The position numbers and the translations under genes were made by a program. 64,000 bases of DNA from a candidate division FCPU426 bacterium (lineage in GTDB: Bacteria > Oederibacteriota > Muellerivitia > Muellerivitales > Muellerivitaceae): contig CAWKAR010000013.1 of assembly GCA_963847625.1 (NCBI GenBank), forward strand, positions 32,001 through 96,000, in the 5' to 3' direction. Within the stretch, counting starts at the first letter, position 1, and each line of letters opens with the position of its first letter. Of this stretch, positions 1-64,000 are shown in pieces. The notes under the pieces were generated by a model, which did not search any database, had not been told where the DNA came from, and saw only the letters and a list, made by a program, of their open reading frames with translations.

Positions 1-576
1 GAAAAGAATTTCCACCTGAAAGGAATAGCCAAATGAAAATATTTTTTGCAAGCCTATTTTCCGTAGCAAATCGACCCGGTAGCATTTGTAACCGCCGGAA
101 CAATCCTGAAAACGGATCCCGAGGATCCACCGGGCGAAATGGTTGGCGGAGCGGCTGATGAAAAAGCGCCACATTCCCCAATTCACCATTCCCCCGTCCT
201 TCACGTAACGCGAGCCAATGATGAGATCGTTGACCCTGACCAATTCCAGCATTCTCGGGATATTGGCGGGATCGTGGGACAAATCCGCGTCCATGGCAAT
301 GACAAAACGGTAGTCCCATTCAACGGCTTTTTCCATGCCATGGACATAGGCGGAACCCAGGCCCATTTTTTCCGGCCGATGAAGGACCTTGACGTGGGAG
401 TCCCGGCACGAGATGGTTTCGGCGATTTTGCCAGTACCATCAGGTGAATTGTCGTCCACAAAGAGAAGGTCGCAAGCTTTGGTCGCACAGAAGATCTTTT
501 GGTATACGGTTTCGATATTCCCTTTTTCGTTGTAAGTCGGAACCACGATCAGGGTCTGGTTCTTCCTTTTTCTCAT
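1..576 (-). CDS. GT2 glycosyltransferase, polyprenol-phosphate mannose synthase (Dpm1/Ppm1-like); 3' end runs off the window
   Basis: Read manually: ATG at 576, MRKRKNQTLIVVPTYNEKGNIE...LFVDDNSPDGT...MDADLSH...IGSRYV. Absent from the ORF track because the stop lies outside the window. Confidence 0.88.
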   Translation of the reverse strand, partial: MRKRKNQTLIVVPTYNEKGNIETVYQKIFCATKACDLLFVDDNSPDGTGKIAETISCRDSHVKVLHRPEKMGLGSAYVHGMEKAVEWDYRFVIAMDADLSHDPANIPRMLELVRVNDLIIGSRYVKDGGMVNWGMWRFFISRSANHFARWILGIRFQDCSGGYKCYRVDLLRKIGLQKIFSFGYSFQVEILF

Positions 577-611
577 GGTCTCCCCATTGGATTTTTCGCC
601 TCAGACACGAG

Positions 612-1634
612 TTACCGGACGGCCGTAATGGGGGACGGAATAAACCGGACGATCCTGTTTTGACCCCTTTCGGCCACGATGACTCTTCCTTGGTTGTCCA
701 ACGCGATGCCGGCCGCCCCCGGGAACCCCTGCCCTTTTCCGGGTCTTTTATAAATAGCCTGGGTATCTCCGGATATGGACAGCTTCAGGACCCATTGTTG
801 GCTTGCGTTTGTCGTATAGAGGGAACCCTGTCCCAAGGCCAGGTACGGCATCTCGTCGTTCTTTCCCCTCCATGAAGAGACCTTAAATGCGGCTTGAAAT
901 TTCCCATCCAGGTTGAATTTCTGAATCCGCAGGTTGTCAGAATCCACCACATAGAGGAACCCGCCGGGATCGGCCACACAGCCTTCCGGTTCCTGGAACT
1001 GGCTGTTTGTCTTTCCGAAACTTCCCCAATCCTTTATAAAATTTCCTTCCTCGTCAAAAACGTCGACTTTGTGGTTTCCGGTGTCTACCACATAAATACG
1101 GTTCCCATCCCCGGAAATGCCCCGGGGACCGTTAAAACTGCGGCTCCATTCCTTGAGGAAATGGCCGTCCGCGTCGAACTTTTGGATGCGGTGATTGAAG
1201 GTATCGCAAACAAAAATCAGGCCCTGTTTATTCACGAAAATTCCGCTGGGTTGGTTGAATTGCCCCTTTTCCTTGCCGGATTCGCCGAAGGAAAGGACCT
1301 CATTCCCGGATACGTCGAATTTCCGGACGCGGTTGGCCCCGAATTCCGTAACATAGATATTCCCATTTTCGTCGGTGGCCACATCCCAAGGTTCCTTGAG
1401 GACCCCGGATTTCGTCCCATTACCGTCGGTTTCCCAATCCACCCGGACATCCACGACCTTGGCCAGGGACAACTGTCGGCTGATTTTTTGAAGGGTCCCG
1501 TAAAGCAAGCATACCAAAACAGTAATGCCCATGAGGGCGAAAAATAGTTTCGCCCCCTTCCCAAACCTTTTGTGTTTTTTACCGCCCTTCTTTCGCCGAT
1601 TCCGTTTACCTGCCGTTGACCGCTTTTTCGCCAT
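612..1634 (-). CDS. Membrane-anchored NHL-repeat beta-propeller protein
   Basis: Basic N-tail, one TM helix, repeated F..P.G.....G.IYV.D..N.RIQKF motifs. Confidence 0.9.
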   Translation of the reverse strand: MAKKRSTAGKRNRRKKGGKKHKRFGKGAKLFFALMGITVLVCLLYGTLQKISRQLSLAKVVDVRVDWETDGNGTKSGVLKEPWDVATDENGNIYVTEFGANRVRKFDVSGNEVLSFGESGKEKGQFNQPSGIFVNKQGLIFVCDTFNHRIQKFDADGHFLKEWSRSFNGPRGISGDGNRIYVVDTGNHKVDVFDEEGNFIKDWGSFGKTNSQFQEPEGCVADPGGFLYVVDSDNLRIQKFNLDGKFQAAFKVSSWRGKNDEMPYLALGQGSLYTTNASQQWVLKLSISGDTQAIYKRPGKGQGFPGAAGIALDNQGRVIVAERGQNRIVRFIPSPITAVR

Positions 1635-1670
1635 TTCTCGTTCTCCTTTTCCTACTGATAACGGATGGGA

Positions 1671-2699
1671 TTACAGTCCCCTTAGTTTGTAAATCCTCGC
1701 GGTTGCGGCATCGGTCACGTAAACGTTCCCGTCCTTGTCAACCGCGACACCGATCGGGGTATTGAACAGGTTCCCGCCATTCGGATCTTTTTCCAGGGTC
1801 GCGGCCAGCGAACCGTCGTTCGTATGGTAGGCATAAACCTTCTTGCCGCGGCCGTCGGTAACATAGAGCAGGCCCTTCATGGAATCCATCGCCAGATGGG
1901 GCTCCATGTCGACTTGCTCCTGGGCCCAGCCGCCCACGTGCCATTCCCGCAAGAACTGACCGTCGGAAGTGAAAACCTGTATCCGGAAATTCAAGCGGTC
2001 GGCCACGTAAAGGTTTCCGGCCTGGTCCAAAGCCAATCCGATCGGCTCGTTGAATTGCCCGGGTTTGTCGCCCTTGATGCCCCATGCCCTTATTTGTGCG
2101 CCTTTAGGGTCGAATTTAACGATTCGGTGCCTGCCAGTATCCGCGACAAAAATGAATCCCTTCGAATCCGCCGCAATTTCACGGGGCCCGAAGAAGCCGT
2201 CCTGGCTCACGAAAACTTTCTTCAGGCTTCCCTTGGATGAAAAGATTTGGATGCGCGCGTTCCAGGTATCGATGACATAAACATTATCGTCGGGCCCGAT
2301 GCATAAACCGTTAGGCTCGTTTAGTTTTCCCGGCGACAGGCTGGCCAGTTTCTTCTGGTCCGCCCCGCCCACGTTGGTAAAGCCCCCGAATTCAGTCATG
2401 AACTGCCACTTGGCAGGGCCGAACTTTTGGACCCTGTGGTTGCGACTGTCGGCCACGAAGATTTCGCCTTTGCTGTTCACCGCAATGCCCCGGGGATAGC
2501 TGAATTGCCCCGGTCCAGCCCCCGGCTGGCCGCCTTCCATGAGCACTAAACTGGCCCTCGCTGGTGGAGGCGCCTGACCAATCACGGGTTTGGGTTTTGA
2601 ACCCATCATGGCCCAAATGGCCGCGACAGCCACTAGTGCCAAGACCGCTGCCAAAACTAAATCCTTCGTCGTTAAAATCCGTTCACCGATTTTCAGCAT
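1671..2699 (-). CDS. Membrane-anchored NHL-repeat protein
   Basis: N-terminal TM helix; repeats such as GQFSYPRGIAV..IFVADSRNHRVQKF and GQFNEPIGLAL..LYVADRLNFRIQVF. Confidence 0.9.
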   Translation of the reverse strand: MLKIGERILTTKDLVLAAVLALVAVAAIWAMMGSKPKPVIGQAPPPARASLVLMEGGQPGAGPGQFSYPRGIAVNSKGEIFVADSRNHRVQKFGPAKWQFMTEFGGFTNVGGADQKKLASLSPGKLNEPNGLCIGPDDNVYVIDTWNARIQIFSSKGSLKKVFVSQDGFFGPREIAADSKGFIFVADTGRHRIVKFDPKGAQIRAWGIKGDKPGQFNEPIGLALDQAGNLYVADRLNFRIQVFTSDGQFLREWHVGGWAQEQVDMEPHLAMDSMKGLLYVTDGRGKKVYAYHTNDGSLAATLEKDPNGGNLFNTPIGVAVDKDGNVYVTDAATARIYKLRGL

Positions 2700-2732
2700 C
2701 TTCGACCTCCCTGAAGTAAAATGTGGTCCCGG

Positions 2733-5242
2733 TTAAGGGTTGATCTTATACAACACAGAATTTCCAATGTTAATGACTGACGTGCCAAGCTGGGCGAACT
2801 TACCCAGGTTTTCGGGGTGATCCTTATACTTCTGCCGTTCCAAGTCCCCCACATAAACGTAATCCACCGAATATTTCCTCAATAAATCCCGGGTTTGGTT
2901 CAAGTCCGGGCTTGAGTATAAAGCGTCCACGTCCGACTGCCTTTTTTGCACGGTGTCATCTGGGCTTTGGCCTCGGATAACCGCCTGATCCCAGGAACCC
3001 CTCCATTGCGCCTCGTGGAAATTCCAACCCAGCAAAGTGGGGTATCCCGTCACGGTGGAAAGCCGCGTGTATTCCTGCTGGTAGGATCCCCCCAGGCTTC
3101 CAGAATCACTGGAATTTTACCTGAAATCGGCTTCACGTTGGTTTTGATCCACTGGGCCACTTGGTAATCCACCGGGAAAGTTCGCTCATAATAAAGGGAC
3201 CCGTCCATCGTGATATTTTCCACCGAGGACCCCCGCATGCGCGACGTGAACGCCAGAACCGGGTAAAGGGCGGCCCCAAAAAAAGCGAGGCTGGCGGCCG
3301 TAATCCAAAGCCATTTCTTCCACGATGCCCAGCGGGTTAACTGGTTTTCCACGATCCACTTCAAGAAAAACCCCGATGACAGGCTGAAAAGAATCCAAGC
3401 CTGGTAATGGAACTTGAACACTGTATTCATGCGGTAAAGGCTGCTACCGTCGAAATGGTCCCGGATATACAAAACTTCACAGCTCAAAATCAGGGCAAAG
3501 GCAAGGATGGCCAGCAGGGTGGCAAAAACCCCCTCATGGCTTTCATCCTTTCCAGAAAGCGACATCACGGCGAATAACACTAAGAGGGCTGCGAAAAGAA
3601 TGGTAGCGAGCTTCAAGAACCCCAAATTCAATAGGATCAAGGCCGCCAGCGCAATCCCGAGGGCCATCCAGCCCCGCGTTGGATTTGAATCAGATCGGAA
3701 AAACCTCTTCAACCCGGATAGGAAAAGACGGGTTTTATCGTGTGGCACCGCGACGAATTCAACGGTGCCGGCAGGAGCTAATTCCCCCCCGCAAAAGCCG
3801 CAGAAATTTTTACCTGAATTTTCGCGGCCGCAATAAACGCATTTCCAATCCTCGGAACGTTTGCTCCGCGCCTTGGCGCCTTTCTCATTGTTGGAATGGA
3901 GCGCTTTTCCGATCAAGGCCGGCACCAGGATAACCAGGAACAAGCCGAATATGACATTAATGTAGTAGAAATCGGTTCGGTCACCCACAAAACCCAAACC
4001 CTTTGCTTGAGATTGGAATTTGAAATAAAAAAACATGTAAAACAGGAAAGAACCCACCACGATGGGAATCCCGACCAGCGCGGTAGATTTAAACCATGTC
4101 GCAAGATCCTTCCCGTTGACCCACCACTGCTGGAGAGCAAGACTGATTCCCAACAGAAGCATAAAAGTCGGAAAATCCCAGCTGTTCAGGAATGAAAGAG
4201 CCCCGAAAATCATCATGAACATAACCCATTGGATCAATTGCCATGAGCGCCTGTTGGAAAAAACACCCAAACCCGGATAGGGGGATTTTATCAAGTTCAA
4301 TATGACCGCCACCGCCAATAGGACGAAAGGAATGGCCATCACATGCGGGTGGAGATCCGAAAGAAAAAAGCTGAAAGAGGGGAACTCATTAATCATTTTG
4401 TCGCTAGGGGGAACGGGAACAATGCGGGAGGCCTGGAAATAATCCCAATAATTGGCGAGGGGGCTGAAAAGGAAACCAAAAAAACCCGAAAAGCCGGTGT
4501 GTGCCGAAGAATTGGCTGGAAAATTATAATAAGGTATCCGCAAATCTCCTATCTTGAAGCTTTGTACGGCGCGATGCCAATAATCCAAATTCCCGAAAAT
4601 CACCATGCATGCAGAGGAAAAAAGAGAGTAACGATACCGCCGGGTCAAGGAGTATGCGATGGCAAAAGCGCAAACCGCGGCCAATGCCCATGTCAGGGCC
4701 ATAGCAAGATTGTAGGCAACGCCCGAATCAACAAAAGTTAGTTTGCTCATGACCGCCACGATGAAATAACCGAAATAGTAATAGGAAATACTACCACCCG
4801 CTAACCAAGGATCCTGGGGAGGCATGTTCGGCGAAGCCAAGATCCCGTTGATCATGGCAAAATCCATGGGTTTTTCTGTGCCCACGATGTCAGGCGTGCG
4901 CATCTTGTAGGCACCTGCCACTAGGAACGCCACTAGGAAAAAACATTCCACTACCAGGATGAACCCAGCGTTTTTAGCCCAAAATTCCTTGAAGGAAATC
5001 CAGGAATCTTTTAGTAGGTAAGCTGAGGCGGCCGTAAGGACGAGGACCGCCATGATGATGCTTGAGACGCCGAACGAGAGATATCCGAAAAGCCAGGAAA
5101 AATAACCTATGACCAGTAATGCCAAAACCTTGCTGAAAATATAGCCCTTGTCGGGAAGTTGTTTCAGCAAAACCAGGGTCAAAGGCAATGCCAACAACCC
5201 CAGGATCTCTATGACCAACCACCAAACAAAAAGAGATGCCAT
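2733..5242 (-). CDS. DUF2298 (YYY) multi-pass membrane protein, GT-C-like; split by a 1-nt frameshift at 3088-3093
   Basis: Motifs GTEKPMDF, ISYYYFG, INEFPSFSF..DLHPH, NSWDFP, RMNTVFKF. Adding one G to the G6 run gives ILEAWGGSYQQEYTRLSTVTGYPTLLGW and joins ORFs 3050..5242 and 2733..3053. Confidence 0.85.
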
Positions 5243-5295
5243 TTAATAAACCTCCAAGGATGACATAAATTTATTGAAAACTTTCCTCAACCCAA

Positions 5296-8200
5296 TCACT
5301 GGAAAGCAGGTGGAGGATTATAGTAAATTTCGACTTCTGGATTCTTATAGATTAAAGGTAAAAACTGCTGGAATTTAGCCAAACCTTCGGGCGGATAGCC
5401 TCCCTTACGGCCCGGGACCCCATTTCTTTCAACTGTTCCAACCATCACTAAACGAACCCCGTAGGCATCCATGTATTTCTTCGCTGTGTCAGCGTCAGTG
5501 GAACGGAATATTTGTTCGGTAGCTTGGAAACGATGGCTGATGTCATTTTCCATTCCAGGCCGACCCGCCACCCATTCCCGCACATGCCCATCCCACCCCA
5601 TCAAAGCGGGAATGCCCGTAAAAATGGAGTACCTGGAACCCCATGAATTGTAACCTTCGCCCACAAACTCGACCAAGCAAGGTTGATCGGGGATATTCTT
5701 GTTTAAAAAATTAATCGCGGCCGCGTCATAAGGATTAACCCGCGGCAAAAAAGATAGCCCATCCAGGGTCGGTGTTTCCGCGTATCCCATCGATTGGATT
5801 CTAAACTGGTTGAAAAATCCTTGGCATTTTCGGTTGGTCGAGGAAACCGGATAGATCGAGACCATTAAAATCAACGCGCACAATAATAATCCCCAAGCAT
5901 AGAAAACCATCCTTCTGCCCGTATCCTTTCGCCCTTCAAAATAAATTGAAAAAACGGCCACTATGATGCTTGAAACCATCACGGGGAATAAAACTTCCGC
6001 GCTAACATCCTCGCCGAATTTTTCAATATAGTTAAAAACCGGCCCGGAACCGAACTTAATCAAGGGCAAAAGGTTGTAAAGGGCAAGAACAATTCCCAGG
6101 GATATGGCGATGATCCGTAGCCATCCCTCCTCCAACCATTCTTCGATATATAACCAGGAAAGAATCCCCCCGATCAGGATCAAGTTTAAAATATATACAA
6201 ATCCCGTGTGCAAGGAAGGCAGGAAACTGTTTAAAACGATCCTCAGCAAAACATAAACAAAAATGCCTGAAACAATCCTTAAAATCCAGCCCGGCAGGGG
6301 TCCCTCTTTCAGCTTTGCTTTTAAAAACCCTTTAAAAAAATCAAACGTTTTTGGAAGGAAAATCCCGCCTGAAATCGCGGCGAGGGTCCAGGCGTTGATT
6401 CCGTATTTGAACATGGAATTATTCCTCATGCCGTTGCCAAAACCAAAATACTCGCTCATGACAAAAACTTCCAAAACCGAGGTTACAAAGAAGAAATAGG
6501 ATACGAGAAGGTAGGAAAAGGACAGGGGCCGGTCCGGCAACACTTTGATGGCCAAGCCCAGATGGAAAAAAGCCAGCAGCCACAACACTGAAAATAGCAA
6601 AAGTCCCAAGGTCGGGGGTAAATCCTGGGTCAGGTGGAGAAAGTGAATCGACATTAAGGAAATCCACAACACCACTAACGCCGCCCATGCCGCCCAAATT
6701 TCCCAACGGTTCTTGAGATACAAGGCAAAACTAATCAAGGCCACGGTCAGAGTTCCCAAAATTTGGGCGACGATGGTCCCGCCGCCGTCCTGGGATTCCG
6801 TCCAATGGATCCAGGAAGCCCCCCAAATTGACATCAGGCAAAAGGCCCCTAATATAAACATCCCTTGAACGGCATTTTGGGGTAAAAGAATGTCGGCGCC
6901 CTTGTCCATCACCGCGTCCAGGAATGCATCCCATTTCCATCTAATCCTTGTTTTACTCCCGACCCACTTGAACAGGCGCGCTCGGTACGCTACGGCGAAA
7001 CTCATCAAAAGAATCGCGAGGAAAAGCCCATAAAAATTGAAATAATTCCACAGACTCGTCCGAATATCGGGTTTCACCCACATCACCTTGTTCTGCTGGG
7101 GATGGAAATCCGCGAAAAAGAAAGGAGCCCACAAAAGGGCCATAGCCAGCAGCGTCCAACCCAGCGCGGTCAATACCCCCAATAGTTGTTTCGAGAAGAG
7201 TTGCGATTTCTTTTTCAAATAGAGCCAAACGATCGGAAACCCGATGCCCAAAATCGCGAAGAATACAAAATAACCCGTGGTTCCGCCCAAAGCATGGGTG
7301 GAAAGCTCGAACCTGAACCCTATGATTTTCCGGGCCAGGTTTTCCAAGCCCGAATTAAGCCACCATCCCAGCAGGGTCAAGGAACTTACGAGAGAAATGA
7401 ACAAAAGGGTCATTCCCTTGGTCAACATGGGTTTCGCCAGGGGGGCCAGGTTCCGCACCATCATGGCAATCCCTAAAAGGATCAACCATGTCGGAATTTC
7501 CCATGTATTCAAGAATGCGATAGCGCCGAAAATAAACCCCGCAGTGACCAGCGTTTTCCAATCCCATTTCCACTTGAAAGGACCTTGTGTATTGGATAAA
7601 TAAATGGAAGCGATGACCCCGATCAACAACATGGCGAACGGCATGGCAAGTGTGTGGGCGTGCATGTCCCCGTAAAGGACGCTGAAATACGGGAACTCAT
7701 TGATGGTTGATCCTTCGTTATTTCCAAATGGAATGACGCGGGTCGGTCCCCAATAGTCATAGCGGAAATTAAATAAGGGCGCCCAAAATTCCGGGAAATG
7801 TTTGAAAAAAATCTCCCAACTACCCGATGCAAAACATTGGTGAAGAGCTTCTAAATGTTGCTTTGCCGCAGCCGGATCTCCCGCAACCGCACAAAGGAAT
7901 CCAGCGATCCACCCGCTGGAAAGCCTGCCAGATAAGGCAAACGCCAATCCAAAAGCACAAGAAAAGATCAAGGCGAATAGAGTGATGAGAGCCAAGTTGT
8001 AAGTCACGGCTGGCGCGAGACCCAAGGTTTTAGTCAAAATACCCATCATCAAATGACCAAAATAAAAAGTGTAACCAATCGGTTCGCCGGCCATCCACAT
8101 ATTCTGTGGTGGAAATGTTTCACCTCGCACGACGGAAGCCAAGAATCCAAAATCCATTCCCGCTTCCCCGCCGCCGTTGTAACCGTCCGAAACCGGGTCA

Positions 8201-11200
8201 TGAATGTGGGAAATAAATAATTTTATAAATGTAAACACTGAAAAGGCGATGATAAAGGCCGTTTCTTGCCTGATCCATGCCGAGCCCCATTTAGCGTAAA
8301 GACTTTTCAAGAAAGCTCTATCACGCCAATAAGCAAAAAGGGATAAAGCCGCCAAAACCAAAAGCCATGCCCAACAACTTCCCAATGTGAAATGTAACAA
8401 CTTTACGCGAGTGAAAAACCAAACCACCCAGGAAAAAACGAGAAAACCAAATACCTTGCTGAGGGAATAAGCCCCCGAACTCAAAGGGGACATGATCCGT
8501 AGTGTCAATGGTAGTGCGAGAATTCCCAGGAGAATCAAAAGCAATAGCCATGAAATCCAAGCCCGCAACTGGTAAAAAAAGGTGTTGAGATTAGCCACTG
8601 GCAGCTTGGGAACATCATTTTCTATATAAGGATGCTGTGTAAATGATTCCAAAATCCTTATGGTTTTAGCGTCAGGCAATCCCGGCATAGTGACCGGCGT
8701 GACAACCTTCATCTGGGGCGTGGGTTGGGAAATCGCCTCTACTGGCGAGGCCGTGTTTTCCTCCTTCGGTTTTTCCAGTTCCCGGGCCTCAGGCTTCACC
8801 GCCAGCGGCTTATTTCCCGCTGGAGTAGCAGCGGCAAGAGCCGTCGGAGCCGATTCATCCAACTGGGCCAGAAGATCCTTAGATTGAAGGTACTGGCGGC
8901 GCTGGGCGATGAAGGAATCAACGTTTGCCGGCGTGATTTGGCGCATCATATCCCGGTTGATGCCTTTTACGTAATCGTCGGTCTCGATCATTTTTAAGAT
9001 GCGGTCTGGGGGGACGTTCTCGAATTTCTTGAATAAATAAACCCGGGGATGGTCATAAACCGAGAAGGATTCTTCGCCGGTTTCATCGGGGTGAGACCAG
9101 CCAAAAAGGGTCGGAAAATTGTGGAACTCAGCCACCATTTTGAAGCCCAGCAGGCCGGACCACAGGAGCCGGTAATATCGGGATGTAACAGGATAGGCGT
9201 TGAAACCATGGGGCCGGAATTCCGGGGTACAGTCGGTCAAGGTGTACCAAAGTTTTTTCGATGAAATGCTGATGTAATCGGCTTGTTGAAAGATATTGGC
9301 GTAATAATTCTTTTTAACCGGGCTGTTATCTGTCGGGAAACCATGCAATTCATAGGGGGTGATGTCCTTCGACCGGTAAAGGCCAGGACTCATGGGCTTG
9401 TCGATTCGCGGGTCCTGTTGTGGGAGCAAATCAACTGGAAGGCCGTCCCCCCAAGCCTCATTCAAGATCGCGGATCCAGGAGGAATATGCTTGTATATCC
9501 AAACCGACGAATCAATCCAAGGATTTAGTGATGAATAGACATGCATATACGCGATGGAATAAAAAAGGCCCCCGCCGAGCACCACCGCCGTCAAAAGCGG
9601 TTTTAGAATATTCGCGGGAAATTTCCACCGGTTAATAAACTCGAAGAAATCCGATAAAAAGCGGGCGCCAAAAATGCAAAAAACCGGGATCAAGGGGACC
9701 ATGTAACGGACAAACTTCGTGTTCCAAGCGCCGATAAACCCGAAATACGGGATGAACCAGCACAAAAGCATTAGATCTGGAAGCGAGAAGGCGAAACTCT
9801 TTCCTTTCAGGAACGGAACCGGCAAAAGGCCGTTCGAAGAAACAGGTTTGAACAGCTTTAACAGGAAACGGCCCAAGACCCAAATCATTCCGATGACAAC
9901 CGTTATACCCAAGGGCCACCAAAGCTCGATGCCCATTAGGTTTTGAAGCTGGTACAAATAACGAAGGGTGTCTTTAAACTGCAATACGTAACAGGCGTCA
10001 GCGATGGAGACAACGTGCCATTCGTAGCCTTGGGACCCCATGAATCCCTGGAAATCCAAAAGGGACCAGGGCGACAACAAGCAGAAAATCAGGGCGGAAA
10101 GCCCGCACGAAGCCGCCAGTTTGATCCAATAGGGTATTTGCGCCCGGAGCACCTTGATTTTGGTAATGCCCCAAAAGAACACCAATAAAGCCAACGCGAA
10201 AAAAATAAACATGAACAAAACCCAGATGTTTGTCCCCTCGGATGTGTTCGACGGGAACAGGTCTTGAAGGACCCCTTTGAACTTATAGCCGACAGCCAAA
10301 AGGACGGCTGAAAGCGCGACTAAAATGGAATAAGCGAGCGGTGAATAATAACTCTCCCCGTATTTCCCCCCTTCCCTCAACCACTCTTTTTCGTTTTTTT
10401 TTGAAAGCAAAAGGAGATGGCCCAGGAAGAATATAAAAACGTAATACAGGGTGCTGGTCTTCGCGGCCATGGAAAGTCCGAAAGCCGCGCCCGTTAAAAG
10501 GTAATTTTTCCAACTCCCCTCGGTATAAATCTTGTAGGAAAGAAGGGCCATCACCATCAACATCAGGGTGATAAAGGACTCGGTGATGCAGTAATGCGAA
10601 TTCTCAATGCTCACTACCGCAAAGGCGAATGAAGCGGCGGCCACCAGGGCCATACCGCTGTTTTTATAAACCCTCTTCACGAATAAAAAGACGCCCAAAA
10701 TAGTCAAAGTTGAAAAAAACGCAGCCCAATAGCGGCCAATGAGCATACATTCCCCATAACCGGTATACTGCGGGCCATTGTGGGGACAGGATGCCAGCAT
10801 GGCCCAAAGGGCAAGGAAAATATTCAATAACCTGCCCCACCGGGAAACCCATCCAAACCAGTTAAACCCTACAAACACAATCAGGATAAAGGCTAAAACA
10901 CCAAAAGCCCTTGCAAATGCATCAGGAAGGATAAAAGGAACAATCCCAAATAAAACGGTAGTTCCCAATGCGATGTTTAATGGCATGCCTGACCATTCAA
11001 TTTCCATGAAAGCGGAAATAAGGTTGGAGAGGCCGAAGGAAACCACGGCGATAAAAACAAAAGACGCGGTTTTAAGGGGTATGTCGTTAATGGCGTTAAA
11101 CCAAATTGAAAAAATATCGAAAAATCTGGGATATAGGAAAAGCGTAATTAAAATAGCAGTGGAACTAATTCCAAAAGCCGCATTCCTGAATTTTTCCCTT

Positions 11201-11589
11201 GAGAAAAACCAAAATAGACCCGCCAATAATGCTAAAAGAAAAATCCAATAAACGGTCTGGGGCCAAATCGGATTTCCCCTGAAAAGGTTCACTACAAATG
11301 AGGGCGGAGAAATGCACTCCCCTGTAGCCCGATAAAGGTATACCGGAAGCTGGCCATAAGCAAAAAATTGGACTCGGTAACCTGTGCTGGCTTGAATGCT
11401 GGCAGTTTGGCCAAGAATATTACGTTCATCCGGATGGAAGGAATGTTGAAAATCCCAATTTAAATTATAAAAGCGGAAAATACCGCCTAAAGCGATAATA
11501 AGAACAATTAAGTAATTTTTTTTAATAAATTCCCATGAATTGGAAATAAACAATGAATAATTCGGTTTCTTTGCCACTCTTTTCCTCAT
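5296..11589 (-). CDS. 2097-aa membrane protein: N-terminal PMT/ArnT-like GT-C domain fused to a C-terminal DUF2298 domain
   Basis: N-half has FHPDER, KFVRYMVP and ESFSVYDHPRV. C-half has GEAGMDF, INEFPYFS..GDMHAH, NTWEIP and GIPALMGWDGH. A Pro/Ala/Glu-rich linker joins them. Confidence 0.8.
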   Translation of the reverse strand: MRKRVAKKPNYSLFISNSWEFIKKNYLIVLIIALGGIFRFYNLNWDFQHSFHPDERNILGQTASIQASTGYRVQFFAYGQLPVYLYRATGECISPPSFVVNLFRGNPIWPQTVYWIFLLALLAGLFWFFSREKFRNAAFGISSTAILITLFLYPRFFDIFSIWFNAINDIPLKTASFVFIAVVSFGLSNLISAFMEIEWSGMPLNIALGTTVLFGIVPFILPDAFARAFGVLAFILIVFVGFNWFGWVSRWGRLLNIFLALWAMLASCPHNGPQYTGYGECMLIGRYWAAFFSTLTILGVFLFVKRVYKNSGMALVAAASFAFAVVSIENSHYCITESFITLMLMVMALLSYKIYTEGSWKNYLLTGAAFGLSMAAKTSTLYYVFIFFLGHLLLLSKKNEKEWLREGGKYGESYYSPLAYSILVALSAVLLAVGYKFKGVLQDLFPSNTSEGTNIWVLFMFIFFALALLVFFWGITKIKVLRAQIPYWIKLAASCGLSALIFCLLSPWSLLDFQGFMGSQGYEWHVVSIADACYVLQFKDTLRYLYQLQNLMGIELWWPLGITVVIGMIWVLGRFLLKLFKPVSSNGLLPVPFLKGKSFAFSLPDLMLLCWFIPYFGFIGAWNTKFVRYMVPLIPVFCIFGARFLSDFFEFINRWKFPANILKPLLTAVVLGGGLFYSIAYMHVYSSLNPWIDSSVWIYKHIPPGSAILNEAWGDGLPVDLLPQQDPRIDKPMSPGLYRSKDITPYELHGFPTDNSPVKKNYYANIFQQADYISISSKKLWYTLTDCTPEFRPHGFNAYPVTSRYYRLLWSGLLGFKMVAEFHNFPTLFGWSHPDETGEESFSVYDHPRVYLFKKFENVPPDRILKMIETDDYVKGINRDMMRQITPANVDSFIAQRRQYLQSKDLLAQLDESAPTALAAATPAGNKPLAVKPEARELEKPKEENTASPVEAISQPTPQMKVVTPVTMPGLPDAKTIRILESFTQHPYIENDVPKLPVANLNTFFYQLRAWISWLLLLILLGILALPLTLRIMSPLSSGAYSLSKVFGFLVFSWVVWFFTRVKLLHFTLGSCWAWLLVLAALSLFAYWRDRAFLKSLYAKWGSAWIRQETAFIIAFSVFTFIKLFISHIHDPVSDGYNGGGEAGMDFGFLASVVRGETFPPQNMWMAGEPIGYTFYFGHLMMGILTKTLGLAPAVTYNLALITLFALIFSCAFGLAFALSGRLSSGWIAGFLCAVAGDPAAAKQHLEALHQCFASGSWEIFFKHFPEFWAPLFNFRYDYWGPTRVIPFGNNEGSTINEFPYFSVLYGDMHAHTLAMPFAMLLIGVIASIYLSNTQGPFKWKWDWKTLVTAGFIFGAIAFLNTWEIPTWLILLGIAMMVRNLAPLAKPMLTKGMTLLFISLVSSLTLLGWWLNSGLENLARKIIGFRFELSTHALGGTTGYFVFFAILGIGFPIVWLYLKKKSQLFSKQLLGVLTALGWTLLAMALLWAPFFFADFHPQQNKVMWVKPDIRTSLWNYFNFYGLFLAILLMSFAVAYRARLFKWVGSKTRIRWKWDAFLDAVMDKGADILLPQNAVQGMFILGAFCLMSIWGASWIHWTESQDGGGTIVAQILGTLTVALISFALYLKNRWEIWAAWAALVVLWISLMSIHFLHLTQDLPPTLGLLLFSVLWLLAFFHLGLAIKVLPDRPLSFSYLLVSYFFFVTSVLEVFVMSEYFGFGNGMRNNSMFKYGINAWTLAAISGGIFLPKTFDFFKGFLKAKLKEGPLPGWILRIVSGIFVYVLLRIVLNSFLPSLHTGFVYILNLILIGGILSWLYIEEWLEEGWLRIIAISLGIVLALYNLLPLIKFGSGPVFNYIEKFGEDVSAEVLFPVMVSSIIVAVFSIYFEGRKDTGRRMVFYAWGLLLCALILMVSIYPVSSTNRKCQGFFNQFRIQSMGYAETPTLDGLSFLPRVNPYDAAAINFLNKNIPDQPCLVEFVGEGYNSWGSRYSIFTGIPALMGWDGHVREWVAGRPGMENDISHRFQATEQIFRSTDADTAKKYMDAYGVRLVMVGTVERNGVPGRKGGYPPEGLAKFQQFLPLIYKNPEVEIYYNPPPAFQ

Positions 11590-11691
11590 ACAAATAAATT
11601 AATTAAAAGCTTTTTAGGGAAAAACGCGGGTTAGTATAACGTAAGTTATCGGCAATTAAAACTTTCAAAATACCGCAAGTTTTATAACAGA

Positions 11692-12078
11692 TCACCGGCA
11701 AATTAACTTAAAATCGCCCAAGTTTAAATTGTTACAAAAGACTTTAAATATATATGTTCCTGCCCCTGGCAACATGATCCTCCAAACCGTGATTAGATCA
11801 TGGTAAATGCTATCTTGAAACGATAGCTTTCTAGGAACGCTGTCGGTAATTTTCTCCCCATTAGTGTTAAAAAGACTAATTTCCAATTGGAATTCTCCCC
11901 CTTTTTCGAAGTAGAACCTTGCGAAAGTCACAAATTCAACCCCAAACGGGTACTGGGGAAGATTGAAGCCCTGGAAAACACCCTTCAATTCATAATTCTT
12001 TGTCAAGACATCCTGCATGATGTGATTGCAAAAAAGAAAACCGACTACTTTTGGCAGATTAAAACCAGTGTCATCCAT
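11692..12078 (-). CDS. Small beta-rich protein, DUF6941-like
   Basis: FLFCNHIMQD...YELKGVF N-terminus and PGAGTYIFKVF C-terminus resemble DUF6941. Confidence 0.5.
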   Translation of the reverse strand: MDDTGFNLPKVVGFLFCNHIMQDVLTKNYELKGVFQGFNLPQYPFGVEFVTFARFYFEKGGEFQLEISLFNTNGEKITDSVPRKLSFQDSIYHDLITVWRIMLPGAGTYIFKVFCNNLNLGDFKLICR

Positions 12079-12099
12079 GATTCCCTTCCTTGATTTTTC

Positions 12100-12885
12100 T
12101 CAACGCCCTTTCCAATTCAAGCAGGACAACCGAAATGAATCCCGCATCAGCGGAATGTCGGGCTCCACAACTGCGCTAATTTGGAAAAGCCACTTAATAA
12201 AAGCCAGGAAGCTTAAAAATAATACTATAAACCCGTCCATGACAGTTGTTCCCGGCCGGTAATAGGCGATAGTGACCAAATAGTCATTATCGATATTAAA
12301 ACCCAACCGAGCAGAAATAAGAGCGATTTCCTGAGCACAGGAATATTTGACACCAGTATAGTAACCCAATATAGGCCGGAGTGTCCGAACCCTCATGAGC
12401 CGCAACCCCGACTCAACATCCTTATATTTTTTGCCTGAAAGCAAGGAATTTGTAAAAGTGAGAAATTTGTTGCCGATTACTTTATACCGGGGATAGGCAG
12501 AAAAATCCCGCTGCGTTAAAACAACATCAGCAGCTTTTCGCTCCATATATTCGGCGATCAGGGTTATATATTCGGGTTTATGTTGTCCATCGGCGTCTAT
12601 CGTCACGACGATGTCCTCCTCCTTAATTTTCTTTTTTTTGAGTAAATAAAGAACGAATAAAAAGCCTTTTTTCAAAGCGCCAGCCATTCCGCTATTTCCC
12701 GACAAAGTGACGATATAAGTATTCTTTCTTCTTCGGGCGAAATGGCTAAGAATTGCGGGGGTTTTATCGTTTGAGCCGTCATTGACGCAAATGAGTATAT
12801 TTGAATTTGCATCGATTCTAGAAAGGATATTCTCGAGGGTCTTTTCTTCATTATAAACGGGAAGAACCACGATGATTTTCGGCAA
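12100..12885 (-). CDS. GT2 glycosyltransferase (Dpm1-like)
   Basis: VVLPVYNEE, VNDGSND, TIDADGQH, DVESGLR. Confidence 0.9.
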   Translation of the reverse strand: MPKIIVVLPVYNEEKTLENILSRIDANSNILICVNDGSNDKTPAILSHFARRRKNTYIVTLSGNSGMAGALKKGFLFVLYLLKKKKIKEEDIVVTIDADGQHKPEYITLIAEYMERKAADVVLTQRDFSAYPRYKVIGNKFLTFTNSLLSGKKYKDVESGLRLMRVRTLRPILGYYTGVKYSCAQEIALISARLGFNIDNDYLVTIAYYRPGTTVMDGFIVLFLSFLAFIKWLFQISAVVEPDIPLMRDSFRLSCLNWKGR

Positions 12886-12909
12886 GGAAATACCTTTTTT
12901 CCTAAGGAT

Positions 12910-12938
12910 AAAAAAAACCGAAGCTTTTAAGAATTCGG
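12910..12938 (-). terminator. Probable intrinsic terminator
   Basis: Minus strand reads CCGAATTCTTAAAAGCTTCGG followed by a T-run. Confidence 0.5.
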
Positions 12939-12962
12939 GCTTTCATCATACCACTAAACTAG

Positions 12963-13093
12963 GAGTTCCTCGTAGGTGGAAGTTAAATCAGTAGTCGGCA
13001 AATGATCCGCATCCTCGAATGGCAGCCTTCCTGGGGCGAATTTTATTTAGCATAGGAGCCATTGTCTACGTCCGTTCCACGTAGGTAGGAAGT
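12963..13093 (-). ncRNA. Candidate rod-shaped structured RNA (6S-like?)
   Basis: Ends TTCCTACCTACGTGGAA and TTCCACCTACGAGGAA can pair; inner pairings AATGGC/GCCATT and TCCT/AGGA; GC-richer than flanks; a terminator follows. Confidence 0.25.
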
Positions 13094-13140
13094 ATAAATT
13101 CCGACAGTAATTTCCATAAGATACTACTACGCCAATACTT

Positions 13141-13296
13141 TCAAAGAGATTCCCTTGATTCCCGAAGCTTTAATAGTTCCAAGGCTTTATTCTTCTTTGA
13201 AACCTTGATACGAGTTTGCGGTTTTATGGACCATGTTTTCCGTATTTTTCCCATTCTTTCCTTAGATTTAATTTTAATAATCTTTGTTATTTTCAT
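13141..13296 (-). CDS. Small basic protein (51 aa, or 37 aa from the ATG at 13254)
   Basis: Manual translation MKITKIIKIKSKERMGKIRKTWSIKPQTRIKVSKKNKALELLKLRESRESL; SD-like AAGGTG before 13296 and AAGGA before 13254. Confidence 0.55.
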   Translation of the reverse strand: MKITKIIKIKSKERMGKIRKTWSIKPQTRIKVSKKNKALELLKLRESRESL

Positions 13297-13316
13297 TTAA
13301 CACCTTTTTCAATCTT

Positions 13317-14371
13317 CCCGAGTTCCATAAGTAAGTGCAACACTTAGTGTCTGAAGAAGGCCGCATGAATAGGATATGCGGCTATGAAAAAGAAATACAA
13401 GCATTTAAGCGTTGAAGAAAGAGATCATTTATCCGTCTTGAAAGGAAAGGGTCTTAGCCTTCGAGCCATTTCCCGCGCCTTGAAGAGGTCTCCTTCCACC
13501 CTCTCCAGGGAACTCAAGCGCAATGCTCCCCCTATCCGTTCTGGTTATTATCTTTCTCATCGAGCCCATCAACGGTATGTTGACCGCAACCAACAACGAG
13601 CACGCCGTTTACGCCTGAAAACAAAACGAATTCGTGCCTACGTCCGTCGTCAATTGAAACGAGGCTGGTCACCAGAACTCATTTCAGGTCGATTAGGTCA
13701 CCTACGGCCTAAGCAAACCATTGGTCCTGAAGCTATCTATCAGTGGGTTTACGCTGAAGCCACTGAGCTGATTCCTTGCCTAGTTCGACACCACCGGCGA
13801 CGATTCTCATTTGGCCACAGCCGTAAGCACGCCAAAAACCATATCCCAGGCCGTGTTTCCATCGATAAGCGCTCCGAGATCGCCAATCAACGCAAGCAAT
13901 TCGGCCATTGGGAAACCGACACCATGGTCTCTCGTCAGAGTAAAGTGGCTATGCGGGCTCTCGTCGAGCGTCAAAGCCGTTTTTCCAAGTTGGGAAAGCT
14001 CAAACGAAAGACCGCTCGCCAAATGAGTCATAGCCTCAACCGCGCTTTATGCCGCTTCCCTCAAGACGCCCGCTTGAGTCTGACCTATGACAACGGAACC
14101 GAAAACACCAACCACTTGGAAACCAACCACGTGCTTGGTACAAAATCCTTTTTCTGCGCCCCTTTCCACAGTTGGGAAAAAGGTACTGTGGAAAATACTA
14201 TCGGTCTTGTCCGCCGCCATTTGCCTAAAAAGACTGATCTTGCTAAAGTGTCCTTCAAAAAATTCAGGGCCATAGAAAGATGGCTCAATAACAGACCCAG
14301 GAAATGTTTGGGCTTTAAAACTCCGGCGGAAGTCTTCCGGCGAAGTGTTGCACTTACTCCGTGAATTCGGC
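13317..14371 (+). mobile_element. IS30-family insertion sequence, copy 1 (1055 bp)
   Basis: Imperfect terminal IRs CCGAGTTCCATAAGTAAGTGCAACACT and (rc) CCGAATTCACGGAGTAAGTGCAACACT; 3-bp direct repeat CTT on both flanks; ends defined by comparison with copy 2. Confidence 0.95.
13384..14364 (+). CDS. IS30-family DDE transposase
   Basis: N-terminal HTH (RSPSTLSRELKRN), WSPELI, GHWETDT, TYDNGTE, WEKGTVENTIGLVR, NNRPRKCLGFKTPAE. Confidence 0.97.
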   Translation: MKKKYKHLSVEERDHLSVLKGKGLSLRAISRALKRSPSTLSRELKRNAPPIRSGYYLSHRAHQRYVDRNQQRARRLRLKTKRIRAYVRRQLKRGWSPELISGRLGHLRPKQTIGPEAIYQWVYAEATELIPCLVRHHRRRFSFGHSRKHAKNHIPGRVSIDKRSEIANQRKQFGHWETDTMVSRQSKVAMRALVERQSRFSKLGKLKRKTARQMSHSLNRALCRFPQDARLSLTYDNGTENTNHLETNHVLGTKSFFCAPFHSWEKGTVENTIGLVRRHLPKKTDLAKVSFKKFRAIERWLNNRPRKCLGFKTPAEVFRRSVALTP

Positions 14372-14458
14372 CTTGCCTTTGTCGCTATTCATTGATTGAT
14401 CTACCTCCTAAAAATGCGTCCCTTATAATCTCTCGAGATATTAAACTTCATATTTAAA

Positions 14459-16687
14459 ATGAGCGTTTTATTTGGCAAAAAGATATTTTTCATCATTACA
14501 AAAAAAGTTCTTTTTTCCAAGAAATCACCGCAAGAGTTAAAATATGTACCCATGAATCGCCACGATTTAATACGTTCGTCCTCTTCTGACAAGTCCTTCC
14601 ATCTTCTATATCTTTTATCCATTATTTTTTTAGTCACATTTTTTTTCCACCTCATCAGCGCCTCGCCGACCTTTTTTCAAGACGATTCCCCCGAAGCAAT
14701 TTCAGCAGCCTGGATTCTTGGAGTCTCACACGCGCCTAGTTATCCCCTACATACCCTTTTAGGAGCATGTTTACGTTGGTTGCAAGTCGGGAATCCGACA
14801 TTTTCTTATACTTTTCTTATATTACTTCTCTCTTCTTCAGGAAGTGTTCTTATTTCCATATGTCTTTGGGTCTTGCTCAAACCCATTTTCCTCTCTTCAA
14901 CCCAGTTTAAACATCGATCTTGGATCTTATATCTAATAATAACCTATGGCGGTTTTGAACTGGCTTTTGCAAAAAGCTATTGGAGCGCTTCTCTTTCCGC
15001 CAAGGGAAGCATTTACGTTTTACAGGTCATATTGGCAATTTCGGCTTTCTTCTTCGCGCTAAAACTGGCCCATTTTCCGCAAAATAATTTAAAACATTTA
15101 TCTAATATTTCTAAATTATTCCTGGGATTCATTTTCATTTTCTCATTAGGTTTCAGCCATCATTGGCAAAGCCAGGTGCTTCTTCTTCCATCAGTTTTTT
15201 TATGCTTTTCAGCGTTCCCCAAAAAAGGTTGGCGCATAAAAGGAAAACCCGGGTTTATATCACTATCCTTTTGCCTCTTGGTGATCGGGTTTAGTCTTTA
15301 TCTTTATTTGCCTCTAAGAGCTAACTTTCACCCCGCCTTGAATATCAACATCCCAAATAATTGGACTCGATTTATCGAATCAATTACTCGAGCTGATGCC
15401 CGTAAATTGGAATCTGATATTTCCAATGTTTTCTCGCTCGAGAAAAGGCCGGGTTCCTTCGGGAAAAATGCATTATCACTCGTGAACAACATCAGCGGAA
15501 AAGCGCTTTATATTTCAAATCATTTTATAAAAGAGATAAGCGTAATACCGGCCCTGCTTTGCTTATTGGGAATGGTTTTCCTCTCGATTCGCCCACGCGG
15601 TCCTCTAGGAATCTTCATACTCTGGGCGCTTTTCATGTCCTTAATCGCCAATCTTTTTTACCAGAAATTACAGCCTGTTGAATATTGGCATTTGGATAAT
15701 TATTTGATGGGCAATACCTGGTGTTTAGTTATTCTAAGCGCTTCTGGTTTAGGATGGATTTTTTATTCGGTTGGATTCCGGGTAAAACATTGTCGGACAA
15801 AAAACTGGATATTAGGCTTTGGAGTTGCGTTCCTAATGTGTTTAACCTTTTCCAATAGTCTAAGTACTTCCGGCATGACTAAAGAGTATCTTTATTACCA
15901 TTACGGAATAAACATTTTGAAATCTTTACCTAAAAACTCAATTTATTTCGCTGAAACCGATTACGATTATTTTTCCTGTCTTTATATGAAATTCGTGGAG
16001 AATAAACGCTCGGATGTGGAGTTGGTGTTTACACCGATGTTCAAAAAACAGTGGCCCCAAGAGGAGATTAAATCTCAATACCCCAACCTAACTCAAAAAT
16101 GGACAAATCCCTCATCCACAAATACATCTAATTCTTCTCGAGAATTGTTTAAAGTCATCATTGAATCCAATCAAACCGTTCATCCAATTTATTTTACTTT
16201 TTCAAACAGTATATTCGCGGATATGTATTTAAAAAGTGAGCCCTTTTTAATGTTTCAGCCATCTGGTCTCCTGTTGGAATTATCAGCGAAAGGCCAAAAA
16301 TTAACGTGCTCTTCACATTTAGTTATTTTAAACAATTTTTGGGAATGTTCTTTAAAACCCGCCTTGAATAACCCGCTTCCTTCAAATGTATTTCTTTTAG
16401 ACGCATGCGCGCATCCGTATTTAAACACTGCTTATTATGGAAAAGCCCGGGGAAACATGCTTGACTGGGATTGGTGTCTTGAGAAGGCGGCCCAGATCAT
16501 CCAAGATCCAATTTGGGAAACTCAGACCTGGAAGGAAAAAGGTGAAGGAGACATTACCGAAGGGAAATATCTAGAGGCGGTTCAAGCCTTTCAAAACTCC
16601 TTATCAATAACTCAATTAATAAAAAGGCCGGATTTAGCCGAGCCAATCATGCAAGAATTATCGTTGATTAACCAAAAACACCGTTAA
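14459..16687 (+). CDS. DUF2723 / TMEM260-like GT-C membrane glycosyltransferase with C-terminal TPR; true start may be ~14552
   Basis: SPTFFQDDSPE..AAWILGVSHAPSYPL, LYLYLPLRA..HPALN; many TM segments. Confidence 0.8.
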   Translation: MSVLFGKKIFFIITKKVLFSKKSPQELKYVPMNRHDLIRSSSSDKSFHLLYLLSIIFLVTFFFHLISASPTFFQDDSPEAISAAWILGVSHAPSYPLHTLLGACLRWLQVGNPTFSYTFLILLLSSSGSVLISICLWVLLKPIFLSSTQFKHRSWILYLIITYGGFELAFAKSYWSASLSAKGSIYVLQVILAISAFFFALKLAHFPQNNLKHLSNISKLFLGFIFIFSLGFSHHWQSQVLLLPSVFLCFSAFPKKGWRIKGKPGFISLSFCLLVIGFSLYLYLPLRANFHPALNINIPNNWTRFIESITRADARKLESDISNVFSLEKRPGSFGKNALSLVNNISGKALYISNHFIKEISVIPALLCLLGMVFLSIRPRGPLGIFILWALFMSLIANLFYQKLQPVEYWHLDNYLMGNTWCLVILSASGLGWIFYSVGFRVKHCRTKNWILGFGVAFLMCLTFSNSLSTSGMTKEYLYYHYGINILKSLPKNSIYFAETDYDYFSCLYMKFVENKRSDVELVFTPMFKKQWPQEEIKSQYPNLTQKWTNPSSTNTSNSSRELFKVIIESNQTVHPIYFTFSNSIFADMYLKSEPFLMFQPSGLLLELSAKGQKLTCSSHLVILNNFWECSLKPALNNPLPSNVFLLDACAHPYLNTAYYGKARGNMLDWDWCLEKAAQIIQDPIWETQTWKEKGEGDITEGKYLEAVQAFQNSLSITQLIKRPDLAEPIMQELSLINQKHR

Positions 16688-16700
16688 TTCGATTGAAAAT

Positions 16701-16740
16701 AAAAAAAACCCAGCCATATTTCTATGACTGGGCTCGTTTT
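16701..16740. terminator. Bidirectional intrinsic terminator between DUF2723 and the rrn operon
   Basis: A8-CCCAGCCATA-tttc-TATGACTGGG...TTTT. Confidence 0.75.
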
Positions 16741-16744
16741 AAAA

Positions 16745-16861
<117 letters not shown>

Positions 16862-17007
16862 AACAGCGATCTCAGTTTCTGTTGTTACGCAGAACTGGAA
16901 AAATTATTTACGATAATGTGATTTTATTCTCACATTGACCTTCTTTCAAACAAAAGAAGGTTAGAAATACTAACTCCTGAACCGAAGATGCGGTGATAAT
17001 GAAACAT

Positions 17008-20048
<3,041 letters not shown>

Positions 20049-20260
20049 CATGTTTCTTTGCCACCGCATAAGAATCTTTTATGCACTCGGTTCAGCTTAC
20101 TAGTAGTATTTCTATCGTTTTTCAAAGAACTAGTCCGTTCCCTTAGGAACAGTTCCGTCGATTTGGCGGATGAAAGTTTCTGCCTTAATACAGCAAAAAC
20201 TCCACGAATCATTCGTTGAACGAACGATTCATGCAGTTTTTGGGTTCCCCCACCTGAAAA

Positions 20261-20336
20261 TGGTGGAGATGACCGGAATCGAACCGGCGACCCCCTGCTT
20301 GCAAAGCAGGTGCTCTCCCAACTGAGCTACATCCCC
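20261..20336 (-). tRNA. tRNA-Ala(UGC)
   Basis: GGGGATGTAGCTCAGTTGGGAGAGCACCTGCTTTGCAAGCAGG...CTCCACCA. Confidence 0.97.
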
Positions 20337-20372
20337 TTCGCCTTTATCGCCCAGATAGCCCACTCAAAAAAT

Positions 20373-20449
<77 letters not shown>

Positions 20450-20617
20450 ATCCCAGTTTGGCGCAGGATATGGCGGTTATTTTTAACCCAATCACCTTCA
20501 AGGTCAAATTCAGATTGGCCCCTCAAAACTAAATAGTGCATAACTCGTTTGGGTATCCACTTTGGAGTTACGGATTGAGCTAGCCCTCAAAAAAGGGTTC
20601 CTCATCCATGGTCTCCA

Positions 20618-22176
<1,559 letters not shown>

Positions 22177-22235
22177 AGAGCTTTTAAAGGCTCTGCACAA
22201 CTCAAACTACATTGACAAGCACCCAAACTTATTTC

Positions 22236-22264
22236 ATATGCACTATTTAGTTTTCAAAGACCAA
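22236..22264 (-). promoter_or_regulatory. rrn leader boxA and 16S processing stalk
   Basis: Minus strand TGGTCTTTGAAAAC followed by TAAATAGTGCAT, complementary to the segment at ~20525-20541; second boxA-like GTTCTTTGAAAA at ~20120-20131. Confidence 0.75.
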
Positions 22265-22497
22265 TCACCCTTTGATAAAAAACTAAAGGTCAATCCAAAA
22301 ACAATTGGATCACAAAGAAAAGCATCCATTCGATGCTTAACCCACCAAAGATTTATTCAATTCTTTAGTGTGATGCGCACCGCAATCGAAAATAACTAGT
22401 TAATTCGATTGTATTTGGTTTCAAGTCAAAGAACCGTTTTCTTTCACTTTCTCCGTAAAAGAAAGGAGGCCACAAGCCTTAGTGGTCAAGAGGGTTA

Positions 22498-22526
22498 CTT
22501 ATACAAAAACCTTGTATCCCTGTCAA
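22498..22526 (-). promoter_or_regulatory. Sigma70-type rrn promoter
   Basis: TTGACA-17 nt-TATAAG, with an AT-rich upstream region. Confidence 0.8.
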
Positions 22527-22553
22527 TAAATATTAAGCTTTTTTTGATTAATT

Positions 22554-24050
22554 TCAAGATTTGTAATTTTGTTGTGTTAAAGACACAGGAATATCTTGTT
22601 TTTTTGAACTTGCTTTCGAAGAAGATTCCCAAATCCAGCTTTGGATAAAGTTTAAGGCTTGCCTAACATTTGTTATAAAATCCTTGATATTCCTTATTTT
22701 TTTAAACCTTTTAATGATGTAACCCGGGCGTAGATAAAATGCACGATAGGCTTTCTTTCTAGCTTCATGCAACTCTTTAACACTTAAGGAAGGAAGATTT
22801 AAAATAGGCTGGTTTAATTCATATTTCGCATAATCGTTCGTTGTAATCCAACCATTTTTCTTCCCTATTTCTTCTAATTCTGTTTTGGGAAAAGGTATTG
22901 CACAATAAAATTGGGCATAATCGGGATCCAATTCAATTACATATTTTATAGTTTGCTTAATAGTATCCATGGTATCGCCGGGAAGCCCAAAAATAATATG
23001 AGTTAAAACCTCGATTCCTGCATCCTTCGTCAACTTTACAGCAACCCGGGCTTGTTCGGCGGTTGCACCCTTTTTCATTTTATGGAGTATTTCATCAACA
23101 CCAGATTCAACACCATAAGAAATACCGATACAACCCGAGACTTTCATTTCGCTTAAAACTTCTTGATCTACATGGTCAACACGGCTATTGGCCATCCAGC
23201 GGATCCTCTTTTCCAAACACCGGTTCTTAATTTCCGCACAGATATCCATGACAAATTTTTTACTTTGGTTAAAAGTATCTGACCACATTGTAAAATTACG
23301 GATTTTATATTTTTCAAGGCATTCTTGCATTTCATCAACAATATTTTTGGCACTTCGAAGTCGAAGTTTCTTTCCATAATATTGATGAGCAGTACAATAA
23401 ATGCACGAATAGGGACATCCCCTGCTGGTAATAATAAGGGTATAAGGTTCATTTATTACAGGTAATGTATATCGTGCATTATCCAGAAGATGACGCGCCG
23501 CAAAAGGCAAATCGTCAAGGTTTTCATTAAAAGGCCGATCTGCATTGTGGACAATCGAACCGTCATCTTTTTTATAGGATATTCCTAAAACAGTTTGAAG
23601 ATCCTTCCCTTTTTCCAAAGCATCGACTAGATCCTGTGCCGTCAACTCCGGCTCTCGACGGATAATAGACTCCAAAGCAGAAACCTTTAATATTTCTTCC
23701 GGGAGTGAAGTAGCATGGTTCCCAATAACCGTAAAATGAGCATTAGAAATTTTATGTATTCTATTAATAACCTCAATATCACTTGTCGAAGTTACCGTTG
23801 ACATATTAAAAAGTATGAACGAAGGTTCTAACTCACGGACTAACTTTTCCAAACCATTTATATCAATGCAATTAGCGATGCAATCCGCCAAAAACACTTC
23901 ATGATTTTTCGACTCCAAGGCTGCAGCAATCATCGGAAGAGAAATCGGAACCATAACATATTGAAAAGAATTTAATCGTTGTTCACACCGGCCTTCCCGG
24001 ATATAACCCATTCCGTTACTGGTTGGCGGATTCACAATCATTGTTTTCAT
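22554..24050 (-). CDS. B12-binding radical SAM protein (HpnJ/BchE-like)
   Basis: TSRGCPYSCIYC, YGVESG, IFGLPGDT; likely start MKTMIVNPP at 24050. Confidence 0.9.
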   Translation of the reverse strand: MKTMIVNPPTSNGMGYIREGRCEQRLNSFQYVMVPISLPMIAAALESKNHEVFLADCIANCIDINGLEKLVRELEPSFILFNMSTVTSTSDIEVINRIHKISNAHFTVIGNHATSLPEEILKVSALESIIRREPELTAQDLVDALEKGKDLQTVLGISYKKDDGSIVHNADRPFNENLDDLPFAARHLLDNARYTLPVINEPYTLIITSRGCPYSCIYCTAHQYYGKKLRLRSAKNIVDEMQECLEKYKIRNFTMWSDTFNQSKKFVMDICAEIKNRCLEKRIRWMANSRVDHVDQEVLSEMKVSGCIGISYGVESGVDEILHKMKKGATAEQARVAVKLTKDAGIEVLTHIIFGLPGDTMDTIKQTIKYVIELDPDYAQFYCAIPFPKTELEEIGKKNGWITTNDYAKYELNQPILNLPSLSVKELHEARKKAYRAFYLRPGYIIKRFKKIRNIKDFITNVRQALNFIQSWIWESSSKASSKKQDIPVSLTQQNYKS

Positions 24051-24237
24051 TTGAATCTCATTCCATTTATTCCCATTAAAAATACTATTCAATTGATATT
24101 GGGGATTCAAGTCATAGTCAAAATAATGATTTTTATGCAGGAAAGATGCTAAAAAGATATAAAACTTTAGGATTAAGCATAGAACTTTTAGTGCTTGAAT
24201 ATAATAAAGATATCCCATGTAAATCATGGAATAATTA

Positions 24238-25218
24238 TTAGTTTGAGTTTATAGATCTGCCTTCTATCAATCGCTCCCATTTCCAGCATGCGACGAGACA
24301 TCCCGATTCGGAATTCTGTAGTGATTGTAATTCCTGAAAACAACGGTTTTCTGTATACGGACATCTTGGGTGAAAAGAACATCCAGTAGATAAACTCACC
24401 GGGTTCGGGGGTTCGCCCTTCAACATGGTTTCCTTATATTCGCTGGCATCCAATAAGGTCTTGGTATAAGGATGCCTTGGGCGAGTTAAGATTTTTTCAG
24501 TATCACCCTGTTCTACTATCCGCCCTAAATACATTACTTGTATTCGGCGGCTCAAATATGCCACTACCTGCAAGTCATGCGAGATAAAGAGAAAACTGAT
24601 GCCGTGTTCACGGTTTAAATCCGAAAGCAAGTTTAAAATCGAAGCTTGAACTGAAATATCCAATGAAGAGACCGGTTCGTCAAGGACGATAAATTTCGGT
24701 TGGCAAGCAAGAGCTCGAGCCAAACCAATTCGTTGGCGTTGCCCCCCGGAAAATTCATGCGGATACTTATCAAGATCTTCTTTCGAAAGGCCAACTCGAA
24801 CGAGAGTTTCTATCACCCAAGAAATCTGTTTTCGAGGTTCGAATAACCCGTGAACTTCCAATGGTTCCAAAAGAAGGTTTTTAATACTTTGCCGCGGATT
24901 GAGGGAAGCAAATGGATTTTGAAATACCATTTGGTAATTTTTACGGTTTTTCTTTTTTTCAGCCGGATTCATCTCGAAAGGAGAGGCCCCTTCCCAAAGC
25001 ACTTCGCCCGCCGAAGGCTTTTCCAGGGCAACAATGCAACGACCTAACGTGCTCTTTCCGCAACCAGATTCTCCAACCAATCCAACAATTTCCCCTTGGT
25101 CGATTTGCATCGAAATATCGGCAAGTGCTTGTAGATTTGCAATCGCTTTCCCAAAAATTCCACGCTGAACAGGAAAGACTTTTTTTAGTTGTTTGATGGA
25201 TAAAAGCACCGAACCCAT
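24238..25218 (-). CDS. oppF: Oligopeptide/dipeptide ABC ATPase (OppF/DppF-like)
   Basis: GESGCGKST, FSGGQRQR, LDEPVSSLD, GCSFHPRCP; probable start 25218. Confidence 0.88.
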   Translation of the reverse strand: MGSVLLSIKQLKKVFPVQRGIFGKAIANLQALADISMQIDQGEIVGLVGESGCGKSTLGRCIVALEKPSAGEVLWEGASPFEMNPAEKKKNRKNYQMVFQNPFASLNPRQSIKNLLLEPLEVHGLFEPRKQISWVIETLVRVGLSKEDLDKYPHEFSGGQRQRIGLARALACQPKFIVLDEPVSSLDISVQASILNLLSDLNREHGISFLFISHDLQVVAYLSRRIQVMYLGRIVEQGDTEKILTRPRHPYTKTLLDASEYKETMLKGEPPNPVSLSTGCSFHPRCPYTENRCFQELQSLQNSESGCLVACWKWERLIEGRSINSN

Positions 25219-26168
25219 TGACTCCCTTTCCCGAAAGATAAAATAGGGTGACATTGAACGCATTGTGACTTCCGTTTGAGGCATCTATCGGCAAATGAAC
25301 ACCCAGGAAAGACATCAAAGGGCGTTGGCACATTACCCGGGATATTAGGCAATAAACTTCCCCGTCGATGTTTTTCAGGTAGTGAAGCTAGAAGGCTTTC
25401 CGTATATGGGTGTTGGGGATGTTCAAACAATTCTTTTGGCGTCCCCTGTTCAACGACTTGTCCTGCATAAAATATAATGACGCGATTTGAATGTTCACGA
25501 ACCAGTCGAAGATTATGGGTGATAAAAAGAAGCGCCATTTGGCGTTGGATGGTCATACGAATTAAAAGATCCAAAATCTGACTTTGAACAGTAACATCCA
25601 GGGCGGTAGTGGGCTCGTCCGCAATTAAGAGTGAAGGGCCACATGCCACTGCCATCGCGATCATTATCCTCTGGCACATTCCACCGGAAAGTTGAAATGG
25701 ATATTGCCGAAAAATCCTTTCCGGATCAGGCAATCCAACATCTTCCAATAGTTTTAAAGTTTTCGATCGGATGGAGAGTGAATCCAACCCAAGATGCAAA
25801 CCCAATGTTTCAGCTATTTGATGTCCAACCGCCATCACTGGATTTAAGGAAGAAAAAGGTTCTTGAAAAATAATACCTATTTCTTTGCCCCGTATATTCT
25901 TCCACTCCTTTAATGGTAGGCGATTTATTTCTATCCCCTTAAAAATAATCCTTCCATCTATCCATTCCATCGGCGGACGTGGTAAAAGACCCATGACCGA
26001 TAGAGCGGTCATACTTTTGCCACAACCCGATTCCCCAACGACTGAAACCCTTTCCCCCTCGGAAATGTTTAAGTCCACACCATTTAAAACCATACCAGGC
26101 TCAGGTCGCCTAGTATCATGTAATGCAATTCTAAGTTTCTCGATTTCCAGCAAAGTGCGATTATCCAT
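25185..26168 (-). CDS. oppD: Oligopeptide/dipeptide ABC ATPase (OppD/DppD-like)
   Basis: GESGCGKS, LSGGMCQR, ADEPTTALD, HPYTESLL, GCSFADRC. Confidence 0.9.
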   Translation of the reverse strand: MDNRTLLEIEKLRIALHDTRRPEPGMVLNGVDLNISEGERVSVVGESGCGKSMTALSVMGLLPRPPMEWIDGRIIFKGIEINRLPLKEWKNIRGKEIGIIFQEPFSSLNPVMAVGHQIAETLGLHLGLDSLSIRSKTLKLLEDVGLPDPERIFRQYPFQLSGGMCQRIMIAMAVACGPSLLIADEPTTALDVTVQSQILDLLIRMTIQRQMALLFITHNLRLVREHSNRVIIFYAGQVVEQGTPKELFEHPQHPYTESLLASLPEKHRRGSLLPNIPGNVPTPFDVFPGCSFADRCLKRKSQCVQCHPILSFGKGSQWVRCFYPSNN

Positions 26169-26240
26169 TCAGTAATAACCTTTAATGCCTTCCCTTTGAT
26201 TTGAAAATTAATTTAACCAATCAAGGCATCGATAGAAGGC

Positions 26241-27023
26241 TTAAATATTTTTAAGGTTTTTAAACTGGACTTCCAGGGAAGGAAAATCGATAACAGCGTA
26301 ATGTCCATCTTCAAGAAAACCCGGATTAACAACTGTAGTATTACCCATTCGGACCGTTCCCTGGCCCGATTTAGCACGGCCACAAAAAACCAATTTTGGA
26401 GAAACGCGCTCAATAATTTCATTGATGAGCAAAACACCACAATGTTTCCCCTCCGATAAATCCAGCCGGCAGACAGGGGGGGAATGAAACAATAATATTT
26501 TATCGCTTGGAAAATATTCCAACCGCCTGAGTGAAAACTCTACCCAGGTTCTGGAATATTGGAGAACTAAATCTCGATTGTCCTCGCTGAGTGTAATTTC
26601 GCCGCCAAACCCAGCAATAATAAATTGGTCTTCCCGGCACATCATTTCGTGTGCGGGTCTCAAGTTTGGATAAATATCGGCATAATTATATACCGTTCGA
26701 AAATAAACGGCTTCAGAAGCATCATTATAACCTGGAATTACATAAATGATTTTCTGTGTGTCCGCCAAAACAAGGAGGAATTGTTTTAAATATTCAGTGT
26801 CTTGTTCAATTTCCTTCTGTATTACTGGATTGGTTAGATCAGGTTTACTGTGGAATCGCCATGCAGTCTCATACTCGTTCAATCTTTTTTCACCCTTCAT
26901 AGAACCGCCACAATAAAAAATAACATCAGGTTCTTCATATTTAATCATCATCGGGATTAGGGAAAGATATTCGCTAGCGCCGCGATAATCTGATAGGCAA
27001 ATGAATTTCAAAAACTTCTCCAT
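26241..27023 (-). CDS. Icc-related metallophosphoesterase fold with degenerate metal ligands
   Basis: Motif positions read SDYRG, CGGS, IPGYND, FHSPP, FCGRAK, VVNPG. Confidence 0.7.
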   Translation of the reverse strand: MEKFLKFICLSDYRGASEYLSLIPMMIKYEEPDVIFYCGGSMKGEKRLNEYETAWRFHSKPDLTNPVIQKEIEQDTEYLKQFLLVLADTQKIIYVIPGYNDASEAVYFRTVYNYADIYPNLRPAHEMMCREDQFIIAGFGGEITLSEDNRDLVLQYSRTWVEFSLRRLEYFPSDKILLFHSPPVCRLDLSEGKHCGVLLINEIIERVSPKLVFCGRAKSGQGTVRMGNTTVVNPGFLEDGHYAVIDFPSLEVQFKNLKNI

Positions 27024-27081
27024 GACAAAATTGATTTAGATGCCATCCAAGCCAAAGATGATTTTTTAAATAAATCCCAGA

Positions 27082-27110
27082 TTGCTTCGCGAAAAGTTTT
27101 TCGCTACAAT
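27082..27110 (+). promoter_or_regulatory. Sigma70 promoter with a palindromic spacer
   Basis: TTGCTT-17-TACAAT; the spacer holds GCGAAAA-GT-TTTTCGC. Confidence 0.6.
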
Positions 27111-27157
27111 TTTACTCCACAAGCCTATAACACTCAACCACAGCTAAAAAAACCATT

Positions 27158-28480
27158 ATGCCAAAAATTCAAAATCCCTACTTTGCAATGCCAGATGGAA
27201 CGCTCAAACACATTAATCCATTGACCGGCACGGAAGTATGGACTGTACCGACCAGGGCGCACCGCCCTTTTTATAACCGACCTATCAAACCGCCAAAATC
27301 GTTACTTAAGGGTGAAAAGGAGAATTTCTGCGACTTTTGTTTTTCCGAATATTTCAGGACTCCCCCCGAAAAGTCCCGATTAATTCAAAAATCTGATGGG
27401 CAATATCAAATTCTCGAGAAATTGAACCCCGACATGATCGAAGCTTCTAAAGCGGTTTTTCGCCGGGTTGCGAATCTCTTCGAAATTGTGACCATCGATT
27501 ACTGGAAAAAAAACCATGGCTTTCAACTCTCGCCTTCACAAATCCATTGGCGTCAAAGTTATTTGGGCAATCCAAGAGGTATGGAACATGTTCTCCGCAT
27601 AATTGATAATAAATTGAACCTCAGCGTTCAAGATCCCGAAGGAATTTCTCATATTAGCACTGATGAAAAAATTGCCATGGCCGACGCTTTTTTTGGGGGT
27701 AGTCATGAATTAGTTATCGCAGGGCATCATTACAAACCAGATGCGGAATACGATAATGAGCTTTTTTCATCCGGTGAAATGTCTCCTGATGAGCATTACA
27801 GATATATGCGTTTTACGATTGATGCCATTTCAGACATTTATGTTAATAATAAATTTGTCCGTTACGTCACGGTTTTTCAAAATTGGTTGGAGTCAGCCGG
27901 TGCTTCCTTGGAACATTTGCACAAACAACTAGTCGGTTTGGACGAATGGGGAACCTCCATTCAATATGAAGTCGATATCGCAAAAGAAAATCCCAATATT
28001 TACAATGAATCCATAGTCAATTTTTCAGCTCTGCATAATTTAATATTCGCGGAAAATGATTATGCCCTCGCTTTATCCGAAATTGGCCACCGCTATCCCA
28101 CACTCGCCATTTACTCAAAAAGCTCCCATCCACGACCAGCCGAGCATACCGAGGAAGAACTTCGGGGATTTTCAGATTTAGTTCATGCCTGCCATGCGGC
28201 AATGGGTGCACAATGTCCATGCAATGAGGAATGGTACTATTCTCCCCCAGACGCGGTAAATGTTATGCCTTGGCATATCCTCATTAAATGGAGAGCCATT
28301 AATTTAGCTGGATTCGAGGGGGGAACAAAAATCTATATCAATCCCATTTCCCCAAGCTCGCTCAGGGATATGGTAGTTCCAAGACTTTACCAATTAAGGA
28401 ATGAGGGCAAAATAAAAAATATTCGAATTGCCACGGAATGTCATATAAAACCCGATCCCCTTCTTTACTGTAAAAAATAA
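27158..28480 (+). CDS. DUF4921 family (GalT/HIT-like nucleotidyltransferase fold)
   Basis: DGTLKHINPLTGTEVWTVP, FQNWLESAGASLEHLHKQLV, AGFEGGTKI. Confidence 0.8.
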   Translation: MPKIQNPYFAMPDGTLKHINPLTGTEVWTVPTRAHRPFYNRPIKPPKSLLKGEKENFCDFCFSEYFRTPPEKSRLIQKSDGQYQILEKLNPDMIEASKAVFRRVANLFEIVTIDYWKKNHGFQLSPSQIHWRQSYLGNPRGMEHVLRIIDNKLNLSVQDPEGISHISTDEKIAMADAFFGGSHELVIAGHHYKPDAEYDNELFSSGEMSPDEHYRYMRFTIDAISDIYVNNKFVRYVTVFQNWLESAGASLEHLHKQLVGLDEWGTSIQYEVDIAKENPNIYNESIVNFSALHNLIFAENDYALALSEIGHRYPTLAIYSKSSHPRPAEHTEEELRGFSDLVHACHAAMGAQCPCNEEWYYSPPDAVNVMPWHILIKWRAINLAGFEGGTKIYINPISPSSLRDMVVPRLYQLRNEGKIKNIRIATECHIKPDPLLYCKK

Positions 28481-30910
28481 TCAATCTCTCGAAATGTTAA
28501 GTCCAAATCCTTGGTAAAAGCCGATCGCCTTCCTCTTTTCCTCCCTCAACCAATCGGCCCTTTTTTGCGCTCGCTGTTTCCATAATTCGGATTCATGAAA
28601 CTGTTTTTCATATTCAAGATAGGACACCAACATCCCATAAAGTTCCAGGCTTTGAAAACCAAGCCCAAAAGCTCTTTTCCCATATTCAATGGCCTTTCGG
28701 GGCCTGCCGAGAAACATTTCTATATCCGCTCTTTTAGCCCAGGCCAAAGCTAAATTTGGATACTCCACCGTCCATTCCAGTGCCGTTTGACAGGCTTGCT
28801 GCTGAAGTCCACCATTGAGTGTAAACTTCCCAATATGAACCAAGCGGCTTTCCTGTAAACCCGGCAACTGCAAAAGGGGGCTTGGATGCGACGCCGGGGT
28901 CCATCTCACTTTGTAAACAAATGTGTTTTCTCCCTGAAAGATGGGTTCCATAAAACACTTCCAAAAAAGCTCGTACTCGGAAATTGGCATTCCTTCCAAG
29001 TTGAAATCCTTTTCCTTAATAGACATGAATTCCGCTTCATTCCGCTGGTACAGGAAATAAGAAACTCCCTCCTTTCGAAGCCGCGCAGCTAATTCTCCCG
29101 CTGTCCGGCACGACGAGGCCCACTTCAAAAAAATCGGGCGTTTCCAAAAGAAATCCACAAAAGCGGTTCGTTGGAGGGGATATGTTTGGTAAAAGCCGAA
29201 AGCCAACACTTTGTCACGGGAATCCGAGTTCACTTCGATTTGGCGATAGGCTGCGAAAGTGTCCCAGTCGTAATAATAATTCCTCTTGAGTTTCTCAAGG
29301 TTGCTTTCAAATCCCAATGCGGAAACATAAGGCGCGGTTGAAGTAATTTGGGCGGACAAACAGAGCCAAATTGACAATAAGATCCCGACAGCGAAAGCCA
29401 CACGAGGTCCGGATTCTTTTTCCTTGAAAGCTGTTTCCCAAACCATGGCCGCCAATAAAGCCAGAACAAGGGCACCACCCCCGGCGTGACGAAAGTTGGT
29501 ACAGAATATAACCCAACCCGCAAAGAAAACGACCGCGAACGTGGCTAGAAATATCCCGAGCCGGGTTTTCAATGGCTTGAAAGCCCACGGCAGTGCCATG
29601 AAAACCAGGGGCGTCCATGCCGCATTGACTGAGTTCTCAGCTGAAAAAAAGACCCGTCCCAATATTTTTAAAACACCCCGGAGCGAGAAACCACCTGGTA
29701 AACCTGTATCCGCCCATAAATTCGCTTCCAATAATTTGTTATATTCAGGAGGCCCGCCAAAAATCAAAGTCGCAAGGGGATAAACTGGGTTTCCATTGGC
29801 CAATATGTTTTTTAAGACCCACGGTGTAATAGGAATGGCAAAAAGCAAGAAACATTTCCAATCCGGTTTAAGCCCGGAATGTTTTTTCATCCATCCAAAA
29901 ATCAGAATTATTCCACAAGCCGCAATCGCGAAAACCGCAGTGTATTTCACTGTGAACGAACATCCCAAAATAAACGCTGTGACATAAAGCCAGTTTTTTT
30001 CAATGGGGCTTTCCAAGGCCTTCCACAAGCAATAAACCGCCGTAATTTCAAACAGGGTCATGAAACCTTCCACATACCCCCAGGCAAAGATAGCCATGAA
30101 AAAAGGACAACTCCAAAAAATCCAGGCGCCCTGTTTACCCTTTCCATTCCACTCCCCGGCAAAAAGGCAAAACAGCCATGCCATCAAAACCGCCGCCAAA
30201 CCGCCCGACATTACAGAAAGGGTCTCTCCGCCCAAATTCCAAAAACCGGCTAAAATCAACTCCGCGGATTTGGGCATGTCCCCCGTGTGATTTGTCCAAT
30301 GAAAAGGGATTTGGTGGAGCCGGGAAACTTCCTTGGCGTAGCGAAAATGATCCAGTACGGCATCCCAGACGATGGGCGGGGAAATGTATTCAAAAAGCCA
30401 CAATATAATTGGAAAAGCCAATAGCCATGACACCCAACCGTTTCCCCGAATACAGCCTGATATAAATGAATATTCTTTAAGCTGTTTCCAACCGGCCTCA
30501 ACCATCGGCAAAAAGAACAATAGGGTCAACGGCCAATAGAGGATTTCATTGGTCCCCAAGCCAAAAACGTATAGCGAAAACAAAGCAAGGCTTATAACCA
30601 TCCCCAAAAAAACGGCAATGGGTTTATTCATTTTCTCGAATAATATTTTCTGGAAGGCACGGGCCCAGCCCAGCAACCCCAACCCGATGAGAAAGATCCA
30701 AAAAAAAGCAGCCAGTCTTTGCTCCCACAAAGGAAGAAAAAACAAAAAATTCCATTCAGAATCTTTTAATAAACGCAGGGATGGAAAAAAAGTGGATTTA
30801 CCGACGCTGTAAGTAAATACAGTTAGAATCAAGAAGGAGGCTACGGTTTTTTTCAACGGTTTCACCTTCTCGTGAGGGATCTCTCGGGGAAAATCGGGTC
30901 GGATTGACAA
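28481..30910 (-). CDS. Multi-pass GT-C-like membrane protein with C-terminal TPR; start uncertain
   Basis: PPIVWDAVLDH, VKYTA, PWVLKNILANGNPVYP; more than 12 TM segments. Confidence 0.7.
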   Translation of the reverse strand: MSIRPDFPREIPHEKVKPLKKTVASFLILTVFTYSVGKSTFFPSLRLLKDSEWNFLFFLPLWEQRLAAFFWIFLIGLGLLGWARAFQKILFEKMNKPIAVFLGMVISLALFSLYVFGLGTNEILYWPLTLLFFLPMVEAGWKQLKEYSFISGCIRGNGWVSWLLAFPIILWLFEYISPPIVWDAVLDHFRYAKEVSRLHQIPFHWTNHTGDMPKSAELILAGFWNLGGETLSVMSGGLAAVLMAWLFCLFAGEWNGKGKQGAWIFWSCPFFMAIFAWGYVEGFMTLFEITAVYCLWKALESPIEKNWLYVTAFILGCSFTVKYTAVFAIAACGIILIFGWMKKHSGLKPDWKCFLLFAIPITPWVLKNILANGNPVYPLATLIFGGPPEYNKLLEANLWADTGLPGGFSLRGVLKILGRVFFSAENSVNAAWTPLVFMALPWAFKPLKTRLGIFLATFAVVFFAGWVIFCTNFRHAGGGALVLALLAAMVWETAFKEKESGPRVAFAVGILLSIWLCLSAQITSTAPYVSALGFESNLEKLKRNYYYDWDTFAAYRQIEVNSDSRDKVLAFGFYQTYPLQRTAFVDFFWKRPIFLKWASSCRTAGELAARLRKEGVSYFLYQRNEAEFMSIKEKDFNLEGMPISEYELFWKCFMEPIFQGENTFVYKVRWTPASHPSPLLQLPGLQESRLVHIGKFTLNGGLQQQACQTALEWTVEYPNLALAWAKRADIEMFLGRPRKAIEYGKRAFGLGFQSLELYGMLVSYLEYEKQFHESELWKQRAQKRADWLREEKRKAIGFYQGFGLNISRD

Positions 30911-30931
30911 TCAAGAGTCGAGAGTTATAAT
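30904..30931 (+). promoter_or_regulatory. Consensus sigma70 promoter for tRNA-Leu
   Basis: TTGACA-16-TATAAT, about 30 nt upstream of the tRNA. Confidence 0.8.
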
Positions 30932-30963
30932 ACGCCTTCTTTATCTAAAAAAGTTTCGAAAAA

Positions 30964-31046
30964 GCCCGAGTGGTGGAATTGGCAGACACGTACGCTTGAG
31001 GTGCGTATGGGCGACCGTGCGGGTTCGAGTCCCGCCTCGGGCACCA
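30964..31046 (+). tRNA. tRNA-Leu(GAG)
   Basis: GCCCGAG acceptor stem, TACGC-TTGAGGT-GCGTA anticodon arm, variable arm, GGTTCGAGTCC, encoded CCA. Confidence 0.96.
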
Positions 31047-31061
31047 ATCTTTCCTTGTAAA

Positions 31062-31081
31062 ATGGCGACCTGAGTCGCCAT
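31062..31081. terminator. Hairpin downstream of tRNA-Leu
   Basis: ATGGCGAC-ctga-GTCGCCAT between convergent genes. Confidence 0.55.
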
Positions 31082-31170
31082 AAATAAGAGTTTGGCACGT
31101 ACTTGGGTTCTATATTAAATTTCAAATTGGAAACCCAAGTGCACCATTTCTTCAAATATTCTATGCCAGG

Positions 31171-32256
31171 TCAGTTTTTTATCTTATCCTTCAAAGCCAG
31201 TGCGTCCGGATTGTCCGGTTTATAGGACAAAGAAATTTTCAAGTAATATGCGGCATCCTTGGAATTGCCTTCCTCAAAAAGAACGGATGCCACCGCAGAG
31301 TAATAAACTGATCTCATTGCAGTAATTTCCTTTCCCGTTATCCCCTGCTTTTGCAGTTCATTAAAAAAAGCCTTTGCATCCTGTCCCAACTGGACAATTT
31401 GTTGGTTTTTTATCCGATTTGGGACGATTTCAGTTTTCAATTGGCCCAAGGAAGCCTTCGCATCCAAGGGCTCGTCCCACCAGCCATTAGCGGCCTTGTG
31501 TTTTTTCATTTCCGGATTTAGGGCACTGAATGCCCCGGTATTTTTCGCATCAGGGTTCGCCTTTGCTTCCACGATCGGCGTCGCGACAACAACTGAAAAA
31601 CCTGACCAACCATTGGCCGTTAGAACAATTTTTCTATCCACGAATTGAGCCTTTAAATCGTCCCAATAAAAAACGTGTTCGGCGGAACTCTCATTTTTCG
31701 GTTTTTCTTTCGAAGAGCACCAAACTTCGGGCCCATGCCCGCCCGCTTTTAAATCAATGGATATCGCGGGAGCCATGGCCTCCAAAACTTGTTTTATGTT
31801 CCCATTGATATAGGCAAAACCTTTTAAGACTTGGTTTCCTTTCAAATCGTCCCTTTGGAGGAGCATAAAAGATCGTTTTTTATCCGATTGGGTTATTACT
31901 TTTATCCAAAGGACCGGGCCGCCGTCATCCTCGAAATTTTTGATGTACTTTTTCTTTGTGGGATCGTAAAAACAAACGACTAATGTTTGGTCATGGGGTT
32001 TGTCCAATTCGTTGACCGGTATGGCTTGCCGGTAAACTAAAATCATGTCCTCCTCGCCCAAACCGCGAATATCCTCAAAATCGAAAAGGCCTTTACTTTC
32101 AATCTTTCCATCGTCTGAAAGCCAGGGAAGGTTTTCCAAAAGATGGTTCGGGGGTAATACGGAATCCGTCACCTGATTCTGGCCCCAAGCAAGGCTTGCC
32201 AGGAGTAAAAAAGGAAAAGTAAAAAAGGAAAATCTTTTCAAGAGACCATAACCCAT
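31171..32256 (-). CDS. Secreted hypothetical protein with a C-terminal TPR-like helix pair
   Basis: GGAGG SD before the ATG at 32256; signal peptide ...LLLASLAWG; C-terminal AAYYLKISLSYKPDNPDA. Confidence 0.7.
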   Translation of the reverse strand: MGYGLLKRFSFFTFPFLLLASLAWGQNQVTDSVLPPNHLLENLPWLSDDGKIESKGLFDFEDIRGLGEEDMILVYRQAIPVNELDKPHDQTLVVCFYDPTKKKYIKNFEDDGGPVLWIKVITQSDKKRSFMLLQRDDLKGNQVLKGFAYINGNIKQVLEAMAPAISIDLKAGGHGPEVWCSSKEKPKNESSAEHVFYWDDLKAQFVDRKIVLTANGWSGFSVVVATPIVEAKANPDAKNTGAFSALNPEMKKHKAANGWWDEPLDAKASLGQLKTEIVPNRIKNQQIVQLGQDAKAFFNELQKQGITGKEITAMRSVYYSAVASVLFEEGNSKDAAYYLKISLSYKPDNPDALALKDKIKN

Positions 32257-32423
32257 AAAGCCTCCAACCGATAAATTTGGAAAATTAACTTGAAAATCAA
32301 ATTTTATTGTCAAAATCACCGTTAAGTTTTCAATCACTTATTACCATGAAAATCTAGACCCAAATAAGAAAATTTGAAAACGAATCACTTTACATGTACC
32401 GAGTATACAAAGTTTAGAAAATT

Positions 32424-33428
32424 TTATGGTTGTAACCAACCATTTTCTAAATAAAACCGCGCGGTGTCCACAATACCCTTCCTGATATCGATTCGTGGTG
32501 TGAAGGATAATTCGCGCCGAATTTTACGATTACTACAAACCCACCCGGGAGCTGCGGCTTCCTTAACCTTGTCTTTGCTGACGATCGGCGGCAACAAGGG
32601 CTTGCCAGTCCAAGAAGCCGCCCAATCTCCCAACGAGGCCACTATTCTAACGATTCCGAGGGGAACATTGAATGTTTTATACGTCTTTTTCAAGACATTT
32701 CCAATAAGTTGAGCCAACTCATTCCAGCTGATATCTTGACCGTCGGAAACGAAGAAAGTTCGTCCGTTGGCTTTGAGGCTCTGACTCGCGAGCAAGATTG
32801 CCTCCACCAGATCTGCCACATGGATGAAACTAACCCTTTGGTTGCCATCGCCCGAGTTCAACACCAATCCCCTGTTAACCATTCTGAAGTACTCGAATAG
32901 ATCCGTTTCCCGCTGGCCATAAACGACACCAGGTCTCAAAATCGAAACCTGGAATTTACCGTTGAATGCCTGGACGATTTTTTCCCCTTCTAATTTGGTT
33001 TGCCCGTAAAAGCTGATGGGGCGGCAAGGCATGGTTTCATCGATTTCCGAATTAACCTCGGATGGCCCTGCGGCGGAAAGCGAGCTGATATAAGTCAACC
33101 GCTTGACGGTTCCAGCCTCCGCGGCGGCCCAACAAATATTCCAAGTCCCGGCCACATTTACCTTTCGATAACTCGATAGGTCGGAACCCCTTAAAACCCC
33201 AGCCAAATGGTAGATCGCCCTTACATTCCTGGTGGCCGTTCGGACTGATTCCAAATCCGTCACGTCACCGTAGCATAATTCCATTCCCGGAAGAAGTTGA
33301 AAAGGAAGACGACTCGTAGTGCGTACTAGAAGTTTTATTTTAATCTTTTGCTTGGCTAGGGTTTCAGCCAAATGGCTTCCCACAAAACCACTTGCGCCAG
33401 TGATTAAGACCGGAGAAAGAAATTTCAT
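32424..33428 (-). CDS. Extended SDR/NAD-dependent epimerase; candidate ceramide reductase (CerR-like)
   Basis: ITGASGFVG, HLAG, SSLSA, YGQTK; divergent from the spt-like gene. Confidence 0.8.
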   Translation of the reverse strand: MKFLSPVLITGASGFVGSHLAETLAKQKIKIKLLVRTTSRLPFQLLPGMELCYGDVTDLESVRTATRNVRAIYHLAGVLRGSDLSSYRKVNVAGTWNICWAAAEAGTVKRLTYISSLSAAGPSEVNSEIDETMPCRPISFYGQTKLEGEKIVQAFNGKFQVSILRPGVVYGQRETDLFEYFRMVNRGLVLNSGDGNQRVSFIHVADLVEAILLASQSLKANGRTFFVSDGQDISWNELAQLIGNVLKKTYKTFNVPLGIVRIVASLGDWAASWTGKPLLPPIVSKDKVKEAAAPGWVCSNRKIRRELSFTPRIDIRKGIVDTARFYLENGWLQP

Positions 33429-33704
33429 AGTTGCCGGGATTTACTGGCAAAATGTTTGATAAACATAGTTCACCATCCTATAATAACCCGGCCTTCAGCA
33501 ACAACATTTGCATGATCTTCATCCCGCTTGAATTCCCCCAGGGATTGGGGCATCGGGCCGTTAATGAGGTGTCGAGCTTTTTGGGGCCTTAAAACAGCAA
33601 ATTCGCTGCCATTCTCAATAGGTTCTTCCAAATTCGGTGGCTGTTTAAGACGAAATGAATCAAAAACAGAAGCCGCGGATAAAACTTTTTTAACATGAGG
33701 ATTT

Positions 33705-34883
33705 ATGGATATCTTTGACAAAGCTAATAGTTGGACAGCCGCAGACGAGGTTAGAAAAGCTGGTGTCTATCCATATTTTCGTCCTAATACCTCCAGCCTT
33801 GGCACCGAGGTGACCATCGGGGGCAAGAAGATGATCATGGTGGGTTCCAACAACTACCTGGGTCTGGTCACCCACCCCGAGGTGCTCGAAGCAATGGTCC
33901 AGGCCATTCGGAAATACGGTTCGGCTTGCACGGGTTCCCCCTTTTTGAACGGCACCTTGGATATCCGCGTGGAGTTGGAAAAAAAGCTCGCCGAATTTGT
34001 GCACATGGAGGAAGCCCTGGTTTATTCCACGGGTTTCCAGGCCAATCTAGGGGTTCTTTCCACCATTGCCGCCCGCGGCGATTTCATCCTTTCCGACCGG
34101 GATAACCATGCCAGTATCGTGGACGGCTGCAAGATTTCCTTCGCCAAAACGGTCAAGTACGCCCACAACGACATGGCCGAGCTGGAACGTATTCTCAAGA
34201 ACCATGCTAAGGACTCCAAGCTCATTGTGACGGATGGCGTGTTTTCCATGGGCGGCGACGTGTGCAACCTGCCCAAGATCGTGGAACTTAAGAAGAAATA
34301 TCACGCGCGTCTCATGGTGGACGAGGCGCACTCCCTCGGTATCTTTGGGCCCCAAGGCGAAGGTACCGGATCCCATTTCAACCTCCAGCACGAAGTGGAC
34401 ATTGTGATGGGCACCTTTTCCAAATCCCTGGTATCCATCGGGGGCTTCATCGCCTCCACCCACAAAGTCATCGACTACCTGAAGCACAACAGCCGGCCCC
34501 TCATTTTCTCAGCGAGCCTCTCGCCCGCCGATACCGCAGCCGTGTTGAAAAGCCTGGAAATCATCAAGCGCGAGCCGGAACGCCGGGAGCGGCTTTGGAA
34601 GATCATTAAACGCATGCGCGAGGCATACAAGGCCATGGGCTGGAACACCCTCAACACCCAGTCGGCCATCATCCCCTTGATGGTGGGCGACAACATGAAA
34701 ACATTCGCCATGACCAAGGAACTGGGCGAAATGGGGGTCTTTGCCACTCCCGTCGTATCCCCCGCGGTTCCTCCCGAGCAAACCTTGATTCGAACCAGCT
34801 ATACCGCCACCCACACCGACCAACAGCTCGACCATGTTCTGGACTGTTTCAAAAAGGTCGGCAAGAAATACAAGGTTATTTGA
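33705..34883 (+). CDS. spt: Serine palmitoyltransferase-like alpha-oxoamine synthase
   Basis: YPYFR, GSNNYLGL, FLNGT, NHASI, DEAHSLG, GTFSKS (PLP Lys), IFSAS; adjacent bCerS-like gene. Confidence 0.78.
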   Translation: MDIFDKANSWTAADEVRKAGVYPYFRPNTSSLGTEVTIGGKKMIMVGSNNYLGLVTHPEVLEAMVQAIRKYGSACTGSPFLNGTLDIRVELEKKLAEFVHMEEALVYSTGFQANLGVLSTIAARGDFILSDRDNHASIVDGCKISFAKTVKYAHNDMAELERILKNHAKDSKLIVTDGVFSMGGDVCNLPKIVELKKKYHARLMVDEAHSLGIFGPQGEGTGSHFNLQHEVDIVMGTFSKSLVSIGGFIASTHKVIDYLKHNSRPLIFSASLSPADTAAVLKSLEIIKREPERRERLWKIIKRMREAYKAMGWNTLNTQSAIIPLMVGDNMKTFAMTKELGEMGVFATPVVSPAVPPEQTLIRTSYTATHTDQQLDHVLDCFKKVGKKYKVI

Positions 34884-34899
34884 AGGAGGATCAAATCCC

Positions 34900-36045
34900 A
34901 TGGCGATAACCATAAAAACGGTTGAGAGCAAAAAGGACCTGGAAGTTTTTCTCCATCTGCCATGGAAAATCTACGCTCCCGGGGGAAAACGCGATCCGAA
35001 CTGGGTGCCGCCTTTCCTGCCCGACCACCGAAGCCTGCTGAACCCCAAGATCAATCCCTATCACAAGCACAGCCGCACCAGGCTTTTTGTGGCCTTGAAC
35101 AATCAAGGCGAGCCGGCCGGCCGCATCTCCGCGAGCGTGGACGACAACTTCAACAAGCAATGGAGCGAGAAAACCGGCTTTTTCGGCTGGTTTGAGTGCG
35201 TGAACGATCTTGAAACTGCCAAGGCCCTTTTTACCGAAGCCGAGAAATACATCAAGAGCGAGGGTATGAACTGCGTCCGGGGGCCCGCCAGCTTCACCTC
35301 GAATGACGACTGCTACGGTTTTCTGCTGAAAGGCTACGACAAACCGGCGGTCATGGCCATGACCTATAACCCTCCCTATTACCTGGAACTGGCCGAGAAA
35401 GCCGGCTATGCCAAGGCCAAGGACCTCTATGCCTGGTGGCTCGGAACCGACAAGCCCTTTCCCGAGCGGATCGTGCGCATCGCCGAATATATCATGAAGC
35501 GCGAAAAACTGGTGATCCGGACCCTGAACATGAAGAACTTTTTCAAGGAAGTCATGGCCTTCAAGGACGTCTACAACCAGGCTTGGGAAAAGAACTGGGG
35601 CGCCGTCTCCATGACGGACGACGAACTGAATTACCAGGCCAAGAAGCTCAAGGATATCGTCTGGCCCGATTTCGTTATTTTCGCCGAGGTGGATGGCAAA
35701 ACCGTCGGAGCCTGCCTCTGCACCCCGGATGTGAACCAGGTTCTCATGAAATTAAACGGCGAGCTTTTTTCGCTCAGCGATCCCTTCGCGGTCCTCAAGT
35801 TCCTTTCGGGCATGAAAAAGGTGAACGCGGCCCGGCTGATGGCTTTGGGGGTTATTCCCGAGTACCGTTTGAGGGGCATCGAGGCGGTGCTTTATTACGA
35901 GATCTTCAAGGCCGGCATGAAACGGCATGTGGTCGGCGGCGAGCTTTCCTGGACCCTGGAAGACAACGACATGATCAACAAGGGCATCGCGGCCACCGGA
36001 GCCACTCAATACAAAAGTTTTAGAATTTACGGTAAAAATATATAA
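34900..36045 (+). CDS. GNAT-like protein, bacterial ceramide synthase-like (bCerS/YghO family)
   Basis: DPNWVPP, GRISA, GFFGWFEC, RGPASF, YNPPYY, AWEKNWG, GELSWTLEDN; SD GGAGG before the ATG at 34900. Confidence 0.8.
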   Translation: MAITIKTVESKKDLEVFLHLPWKIYAPGGKRDPNWVPPFLPDHRSLLNPKINPYHKHSRTRLFVALNNQGEPAGRISASVDDNFNKQWSEKTGFFGWFECVNDLETAKALFTEAEKYIKSEGMNCVRGPASFTSNDDCYGFLLKGYDKPAVMAMTYNPPYYLELAEKAGYAKAKDLYAWWLGTDKPFPERIVRIAEYIMKREKLVIRTLNMKNFFKEVMAFKDVYNQAWEKNWGAVSMTDDELNYQAKKLKDIVWPDFVIFAEVDGKTVGACLCTPDVNQVLMKLNGELFSLSDPFAVLKFLSGMKKVNAARLMALGVIPEYRLRGIEAVLYYEIFKAGMKRHVVGGELSWTLEDNDMINKGIAATGATQYKSFRIYGKNI

Positions 36046-36105
36046 CCGTTCATGAGGTCATTGTTATAAGTTCACTTATTAACATCTCTTTACCCTCTTA
36101 CGAAT

Positions 36106-36150
36106 AAAAAAACCCCTTGGAGAAGAATCCTCCAAGGGGTTTTTGTTTTT
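36106..36150. terminator. Bidirectional intrinsic terminator
   Basis: AAAAAAACCCCTTGGAG...CTCCAAGGGGTTTTT. Confidence 0.9.
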
Positions 36151-36163
36151 CCGGCTTATTCGA

Positions 36164-36754
36164 TCAGTTGGTACCCTTTAAGGCTTTGATGAACTGGGAA
36201 AGCAGGGCATTGTTCGGATTCAAGGACAAGGCTTTTTCATATGCGGCTAAGGCTTGATCCTTCTGCCCCAAGTAATAGTAGCAAGTTCCCATCCCTTGGT
36301 AAGCCGCGACTGAATTCGGGTCGTCGTTGGCGGCGGCCTGGTAATATTGAAGGGCGCTTTTGTAATCCTTGTTGGCGAGGGATTGGCCCCCCATCGCCAA
36401 GGCGTTGGAAGGAGCGGCAGCCGGTTGGGAAGCGGTCTGGGTCCCCGACGGGGCAAATACTTTCACGGTCTGCCCTGAAACGGTGACGATGCCCGTGATC
36501 ATGTTGAGGATTTCATCCAGGAAGGATGCTTGGGACTGGATCGTATAATTCGTCAATCCCTTGCTTTTGGCAATTTGCCCGCCATCCACGTTGTTGAGCG
36601 GGACCAACCCCCACAGGATATACCACTGTCTTTCGCTTGCGACTTCATTTCCGTCCGTACCGCCGGTTCCAACAGTGTGATTCAGGGTGGAGCAACCCGA
36701 AAGCCACAATACTGAAAATAGAGTGAAAATCAGGCAAGCCGTTGCTTTTTTCAT
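36164..36754 (-). CDS. Bor/Iss-like lipoprotein fused to TPR repeats
   Basis: Lipobox LSGC; RQWYILWGLVPLN Bor-like motif; two C-terminal TPRs; start MKKATAC at 36754. Confidence 0.75.
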   Translation of the reverse strand: MKKATACLIFTLFSVLWLSGCSTLNHTVGTGGTDGNEVASERQWYILWGLVPLNNVDGGQIAKSKGLTNYTIQSQASFLDEILNMITGIVTVSGQTVKVFAPSGTQTASQPAAAPSNALAMGGQSLANKDYKSALQYYQAAANDDPNSVAAYQGMGTCYYYLGQKDQALAAYEKALSLNPNNALLSQFIKALKGTN

Positions 36755-36871
36755 GGTATTCCTTCCCTTCTGGATTAATGACAAATCAAGGATGGATTTT
36801 ACCACAAGGAAATTCAGCCGAGTCACATAAAGAATGAATCATGTCGAATTGGGCCAAATACTCAATCCGGG

Positions 36872-38959
36872 CTAACAACTAGCCAAAACTACCACGGACC
36901 TGGGCTGGACCTGGCAGTTCAAAGAGATCAAGGCCGGGGCAACGCTCAGGTCCAAAAGATCCATCGGGCTAGGCGCTCCTGTATCAACGACTTTCTTCCA
37001 ATCCCCGGCTTTTCCCTGTTGGATTTGAAAATTCAACGGGTTCCACCAAGCGTTAACCATCATATAGAGGTCCAGGTCGTTCAACGAACCTCCTTTCAGG
37101 CAAAAAGCGAAACTGTGGGAATCCGGGGAAATATCCGTCTGAGCGCCTACTCCATACCAAGCCACATCCTCACCCCAAAAAGTGGAACGGCATAGGGAGG
37201 GATGGGACTTTCGGAAAGCCACCATCTTGGAGAAAAAGCGGAAAACATCCTCATTCACTTTCAGCCGGTTCCAATCCAACCAAGTCAAAAAGCTGTCGAT
37301 GTTATAGGGGTTCGCGTCGCCCAATTGGGTTTGAAGAAACTCATCTCCCGCCCGGAACATGGGCGTGCCGTTGGAAAGCAGCAGCAGGGTGATGAAATTT
37401 TTTACCTGCTGTTTGCGAAGCGCCAATACCGCCGGGGCCGCTCCCGCGTCACCCTCCCATCCGCAATTCCAACTTTGCTGGTCCTCGCGGCTGTAGGCCG
37501 TCAGGTCATATAGAGTCGGGCCGTCGTGTGAGGAAATGTAATTCAGGCTCTGGTACGCCCGGTAAGAAAAGGGAAGTTCGTCTGGGAAGAAGTCGGAGCT
37601 TCCATACACGCGCGTGAGTATTTCCGCGACCAATCCCCCATCCCCCTTTAAGAACTGGCGTGTTTGCATGCGGAACTGGTCGTTCCATTGGCGCCAATAG
37701 ATACCGGGAAAGCTTCGTTGGGTTGGTTCATTGCCCAGCTCATAATTGCCTTGGGCCCCTCCCTCCCAGGGTTCCGCGATGAGGCGTATGTTATAAAGAT
37801 TGGGCTCCAATGCAATCTCATCGATGATCGGCGGGTCGTCAAAATTCACGCTCCCGTTGGAATTCCGCGAGAAAACCGAAGCCAGGTCGAACCGGAATCC
37901 ATCCACGTGCATTTCCTCAACCCAGTACCGAAGACTGTCGGTAATGAGCCGTTGGACCGCCTGTCTGGAGCAGTTCAAGGTGTTGCCGGTGCCGGTGAAA
38001 TCGGCATAAGGCGCGTCCGGGAAGGGGCCGGTCATGTAATAGGTGTCGTTGTCGATCCCGCGGAAGCTGAAACAGGGGCCGTTTTCGTTTCCCTCGGTCG
38101 TGTGGTTATAAACCACGTCCATGATCACTTCGATGTCCGCCTCGTGGAGGGCCTTGACCATTTGTTTGAACTCCGTGATGGGTTGCCCCGGCTTCTGGCC
38201 GGTGGCGTAGGCGGCGTGGGGCAAGAAAAAGTTAAGGGTCATGTATCCCCAGTAATTGGGCTCCGAAGCGTCGAACTGCTGGACGGGCATCAACTCCACG
38301 GCCGTGATTCCCAGTTCCTTCAGGTAGGGTATCTTTTCGATGACCCCCAAAAAAGTTCCCCGGCGGCCGGGCGCCAACCCCGAGTTGGGATTACGGGTGA
38401 AACCTCCCACGTGCATTTCATAAATCACCAGGTCGTGGTCGTGCCGGGGCCGGGTTTCATTTCCCCAGGCGTATGATTCCTGTCCCTCCAAAAGAACCCC
38501 CAAGGGGGCCCGTCCCACGTTGCTCCCCGCCCCGCAAGCGGCGGTTCTGGAAAAATCCGGGGGGAAAAAAACCTGGTGGGCATAGGGGTCCAGGAGCACC
38601 TTAGCCGGGTTGAAAAAACCCTGTTCAGGGGATTCATCCAGGGAAGAGGGTCCATTGACGGAATAAGCGTAATACTGGGCCCCCTGAAGGGCGGCCTTAG
38701 AGATGCGGGCGTGCCAAATCCGGGAAGTTTTGTTACGCAAGGGGTCGAAGGAATAAGTAAAGACGGGATGGATGAAATCATCCGGTCCATAAGCTAAGAG
38801 GGTGACTTCAGAGGCGTTTTTTGAATAAAGGGCGAAGTTGAAGGATTGGCTATCCGGCAGCCAGGTCGCGCCCAGCGGGGACGCGGAACCTTCCGTTTCC
38901 TCCCAAAGTGCCGTCAGGGGTTTTATGTCCCCAGTCGATTTCGCCGGCCTCTTCGGCAT
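36872..38959 (-). CDS. glgX: Glycogen debranching enzyme / isoamylase (GH13)
   Basis: PLGAT, LLDPYA, IYEMHV, NYWGY, DVVYNHT, DGFRFDLAS, IAEPW, SSHDG. Confidence 0.92.
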   Translation of the reverse strand: MPKRPAKSTGDIKPLTALWEETEGSASPLGATWLPDSQSFNFALYSKNASEVTLLAYGPDDFIHPVFTYSFDPLRNKTSRIWHARISKAALQGAQYYAYSVNGPSSLDESPEQGFFNPAKVLLDPYAHQVFFPPDFSRTAACGAGSNVGRAPLGVLLEGQESYAWGNETRPRHDHDLVIYEMHVGGFTRNPNSGLAPGRRGTFLGVIEKIPYLKELGITAVELMPVQQFDASEPNYWGYMTLNFFLPHAAYATGQKPGQPITEFKQMVKALHEADIEVIMDVVYNHTTEGNENGPCFSFRGIDNDTYYMTGPFPDAPYADFTGTGNTLNCSRQAVQRLITDSLRYWVEEMHVDGFRFDLASVFSRNSNGSVNFDDPPIIDEIALEPNLYNIRLIAEPWEGGAQGNYELGNEPTQRSFPGIYWRQWNDQFRMQTRQFLKGDGGLVAEILTRVYGSSDFFPDELPFSYRAYQSLNYISSHDGPTLYDLTAYSREDQQSWNCGWEGDAGAAPAVLALRKQQVKNFITLLLLSNGTPMFRAGDEFLQTQLGDANPYNIDSFLTWLDWNRLKVNEDVFRFFSKMVAFRKSHPSLCRSTFWGEDVAWYGVGAQTDISPDSHSFAFCLKGGSLNDLDLYMMVNAWWNPLNFQIQQGKAGDWKKVVDTGAPSPMDLLDLSVAPALISLNCQVQPRSVVVLASC

Positions 38960-38993
38960 AGTTTCCTCCAAAATTTATTCACAGTGGGGATTG

Positions 38994-39045
38994 TCATTGC
39001 GACGAGTGGCCGCCGAATAGGCGGCCGTTAACGAGGAAGCAACCC
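38994..39045. repeat. Short palindromic element (GTCATTGCGA...GAAGCAA type)
   Basis: GTCATTGCGACGAG-TGGCCGCC-gaata-GGCGGCCG-..CGAGGAAGCAACC. Confidence 0.4.
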
Positions 39046-39096
39046 AAGTTTAAATATGATTTAAACTATAACCCCGATTAATATCCAAAAAGTTTT

Positions 39097-39882
39097 TTAT
39101 TTCCGCCGCTTCCCGGTTTTCTTCTTCGTCTTCCGGCGGGCTTTGCGCTTCCCTTTCGGGCGGCCGACTTTTTTCTTTCGGGCGGTTTTGGGCGCGGCCG
39201 GCTTCTTTTCCACCACTTTAGCGGCAGGAGCGACAGCCGCCAAGGCGGCCTTTTCAAAGCGGTCCAAAACCTCCTGCAAAGGTCCCTCGCAGGGAATGCG
39301 TTTCAAGATGCCTTTTTTGTCGTAATAATCGATCAAAGGGGCTGTGTCTTTTTGGTAAACGTTCAGGCGGTTTTCGATTGTGGCCCTTTCGTCGTCCGCC
39401 CTTTGGATGACTTCCCCGCCGCACTTGTCGCAAATCCCTTCCTGTTTCGGGGGGAGCCCGGTGTTGACGTTGTAAGTCGCCCCGCATCCCTTGCAAACCC
39501 GTCGGCCTGTGAGGCGCGTGATCAGGGTGTCCCTTCCCACCTCGACCTTGAGCACTGCGTTCACGGGGCGCCCAAGTTCCTTAAGGATACCCTCCAAGGC
39601 CTCGGCTTGGGGAATGGTCCGGGGAAAACCGTCCAGGATGTAACCCTTCGCCGCATCCGGCTGGTTCAGCCTTTCCTTGACGAGACCGATGACCACGGAA
39701 TCCGGAACCAATTCACCCTTTTTCATGAACTCCTGGGCCTTCAGCCCCAAAGGCGTCCCCGCCTTCACCGCTGCGCGTAGGATGTCACCGGTTGAGACCT
39801 GCGGAATTTGGAACTTCTTGATTAAAACCGAGGAATAGGTTCCTTTGCCAGCCCCTGGTTCCCCTAAAAGTATGAATCTCAT
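39097..39882 (-). CDS. adk: Adenylate kinase with Zn-LID and a Lys/Arg-rich C-terminal tail
   Basis: GEPGAGKGT, STGDILR, LDGFPRT, CKGC...CDKC. Confidence 0.96.
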   Translation of the reverse strand: MRFILLGEPGAGKGTYSSVLIKKFQIPQVSTGDILRAAVKAGTPLGLKAQEFMKKGELVPDSVVIGLVKERLNQPDAAKGYILDGFPRTIPQAEALEGILKELGRPVNAVLKVEVGRDTLITRLTGRRVCKGCGATYNVNTGLPPKQEGICDKCGGEVIQRADDERATIENRLNVYQKDTAPLIDYYDKKGILKRIPCEGPLQEVLDRFEKAALAAVAPAAKVVEKKPAAPKTARKKKVGRPKGKRKARRKTKKKTGKRRK

Positions 39883-40037
39883 GGCCGCCTCCTGATTGTA
39901 TTAGAGTCCCAACCGAGGGCATAGCTTACCCGATAGGTACGATTGGTAATTTGACGAAAATCATAAAAGAAGGAATCCAACTCGGATTCACAGGCTAAAA
40001 AAGCCTTTAAAGAAGCCCATTTCCCGGGCATATCCCA

Positions 40038-40958
40038 TTATTCACAGGAAGCTTTCGCGGGTATCTCGATTTTTCTTGGCATTCGAAGCCTTAAACCCAC
40101 CACCTTCATGGGGCTCTTTGAAAGCCTGATCTTGAGCCGGTCGCCCAATCCGAAAGGCACCACCCGGTTTGAGCCATCCACGAAGATCCGCCCGTCCTTC
40201 ATGTAGGAATAGATTTCCAGGGCTTGGTCCCGGCTCAAAACGCCTTTCACGTGCCTGCGGCGCCCGAATTTCCTTTGGTAAACTTCCCGGACCACGAACT
40301 GGAATTTCTTGGCCGTGACGGGAAGGATTTTTCCGCCCGCCGAGGCGTTGGCGGCCGTGGATCCGGCGGCAGTGCTCACCCAGACGCCGCTGGACATTTG
40401 TTCCTCTGTCTGGGCTCCTATCTTCAACATGTAGCGGGAAGTGCCCGCCGGGCTGAGAGTGCTCACCAACAGGTCATTCAAGACTCTCCAGGGGTGAACT
40501 TTTCCGTTAATAAAAAATTCAATCCGGGGCACTTCCACGGGCGGTAAATCCCCCGCGAGATAAGCCTTCAAAACCGATTGGAAGTTTTTGCAGGTACAAC
40601 AGCTGAAACGCGCGACACTACGTTGGGGGTCCGAATTCACGCCCAGAATGGGGATGGAACGAAGGTAGTGGCATGAATCCAGCAAGGTGCCGTCCCCGCC
40701 GACTGAAATGGCCAAATCAAACCTTTTTTCGGCGTCCTGAAGTTGTTGGAGCTGGTTCCGGTGAAAGAATACGGAGGATATGCCCTCTTTTTTTAGGACT
40801 TCCCGGACTTTTTGGATCGTATCCACATGGCGCTGATGGCTTCCGCAAAGAATTTTCCAGTAACGCCCCTTGCGGAAGTGGTTCGCGAGAGTATCGGTGT
40901 TCTGAATTCTCGAGAAAGCGCTTAGCTTGTAGATGACTAAAATCCTGGGCTTAGGCAT
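40038..40958 (-). CDS. nadK: NAD(+)/NADH kinase
   Basis: VGGDGTLL, LND, SSGVWVSTAAGSTA..SAGG. Confidence 0.9.
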   Translation of the reverse strand: MPKPRILVIYKLSAFSRIQNTDTLANHFRKGRYWKILCGSHQRHVDTIQKVREVLKKEGISSVFFHRNQLQQLQDAEKRFDLAISVGGDGTLLDSCHYLRSIPILGVNSDPQRSVARFSCCTCKNFQSVLKAYLAGDLPPVEVPRIEFFINGKVHPWRVLNDLLVSTLSPAGTSRYMLKIGAQTEEQMSSGVWVSTAAGSTAANASAGGKILPVTAKKFQFVVREVYQRKFGRRRHVKGVLSRDQALEIYSYMKDGRIFVDGSNRVVPFGLGDRLKIRLSKSPMKVVGLRLRMPRKIEIPAKASCE

Positions 40959-40991
40959 GAAAACCTCATTCGATGAAGATTAACCGCACAC

Positions 40992-41573
40992 CTACCTGAA
41001 AGACGAAAACCCGACCCGGATCATCATAACAGCGTACGCGGCCAAAAGAAGGGCGGCCAGTTTGGAAACCACCTTCGTTCCTGAAACTCCCATCCAACGC
41101 ATCAATAAGTCCGACTGCCTGAATACCAACCAGCTGATGAACAGGTTCAGAATCAGGCTCATTCCGATCTCGAAAAGATTGAATCGGGCCTTCAAGAGAA
41201 TCAGGGTGGCCAATACCGCCGGCCCCACCAATAGGGGAATCCCCAGGGGCACGATGCCCGCCCCGCCCTGGTAGTCATGGGTGAACATCTTCCGGTCCCA
41301 GACAATATCCCTCAAAGCGATCACCAAAACCAATAGCCCGCCCGCCACCTGGAAATCACCTGGCTTCAGGCCCAAAGCGCTTAAAACCATCGGCCCCAAG
41401 GGGATGAACAACAGTCCCACCACCCCGGCCGTGAGGATGGACCCGTCCACGATCTTCCGACGCTTCGGCGAGGAAATGTCGGAGGTCATTTGGATAAAGG
41501 CGGGCAATACCCCTAATGGGTCCATGGCCACAAAAAGGGGCAAAAACAAACTCAAAAAATCCGGAAAAGTCAT
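40992..41573 (-). CDS. MarC family membrane protein
   Basis: LFVAMDPLG, FQVAGG, IVPLGIPLLVGP. Confidence 0.9.
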   Translation of the reverse strand: MTFPDFLSLFLPLFVAMDPLGVLPAFIQMTSDISSPKRRKIVDGSILTAGVVGLLFIPLGPMVLSALGLKPGDFQVAGGLLVLVIALRDIVWDRKMFTHDYQGGAGIVPLGIPLLVGPAVLATLILLKARFNLFEIGMSLILNLFISWLVFRQSDLLMRWMGVSGTKVVSKLAALLLAAYAVMMIRVGFSSFR

Positions 41574-41745
41574 TAGAAAACACCTCAGAATTGGTTATTG
41601 CGGCTCAAGGATTATAGTCTACAGAAGATGGTTAGGGCAGTCCCGATCCGCAATAGCAACATTGTTTTTGAGAAGATACTATTAAAATTATGGCTCCCCA
41701 GCGTGGACAAAAATATTTATTAATTAATCCATAAGGGTTTATTAG

Positions 41746-43023
41746 TTACTGCTGAATTTTCCGGATCAGGTTGTTTCCCGTATCCGCAACATAAACATTG
41801 CCGGAAGAATCAACCGCAACACCTGATGGATCATAGAACGTCGCCGTAACTGCTGCACCGTCGTCGTGGCCGTAACCCCCTTCCCCCGCCAAAGTTGAAA
41901 CCATTCCACCCGGGGTGATTTTACGGATCATCTGATTGCCATTATCCGCAACGTAAACATTTCCGGCGGAATCTGTTGCGACTCCTTCGGGCGCATTGAA
42001 TGTTGCGATAGATCCAGGCCCATTAGCCATTCCATTCAATCCGGATCCAGCGAATGTCGACACTATCAAACTGGTGTTGATTACACGTATTACATCGTTA
42101 TATGAATCCCCGACATATATATTTCCGAAAGAATCAAGCGCGACACCAGATGGCATATTGAAAGACGCAAAAGTCGTTGGCCCATTGACAAATCCTTGAG
42201 AACCCGAACCAGCTAGAGTTGATACAATGGCTGAAGAATTGATTTCCCGGATCAGGCTATTTGAATCTGCAAAGTAAATATTGTCTCCTGAATCAATTGC
42301 GAGCGCAGTTGGATGGCAGAGTGTAGAAGTAATCCCCATTCCATTGACAGACCCGCATACCGACACTGTTCCCGCTAAAGTCGAAACCACTCCCCCAGGA
42401 GTGATTTCCCGGATAAGATTATTTCCCCAATCGGTGACGTAAACATTCCCGGAGAGATCCACCGCGATTCCAGAAGGAAAATTGAATGACGCTACATTCC
42501 CTGGCCCATTGGCGGCCCCGGTAACACCCGCTTGGCCCGCCAAAGTCGACACGGTTCCGCCGGTAGTAATTACCCGAATCAGGTTATTACCTGAATCCGC
42601 GATGTAAATATTTCCAGCTGAATCCACCGCTACGCCACAGGGCGATCTGAATGAAGCCGCGGTTGCCGGTCCGTCGGCGGAACCCCCAGACAATTTACCC
42701 GCCACGGTCGTCACCATGGCGCCATTGGTAGGCGTTGGAGTTGCTGTGATGGTGATTGTCGGAGTATTCGTTGACGTGGGGCTTGCGGTAAGGGACAACG
42801 TAGGTGTCATCGAATCCGTTGGACTGTTTGTCCACATAACCGTGCTGGTTGGTGTTGGGGTAATGGTCTGGGTGCATGTGTAAGGATAACAAGTGCTTGT
42901 GGGAGTGGGAGTTGGCGCTTGAATAGGCGAGACGCTATATTTTTGGGAGCAGGCCACCGGGGAAAGCCACAAGAGGGATAGAAGAATCAAGCCGAAACAA
43001 AGCACATATATTGTTCGATGCAT
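41746..43023 (-). CDS. NHL-repeat lipoprotein with a Thr/Pro-rich linker
   Basis: Lipobox PVAC; TPT stalk; six A.F..P.GVAVD..GN.YVAD.GN..IR repeats. Confidence 0.88.
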   Translation of the reverse strand: MHRTIYVLCFGLILLSLLWLSPVACSQKYSVSPIQAPTPTPTSTCYPYTCTQTITPTPTSTVMWTNSPTDSMTPTLSLTASPTSTNTPTITITATPTPTNGAMVTTVAGKLSGGSADGPATAASFRSPCGVAVDSAGNIYIADSGNNLIRVITTGGTVSTLAGQAGVTGAANGPGNVASFNFPSGIAVDLSGNVYVTDWGNNLIREITPGGVVSTLAGTVSVCGSVNGMGITSTLCHPTALAIDSGDNIYFADSNSLIREINSSAIVSTLAGSGSQGFVNGPTTFASFNMPSGVALDSFGNIYVGDSYNDVIRVINTSLIVSTFAGSGLNGMANGPGSIATFNAPEGVATDSAGNVYVADNGNQMIRKITPGGMVSTLAGEGGYGHDDGAAVTATFYDPSGVAVDSSGNVYVADTGNNLIRKIQQ

Positions 43024-43446
43024 AAACACCCCCGGCAAAATTTCTTTAAAATTTTTATTTAGTTTATCATTCCCACAGCGATAGTTGGTTTGGTTTTTCA
43101 GGGGCTAAAAAAGCTTCTTTTTTCGTCCAATACAACTCCCAGGGTTGGACATCTATCCATGCTTCGCATTCACAGGAGTAAATCCCCCATGTGTACCCCG
43201 GTAAACAGCATGGGGAAGCCTCTTCCCCATACCTCATCCCGTTTCGAGTCCCAATTTAAACCTGTCCCCGGGCTGGACTCCCTTCGTTTCACTCAGGGCA
43301 AGCTCACTTCAAGCCCGCTATATCACCATTGAAATGCCATTTTAACGCCTCGGTATTAATGTTGGGAATTCTTAGCGTAGTAACATGTGGAAAAGGTAAG
43401 AGGAAAGGATATGAAGAAGGAAATATTACCAAAAAATCAAAAAATA

Positions 43447-43482
43447 GTCCGGCTCTACGTTACAGAACGCAGAGCCGGACCT
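43447..43482 (-). terminator. Terminator after the cyclophilin gene
   Basis: GTCCGGCTCT...AGAGCCGGAC flanked by A-runs. Confidence 0.75.
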
Positions 43483-43495
43483 TAAAAAATTAATC

Positions 43496-44101
43496 TTATT
43501 TAGCGGCTGGGGTAGCGACGGCTTCTGTAGGTGTAGTTTCCGCAGCTGGCTTGGCTGCGGATTTCTTCTTGGCCCCTCCCCCCACGATGGTGACCTTTTC
43601 CATCTTATCCCCCATCTGGATCTGCTCCACGTATTCCATCCCCTTGATGACCTGTCCGAACACTGCGTACTTGCCGTCCAAAGCGGGTTGCGCTCCCAGA
43701 CAGATGTAGAACTGGCTTCCCGCTGAATCGGGAATATTCGTGCGCGCCATGGCCACTGCCCCGTTAACATGTTTCTGGGTGTTGTTCACGCCGTTTTCCG
43801 TAAACTCACCCTTGATGGTGTATCCGGGACCGCCGCTTCCATCGCCGTTCGGATCCCCGCCCTGCACCACAAAACCCGCAACCACCCGGTGGAACGCAAG
43901 ACCGTTATAGAAGCCTTTCTTTGCCAACTTGATGAAATTGGCCACGCTTTCGGGCGCATCCTGGGGATAAAATTTGATGACAATCTCACCCCCTTTGGCC
44001 AGCTTGATAATGGCGCGGGTACTGTCTGAAACCTTCGCAAAAAGCCTAGAACCAGCCAGGCAAAATCCAAGCAATACCGTGAAAGCAAGAACTCGTTTCA
44101 T
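43496..44101 (-). CDS. Exported cyclophilin-type peptidyl-prolyl isomerase
   Basis: Signal peptide; FHRVVAGFVVQGGDP, AMAR, GSQFYI, LDGKYAVFG. Confidence 0.95.
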   Translation of the reverse strand: MKRVLAFTVLLGFCLAGSRLFAKVSDSTRAIIKLAKGGEIVIKFYPQDAPESVANFIKLAKKGFYNGLAFHRVVAGFVVQGGDPNGDGSGGPGYTIKGEFTENGVNNTQKHVNGAVAMARTNIPDSAGSQFYICLGAQPALDGKYAVFGQVIKGMEYVEQIQMGDKMEKVTIVGGGAKKKSAAKPAAETTPTEAVATPAAK

Positions 44102-44153
44102 GAGGCTTCTCCTTGAAAATGAATAAAAAAACCGGTCTAACTAAGCAAGTGGC

Positions 44154-44182
44154 AAGATAAACCGAAGGGGGGCTTTTGGCAA
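44154..44182 (-). promoter_or_regulatory. Sigma70-type promoter of the cyclophilin gene
   Basis: TTGCCA-17-TATCTT. Confidence 0.5.
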
Positions 44183-44367
44183 GCTCTGGAAAATAAGCAA
44201 GTTTCACCCCCTTGTAAACAGCCTTTTGTCCATCCGATGGACAAAAACTGCTTCAGAAAGGGGCATCTTGCCCCCAGCGGCGGGGCAAAAATGGACGTAA
44301 CCCAGACCCATCTCCACTAGGTTTGTCCAGCCGCTGGACAAAATGCCACCAAGAATACCGGCCTCTG

Positions 44368-44646
44368 CCCTTCGACGAGACTTAGAGCAGGGTTCCCAGC
44401 CAGTTCCCGAGTTCCCATGGTTCCCGGCCAGTTCTCGGGTTCTTGTCTAGTTCTCGGGTTTCCCGGTTTGGCACAATCCCCGAAAAGTGTCCTTGTTCTA
44501 CTGGGTTCGTCCCCCTTGGAACTGGCCCTTCGACAGAGCCTGTGGTAAGCCCTTCGACAAGCTTAGGGCAGACTTTGTCGAACGGTTCGGTAAAACCTGT
44601 GGTGAGTTCATCGAACCACTCACCGCAGGACCATTCAGGACAGGCC
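44368..44646. repeat. Cluster of ~24-bp REP-like CCCTTCGAC...CAGG units (nested) plus a GTTCYY tandem array
   Basis: Units at 44368, 44526, 44539, 44550, 44584 and 44596; a related unit at ~43280. Confidence 0.7.
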
Positions 44647-44740
44647 GCCAAGCGGAAACACTCGTAATGCCGGGGTGGAAACAGGGTGTCGGAGGTGGAA
44701 ATACTTAAAAATTCAGATGTTAATGGGGTATCGCTGAATC

Positions 44741-45946
44741 TTAAAACCTGATCTCGTAATGGGTGCCGAGGTTCCAAAAGTCGTAAATGGCATCAGTAGG
44801 ATTGTTGTTGATGTCGTAACCGTAGTTATGGGCCAAGATCCTGTCATATGACACGAAAAACCTTAACGCGGATGTTTCATCCAAGGATAGTTTCCAGGAT
44901 GGCTCCAAACCAGCCATAAATCCCCCCCCGTTATAGAGGTCGAGGTTGGATATGTTATAACCGTTGGGAAAGACGTATTTCGCGACGCCTGATAAAGTGA
45001 GATCCCCGATGGCGTAACTGGGCGTCAGGTAGAACCTAGGGCCGTAGGAGTACGTGGGTTCGGCGGTGAACTGTCCATTGATCTCCCTTTTACAGGGCAG
45101 GTAAACCTGGCCGCCCAGCTCGAGGGAAAAGGCGGTGGGATTGTTCCATCCATAGGAGGCATTGAAATTAGTCCCCAACTGGAAACTGTTGACCCCGTTC
45201 TCCTGGGTGGGGACCGAGAAAAACGCCGAGGCGCGGATCACCTCCTTGTTCCCGTCCGAAAAAGTCTGGACGTGGTTTGCCGCCACGAAAATGGAATCTC
45301 CCAGCTTCAATTGAGTGCCGGGATTGGGCACCAGGTTCGCGTTCGGGTTGAAGGCGCCCGAGTACATGTAACCCACCCCCGCCCCGAAATCGCCGCCGCC
45401 GGAAGGAAAAGATATTCCGTACAGGGCGCTGATCCCGAAACCACGCCCCTGGTAACGCGTGTCCACAAAGGCCGTGGGGACATTCGCGAGGTATTGCTGA
45501 ACTTCCCAGGATTGGTCCCCCGTCGGCAAGTTAAATGCCACATCCAACAAGGCCGGCAGGTCGAAATTCTTAAAAGACAACTGGCCGCCAAGGACCGTGT
45601 CCGAGACGTTGCTCAGGTTGATCGTTTGGGACGACTCGGTGTAATGCCCGTCCGCGAACTCGGAATTGCCGTAGACCTGAAAATCCTTGGACAAATTCAA
45701 GCTCGCGGCCAAGGGGGTCAGGATTTCCCAACCGCTGAACGGCGGTTGGAAATTGCTGGACCATCCCGCGTATTGGACCCCCAAACCAAGCTGGCCTGCC
45801 GGGGATGCCATTGGGAGAACTAAGAAAGCCAAGACCAAGCAGGCTTTTTTAAGATAACCCACTAAAATCCAAATTATCGGTTTTTCGCTTTTCAAGGCAA
45901 AACCTTTCCCACCTTCATTCAAGTTCTCCGGTCTCACCGATATCAT
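44741..45946 (-). CDS. Predicted outer-membrane beta-barrel protein (module 1)
   Basis: Signal-like hydrophobic stretch, alternating aromatic/Gly strands, C-terminal THYEIRF; paralog of 60855..62048. Confidence 0.65.
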   Translation of the reverse strand: MISVRPENLNEGGKGFALKSEKPIIWILVGYLKKACLVLAFLVLPMASPAGQLGLGVQYAGWSSNFQPPFSGWEILTPLAASLNLSKDFQVYGNSEFADGHYTESSQTINLSNVSDTVLGGQLSFKNFDLPALLDVAFNLPTGDQSWEVQQYLANVPTAFVDTRYQGRGFGISALYGISFPSGGGDFGAGVGYMYSGAFNPNANLVPNPGTQLKLGDSIFVAANHVQTFSDGNKEVIRASAFFSVPTQENGVNSFQLGTNFNASYGWNNPTAFSLELGGQVYLPCKREINGQFTAEPTYSYGPRFYLTPSYAIGDLTLSGVAKYVFPNGYNISNLDLYNGGGFMAGLEPSWKLSLDETSALRFFVSYDRILAHNYGYDINNNPTDAIYDFWNLGTHYEIRF

Positions 45947-45948
45947 CC

Positions 45949-46755
45949 TCAGGGCTTCACGTTGATTTTTATATTCAGTCTACCCCCGCCCTCGACGCCG
46001 GGATCGTTCAGATTATTCTGACCATTGATGATCAAACCCGACCCGAATTGCCCGGTAAGGTCATTTAAAGCCGGGTTGCCGGGTGTACCGTTGCCGTTAC
46101 CCCCTGTCGTCGAACCGTTTCCGTTGCCGCCCCCCGATGAACCATTGCCGTTTCCCCCTGTGGAAGAGCCGCCCCCTGGGACGTTCAACAAAATCCCGCC
46201 CTCAAAATTCAAATCCTGTCCCGGGTTATAAAACTGGAATTTGCCGTTGACGTCCGTGTATACGGTGCCTTCATATACATGCAGGTGGACCCCCTTGTGG
46301 GTGGGGTCGTAAGAAACCGAGAACCGTGTCCCGCGGACCCCGCAGACCACACCGCCAGCCTCGATCTCAAAGGCGGACTTGGCCGAGAACAGCTTGGTCA
46401 CCTTGGCGAGCAGTTGGCCCAGCCTTAGTTTGAGCTTGATGATCTTGTCATTGGGGTTTGGCTTTTTGAGGTTATCAACCCAGAAATCGGTGTTGGGGCT
46501 GATCTTGAGTTCGGACCCGTCGAAGATTTTCAGGGTGGCCTGGGCGTCGGAGCCGGTGACGATACGCTCATTTTCCCCTACTGCGGTGTTCTTTTTAGCC
46601 AGACGGATCATATGCCCCTTGTGGCCCCGGATCTCGATCTTTCCAGTAACGGAGGTGAAGATGGCCTCTACCGGGGTCGATACGGCCGGAGGCGCTGCCA
46701 AACAGTAAATCGGCAGCAAGACCACCAGCGCCGTCAGAAGAATTTTCCTTCTCAT
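45949..46755 (-). CDS. Exported FecR-domain protein (module 1)
   Basis: I.TG.DAQATL.IFDGSELKISPNT, GVVCGVRGTRF.V, VYEGTV; Gly/Asn linker. Confidence 0.88.
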   Translation of the reverse strand: MRRKILLTALVVLLPIYCLAAPPAVSTPVEAIFTSVTGKIEIRGHKGHMIRLAKKNTAVGENERIVTGSDAQATLKIFDGSELKISPNTDFWVDNLKKPNPNDKIIKLKLRLGQLLAKVTKLFSAKSAFEIEAGGVVCGVRGTRFSVSYDPTHKGVHLHVYEGTVYTDVNGKFQFYNPGQDLNFEGGILLNVPGGGSSTGGNGNGSSGGGNGNGSTTGGNGNGTPGNPALNDLTGQFGSGLIINGQNNLNDPGVEGGGRLNIKINVKP

Positions 46756-46794
46756 AAAAACCTCTTCAACTTGAATTGCTGCTTCATAAACCTT

Positions 46795-49700
46795 CTAACG
46801 CGGAGCGAATTTCTGGACCCGCCCGCTGCCGTAATCCGCGACGTAAATGTTTCCCGTGCCATCCACCGCCACACCGGCGGCCCGGTTGAATTGGCCCGGG
46901 GCCGTGCCCGTGGAGCCCCACTCGCTCACTAGGTTGCCGGTTGGGTTGAATTCGACGACCTGGTTATTGGTGCTGTCAGTTGCATAAACATTCCCGGCCT
47001 GGGGGCCGCCCGGCGAGACGGTGATGGCGGTGTAAGTCCCTGAACTTCCATACCATTGGGTGATGGCGGAACCCGCGGCGGTGTAGAGATAAACAGCAAG
47101 GGTCCCATCGGTCACATAAACGGTCGTTCCGGCCGAGTTGACCGCCACCGCGGCGTCACAACAACCCACGTTCCAGGCGGCTTGGTTGGCGCCTGAAGAA
47201 TTGAAGGTTTGAACGGTATAAGAGGCCCCGTTTTCTCCCACATAAACATTGCCGGAGGAATCCACGCCTACACCCGAAACACCATAGAGGTAGCCAGGCA
47301 TTGCATATCCATAAGAGTTGTAATTTCCGAATGTCAGAAGTGCGGTTCCTGAAGGACTGTATTTGTAGATATAATTATTCCCACTGTCGGTGATGTAGAG
47401 ATTGCCCGTGGCGTCCGTAGTCAAAGCTTCCGGCGCCCCGCCCGAAATGGTCCAGGTAGCCGAAGCGGAATAATTAACCCCGTCGGAACTGGTCCAGGCT
47501 TGGATATCCGGAATATAGTAATAACTAGCCTGGAAATTGTAGGAGAGGTAAAGGCTGGTTCCGGCCGAATTGACGGCGATTCCTCCGGTGTTTTGCCAAC
47601 CGTAAATTGTGGAAGAGTCCTGGGCCACAAAGGAAGCAATCGGAGCTACCGGCGTGGGGGTGGATGTGGGTATGTATCCCCCCTGCACCACCAGGCGATA
47701 ATCACCGTCGGAGCCGTTGTAGTTCGAGAAAACGGCTACGTAATAATCCCCGGCCGGGAGAACGTCCGACGTGCCGTTAGGATAGGACATATCACCGCTG
47801 GAATCGATGACCGATATCCCTCCGCCTCCAGTGTCAACGTAGAGATCAAAGCCCACCTGGTCCAGGTAATTTCCATTGTCGAAGCAATCCAGGGATATGT
47901 TGTAAAAGATGTTGTCGGACCCGGCGGTGAAGTGCCAAACATGCTGGGCCCCGACGTAAAACTGCACACTGCCAAGGCCGACCGCTGTCGTACCGCTGGA
48001 AACCATCCCCAGTTCGTCCGCCACAGCGGCAGAAGGATTCGCGGAGCTGGAAATATTAGGTTTAGAGGCTCGAACTGGCGCGACACTTCCAAGATAACCG
48101 CAGGTAGGCTGGAATGGTTCAGGGTCAGGGTGAAGGATCCATATTGGCTTGAATCAGCCCCGTCCACGATCAGGTAATAGGTGCCGGGATTCAAAAGAGG
48201 GGTGATGAAATCCGGATAAGTACAGCCATCCCCGCAGTTTCCGGCGCCCAAGGACAGGGTGGTGGAAGGGTCATCCTGTTTCGTCCTCAAATACGCCGCA
48301 AAGTAGGTATTGATGCCGTTCCCAAAACGGATGTCAAGCTGTTGGGGCTGGTTCAGGGTGAACATGTAAACCAAATCCGGGGCCCCTTTGCCCCAACTGT
48401 TTCCCTCGAGGTCCGTGTAGGAATGCGCGTCAGGCTGTCCGGTCGTATCGCCAATGAGGGTCATTCCGCTGTTGATGTAGGAAGTGATGTCCTGCGCGGG
48501 TTCGGGCGTAGGCGTGGGGGCCAGGGTCCCCTGAATGACCAGGTGATAGTCGGAATCCGAACCGCAGGTATTGGCGTACGCCGCCACATAATAGTCCCCC
48601 GGGTCAAGCCAGTCCGACATTTGGTTCGGGTAGGAGATTTCCGTAGTGGCGTCCACCAATTGGAACCCGCCGGACCCGTTGGGCTGGTAAAGATCCAGGG
48701 CCACCTGGTCCTTCCCCGTTCCGTCATCGTAACAATCGGCGGAGAGGGTGTACTCCCCCGGCGCCGACACGTGGAAAAGCCAGGTATTGACGGGGCTCAA
48801 GTCGTATTTAACTTGACCCGTTCCCACCAAGTCTGACCCAGGTGAGACAATCCCGATATTCCCCGCGTCAGTGAAGAGAGTGTCGTCCACTCCCGGGGTG
48901 ACGGAAGGATTAGGCGTGGAGGTGGGGGTCAAGGCGCAAATGGGATTGAAATTTGAAACGGTCATTGAAAAAGGGCCTACGTACAAAAAGGTGGAATTGT
49001 AAAAGCTATCCACGACAACGGTATAGGTCCCGGGTTGAAGCTGTCCCGTTGTCAGCGAGGTTTGGTAAAAGCCCGAGCAGAGATTCACATCGGAAAGGGT
49101 GGAACCGTTGGGCCCCAGGATATACAGGAGGGGATAATACAAATTAACGTTTGCGGTCAAATTGAAATAAAGCCTTTGCGGGGTAGAAAGATTGAAAGTA
49201 AATGCGGTATCAGGCACCCCCGATCCGTAAATATTAGTCGCCCCGCCGCTGACAACAGTAGCACTGTAGTTGTCCGCGGACAAAGAGGTATCGCCCGTGA
49301 TGGCCTGGCCGCTGTTGATATAGCCCGTGATGTCCATGTTCGGGGCGGCGTAGGTGGGGGTCGGTGTGGGGGGGAAAGTATTGGTGGGAGTGGAGGTGAC
49401 GGTCGGGATTCCCGACACCAGGCCTTGGAGGACTAGGTGGTAATCGGCGTCAGTGCCGCAAGTGTCGGCATAAACAGCCACAATATAGGTGACTCCGGCC
49501 GTCAGCCAATCGGTGGTTTGGGCTGGTTCGACCCCGAACGCGGAGGCATCCATATAGGAAACACTCCCGGCACCCAGGGATTGGTAGAGATCGAAACCTT
49601 CCTGCGACTTCAGAGTGCCATCATCGAAACAATCCAAGGAAACAATGTATTCCCCGTCAGCCTGGACGGTGAAAGCCCAGATGTTCACGTCTCCCATGTT

Positions 49701-52234
49701 TTCTTTCACGTTGCCCTGGGCGACCAAATCCGACCCCACCGAAACGGAACCAAGATAGCCGGCATCGGTATATGTACTATTGTCCACGCCGGGTGTCACA
49801 GAAGGAACCGGCGTGGAAACCGGCGTTAAATGGCAGACAGGATTAAAGGCGGAAAGACTCAAACTGAACGGCCCTTGGTTATAGGGAGGATAGTTCCCGT
49901 AATCGCTGTCCACGACCACGTAATAGGTTCCGGGCTGCAATGCGCCGGTTGCCAAGGAATATTCGGAACCGGAGCCACAGCTCGAATTCAAATCAATCAT
50001 GGTGGAGGGGTCTGTCGGGTTGGTCAGAATGTACAGGAGGGGGGTGTAATAAGTCGCCGATAGGTTGAAATAAAAAGCTTGGGGCGCCGTCAAAGTGAAT
50101 TGGAAGCTGACATCCGGGGAGCCCAAACCGTAGGTGGTAATGGTCGTTGTCGCCATGGAAAAATAGTAGCCCTGGTGGTTATCCGCGGAATTGGCCGTGT
50201 TGCCGGTGAGGGTGACGGTTTGTCCGGCGATGGCGTTATTGACGAGGGAGGTGATGTCCTGGCCTCCCGGCGGTAGCGTCGCGGTCGCGGTGGGCGTGGA
50301 CGTGGGCGTGGGGCTCAAAAGGTAATTCTGAACAACCAGCCGGTAATCACCGTCCGAACCGTCGGCGATGGAATAAACCGCTACGTTATAGGTTCCTTGG
50401 GCCAGGACGTCCGCTATCTGGTCCAAAGGCGTATTGCCGGCCGAGGAATCAATTAGAGTGCCGTAAGAATCGTAAAGGTCCATGGCCACCCGGTCCTTGC
50501 CGGTCCCGTCGTCGAAATTGTCCAGTGAAAGGTTGACTAACGTTCCATCATTGGCAACGGTGAAACTCCATGTATCCACCTCATCCAGGTAATACTTCGC
50601 GTTCCCGGTTCCGGCCAACTGGCCGCCCACCCCAAAGTTCCGAGGCTGGTGGTTTGGGTGAAATAAGTGTCGTCATTGTTGGGCTCGGCTTCGGCGGCCG
50701 GAACGGCCGTGGGTGTCAGCGCGGCGGTGGGTAGGAACGAGGTGATGGACAGCACGAAGGGGCCAAAGTTGCCGGGACTGAAACCATCCACGACCACGTA
50801 ATAGGTACCGGGGGTAAGGAGGCCCGTGGCCAGGGTGGTTTGGAGACTGCCGCCGGCGCAGTATTGGGAGTCGTCCGCGAGATCTACCAGGGTGGAGGAG
50901 GGGTTGTTCGGGTCGGTGCAAAGGTAAAGAACCGTGTCGAAATTGGCGTTACAGAGGTTGAAAAAGAGTCGTTTTTGCCCTGTAAGGGTGAACTTGTAAA
51001 CGAGGTCCGGCGCCCCGGTTCCCCAGTTATCCCCATTGACCATGACGCTATGGCCGTCGGGCTGGCCGCTGGTGTCCCCGGATACCGATGCCCCGTCGAT
51101 ATTACCCGTGATGTCCGGATAGGCGACAGTGGGGGTGGGGGTACCTGAGGGTGTCACTGTTGGGGTTTGGGTTGGAAGCGGGCTTGTAGTGATAGTGGGA
51201 GTCACAGTAAGAGTCGGCGTCGCGGTCGGGGTTTGGGTCAGAACTGGGCTGGTAGTGTTAGTGGGAGTCCCGGTTATAGTCGGTGTCGGGGTGGGTGTAG
51301 CTGTCTGGGTCGGGCTCGAAGTAGGGGTGAGGGTGGAGGTGGGCGTCGACAAGGGCGACAGGCAGGTCCCGTGAATGTCCGCGTTGGTCTGCTCATAACT
51401 GAAATAAGGGACGTTGGTGTTGACCCGGAACCGGAAGGATGGCCCAAAGCTGGCAGAGCCGGGATTGATGACTTGAAGCCAGGCGTGTCCGCCGCCTGCA
51501 AATTGGCAGCAATAAACGTCGGAGGCTTGAAGGATGGTGGTTGCAATCCCAGCCGCTTGTTTCGCCGCCCCCGAAGAGGAGAAATAACCGGCGGATGGAG
51601 CCGCCGCGAAATTCACAAGATTCCCATTTCCAAGATATGCCACGTTGGCGGCACCCTGGGCGTCCCGGATCTGGAAACCTCCCGATGCGGGGTTCAAAAG
51701 GATGTCGTAACCCGTGGAGGTCGCGGTCGTGGCGTCCGCCAAGCTGTCGTTCTCGAAGGAGAAATAGGAACCGTTCGCGAGCAGGGACGTGTCCACCGAA
51801 TAACAGTTGCTCCCCACCGGTCCCAGGTTCACCGTCACGGTTCCGGAACCCGGCGGGTTGAAGTCGAATAGGGCCGCGCCCAGCGCCAGGGGCTGGTGGT
51901 TGGAGGCGTTGTTTAATTGGAGAGCAAGCAAGCGGGAGGTTCCCGGTGGGATGGTGACCGTGAGATCCAGCGAACCCGTATTTCCCGGCGCGCTGAAGGG
52001 CCCGGCGGTTCCTGATACCGGGGACATTCCCGGTCCCGTTATCCGGTACAGGATTTCATTGCTCGCCGCGCCTAAAAGATTCGCTGAAAGTTCCTTGCCC
52101 GCGGGGATGGAAATGGAAAGGGTCGAACCCTGGTAAGGCGCCACAGGGGCGGGGGAATGGTTGGTACAGCCCGTATAAACGAGCAAACCCGCCAAGAAAG
52201 AAAAAGATACGGGAACCAGGAAGCGTTTTTGCAT
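46795..52234 (-). CDS. Giant modular lipoprotein 1 (~1813 aa after repairing two 1-nt frameshifts at ~50630 and ~48116): N-domain, TP linker, four PPC-like domain pairs, C-terminal NHL propeller
   Basis: MQKRF...LVYTGC lipobox; ORFs 50537..52327, 47736..50630 and 46795..48024 join into continuous repeat units. Confidence 0.8.
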
Positions 52235-52429
52235 TTTCCAGTTCTTTTCAATAAAGATAACGCAGGTTGAACAATGGCCATTACAGGGAAGGATAAAGCA
52301 CGGATGAACTTTTCCCTTAAACGTCAATATTTTGATTGAAAATAGTCCTAAAAATCAAGAAATAAGCTTGTTGAGTATTTAAGTAAAAGACAATAACGGT
52401 TAATCGAAAAAAGTGGGTTAAAAATAGCC

Positions 52430-54679
52430 CTACTTTGTTTTCATGACGAAAACGCCGTCCCAATCCGGGGGGAATTGTTCCTTTTCCAGGATTCTGCAAC
52501 GCTCCAGGAATATCCTCGCCGGGCCGTCATGGGAGTCCAGTTCCAAGCAGTTCCGGAAACACTGGGAGGCTTCCTTCCATTTTTGCGCGCGGTAGAGTCC
52601 GAGCCCTTCCTCGAAAACCTTTGCCTTCATTTCCTTCATACCCGCGGCCTTCAAGCGGTGGTCCACCAGCTCGTAGATGCGGATGGGGCGGGACTTACCC
52701 TTCACCCTCAGCAAGTCCAACTCGCGGCAAAGCATGTCGTCCTTGACCTGGACGTAGGTAGTCTCGCCAATGATGATCTCAACCCCGTATTCCTTGGTGG
52801 CTCCCTCCAGGCGGCTTCCCAGGTTCACCGCATCCCCGATCAAAGTGTAGTTCTTGATGGATTCCGAACCCACGAAACCCACCACCATGTTTCCCGTATT
52901 CAGGCCGATGCCGATCTCCAGTTTTTCCTTCCCTTCCATCTCCCACTTGGGGTGGAGAAGGGATTTCAGCAGGTCCACCATCCCCAGGGCGGTGCTACAG
53001 GCCCGGTAGGCATGGTCCTTTTGCTCAGTGGGCGCCCCCCAGAAGGCCATGACCGCGTCGCCGATGTACTTGTCCAGGGTGCCCTCGGTCTGGAAGATCA
53101 GGTGAGTCATCTGGGTCAGGTACTCGTTGAGCACAGCTACGACTTCCGCGGGCGTATGCTTCTCGGAATAAGTGGTGAATCCCCGGATGTCTGCGAACAT
53201 GACCGTGAGGTCCTTCTCTTCGCCACCCAGCTCGATGCCCGCCGGTAGTTTCAGGATTTCCTCCACGACCTTCGGCGTCACCATGCTCTGGAATGTCTGC
53301 TTGAGGTAACGGCTGTATTTGACCTCGGTGCGGAACTTGTAGGTGGTGAGGGCCGTGAATGTCAGGGCCAGGGAAGCGAGGGGATAAACCAGGTTGATCA
53401 CGTCGCCCAGGTAATTAAAGCAGAGGCAGGCCGCCGCGAAGTAGGCGATTAAAAGAAAGAAAAACCCGATGGTTCCCTGCATGGGGGTAAGCCTTGGGAT
53501 CAGGAACCACATCAGGAGCCCGAGGACCAGGATCAACAGGTAGGTCCAATAATCCGGGAGAAGCTTCAGGAAACTGCCCGAGTACACGTTCTCCAGGATG
53601 TTGGCGTTCATTTCCACCCCGGAGGAGTTGTGGGTATAGGGAGTGGGTCTCAGGTCGAATAAGCCCGTGGCCGTGGCGCCGATGATGACGGCGGCTCCCT
53701 TCAAGACCCCCGGTTCGAGCTTGCCGGAAAGCACGTCGCATACGGAGTAAGTTGGGAAAGTCCCCTCGGGGCCGCAATAATTGATGAGCGCGAAGTTATC
53801 CTCCAAAACCGGTATTTTTCTTCCCGCCACTTCGGCATAGTCGCCCGAATGGATCTGAATGGGCTTCAAGTCACCCATCAGGTAGCGGGCCACCTGCAGG
53901 GAAAGATGGGGGATGAGCTTTCCCTGGTAGGAGAACGCGGTGGGATAGTAGCGGTAAATGCCGTCCGAAAAGGGGAAACAACGCGTATGCCCGGAATCCC
54001 GCACGTTGTTTTGGAGCGCAGGGATCGAGAGAAGAAGGGATTGGGAGGGCACGAAATCCTGGATAAATCCCCCGAACAGCTCGGCCTCGGTCATATGCAG
54101 GGATTCGGGGTTGGGGCTTCTCCCCTCTTTTCCGGTGATGAAAGGCTCGATGGGAAGGAACACGTTCCCGGCATCCTTTATAGCTTTGGCGAACTCCATG
54201 TCCCCGTTTTGGTTTTCCGCCAGCCGGTGGAGGTCGGCGAGGATTTTTTCGCGGATCTTTTGGGCCGGCGGGGAATCCCCCGGCAAGGTGGAGTCCAGAA
54301 GGGACTTCAATTGGCCGATCATCTTTCCCTGGGAACGTTCCGGCTCGGGGAAAAATACGTCATAAAAGACGCATTTCACGCCGTCTTCCTTCAAGCGGCG
54401 GATCAACTGCGCCTGAAGCGCCCGGGGCCACGGCCATTGGCCGACTTCCCTCAAGCTCTGTTCGTCCACGGCCAGGACCTTGATGGGGGCTTGGGGCGTG
54501 CGGTAACCCCTCACGGCGAAACGAAAATCGATGGATTTGTTTTCCAGGGCTTGGAATAAGGGAATATGGTTATTGAATAAGTTGCAGGCGGAAAGGAGGA
54601 GAATAACCCCCAGGGTCAACCAAAGTGAGGTGGACCGGCGGTAATGGACCTTGACTTCTCGGGCTTGGGCCTCGGGCAT
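52430..54679 (-). CDS. CHASE2-domain class III adenylate cyclase
   Basis: GQWPWPRA (CHASE2), GATATGLFDLRPTP, three TMs, MFADIRGFT, DKYIGDAVMAFWG, YTLIGDAVNLGSRLEG (Lys/Thr pair typical of ATP specificity), terminal WDGV. Confidence 0.95.
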   Translation of the reverse strand: MPEAQAREVKVHYRRSTSLWLTLGVILLLSACNLFNNHIPLFQALENKSIDFRFAVRGYRTPQAPIKVLAVDEQSLREVGQWPWPRALQAQLIRRLKEDGVKCVFYDVFFPEPERSQGKMIGQLKSLLDSTLPGDSPPAQKIREKILADLHRLAENQNGDMEFAKAIKDAGNVFLPIEPFITGKEGRSPNPESLHMTEAELFGGFIQDFVPSQSLLLSIPALQNNVRDSGHTRCFPFSDGIYRYYPTAFSYQGKLIPHLSLQVARYLMGDLKPIQIHSGDYAEVAGRKIPVLEDNFALINYCGPEGTFPTYSVCDVLSGKLEPGVLKGAAVIIGATATGLFDLRPTPYTHNSSGVEMNANILENVYSGSFLKLLPDYWTYLLILVLGLLMWFLIPRLTPMQGTIGFFFLLIAYFAAACLCFNYLGDVINLVYPLASLALTFTALTTYKFRTEVKYSRYLKQTFQSMVTPKVVEEILKLPAGIELGGEEKDLTVMFADIRGFTTYSEKHTPAEVVAVLNEYLTQMTHLIFQTEGTLDKYIGDAVMAFWGAPTEQKDHAYRACSTALGMVDLLKSLLHPKWEMEGKEKLEIGIGLNTGNMVVGFVGSESIKNYTLIGDAVNLGSRLEGATKEYGVEIIIGETTYVQVKDDMLCRELDLLRVKGKSRPIRIYELVDHRLKAAGMKEMKAKVFEEGLGLYRAQKWKEASQCFRNCLELDSHDGPARIFLERCRILEKEQFPPDWDGVFVMKTK

Positions 54680-54685
54680 GGCGGT

Positions 54686-54714
54686 ATTCTAAGCGCGAAA
54701 ACCATCAACAGCAA
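54686..54714 (-). promoter_or_regulatory. Promoter for a probable leaderless cyclase mRNA
   Basis: TTGCTG-17-TAGAAT, then 6 nt to the ATG at 54679; no SD. Confidence 0.55.
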
Positions 54715-57700
54715 ACGGTTTTCGAGGATTTTGAATCTTGAATTTAAAATCAAGGATGAATGAAGCAATAAAATTAGAACTTAAATGAATGCAATCAACG
54801 TTGAGGCAACAGTCCACCTTCAATCCGCGTCACTGCCCTGAATTCAAATTGTTTCGAAGGAATTTAAGCCATCCAGATGTCGCCGCGACTGATCCGAAAC
54901 CAAAATATTTTCGGAATATTTTAGGGGGGAATGTTATAAACGCTGAGGTTCCGGAACGTGATATCACCTTGATCGGCCTGGAAGCCGAAGTTGCCCGTAG
55001 GATAGGCACTCAAGTTGGGATCCGTGACGGTCAACTGCCAGTCAGGTTCCCCCGCGCCGGTTTGCCATTCTTTCGCCATGATCTGGTCCCCATAAATGCG
55101 CACCCGGTAGGAATACCAGGTGTTGCGGGCGATACAGGGAATGGTGGCCTGGGTTGCGGTGAGGTTATTCCCGTCGGTCCAGGTGGTTTGGCTGCATGCC
55201 GCGCCATTGGGCGCCATCGTATCGTAGAAAAGCCTGCTGGTTCCGACGCAGGTGTCGCTGAGTTGCCATTGGTCGCCCCGGATCATGAAATACTGCTGAC
55301 AGTTAGCGTAACGGGCGATAAAAACGGTGTCGTCGTCGCCCGAATAAGCCGAGAGAGGAAGGCAGGCCTCGTAGTAGAATTCGACGTCCGGCCCGATCGT
55401 GACGTTGGAAATGATTTGCGGATACTGGCTTACCGCCGAGGAATTGTATGGGCCATAATTAAGCCCCATACACCCGCCATTCTCCGCGCGGATGTACCAG
55501 GCAGCCCCGGGCCAGCCATAAGTCGCGCCGCTGCTGGCCGTCCCAGCGTTGGTCCAACCCGTGGGCATGCTGGTCATCGGGTAGGAATACAGTAAAACAG
55601 GGGTAGGTGTCGGGGTGGCAGTAAAGCAAGGCCGGACCACTGAAATTGCGTTCGAAATTATATTGTTGCCACCATAGGCCACAGAAGCAGTGTTGATTAA
55701 CATTTGGCACTGATTGTTTTGCCAATTAGAATCCACAAAATTCGTGTACATGGTAACGCAATTGCTTCCTCCGCCAAATTCGCTCCAATAAATTTGATTG
55801 CCATTAACAAAGGGTTGACCCCCTCCATTGGTGTAACAGGAAGTCGGCTCAAAGCCCCAACAATTAAATGAAAATGTCGTTCCACTCTGGTTGTCTGTGA
55901 CTGTAACCCCTCCGGTTGACACAGGGCCGCCGTCGTTGCATGCCACGATTGAGAAAGTGGCGAACATATTGTTGGAGCTATCGGTCACCGGTGTGCCGTA
56001 TTGGGCGCAGGTGATAGAAAAGTTTGGCGGTCCAGCCAAAGTCGAGGGAGGAGGGATCGTGGTTGCCTGCCGGAAGAAAAGAGCTCCGAATGAGTTGGCT
56101 GGGTTATAAGCTCCGGAACTGTCCGAGGAAATGAACGGGACTTGACTGCCGCTAACAGGATTGAAGAGGGGTTGGCCCCAACAGCATAAACCGGAGGTGG
56201 TGTTAACCACTGTCGGGTTGCCCCAACCGCTGTCATCATAGTTGGTCGCGTACCAATTGCTCGCGGGGGGAGTAGTGGGGTTCCCGATACTGATGTAATC
56301 CATCTTAACGCCGCCGCTCCCGCTGGTGATTTCGGAATGCAGGCCATTGGAATAGGTGATATCCAAGTCCCAGGAACTGTAAACGTTGTTGGTGGCCGTG
56401 TTTTGGGTATAAATGGCGATATTAACTTGGCTCCCGGTTAATAGAGTTGGGTTTATGAAAATACAACCCGGTGGGCAGGTACCGCTGCCATCCCAGTTGC
56501 AATAAGTGATTTCGCCTAAGTAAACCCCACCTATGTAAACTTGTGACCAGTCGTCACTATTCATGCAAATCTGCGCGTGGGTTATCGTGGTGGATATGGG
56601 AGTCGGGGTAGAAGTGACTGTGGCAGTGGGCGATATCGTTCCTGTTGGGGTGTCCGTAACCGTGGGCGTGTTCACCGGTGGATTCGTTTGGATAACCAAG
56701 CGGTAATCAGAACTGTTTTCTGATTGGTTGGCCGCATAAACCACAACCGTGTACTGCTGCTGGGTTAAAGACACACCCAAGGCATCCAACGGGAAATATC
56801 CAAGAGAATTCGCAACCAGGTTGGTATTCGAATCGTAAAGGTCGTACCTCACCCGCGACCTATGCGATCCGTCATCGAAACAGTCCAGCGAGATCGACGC
56901 GGGGCCGGCCGTGGCAGGCGTGAAAGTCCAGGAATTGGTGTATTGCAAATAATAATCAACATGGCCCACGCCCACCAAATCGGAGTAGTAATTGCCGAGG
57001 GTTCCCAAGTCGGTGGTTCCCAACGGGCTCGCGAGCGTCACCGGGGTGGAAACAGGCGTCAGTACGCAGTTTGGCGTGAAAGTACTCAGGCAAAGGGTAA
57101 AAGGCCCGCGATCGGGCCAACTTTCACCAATATAACTCCCATCCACGATTAAGTAATAAGTTCCAGGTTGTAAAACACCAGTCACCAACCCGGATCCGTA
57201 GGGTTGTCCGCAATAATCGCATTCGGTATCGTAAGCCAAGGTAGTGGAAGGATTTTCCGGATCGGTCCTGACATAGATACAGGAGTAGTTGGTTGTCCCG
57301 CAAAGGTTGATAAAGAGGCTCTTGGCGGTGTCAAGCGTGAACTTGTAGACGATGTCCGGTGATCCCGATCCGTTATACAGGTTCCAATAAGAACTGTCGT
57401 ACTGGGAATGATTGTCCGGCATGCCGGTGGTATCGCCATTAATGCAAGCCCCGTCGATGTTGGCCGTGATGTCCATGATCCCAGGAGTCGGAGTGGGCGT
57501 TGCCGTTGGGCTAGGAGTGGATGTATTAATTGGCGTGAGGGTGGATGTGCTCGTGGGAGTAGCGGTATAGGTCGGTGTAAGAGTGGGCGTGTTGCAAATG
57601 ACCGTGATGGAAATGTTGTTGCTGGTAACCGGCCCCCCTCCCGGCCAACTGGCTATTCCCCTGTCGGTGACAACCTGGCAATAATCGCTGGAAATCGCGC

Positions 57701-58058
57701 TATAAGAACCCACGTTGAAATCGATCGGGACACAATCACCGCCCGGAAGGCTGAGAACCTGCCAACTGAGGTTCGGGTATGTCGTACCTACCGGATTGAT
57801 CGTAACCGGATCACTTCCCACCATCACGGTCCATTGGCTGTAATGAAGTCCTTGGAAGGACCATAATAGTGGATTGGTGATATCGTCGGTCACCGTGACT
57901 CCAGTAACCGTCCCCGCTCCCGCCGCATTGCAAACCATGATGGTCATGGCAATGGCGCTGGCGTCGGAGTAATTAGAGGTGGGGCCGCCGGTGGTCTTGG
58001 TCAAGCTGATATTTGGCGACCCCGGCGTAAGTGTATTTGTCACTATCGGTGTAAGAGT

Positions 58059-58394
58059 GGGCGTAGTACTTGGCGTGACCGTGGATGTATTTGTGGGCGA
58101 TGCCGTCCCGGTAAGTGTGTTCGTCGGGGTGGTGGTCGAGGTAAAAGAAAGGGTAGAGGTGGAAGTTGATGTCGAAGTGAATGTCCTGGTAAAAGTGGGA
58201 GTGGACGTATTGGTCGGCGTTGAAGCGGGCGTAGTACTTGGCGTGACCGTGGATGTATTTGTGGGCGATGCCGTCCCGGTAAGTGTGTTCGTCGGGGTGG
58301 TGGTCGAGGTAAAAGAAAGGGTGGAGGTGGAAGTTGATGTCGAAGTGAATGTCCTGGTAAAAGTGGGAGTGGACGTATTGGTCGGCGTTGAAGT
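58059..58394 (-). repeat. Near-perfect 168-bp (56-aa) tandem duplication in the Thr/Pro linker
   Basis: GCGTAGTACTTGGCGTGACC occurs at 58061 and 58229; copies are identical except GTAGAG/GTGGAG. Confidence 0.9.
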
Positions 58395-59732
58395 GGGCGT
58401 AACAGTTGGCGTGAAAGTGCGTGTGTTAGTGGGCGATGCCGTCCCAGTCAGAGTGTTCGTCGGTGTGCGGGTCGGTGTAGAAGTTGGAGTTAAGGTGTAG
58501 GTGGGAGTGGATGTCGAAGTGAATGTCCTGGTAAAAGTGATGGTAGGTGTGTTCGTGGGCGATACCGTCCCGGTCAATGTATTCGTCGGGGTGAGTGTCG
58601 GAGTGGCCGTAGGCGTAGATGTGGAAGTGTTGGTTGGTATCGGGCTGTTCGTAGAGGTGGGTTGGACGGTAAGGGTTGCCGTTGGGCTACTGGTCGGGGT
58701 CAAGGTCTGTGTAGGGGTTGGAACCGGGCTGTTCGTAAAGGTGGGTTGGATGGTAAGGGTCGGCGTTGGGCTGTCGGTCGGCGTCGGGATGAACGTAGCG
58801 GTCATGGTAGGGCTCAAAATCGGGGGAAAGGTAGGAGTGGGGACTGGGGTCAAGCACATGCCGGCCAAATCCGCTGCGGTGGGGTCATAGGCGCAATAAG
58901 GGAGGGTCTTGTTGGCCCGGAACCGGAACAGGGGTCCTTTGGAAAGGGTCCCAAAGGGCTGGTTGGGGTTGACGATTTGGACCCAGGCATAGCCGCCGGC
59001 CGCGCCCAGCCCCAGGCTGACGCAGTAAACATCACCGGCTTGTAAAAAGGCGGGTGACGCGAATGCCGCCGTTTGCTTAGCGGTTGCAGAGGAGGAAACG
59101 AAGGCCGTGGGTACAGGCGCCGAAGCGAAATTCACCAGGTCCCCGTTGCCCAGAAAAGCGACCCCGTTGTTGCCCAGCGCCGTGATTTGAAAACCCCCGG
59201 CCATGCTCGTAACGGCAATGTCATCAGAGCCTGAACCCGAACTGGATAAGACATCGTTTTGGAAGGAGAAATATGCGTTCCCGCCAAAAGACGAGGTATC
59301 CACCGTATAGCAGTTCCTCACCACCGAACCCATGGTCACCCAAACATTGCTCACGCTTCCCGCGGCTATGTCCATCTGGACGGCGCCCAAGGCCAAAGGC
59401 TGGTGATTGACCGCGTCGTTCAACTGGAAAGCCATCAGGCGGGACGGGCCCTGGGGAACGGTGATGGCAACATCCACCTCGCCGGATTGTGAACTGGTGT
59501 TGAAAGGCCCGGCGACACCGGTAACCGCGGCCATTTTCGGCCCGGTCACCTTGTACAGGATTTCGTTGAGGGTGACCCCCAACAGGCTGGCCTTGACCTC
59601 CTTGGTGATAGGGATGGAAAGGGATAAAGCCATGCCTTTGGCGGGCGCCACCGGCGAGGTGGGCGAAGATTTCCCCCGGCATCCGCCATTGGCGAAAATC
59701 CCTAAAACCAAGCCGATGGTTGATATAAGGAT

Positions 59733-60787
59733 CCCGAGTTCCATAAGTAAGTGCAACACTTAGTGTCTGAAGAAGGCCGCATGAATAGGATATGCGGCTA
59801 TGAAAAAGAAATACAAGCATTTAAGCGTTGAAGAAAGAGATCATTTATCCGTCTTGAAAGGAAAGGGTCTTAGCCTTCGAGCAATTTCACGCGCCTTGAA
59901 GAGGTCTCCTTCCACCCTCTCCAGGGAACTCAAGCGCAATGCTCCCCCTATCCGTTCTGGTTATTATCTTTCTCATCGAGCCCATCAACGGTATGTTGAC
60001 CGCAACCAACAACGAGCACGCCGTTTACGCCTGAAAACAAAACGAATTCGTGCCTACGTCCGTCGTCAATTGAAACGAGGCTGGTCTCCAGAACTCATTT
60101 CAGGTCGATTAGGTCACCTACGGCCTAAGCAAACCATTGGTCCTGAAGCTATCTATCAGTGGGTTTATGCTGAAGCCACTGAGCTGATTCCTTGCCTAGT
60201 TCGACACCACCGGCGACGATTCTCATTTGGCCATAGCCGTAAGCACGCCAAAAACCATATCCCAGGCCGTGTTTCCATCGATAAGCGCTCCGAGATCGCC
60301 AATCAACGCAAGCAATTCGGCCATTGGGAAACCGACACCATGGTCTCTCGTCAGAGTAAAGTGGCTATGCGGGCTCTCGTCGAGCGTCAAAGCCGTTTTT
60401 CCAAGTTGGGAAAGCTCAAACGAAAGACCGCTCGCCAAATGAGTCATAGCCTCAACCGCGCTTTATGCCGCTTCCCTCAAGACGCCCGCCTGAGTCTGAC
60501 CTATGACAACGGAACCGAAAACACCAACCACTTGGAAACCAACCACGTGCTTGGTACAAAATCCTTTTTCTGCGCCCCTTTCCACAGTTGGGAAAAAGGT
60601 ACGGTGGAAAATACTATCGGTCTTGTCCGCCGCCATTTGCCTAAAAAGACTGATCTTGCTAAAGTGTCCTTCAAAGAATTCAGGACCATAGAAAGATGGC
60701 TCAATAACAGGCCCAGGAAATGTTTGGGCTTTAAAACTCCGGCGGAAGTCTTCCGGCGAAGTGTTGCACTTACTCCGTGAATTCGGC
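59733..60787 (+). mobile_element. IS30-family insertion sequence, copy 2 (1055 bp)
   Basis: Same IRs as copy 1; 3-bp direct repeat GAT at 59730-59732 and 60788-60790. Confidence 0.95.
59800..60780 (+). CDS. IS30-family DDE transposase
   Basis: Two amino-acid differences from copy 1 (KKFRA vs KEFRT). Confidence 0.97.
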   Translation: MKKKYKHLSVEERDHLSVLKGKGLSLRAISRALKRSPSTLSRELKRNAPPIRSGYYLSHRAHQRYVDRNQQRARRLRLKTKRIRAYVRRQLKRGWSPELISGRLGHLRPKQTIGPEAIYQWVYAEATELIPCLVRHHRRRFSFGHSRKHAKNHIPGRVSIDKRSEIANQRKQFGHWETDTMVSRQSKVAMRALVERQSRFSKLGKLKRKTARQMSHSLNRALCRFPQDARLSLTYDNGTENTNHLETNHVLGTKSFFCAPFHSWEKGTVENTIGLVRRHLPKKTDLAKVSFKEFRTIERWLNNRPRKCLGFKTPAEVFRRSVALTP

Positions 60788-60854
60788 GATGAAAATTTTT
60801 ACTTTCAAATTGATCTTCCCTTGGCCCCTTGTTTCCGGCAACTCGAAAGGGCTG

Positions 60855-62048
60855 TTAAAGTTTCAATTCGTAATCCGTCCCGAAGGTGAAACGGTTGTAA
60901 ATGATGTCCGTGCGGCTTCCCGCGGCATCAAATCCCGCCTCAAAAGCGGTGATGTTGTCGAAGGACGCTTTAAATTTGAGCGCGGATGTATGGCTCAACC
61001 GCACCCGGAAGGACGGTTCCAACCCCAATAAAACCCCGCCCCCGTCATAAAAAAGGTCCGTATTCGGATAGCCATTGGGAAGCACATATTTGGCCCTGGC
61101 CGCAAGGGTTAGATTTCCGAATGAGTAACTGGGCGTCAGGTAGAAGCGCGGACCCAGGGAGGAATGGGACTCGGCCATCAATTGCCCGTTCACCAGGGTC
61201 TGGGACGTGAAGAAATACTGGCCGCCCGCTTCGAACGAAAAGGCCGAGGGGTTCTGCCAGCCATAGGAAGCGTTGATATTGGGGCCCATCTGCAGAAGGT
61301 TGGTGCCGTTCGCTTGGGTGGGAAGGAAGTAAAAAGCCGACAATCGGATGACATCACTTTGGCCGGTTCCATGGGCGGTAACCCGGTTGAGGGACAAAAA
61401 TACGGAATCCCCCAGTTTCAATTGCTCCGCCGGAACCCCCAGGCCGTAATTCGGGTTGAAGGCGCCGGAATACATGTAGCCGACCGCGGCCCCGTACTGG
61501 GCCTGCCCAGCCGGCAGGGCGATTCCGTACAGCGTGCTCATCCCGAAACCTCTTCCCCGGTAGCGGCTGTCTATAAAATCGTAAGGAAGGTTGGATGCCG
61601 AAGCCTTTGTCTCCCAGGTGGGATCACCGGTGGGCAGATTGAAGCCGATGTTCAAGGCCGAAGGCAGGGAAAAGGCGTTGAACCCCATCTGCAGTCCCGC
61701 TACCGTGTCGGTAAAACCGGTCAGGCTCTGGGTTTGCGTGTTCTTGAGCGAATCGGTATATCGCCCGTTCCCGAATTCGGTCTGGGCGTATAGTTGAACG
61801 CCCTTCCAAGGGAACAGGCTCAAGGTGAAAGGGGTCCAAATTTCCCGGCCGTTGAAGGGCTGGACATAGTTGGAATCCCAGGATTCGTACTCGCCGCCCA
61901 CGTTAAGCCGGCAAAAGTAACTTGCGTTTGGTTTCTGAGGCGCTTCGTCCGATAAAACTTTTTCCGGCAAAACCAACAGGGCCGCCAGGGCAAAAACCCA
62001 GCAAGTCATCCGCCGTTTGATTTGGGTTTGGCTCCAAATGCGGTTCAA
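60855..62048 (-). CDS. Predicted outer-membrane beta-barrel protein (module 2)
   Basis: Signal peptide; shares FNLPTGD, RY.GRGFG, VGYMYSGAFNPN, QLKLGDS and GPRFYLTPSY with 44741..45946; ends TDYELKL. Confidence 0.65.
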   Translation of the reverse strand: MNRIWSQTQIKRRMTCWVFALAALLVLPEKVLSDEAPQKPNASYFCRLNVGGEYESWDSNYVQPFNGREIWTPFTLSLFPWKGVQLYAQTEFGNGRYTDSLKNTQTQSLTGFTDTVAGLQMGFNAFSLPSALNIGFNLPTGDPTWETKASASNLPYDFIDSRYRGRGFGMSTLYGIALPAGQAQYGAAVGYMYSGAFNPNYGLGVPAEQLKLGDSVFLSLNRVTAHGTGQSDVIRLSAFYFLPTQANGTNLLQMGPNINASYGWQNPSAFSFEAGGQYFFTSQTLVNGQLMAESHSSLGPRFYLTPSYSFGNLTLAARAKYVLPNGYPNTDLFYDGGGVLLGLEPSFRVRLSHTSALKFKASFDNITAFEAGFDAAGSRTDIIYNRFTFGTDYELKL

Positions 62049-63193
62049 GGCACCGTCTCCTTGGGGGGAACGACCAAGTGGATGTTCAATGTTTGCTGCG
62101 CGGAATTGAGGCAGTTGTCGTTATTAACCAGGATTCCACTGGTGAACTGGTTGTTCAAATCAGTCAAAGCCTCATTGGTTTCCAAGTTTGGAGCCGTAAT
62201 GACCTGCTCTTGCGGATTCAAGGGGGAAACTGGCGGCTGGATGACAGGTTCCACCGCCGGAACCGCATTGCCTTGGCCCGGGGGGGCTGTAGCGTTGCCG
62301 CTTCCGGGAGCGGCAACTACGGAAGTTGCGCCGCCGGCTAAATTTTCGATTGTAGCCCCGCCTGATTGGATTTGTCCCGTGGCGTTGGGGCCTCCTCCAA
62401 CGGCACCAACCACGGAGGTTACGCCTTCCGTGTTTCCGGTTGCAGGTCCGCCGGATTGGGTTTGACCGTTGCCGTTATTATTCCCTCCAACTGCGCCAAC
62501 CACGGAGGTTGCACCGCCTCCCGTGTTTCCGGTCGTAGGCCCGCCGGATTGATTCTGGCCGGTTCCGTTGTTGTTTCCACCTGTTTCGCCTTTAGGATTT
62601 TTATGTAAACTGCCCGGGCCTTCCCCTTCGCGGATCATCCGGCCGTTCTGGAAAATGCATTCATGGCCCGCCGGGCACAACTGGGTGACTCCCCCGGAAC
62701 TCGCGGCAACGACGCCATCCAATACATTCAACCTCATCCAACCGGTCTTTTGGTCGCACTCCATCGTGAATTCGGTTCCCCTGACCCCGCAAACCACGCC
62801 ACCCGCCTCGATTTCGAAGCTGGAATGGGCGGAAAAAAGCTGGCGCACTTTCACCAGGGCTTTTCCAAAACCCAACCGCATAAAAATATTTTTTTCCTCT
62901 TTAAAGGCGTGCAAGGTGGCGAGGGTAAGCCGGCTGTTAGCCATCAATTCCAGGGTGGATTCGTCGAATAACTGCAATGTCGCCTTGGAGGCCCGCCGCA
63001 CGATGATGGTTTCGCCCTGGTAAGCTTTGGCGCCTGTATGGGCCCTTCGAACCGAGCCCATCCCGTTTTGAACGGTTACCGTTCCCTTTACGGATAGGAA
63101 AACAGCTTCCCGTTCGGGTGGGTCGGCGGCTGAAACTGCGTTGAACATGCCGGAGCACAGAAAAAGAAAAGAAATAAGAAAGGGTTTATTCAT
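62045..63193 (-). CDS. Exported FecR-domain protein (module 2) with Gly/Asn/Thr repeats
   Basis: Start MNKPFLISF at 63193; FEIEAGGVVCGVRGTEF; three ~31-aa repeats. Confidence 0.85.
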   Translation of the reverse strand: MNKPFLISFLFLCSGMFNAVSAADPPEREAVFLSVKGTVTVQNGMGSVRRAHTGAKAYQGETIIVRRASKATLQLFDESTLELMANSRLTLATLHAFKEEKNIFMRLGFGKALVKVRQLFSAHSSFEIEAGGVVCGVRGTEFTMECDQKTGWMRLNVLDGVVAASSGGVTQLCPAGHECIFQNGRMIREGEGPGSLHKNPKGETGGNNNGTGQNQSGGPTTGNTGGGATSVVGAVGGNNNGNGQTQSGGPATGNTEGVTSVVGAVGGGPNATGQIQSGGATIENLAGGATSVVAAPGSGNATAPPGQGNAVPAVEPVIQPPVSPLNPQEQVITAPNLETNEALTDLNNQFTSGILVNNDNCLNSAQQTLNIHLVVPPKETVP

Positions 63194-63401
63194 TACTTGC
63201 CGCTCATGAAATATTTTTTGCCCCATAGCTGTTGGGAAAATCGGCAAAGGGGCAATCGATTAATAATAAGTTTAACTCAAAAAAAATAGATTTGTCGAAT
63301 AAATTGTCTACTCGTAGTAGGGGGTTTTTACTTGGTTTATCTCATGAAAACTGTATTGCAGTACAAGGGAGAGGAATTCGACCTGAATTAAAAATTGCTT
63401 T

Positions 63402-64000
63402 TCAGGAAGACGCGCTCCGGTAACGCTTCAATCCTTTTTTCCAGATCCAGGTCGTAAAGGCGAAGAAAGCCAGCCCCAAGGCGAACCCGTAGACGATCCA
63501 CCCGCCTTTGAGCTTGTTGATCAAAACTCCCGCGGGGAAGTTGGATACGATGAGCATGGGGACCAGAGTCAAAAGCAGACGCCGTAGGAGCCAGGGGTAG
63601 ATCTCCCCGGGATATCGGGAAAACTGGCCGAACTGCCAGTAAAGCTCCAGCAGGTTGCTGGAGCGCCCGATCCAGAAGGTCCAGACCGACAGGGTGAACA
63701 GCATGGTGTAATAAATGAGGATGCTGTTGACCACCAGGGCCCCGAAAAGCAGCACTTCCCCAAATCCTACCACGGTGCCGCCCTGCGCCAAGGCAAAGGC
63801 GATCATGGCGAAACCCACCAGGCTCGTGCTGATGGAGGCGTAGTCCGTGTAACGAAGCGAGACGAGGAACTGGGTGTTAATAGGCTTGATGAGGTTGAAA
63901 TCCAGGTCCCCCTGGCGGATTTGGTCGGTCAAGCGCATGCAGTTGTCGTAAAAGAAGGCCTCGAAAAGCTGGGTAATAACGTTGTTGGTTCCCAGGAGCA
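63402..64000 (-). CDS. ABC-2 type permease (DUF990-like); 5' end lies outside the window
   Basis: IRQGDLDFNLIKPINTQF, RYPGEIYP, WKKGLKRYRSASS. Confidence 0.85.
   Translation of the reverse strand, partial: LLGTNNVITQLFEAFFYDNCMRLTDQIRQGDLDFNLIKPINTQFLVSLRYTDYASISTSLVGFAMIAFALAQGGTVVGFGEVLLFGALVVNSILIYYTMLFTLSVWTFWIGRSSNLLELYWQFGQFSRYPGEIYPWLLRRLLLTLVPMLIVSNFPAGVLINKLKGGWIVYGFALGLAFFAFTTWIWKKGLKRYRSASS

Follow-up and report, generated by a model that had tools for sequence, protein, structure and literature searches.

A CHASE2 adenylate cyclase flanked by FecR, barrel and lipoprotein modules in an FCPU426 bacterium: a candidate split, multi-input version of the NsrA/CyaK relay

Introduction

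In Sinorhizobium meliloti, cAMP signalling depends on an outer-membrane barrel protein (accessible text of PMC7529298 and PMC13001267) and both NsrA and CyaK are required for signal perception (accessible text of PMC7529298), while the same portions of the two papers leave the NsrA-to-CyaK link across the periplasm unexplained. This species has one receptor and three cyclases (CyaK and CyaD1/D2), in contrast to the FCPU426 family described here, which has several modules per cyclase. The gene beside cyaK, which we take to be nsrA from the agreement of its size and barrel position with PMC7529298, encodes a 1,190-aa protein composed of FecR, TPR and barrel; since this neighbour carries FecR, the combination of FecR, barrel and CHASE2 cyclase is the NsrA/CyaK design. 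The locus described here likewise has a CHASE2 class III cyclase whose neighbours encode a secreted FecR domain and a barrel of the outer membrane. However, NsrA holds FecR, TPR and barrel in one chain, whereas the FCPU426 source genome has separate genes, with no TPR match to Pfam in the window (the whole 64,000-nucleotide stretch analysed). The source-genome barrel is smaller than that of NsrA, with no profile match detected between them (hhalign E 0.12, single-sequence template), and a cognate lipoprotein with variable passengers is added to the NsrA/CyaK parts.

Two further clusters are related. In Campylobacterota, a CHASE2 cyclase, a phosphodiesterase, a FecR outer-membrane protein and TPR genes are clustered, and one pathway has been proposed for them (PMC9239204, in the part available); neither the phosphodiesterase nor the TPR genes were seen at the source locus, which instead has a separate unannotated barrel and giant lipoproteins. 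The Burkholderia BiofilmReg operon encodes a LysM-FecR protein and a CHASE2 histidine kinase, and the CHASE2 input is described as unknown in the available part of that report (PMC5192318). It shares with our locus a secreted FecR-domain protein beside a CHASE2 sensor, but differs in its kinase output and in that LysM tethers the FecR, and that part describes no barrel. The initial annotation of this DNA had regarded the four-part architecture as undescribed, which was overstated, as the NsrA/CyaK design and these two clusters, to the extent that their sources could be consulted, precede it; a literature search for CHASE2, outer membrane, lipoprotein and adenylate cyclase together found no paper. 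The NsrA-type FecR domain and its distribution may also have been discussed already in the original NsrA paper or in other supplements. What is new here is the co-divergence of barrel and lipoprotein head, the tail-specific pairing of FecR, the folds of the head, the RTX-plug match and the CsgG-like partner of distant barrels.

Results

The features of the locus are collected in Table 1. The coordinates confirmed the seven co-oriented genes and their order as first annotated, and each component indeed has a paralogue, with identities over aligned domains of 51% for the barrels, 49% for the lipoprotein heads and 36% for the FecR domains. The FecR2 stop overlaps the ORF start of barrel 2, which has no Pfam match, and a third FecR and barrel pair lies on another contig of the genome (C57) without a lipoprotein. 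Two modules around one cyclase is a layout peculiar to the source genome, where the second module has probably moved in between the ABC genes and the cyclase. Scanning for a Crp-box pattern gave 5 matches against 17.7 expected, with 0 in the locus, and scans for promoters and terminators did no better than chance.

Table 1. Positions of the features of the locus within the window.
Feature	Position	Strand	Evidence
ABC-2 permease (3' part), last gene of ABC exporter trio	63402..64000	-	Pfam ABC2_membrane_6
FecR2: N-terminal signal/anchor, FecR domain, Gly/Asn-rich linker, conserved ~45-aa C-terminal tail	62045..63193	-	Pfam FecR E 1.5e-11, tail alignment
Barrel 2: barrel 1 paralogue with signal peptide	60855..62048	-	51% identity to barrel 1
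Lipoprotein 2, native first ~7 codons, severed by IS	60788..60808	-	TTG after purine-rich stretch, target duplication flanking IS
IS30-family element in lipoprotein 2 signal-peptide coding region	59733..60787	+	HTH_38 and rve
Lipoprotein 2 body, ~1,600 aa: lipobox Cys, conserved head, Pro/Thr linkers, PPC-like repeats, passenger domains	54921..59732	-	
CHASE2 class III adenylate cyclase, 749 aa	52430..54679	-	CHASE2 E 2.9e-49, Guanylate_cyc E 1.4e-28
Lipoprotein 1, ~1,810 aa if read through: lipobox, head, Pro/Thr linker, PPC-like repeats, C-terminal NHL propeller	46795..52234	-	
FecR1: signal/anchor, FecR domain, Gly/Asn linker, conserved tail	45949..46755	-	Pfam FecR E 1.2e-13, alignment A3
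Barrel 1: predicted 16-stranded outer-membrane beta-barrel, aromatic last residue	44741..45946	-	AlphaFold2 model

The assembly shows both giant lipoprotein genes interrupted, by an IS30 element in lipoprotein 2 and two frameshifts in lipoprotein 1 that the initial annotation had overlooked. The element has an HTH_38 and integrase-core transposase (ORF 59800-60780, opposite to lipoprotein 2), terminal repeats and a short target duplication of 3 bp, which was found in 8 of 10 copies with the same ends; 38 near-full copies at >=97% identity are present in the genome. Since the insertion lies inside the first codons of lipoprotein 2, its called ORF (54921-59759) starts within the end of the IS; a TTG at ~60808, preceded by an RBS-like purine-rich stretch, is the native start and is now cut off. 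Lipoprotein 1 is split over three reading frames (50537-52327, 47736-50630 and 46795-48024), and both breaks (~50630 and ~48115) lie at short homopolymer runs. One 266-bp contig from run X1, which shows 3 differences elsewhere, preserves the frame through an additional base at 48115, an independent support that concerns this break only, with no insertion listed at ~50630. The population probably has an unbroken lipoprotein 1, frameshifted in the assembly. A frameshift survey flagged 2 of 67 loci, both of which were opposite-strand shadow ORFs by eye, and the resulting 0/65 does not support a broadly error-rich assembly. A split giant lipoprotein in another family genome (G024) was considered as a natural parallel and rejected, as its break is an N gap.

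The AlphaFold2 model of barrel 1 (pLDDT 86.1, pTM 0.79) has 16 long strands in the DSSP list, and porin-type barrels were the best fold matches (Z ~17, identity <=14%), so that the barrel fold first proposed from the letters alone is supported by the predicted structure. Fold searches named no specific barrel family, neighbours in the ESM Atlas were mostly unnamed (one cluster had 16% Phenol_MetA_deg), and a related-locus search with barrel 1 alone gave no confirmed relative. Slam/type 11 secretion combines TPR with a 14-stranded barrel, unlike the 16 strands without TPR found here, and the source barrel had no profile match to a Paracoccus TPR-barrel (E 0.2). Within the same barrel family, a FecR-barrel fusion (P0008, also locus L063; FecR 21.5 bits, below the cut-off of 24) and TPR-barrel fusions (P0003, P0004 and P0019) echo the FecR-TPR-barrel chain of NsrA. 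Alignment A1 had no usable stretch and was replaced by A5, a distant subfamily alignment (16 of 150 listed proteins), so the following counts apply to the A5 subfamily only: FecR together with CHASE2 occurred at just 1 of 80 loci of distant homologues, and those of Desulfobacterota and Nitrospirota had a CsgG-like gene upstream in 63/77 loci and a Ser/Thr kinase in 32/77. These distant barrels adjoin variable lipoproteins, with no cyclase.

The lipoproteins share a head of ~270 aa. Its first domain is similar in fold to pilotins and to the N-domains of type V pilins (Z 8.5-10.3), and its residues 140-280 resemble the HmuY family (Z 8.9-9.9, rmsd ~3, 8-19% identity, ~120 aligned residues), the latter a resemblance that at Z <10 may be fold likeness only. 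The head had no match among PDB sequences and no named family in the ESM Atlas (best 0.79), Pfam at E 1e-4 found no TbpB/fHbp-like C-terminal barrel among 22 lipoprotein ORFs of the family (one stray E 0.14), and comparison with the lipoproteins beside distant barrels gave a lead only (E 0.017, prob 2.7). Passengers are optional and reach >4,300 aa; 31 of the 52 ORFs with a head consist of the head alone (237-374 aa, a few of them truncated where contigs end), and the passenger types include NHL propeller, LRR, malectin, PPC-like repeats and a weak 3-keto-disaccharide-hydrolase-like domain. Passenger domains of lipoprotein 2 also occur in other secreted proteins of the source genome, and other lipoproteins there carry the same passengers without the head, which makes the head unlike a general export tag. 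Head-bearing genes outnumber barrels in several family genomes.

Both FecR proteins show a single hydrophobic segment (residues 5-23), and nothing in the source genome matched DUF4880, the family of the FecR N-terminus, in agreement with the earlier view of a signal-like helix in place of an anti-sigma domain. That neither an ECF sigma factor nor a TonB-dependent receptor lies within the window also held: sigma70_r2 had no match on the whole contig, and the nearest TonB-dependent barrel is ~48 kb away, outside the window. The locus shares the FecR periplasmic domain family (PF04773) with canonical FecI/FecR/FecA, but lacks the anti-sigma domain and has neither an ECF sigma nor a TonB-dependent receptor linked to it. 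The FecR profile matched the NsrA-type FecR domain (prob 93.7), and its sole solved-structure match, covering the first half of the domain, was 5IX9 (E 2.7e-6), the periplasmic retention plug of a Marinomonas RTX adhesin (PMC5550230, in the part available). In that module (MpIBP RIN, LapA-like) the inner end of the chain is a periplasmic domain and the chain is tied to an outer-membrane pore, as proposed here, whereas the source FecRs have N-terminal signal/anchor segments and a short tail in place of the giant adhesin, the adhesin-like domains being on a separate lipoprotein. A literature search on the retention module with FecR found no paper.

The cyclase is an inner-membrane CHASE2 class III enzyme in which D497, K537, D541, D616, N619 and R623, presumably the catalytic and ATP-specificity residues, are intact and invariant in 38/38 aligned cyclases. 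It was the only CHASE2 match in the source genome, which has 11 matches to cNMP-binding domains, and its CHASE2 region matched nothing under E 0.15 among PDB sequences.

The cognate pairing anticipated by the initial annotation was seen in the co-divergence of the parts. Barrel and lipoprotein head diverged together (rho 0.86; best-match agreement 396/474 against 198 expected), as did FecR tail and barrel (rho 0.77, partial 0.75; 452/606 against 235 expected), whereas the FecR domain and barrel did not (partial rho 0.04); a tail that follows the barrel and a domain that does not are as expected for a two-ended adaptor. Co-evolution of the FecR domain with CHASE2 (partial 0.30 in 20 genomes) was discarded as not robust, since it dropped to 0.01-0.04 in an 18-genome subset with the ABC proxy.

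Linkage of the parts was conserved. Barrel, head and CHASE2 were present in 24/24, 22/24 and 23/24 family genomes, and the cyclase was directly followed by a module gene in 19/23 (FecR in 15, head-bearing lipoprotein in 4), with two of the other four at contig ends and two unlinked (G002 and G006); FecR was directly upstream of 48/54 barrels and a lipoprotein directly downstream of 41/54, all counts from related and not independent genomes. As the ABC exporter trio was also kept upstream of the cyclase in 18/20 loci (the remaining two stop close to the cyclase), and often NAD-kinase/riboflavin-type genes as read from translations, part of this linkage may be ancestral inertia. Barrel genes number 1-4 per family genome and the CHASE2 cyclase is mostly single, which fits the proposal of several inputs with one output, but the flanking layout on which it was based is specific to the source genome. 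Most modules are unlinked from CHASE2, some being near other cyclase types (FHA-GAF, HAMP and dCache), and extra modules came beside the cyclase separately in G000, G010 and G012. In other families of the phylum, only 4/18 fetched CHASE2 loci had a FecR match within the stretch; FecR and CHASE2 cyclase with other barrels were found in two loci of the phylum (L089 and L095) and in Sinorhizobium, Shinella and Paracoccus.

Discussion

Overall, these results strongly indicate that a module consists of a 16-stranded barrel, a lipoprotein head paired to the barrel class and a secreted FecR whose tail shows the same pairing, while the FecR domain stays alike across barrel classes. On balance, we consider it probable that the locus is an outside-to-cAMP relay of the NsrA/CyaK kind, split into separate parts and served by several inputs, with a presumed contact between FecR and CHASE2. 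The head would dock on the barrel, with the passenger, when present, held on the surface by a Pro/Thr stalk, and the FecR tail would enter the barrel from the periplasmic side. Surface binding or pull could shift the tail and change how the FecR domain engages the periplasmic CHASE2 domain, which would switch cAMP synthesis, to be read by Crp-like proteins.

A different reading, which we regard as rather unlikely, is a display or anchor device in which the barrel exports or holds the lipoprotein in a Slam-like manner, FecR acts as a periplasmic plug for retention or as a factor in assembly, and the cyclase either is no more than co-regulated or governs display inside-out. The RTX plug match, the TPR-barrel fusions, the pilotin-/type V pilin-like first domain, the excess of head-bearing genes over barrels and the distant barrels with variable lipoproteins and no cyclase are consistent with it, but it sits poorly with the many head-only ORFs, with the same passengers borne elsewhere without a head and with FecR accompanying CHASE2 across unrelated barrels. 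Uptake, whereby an HmuY/SusD-like lid lipoprotein passes a small ligand or glycan through an open barrel and CHASE2 senses this ligand with FecR as an accessory, could draw on the HmuY-like part of the head, the porin-like barrel and the malectin and hydrolase-like passengers; it is improbable, as it leaves the class-specific FecR tail and the FecR-barrel fusions unexplained, has no linked TonB system and leans on a head resemblance that may be mere fold likeness. That the cyclase is an accidental ancestral neighbour of a trio with another output or none seems least plausible. The equally well linked ABC trio and the many modules away from CHASE2, some near other cyclase types, would allow it, yet FecR, barrel and CHASE2 recur independently in several phyla (including the cluster in the available part of PMC9239204) and extra modules arrived beside the cyclase on separate occasions.

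If the split relay is correct, it divides the task among small parts with natural paralogue classes, so that the head-barrel, tail-barrel and FecR-CHASE2 joints are separable, and the signal of a tail that follows its barrel points to the interfaces; it bears on how NsrA is linked to CyaK across the periplasm. A barrel family without annotation and a lipoprotein head bearing giant surface proteins in an uncultured lineage are also defined here. More speculatively, the 16-stranded barrel may possibly be the hub of a reusable, so far undescribed envelope antenna with a cognate variable lipoprotein and a tail-tied periplasmic adaptor that sets the output, the FecR domain, a relative of the RTX plug, being the protein ligand of CHASE2; the adaptor would be FecR, leading to the CHASE2 cyclase, in the FCPU426 family, whereas Desulfobacterota and Nitrospirota would use a CsgG-like protein, in many cases close to a Ser/Thr kinase. 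If true, FecR would report pull on adhesin-like lipoproteins that reach 4,000+ residues, and the antenna would serve this lineage of soil and peat as a multiplexed (mechano)sensor of surface contact.

Gene content and integrity of the locus

The initial annotation had proposed a trans-envelope cAMP signalling system of seven minus-strand genes, two modules (each a FecR protein, a barrel and a lipoprotein) around one cyclase, and all seven were upheld at their positions. The window spans positions 32001-96000 of contig C13. By Pfam, two of them have a FecR domain and the 749-aa protein combines CHASE2 with a class III cyclase domain; barrel 1, barrel 2 and lipoprotein 2 match no Pfam family. 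What had been overlooked is an IS30 insertion in lipoprotein 2 and frame breaks in lipoprotein 1. As called, the lipoprotein 2 ORF begins inside the end of the IS; its native start lies about 50 bases past the stop of barrel 2. IS30 has expanded recently in this genome, which holds 38 near-full copies of at least 97% identity, including two within the window. Lipoprotein 1 is spread over three frames, with short homopolymer runs at both breaks. Since a 266-bp contig of the public sequencing run X1 has an extra base at 48115 that restores the frame, the sequence there favours an assembly error or strain difference; the assembly is not generally frameshifted (0 of 65 conserved genes, two shadow-ORF rows having been dropped). 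With both of its lipoprotein genes disrupted in the assembly, the locus is a poor bench specimen, and the cassettes of relatives that carry only the lipoprotein head (the N-terminal ~270 aa) are better.

Coordinates of the locus and of features discussed in the text
Feature	Sequence	Position	Strand	Remark
Lipoprotein 1	window	46795-52234	-	
CHASE2 class III adenylate cyclase	window	52430-54679	-	
Lipoprotein 2 body	window	54921-59732	-	ORF start as called, 59759
IS30 element	window	59733-60787	transposase on +	3-bp target duplication; in first codons of lipoprotein 2
IS30, other copy	window	13384-14364		
Head-less NHL-propeller proteins	window	41746-43038, 612-2699		
Large DUF2298, TMEM260-like and PMT_2 type membrane proteins	window	3050-16687, 28481-30910		
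Third FecR and barrel pair	contig C57, same genome	16050-20773		
FecR proteins with TbpB/fHbp-like ends (Paracoccus, Shinella)	L043; L042	3868-5835; 3278-5827		

Conservation of the modules

All 24 other genomes of the family have the barrel, with CHASE2 detected in 23 of them and the head in 22; in 16 genomes outside the family, the barrel was found in two and the head query in none. The common family order is an ABC exporter trio, the cyclase, FecR, the barrel and a short lipoprotein. The proposed linkage of module and CHASE2 genes is conserved, a module gene lying directly behind the cyclase in 19 of 23 genomes (15 have FecR there and 4 a head-bearing lipoprotein); in two the contig ends, and two genomes are unlinked. 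Around 54 fetched barrel ORFs, FecR is directly upstream in 48 and a lipoprotein directly downstream in 41, many of the missing neighbours reflecting contig ends or the module 1 order, in which the lipoprotein precedes FecR. The position of module 2 between the ABC genes and the cyclase is absent from the 18 relatives' loci that include an ABC gene, and its nearest relatives sit away from the cyclase.

The constant feature of the lipoproteins is the head, not giant size: 31 of 52 head-bearing ORFs are head-only, and the other 21, from 528 to more than 4,326 aa, carry NHL, LRR or malectin passengers or ones without an assigned family. Judged by sequence, passengers come from a shared pool within the genome, because counterparts of the lipoprotein 2 passengers, 50-80% identical, occur in its other secreted proteins and head-less lipoproteins. 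The window also encodes head-less NHL-propeller proteins with many paralogues in the genome, one of them a Pro/Thr-linker lipoprotein. A large family of secreted Pro/Thr-stalked proteins (L187-L193, L197) has domains in common with lipoprotein 2, and its complete members end in a conserved C-terminal beta-domain that resembles a sorting signal. Several large membrane proteins of the window, of DUF2298, TMEM260-like and PMT_2 type, may O-glycosylate the many proteins with Pro/Thr linkers.

Related arrangements were seen elsewhere. On contig C57 and at L064, a third FecR and barrel pair, without a lipoprotein, precedes a membrane-fused spermidine-synthase-like gene; the pair is retained in the congeneric genome. 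Modules unlinked to CHASE2 (L078, L080, L052, L074, L077) lie within a few kb of FHA-GAF, HAMP and dCache class III cyclases, a closeness that may be chance because the genome has about ten cyclase matches. The phylum has a second CHASE2 cyclase type (L085, L096, L100); what follows it is not FecR but an M48 peptidase lipoprotein and a small secreted protein, which is SH3-like in L096.

Predicted folds and pairing of components

The barrel fold that had been proposed was borne out by AlphaFold2 for barrel 1, modelled with 16 long strands (pLDDT 86; counted from the DSSP list). A fold search with it returned porin-type and other outer-membrane barrels (Z up to 17.7, identity at most 14%) with no standout. 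The head (~270 aa), preceded by an invariant Gly-Cys lipobox, was modelled as two domains (pLDDT 84). Residues 34-141 resemble the pilotin PDB 2yjl (Z 10.3), which we take to be ExsB, and type V pilin N-domains; for residues 140-280 the likeness is to HmuY-family proteins (Z 8.9-9.9). In these models the resemblances are fold likeness only; no PDB sequence match to the head was found. FecR1 and FecR2 each have one hydrophobic segment (residues 5-23) ahead of the FecR domain, which a Gly/Asn-rich linker joins to a conserved tail. Cyclase residues D497, K537, D541, D616, N619 and R623, presumably the marks of an active, ATP-specific enzyme, are kept in 38 of 38 aligned sequences, consistent with such activity here.

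Barrel and head identities are strongly correlated (rho 0.86, 39 modules), and their best-matching paralogues agree in 396 of 474 comparisons where 198 would be expected. The C-terminal 62 residues of FecR likewise follow the barrel (rho 0.77; partial 0.75 given CHASE2), with agreement in 452 of 606 comparisons against 235 expected; the significance of all these pairing counts is overstated, as they were taken over related genomes. In contrast, the FecR domain barely follows the barrel (partial 0.04; 310/606). When the divergent barrel class is compared with all others, identity is 23% for barrels, 17% for tails and 45% for FecR domains. These patterns are those expected of a two-ended adaptor, whose tail would be specific to a barrel class and whose domain, alike across classes, would serve one shared target, with CHASE2 as a candidate. 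The identity correlation of FecR with CHASE2, considered as evidence of contact, was not robust.

Comparison with known systems and alternative explanations

The 1,190-aa gene touching cyaK on S. meliloti pSymB, which we take from its size to be nsrA, encodes FecR (residues 66-160), TPRs and a weak barrel match, and the module FecR profile matches its FecR. This gene has FecR, TPR and barrel in one chain, whereas the modules have FecR and barrel as separate genes; the barrel family of the modules has its own FecR-barrel and TPR-barrel fusions. In Shinella and Paracoccus, a CHASE2 cyclase is accompanied by a TPR-barrel gene and by a FecR gene whose C-terminal end weakly matches TbpB/fHbp-like domains; such FecR proteins (L042, L043) are possible Slam-exported tethers. 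Published reports describe NsrA and CHASE2 cyclases as required for signal perception (PMC7529298, PMC13001267), a CHASE2 cyclase/phosphodiesterase/FecR/TPR cluster in Campylobacterota (PMC9239204), a LysM-FecR/CHASE2 kinase operon (PMC5192318), MtxA placed ahead of a CHASE2 cyclase (PMC4439547) and a Clr target with a FecR domain that is dispensable for perception (PMC5498481). Given these examples and the barrel-family fusions, the three-part relay (FecR, barrel, CHASE2 cyclase) is already known in kind, and the initial annotation, which knew of no description of the four-part architecture, overstated its novelty. Our literature search found nothing on the module barrel, the lipoprotein head or the multi-module layout.

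On the demonstrated genes, folds, linkage and matching of the barrel to head and tail, we consider most likely, with modest confidence, a split relay of NsrA/CyaK-like design in which several surface inputs share one cyclase; its topology, the FecR-CHASE2 contact, the ligand and the direction of signalling we infer. Counting against it are the two genomes without cyclase linkage, an equally conserved ABC neighbour, the lack of a FecR match at 14 of the 18 CHASE2 loci from outside the family, and distant barrels without a cyclase. That cyclase and module are linked by accident seems very improbable. The sole PDB sequence match of the FecR profile (E 2.7e-6, 65 positions) is 5IX9, described as the periplasmic domain that keeps the Marinomonas adhesin (1.5 MDa) lodged as a plug in its pore (PMC5550230). 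By analogy, this fits a FecR domain acting as a tethered plug able to report pull, and it supports equally well a module that is a display or anchor device, which we consider unlikely. Ligand capture through a lidded porin is doubtful. In the favoured split relay, each FecR tail would tie to its own barrel class and the common FecR domain would meet the shared target.

Barrel homologues numbered 419 at E ≤0.001. One distant subfamily (profile-profile probability 99.8) was traced to 80 loci, mostly in Desulfobacterota and Nitrospirota, 77 of them with a called barrel ORF. A CsgG-like gene lies at most three ORFs upstream of the barrel in 63 of these 77, a Ser/Thr kinase occurs in 32 and an adjacent lipobox-like ORF in 18. 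Loci L106-L186 from these phyla form a conserved unannotated cluster around the barrel homologue: a CsgG-like protein with a variable tail (an LR..TS motif in 27 of 63), often a variable lipoprotein, a small CsgG-like lipoprotein, a thioredoxin-TPR-CsgG protein, a Ser/Thr kinase and a trypsin-like protease. Because the distant loci pair the barrel with a CsgG-like gene or kinase, and FecR and CHASE2 occur together in only 1 of the 80, the barrel is not bound to cAMP; it seems to be a docking site of general use, with a periplasmic partner and an output that vary between lineages.
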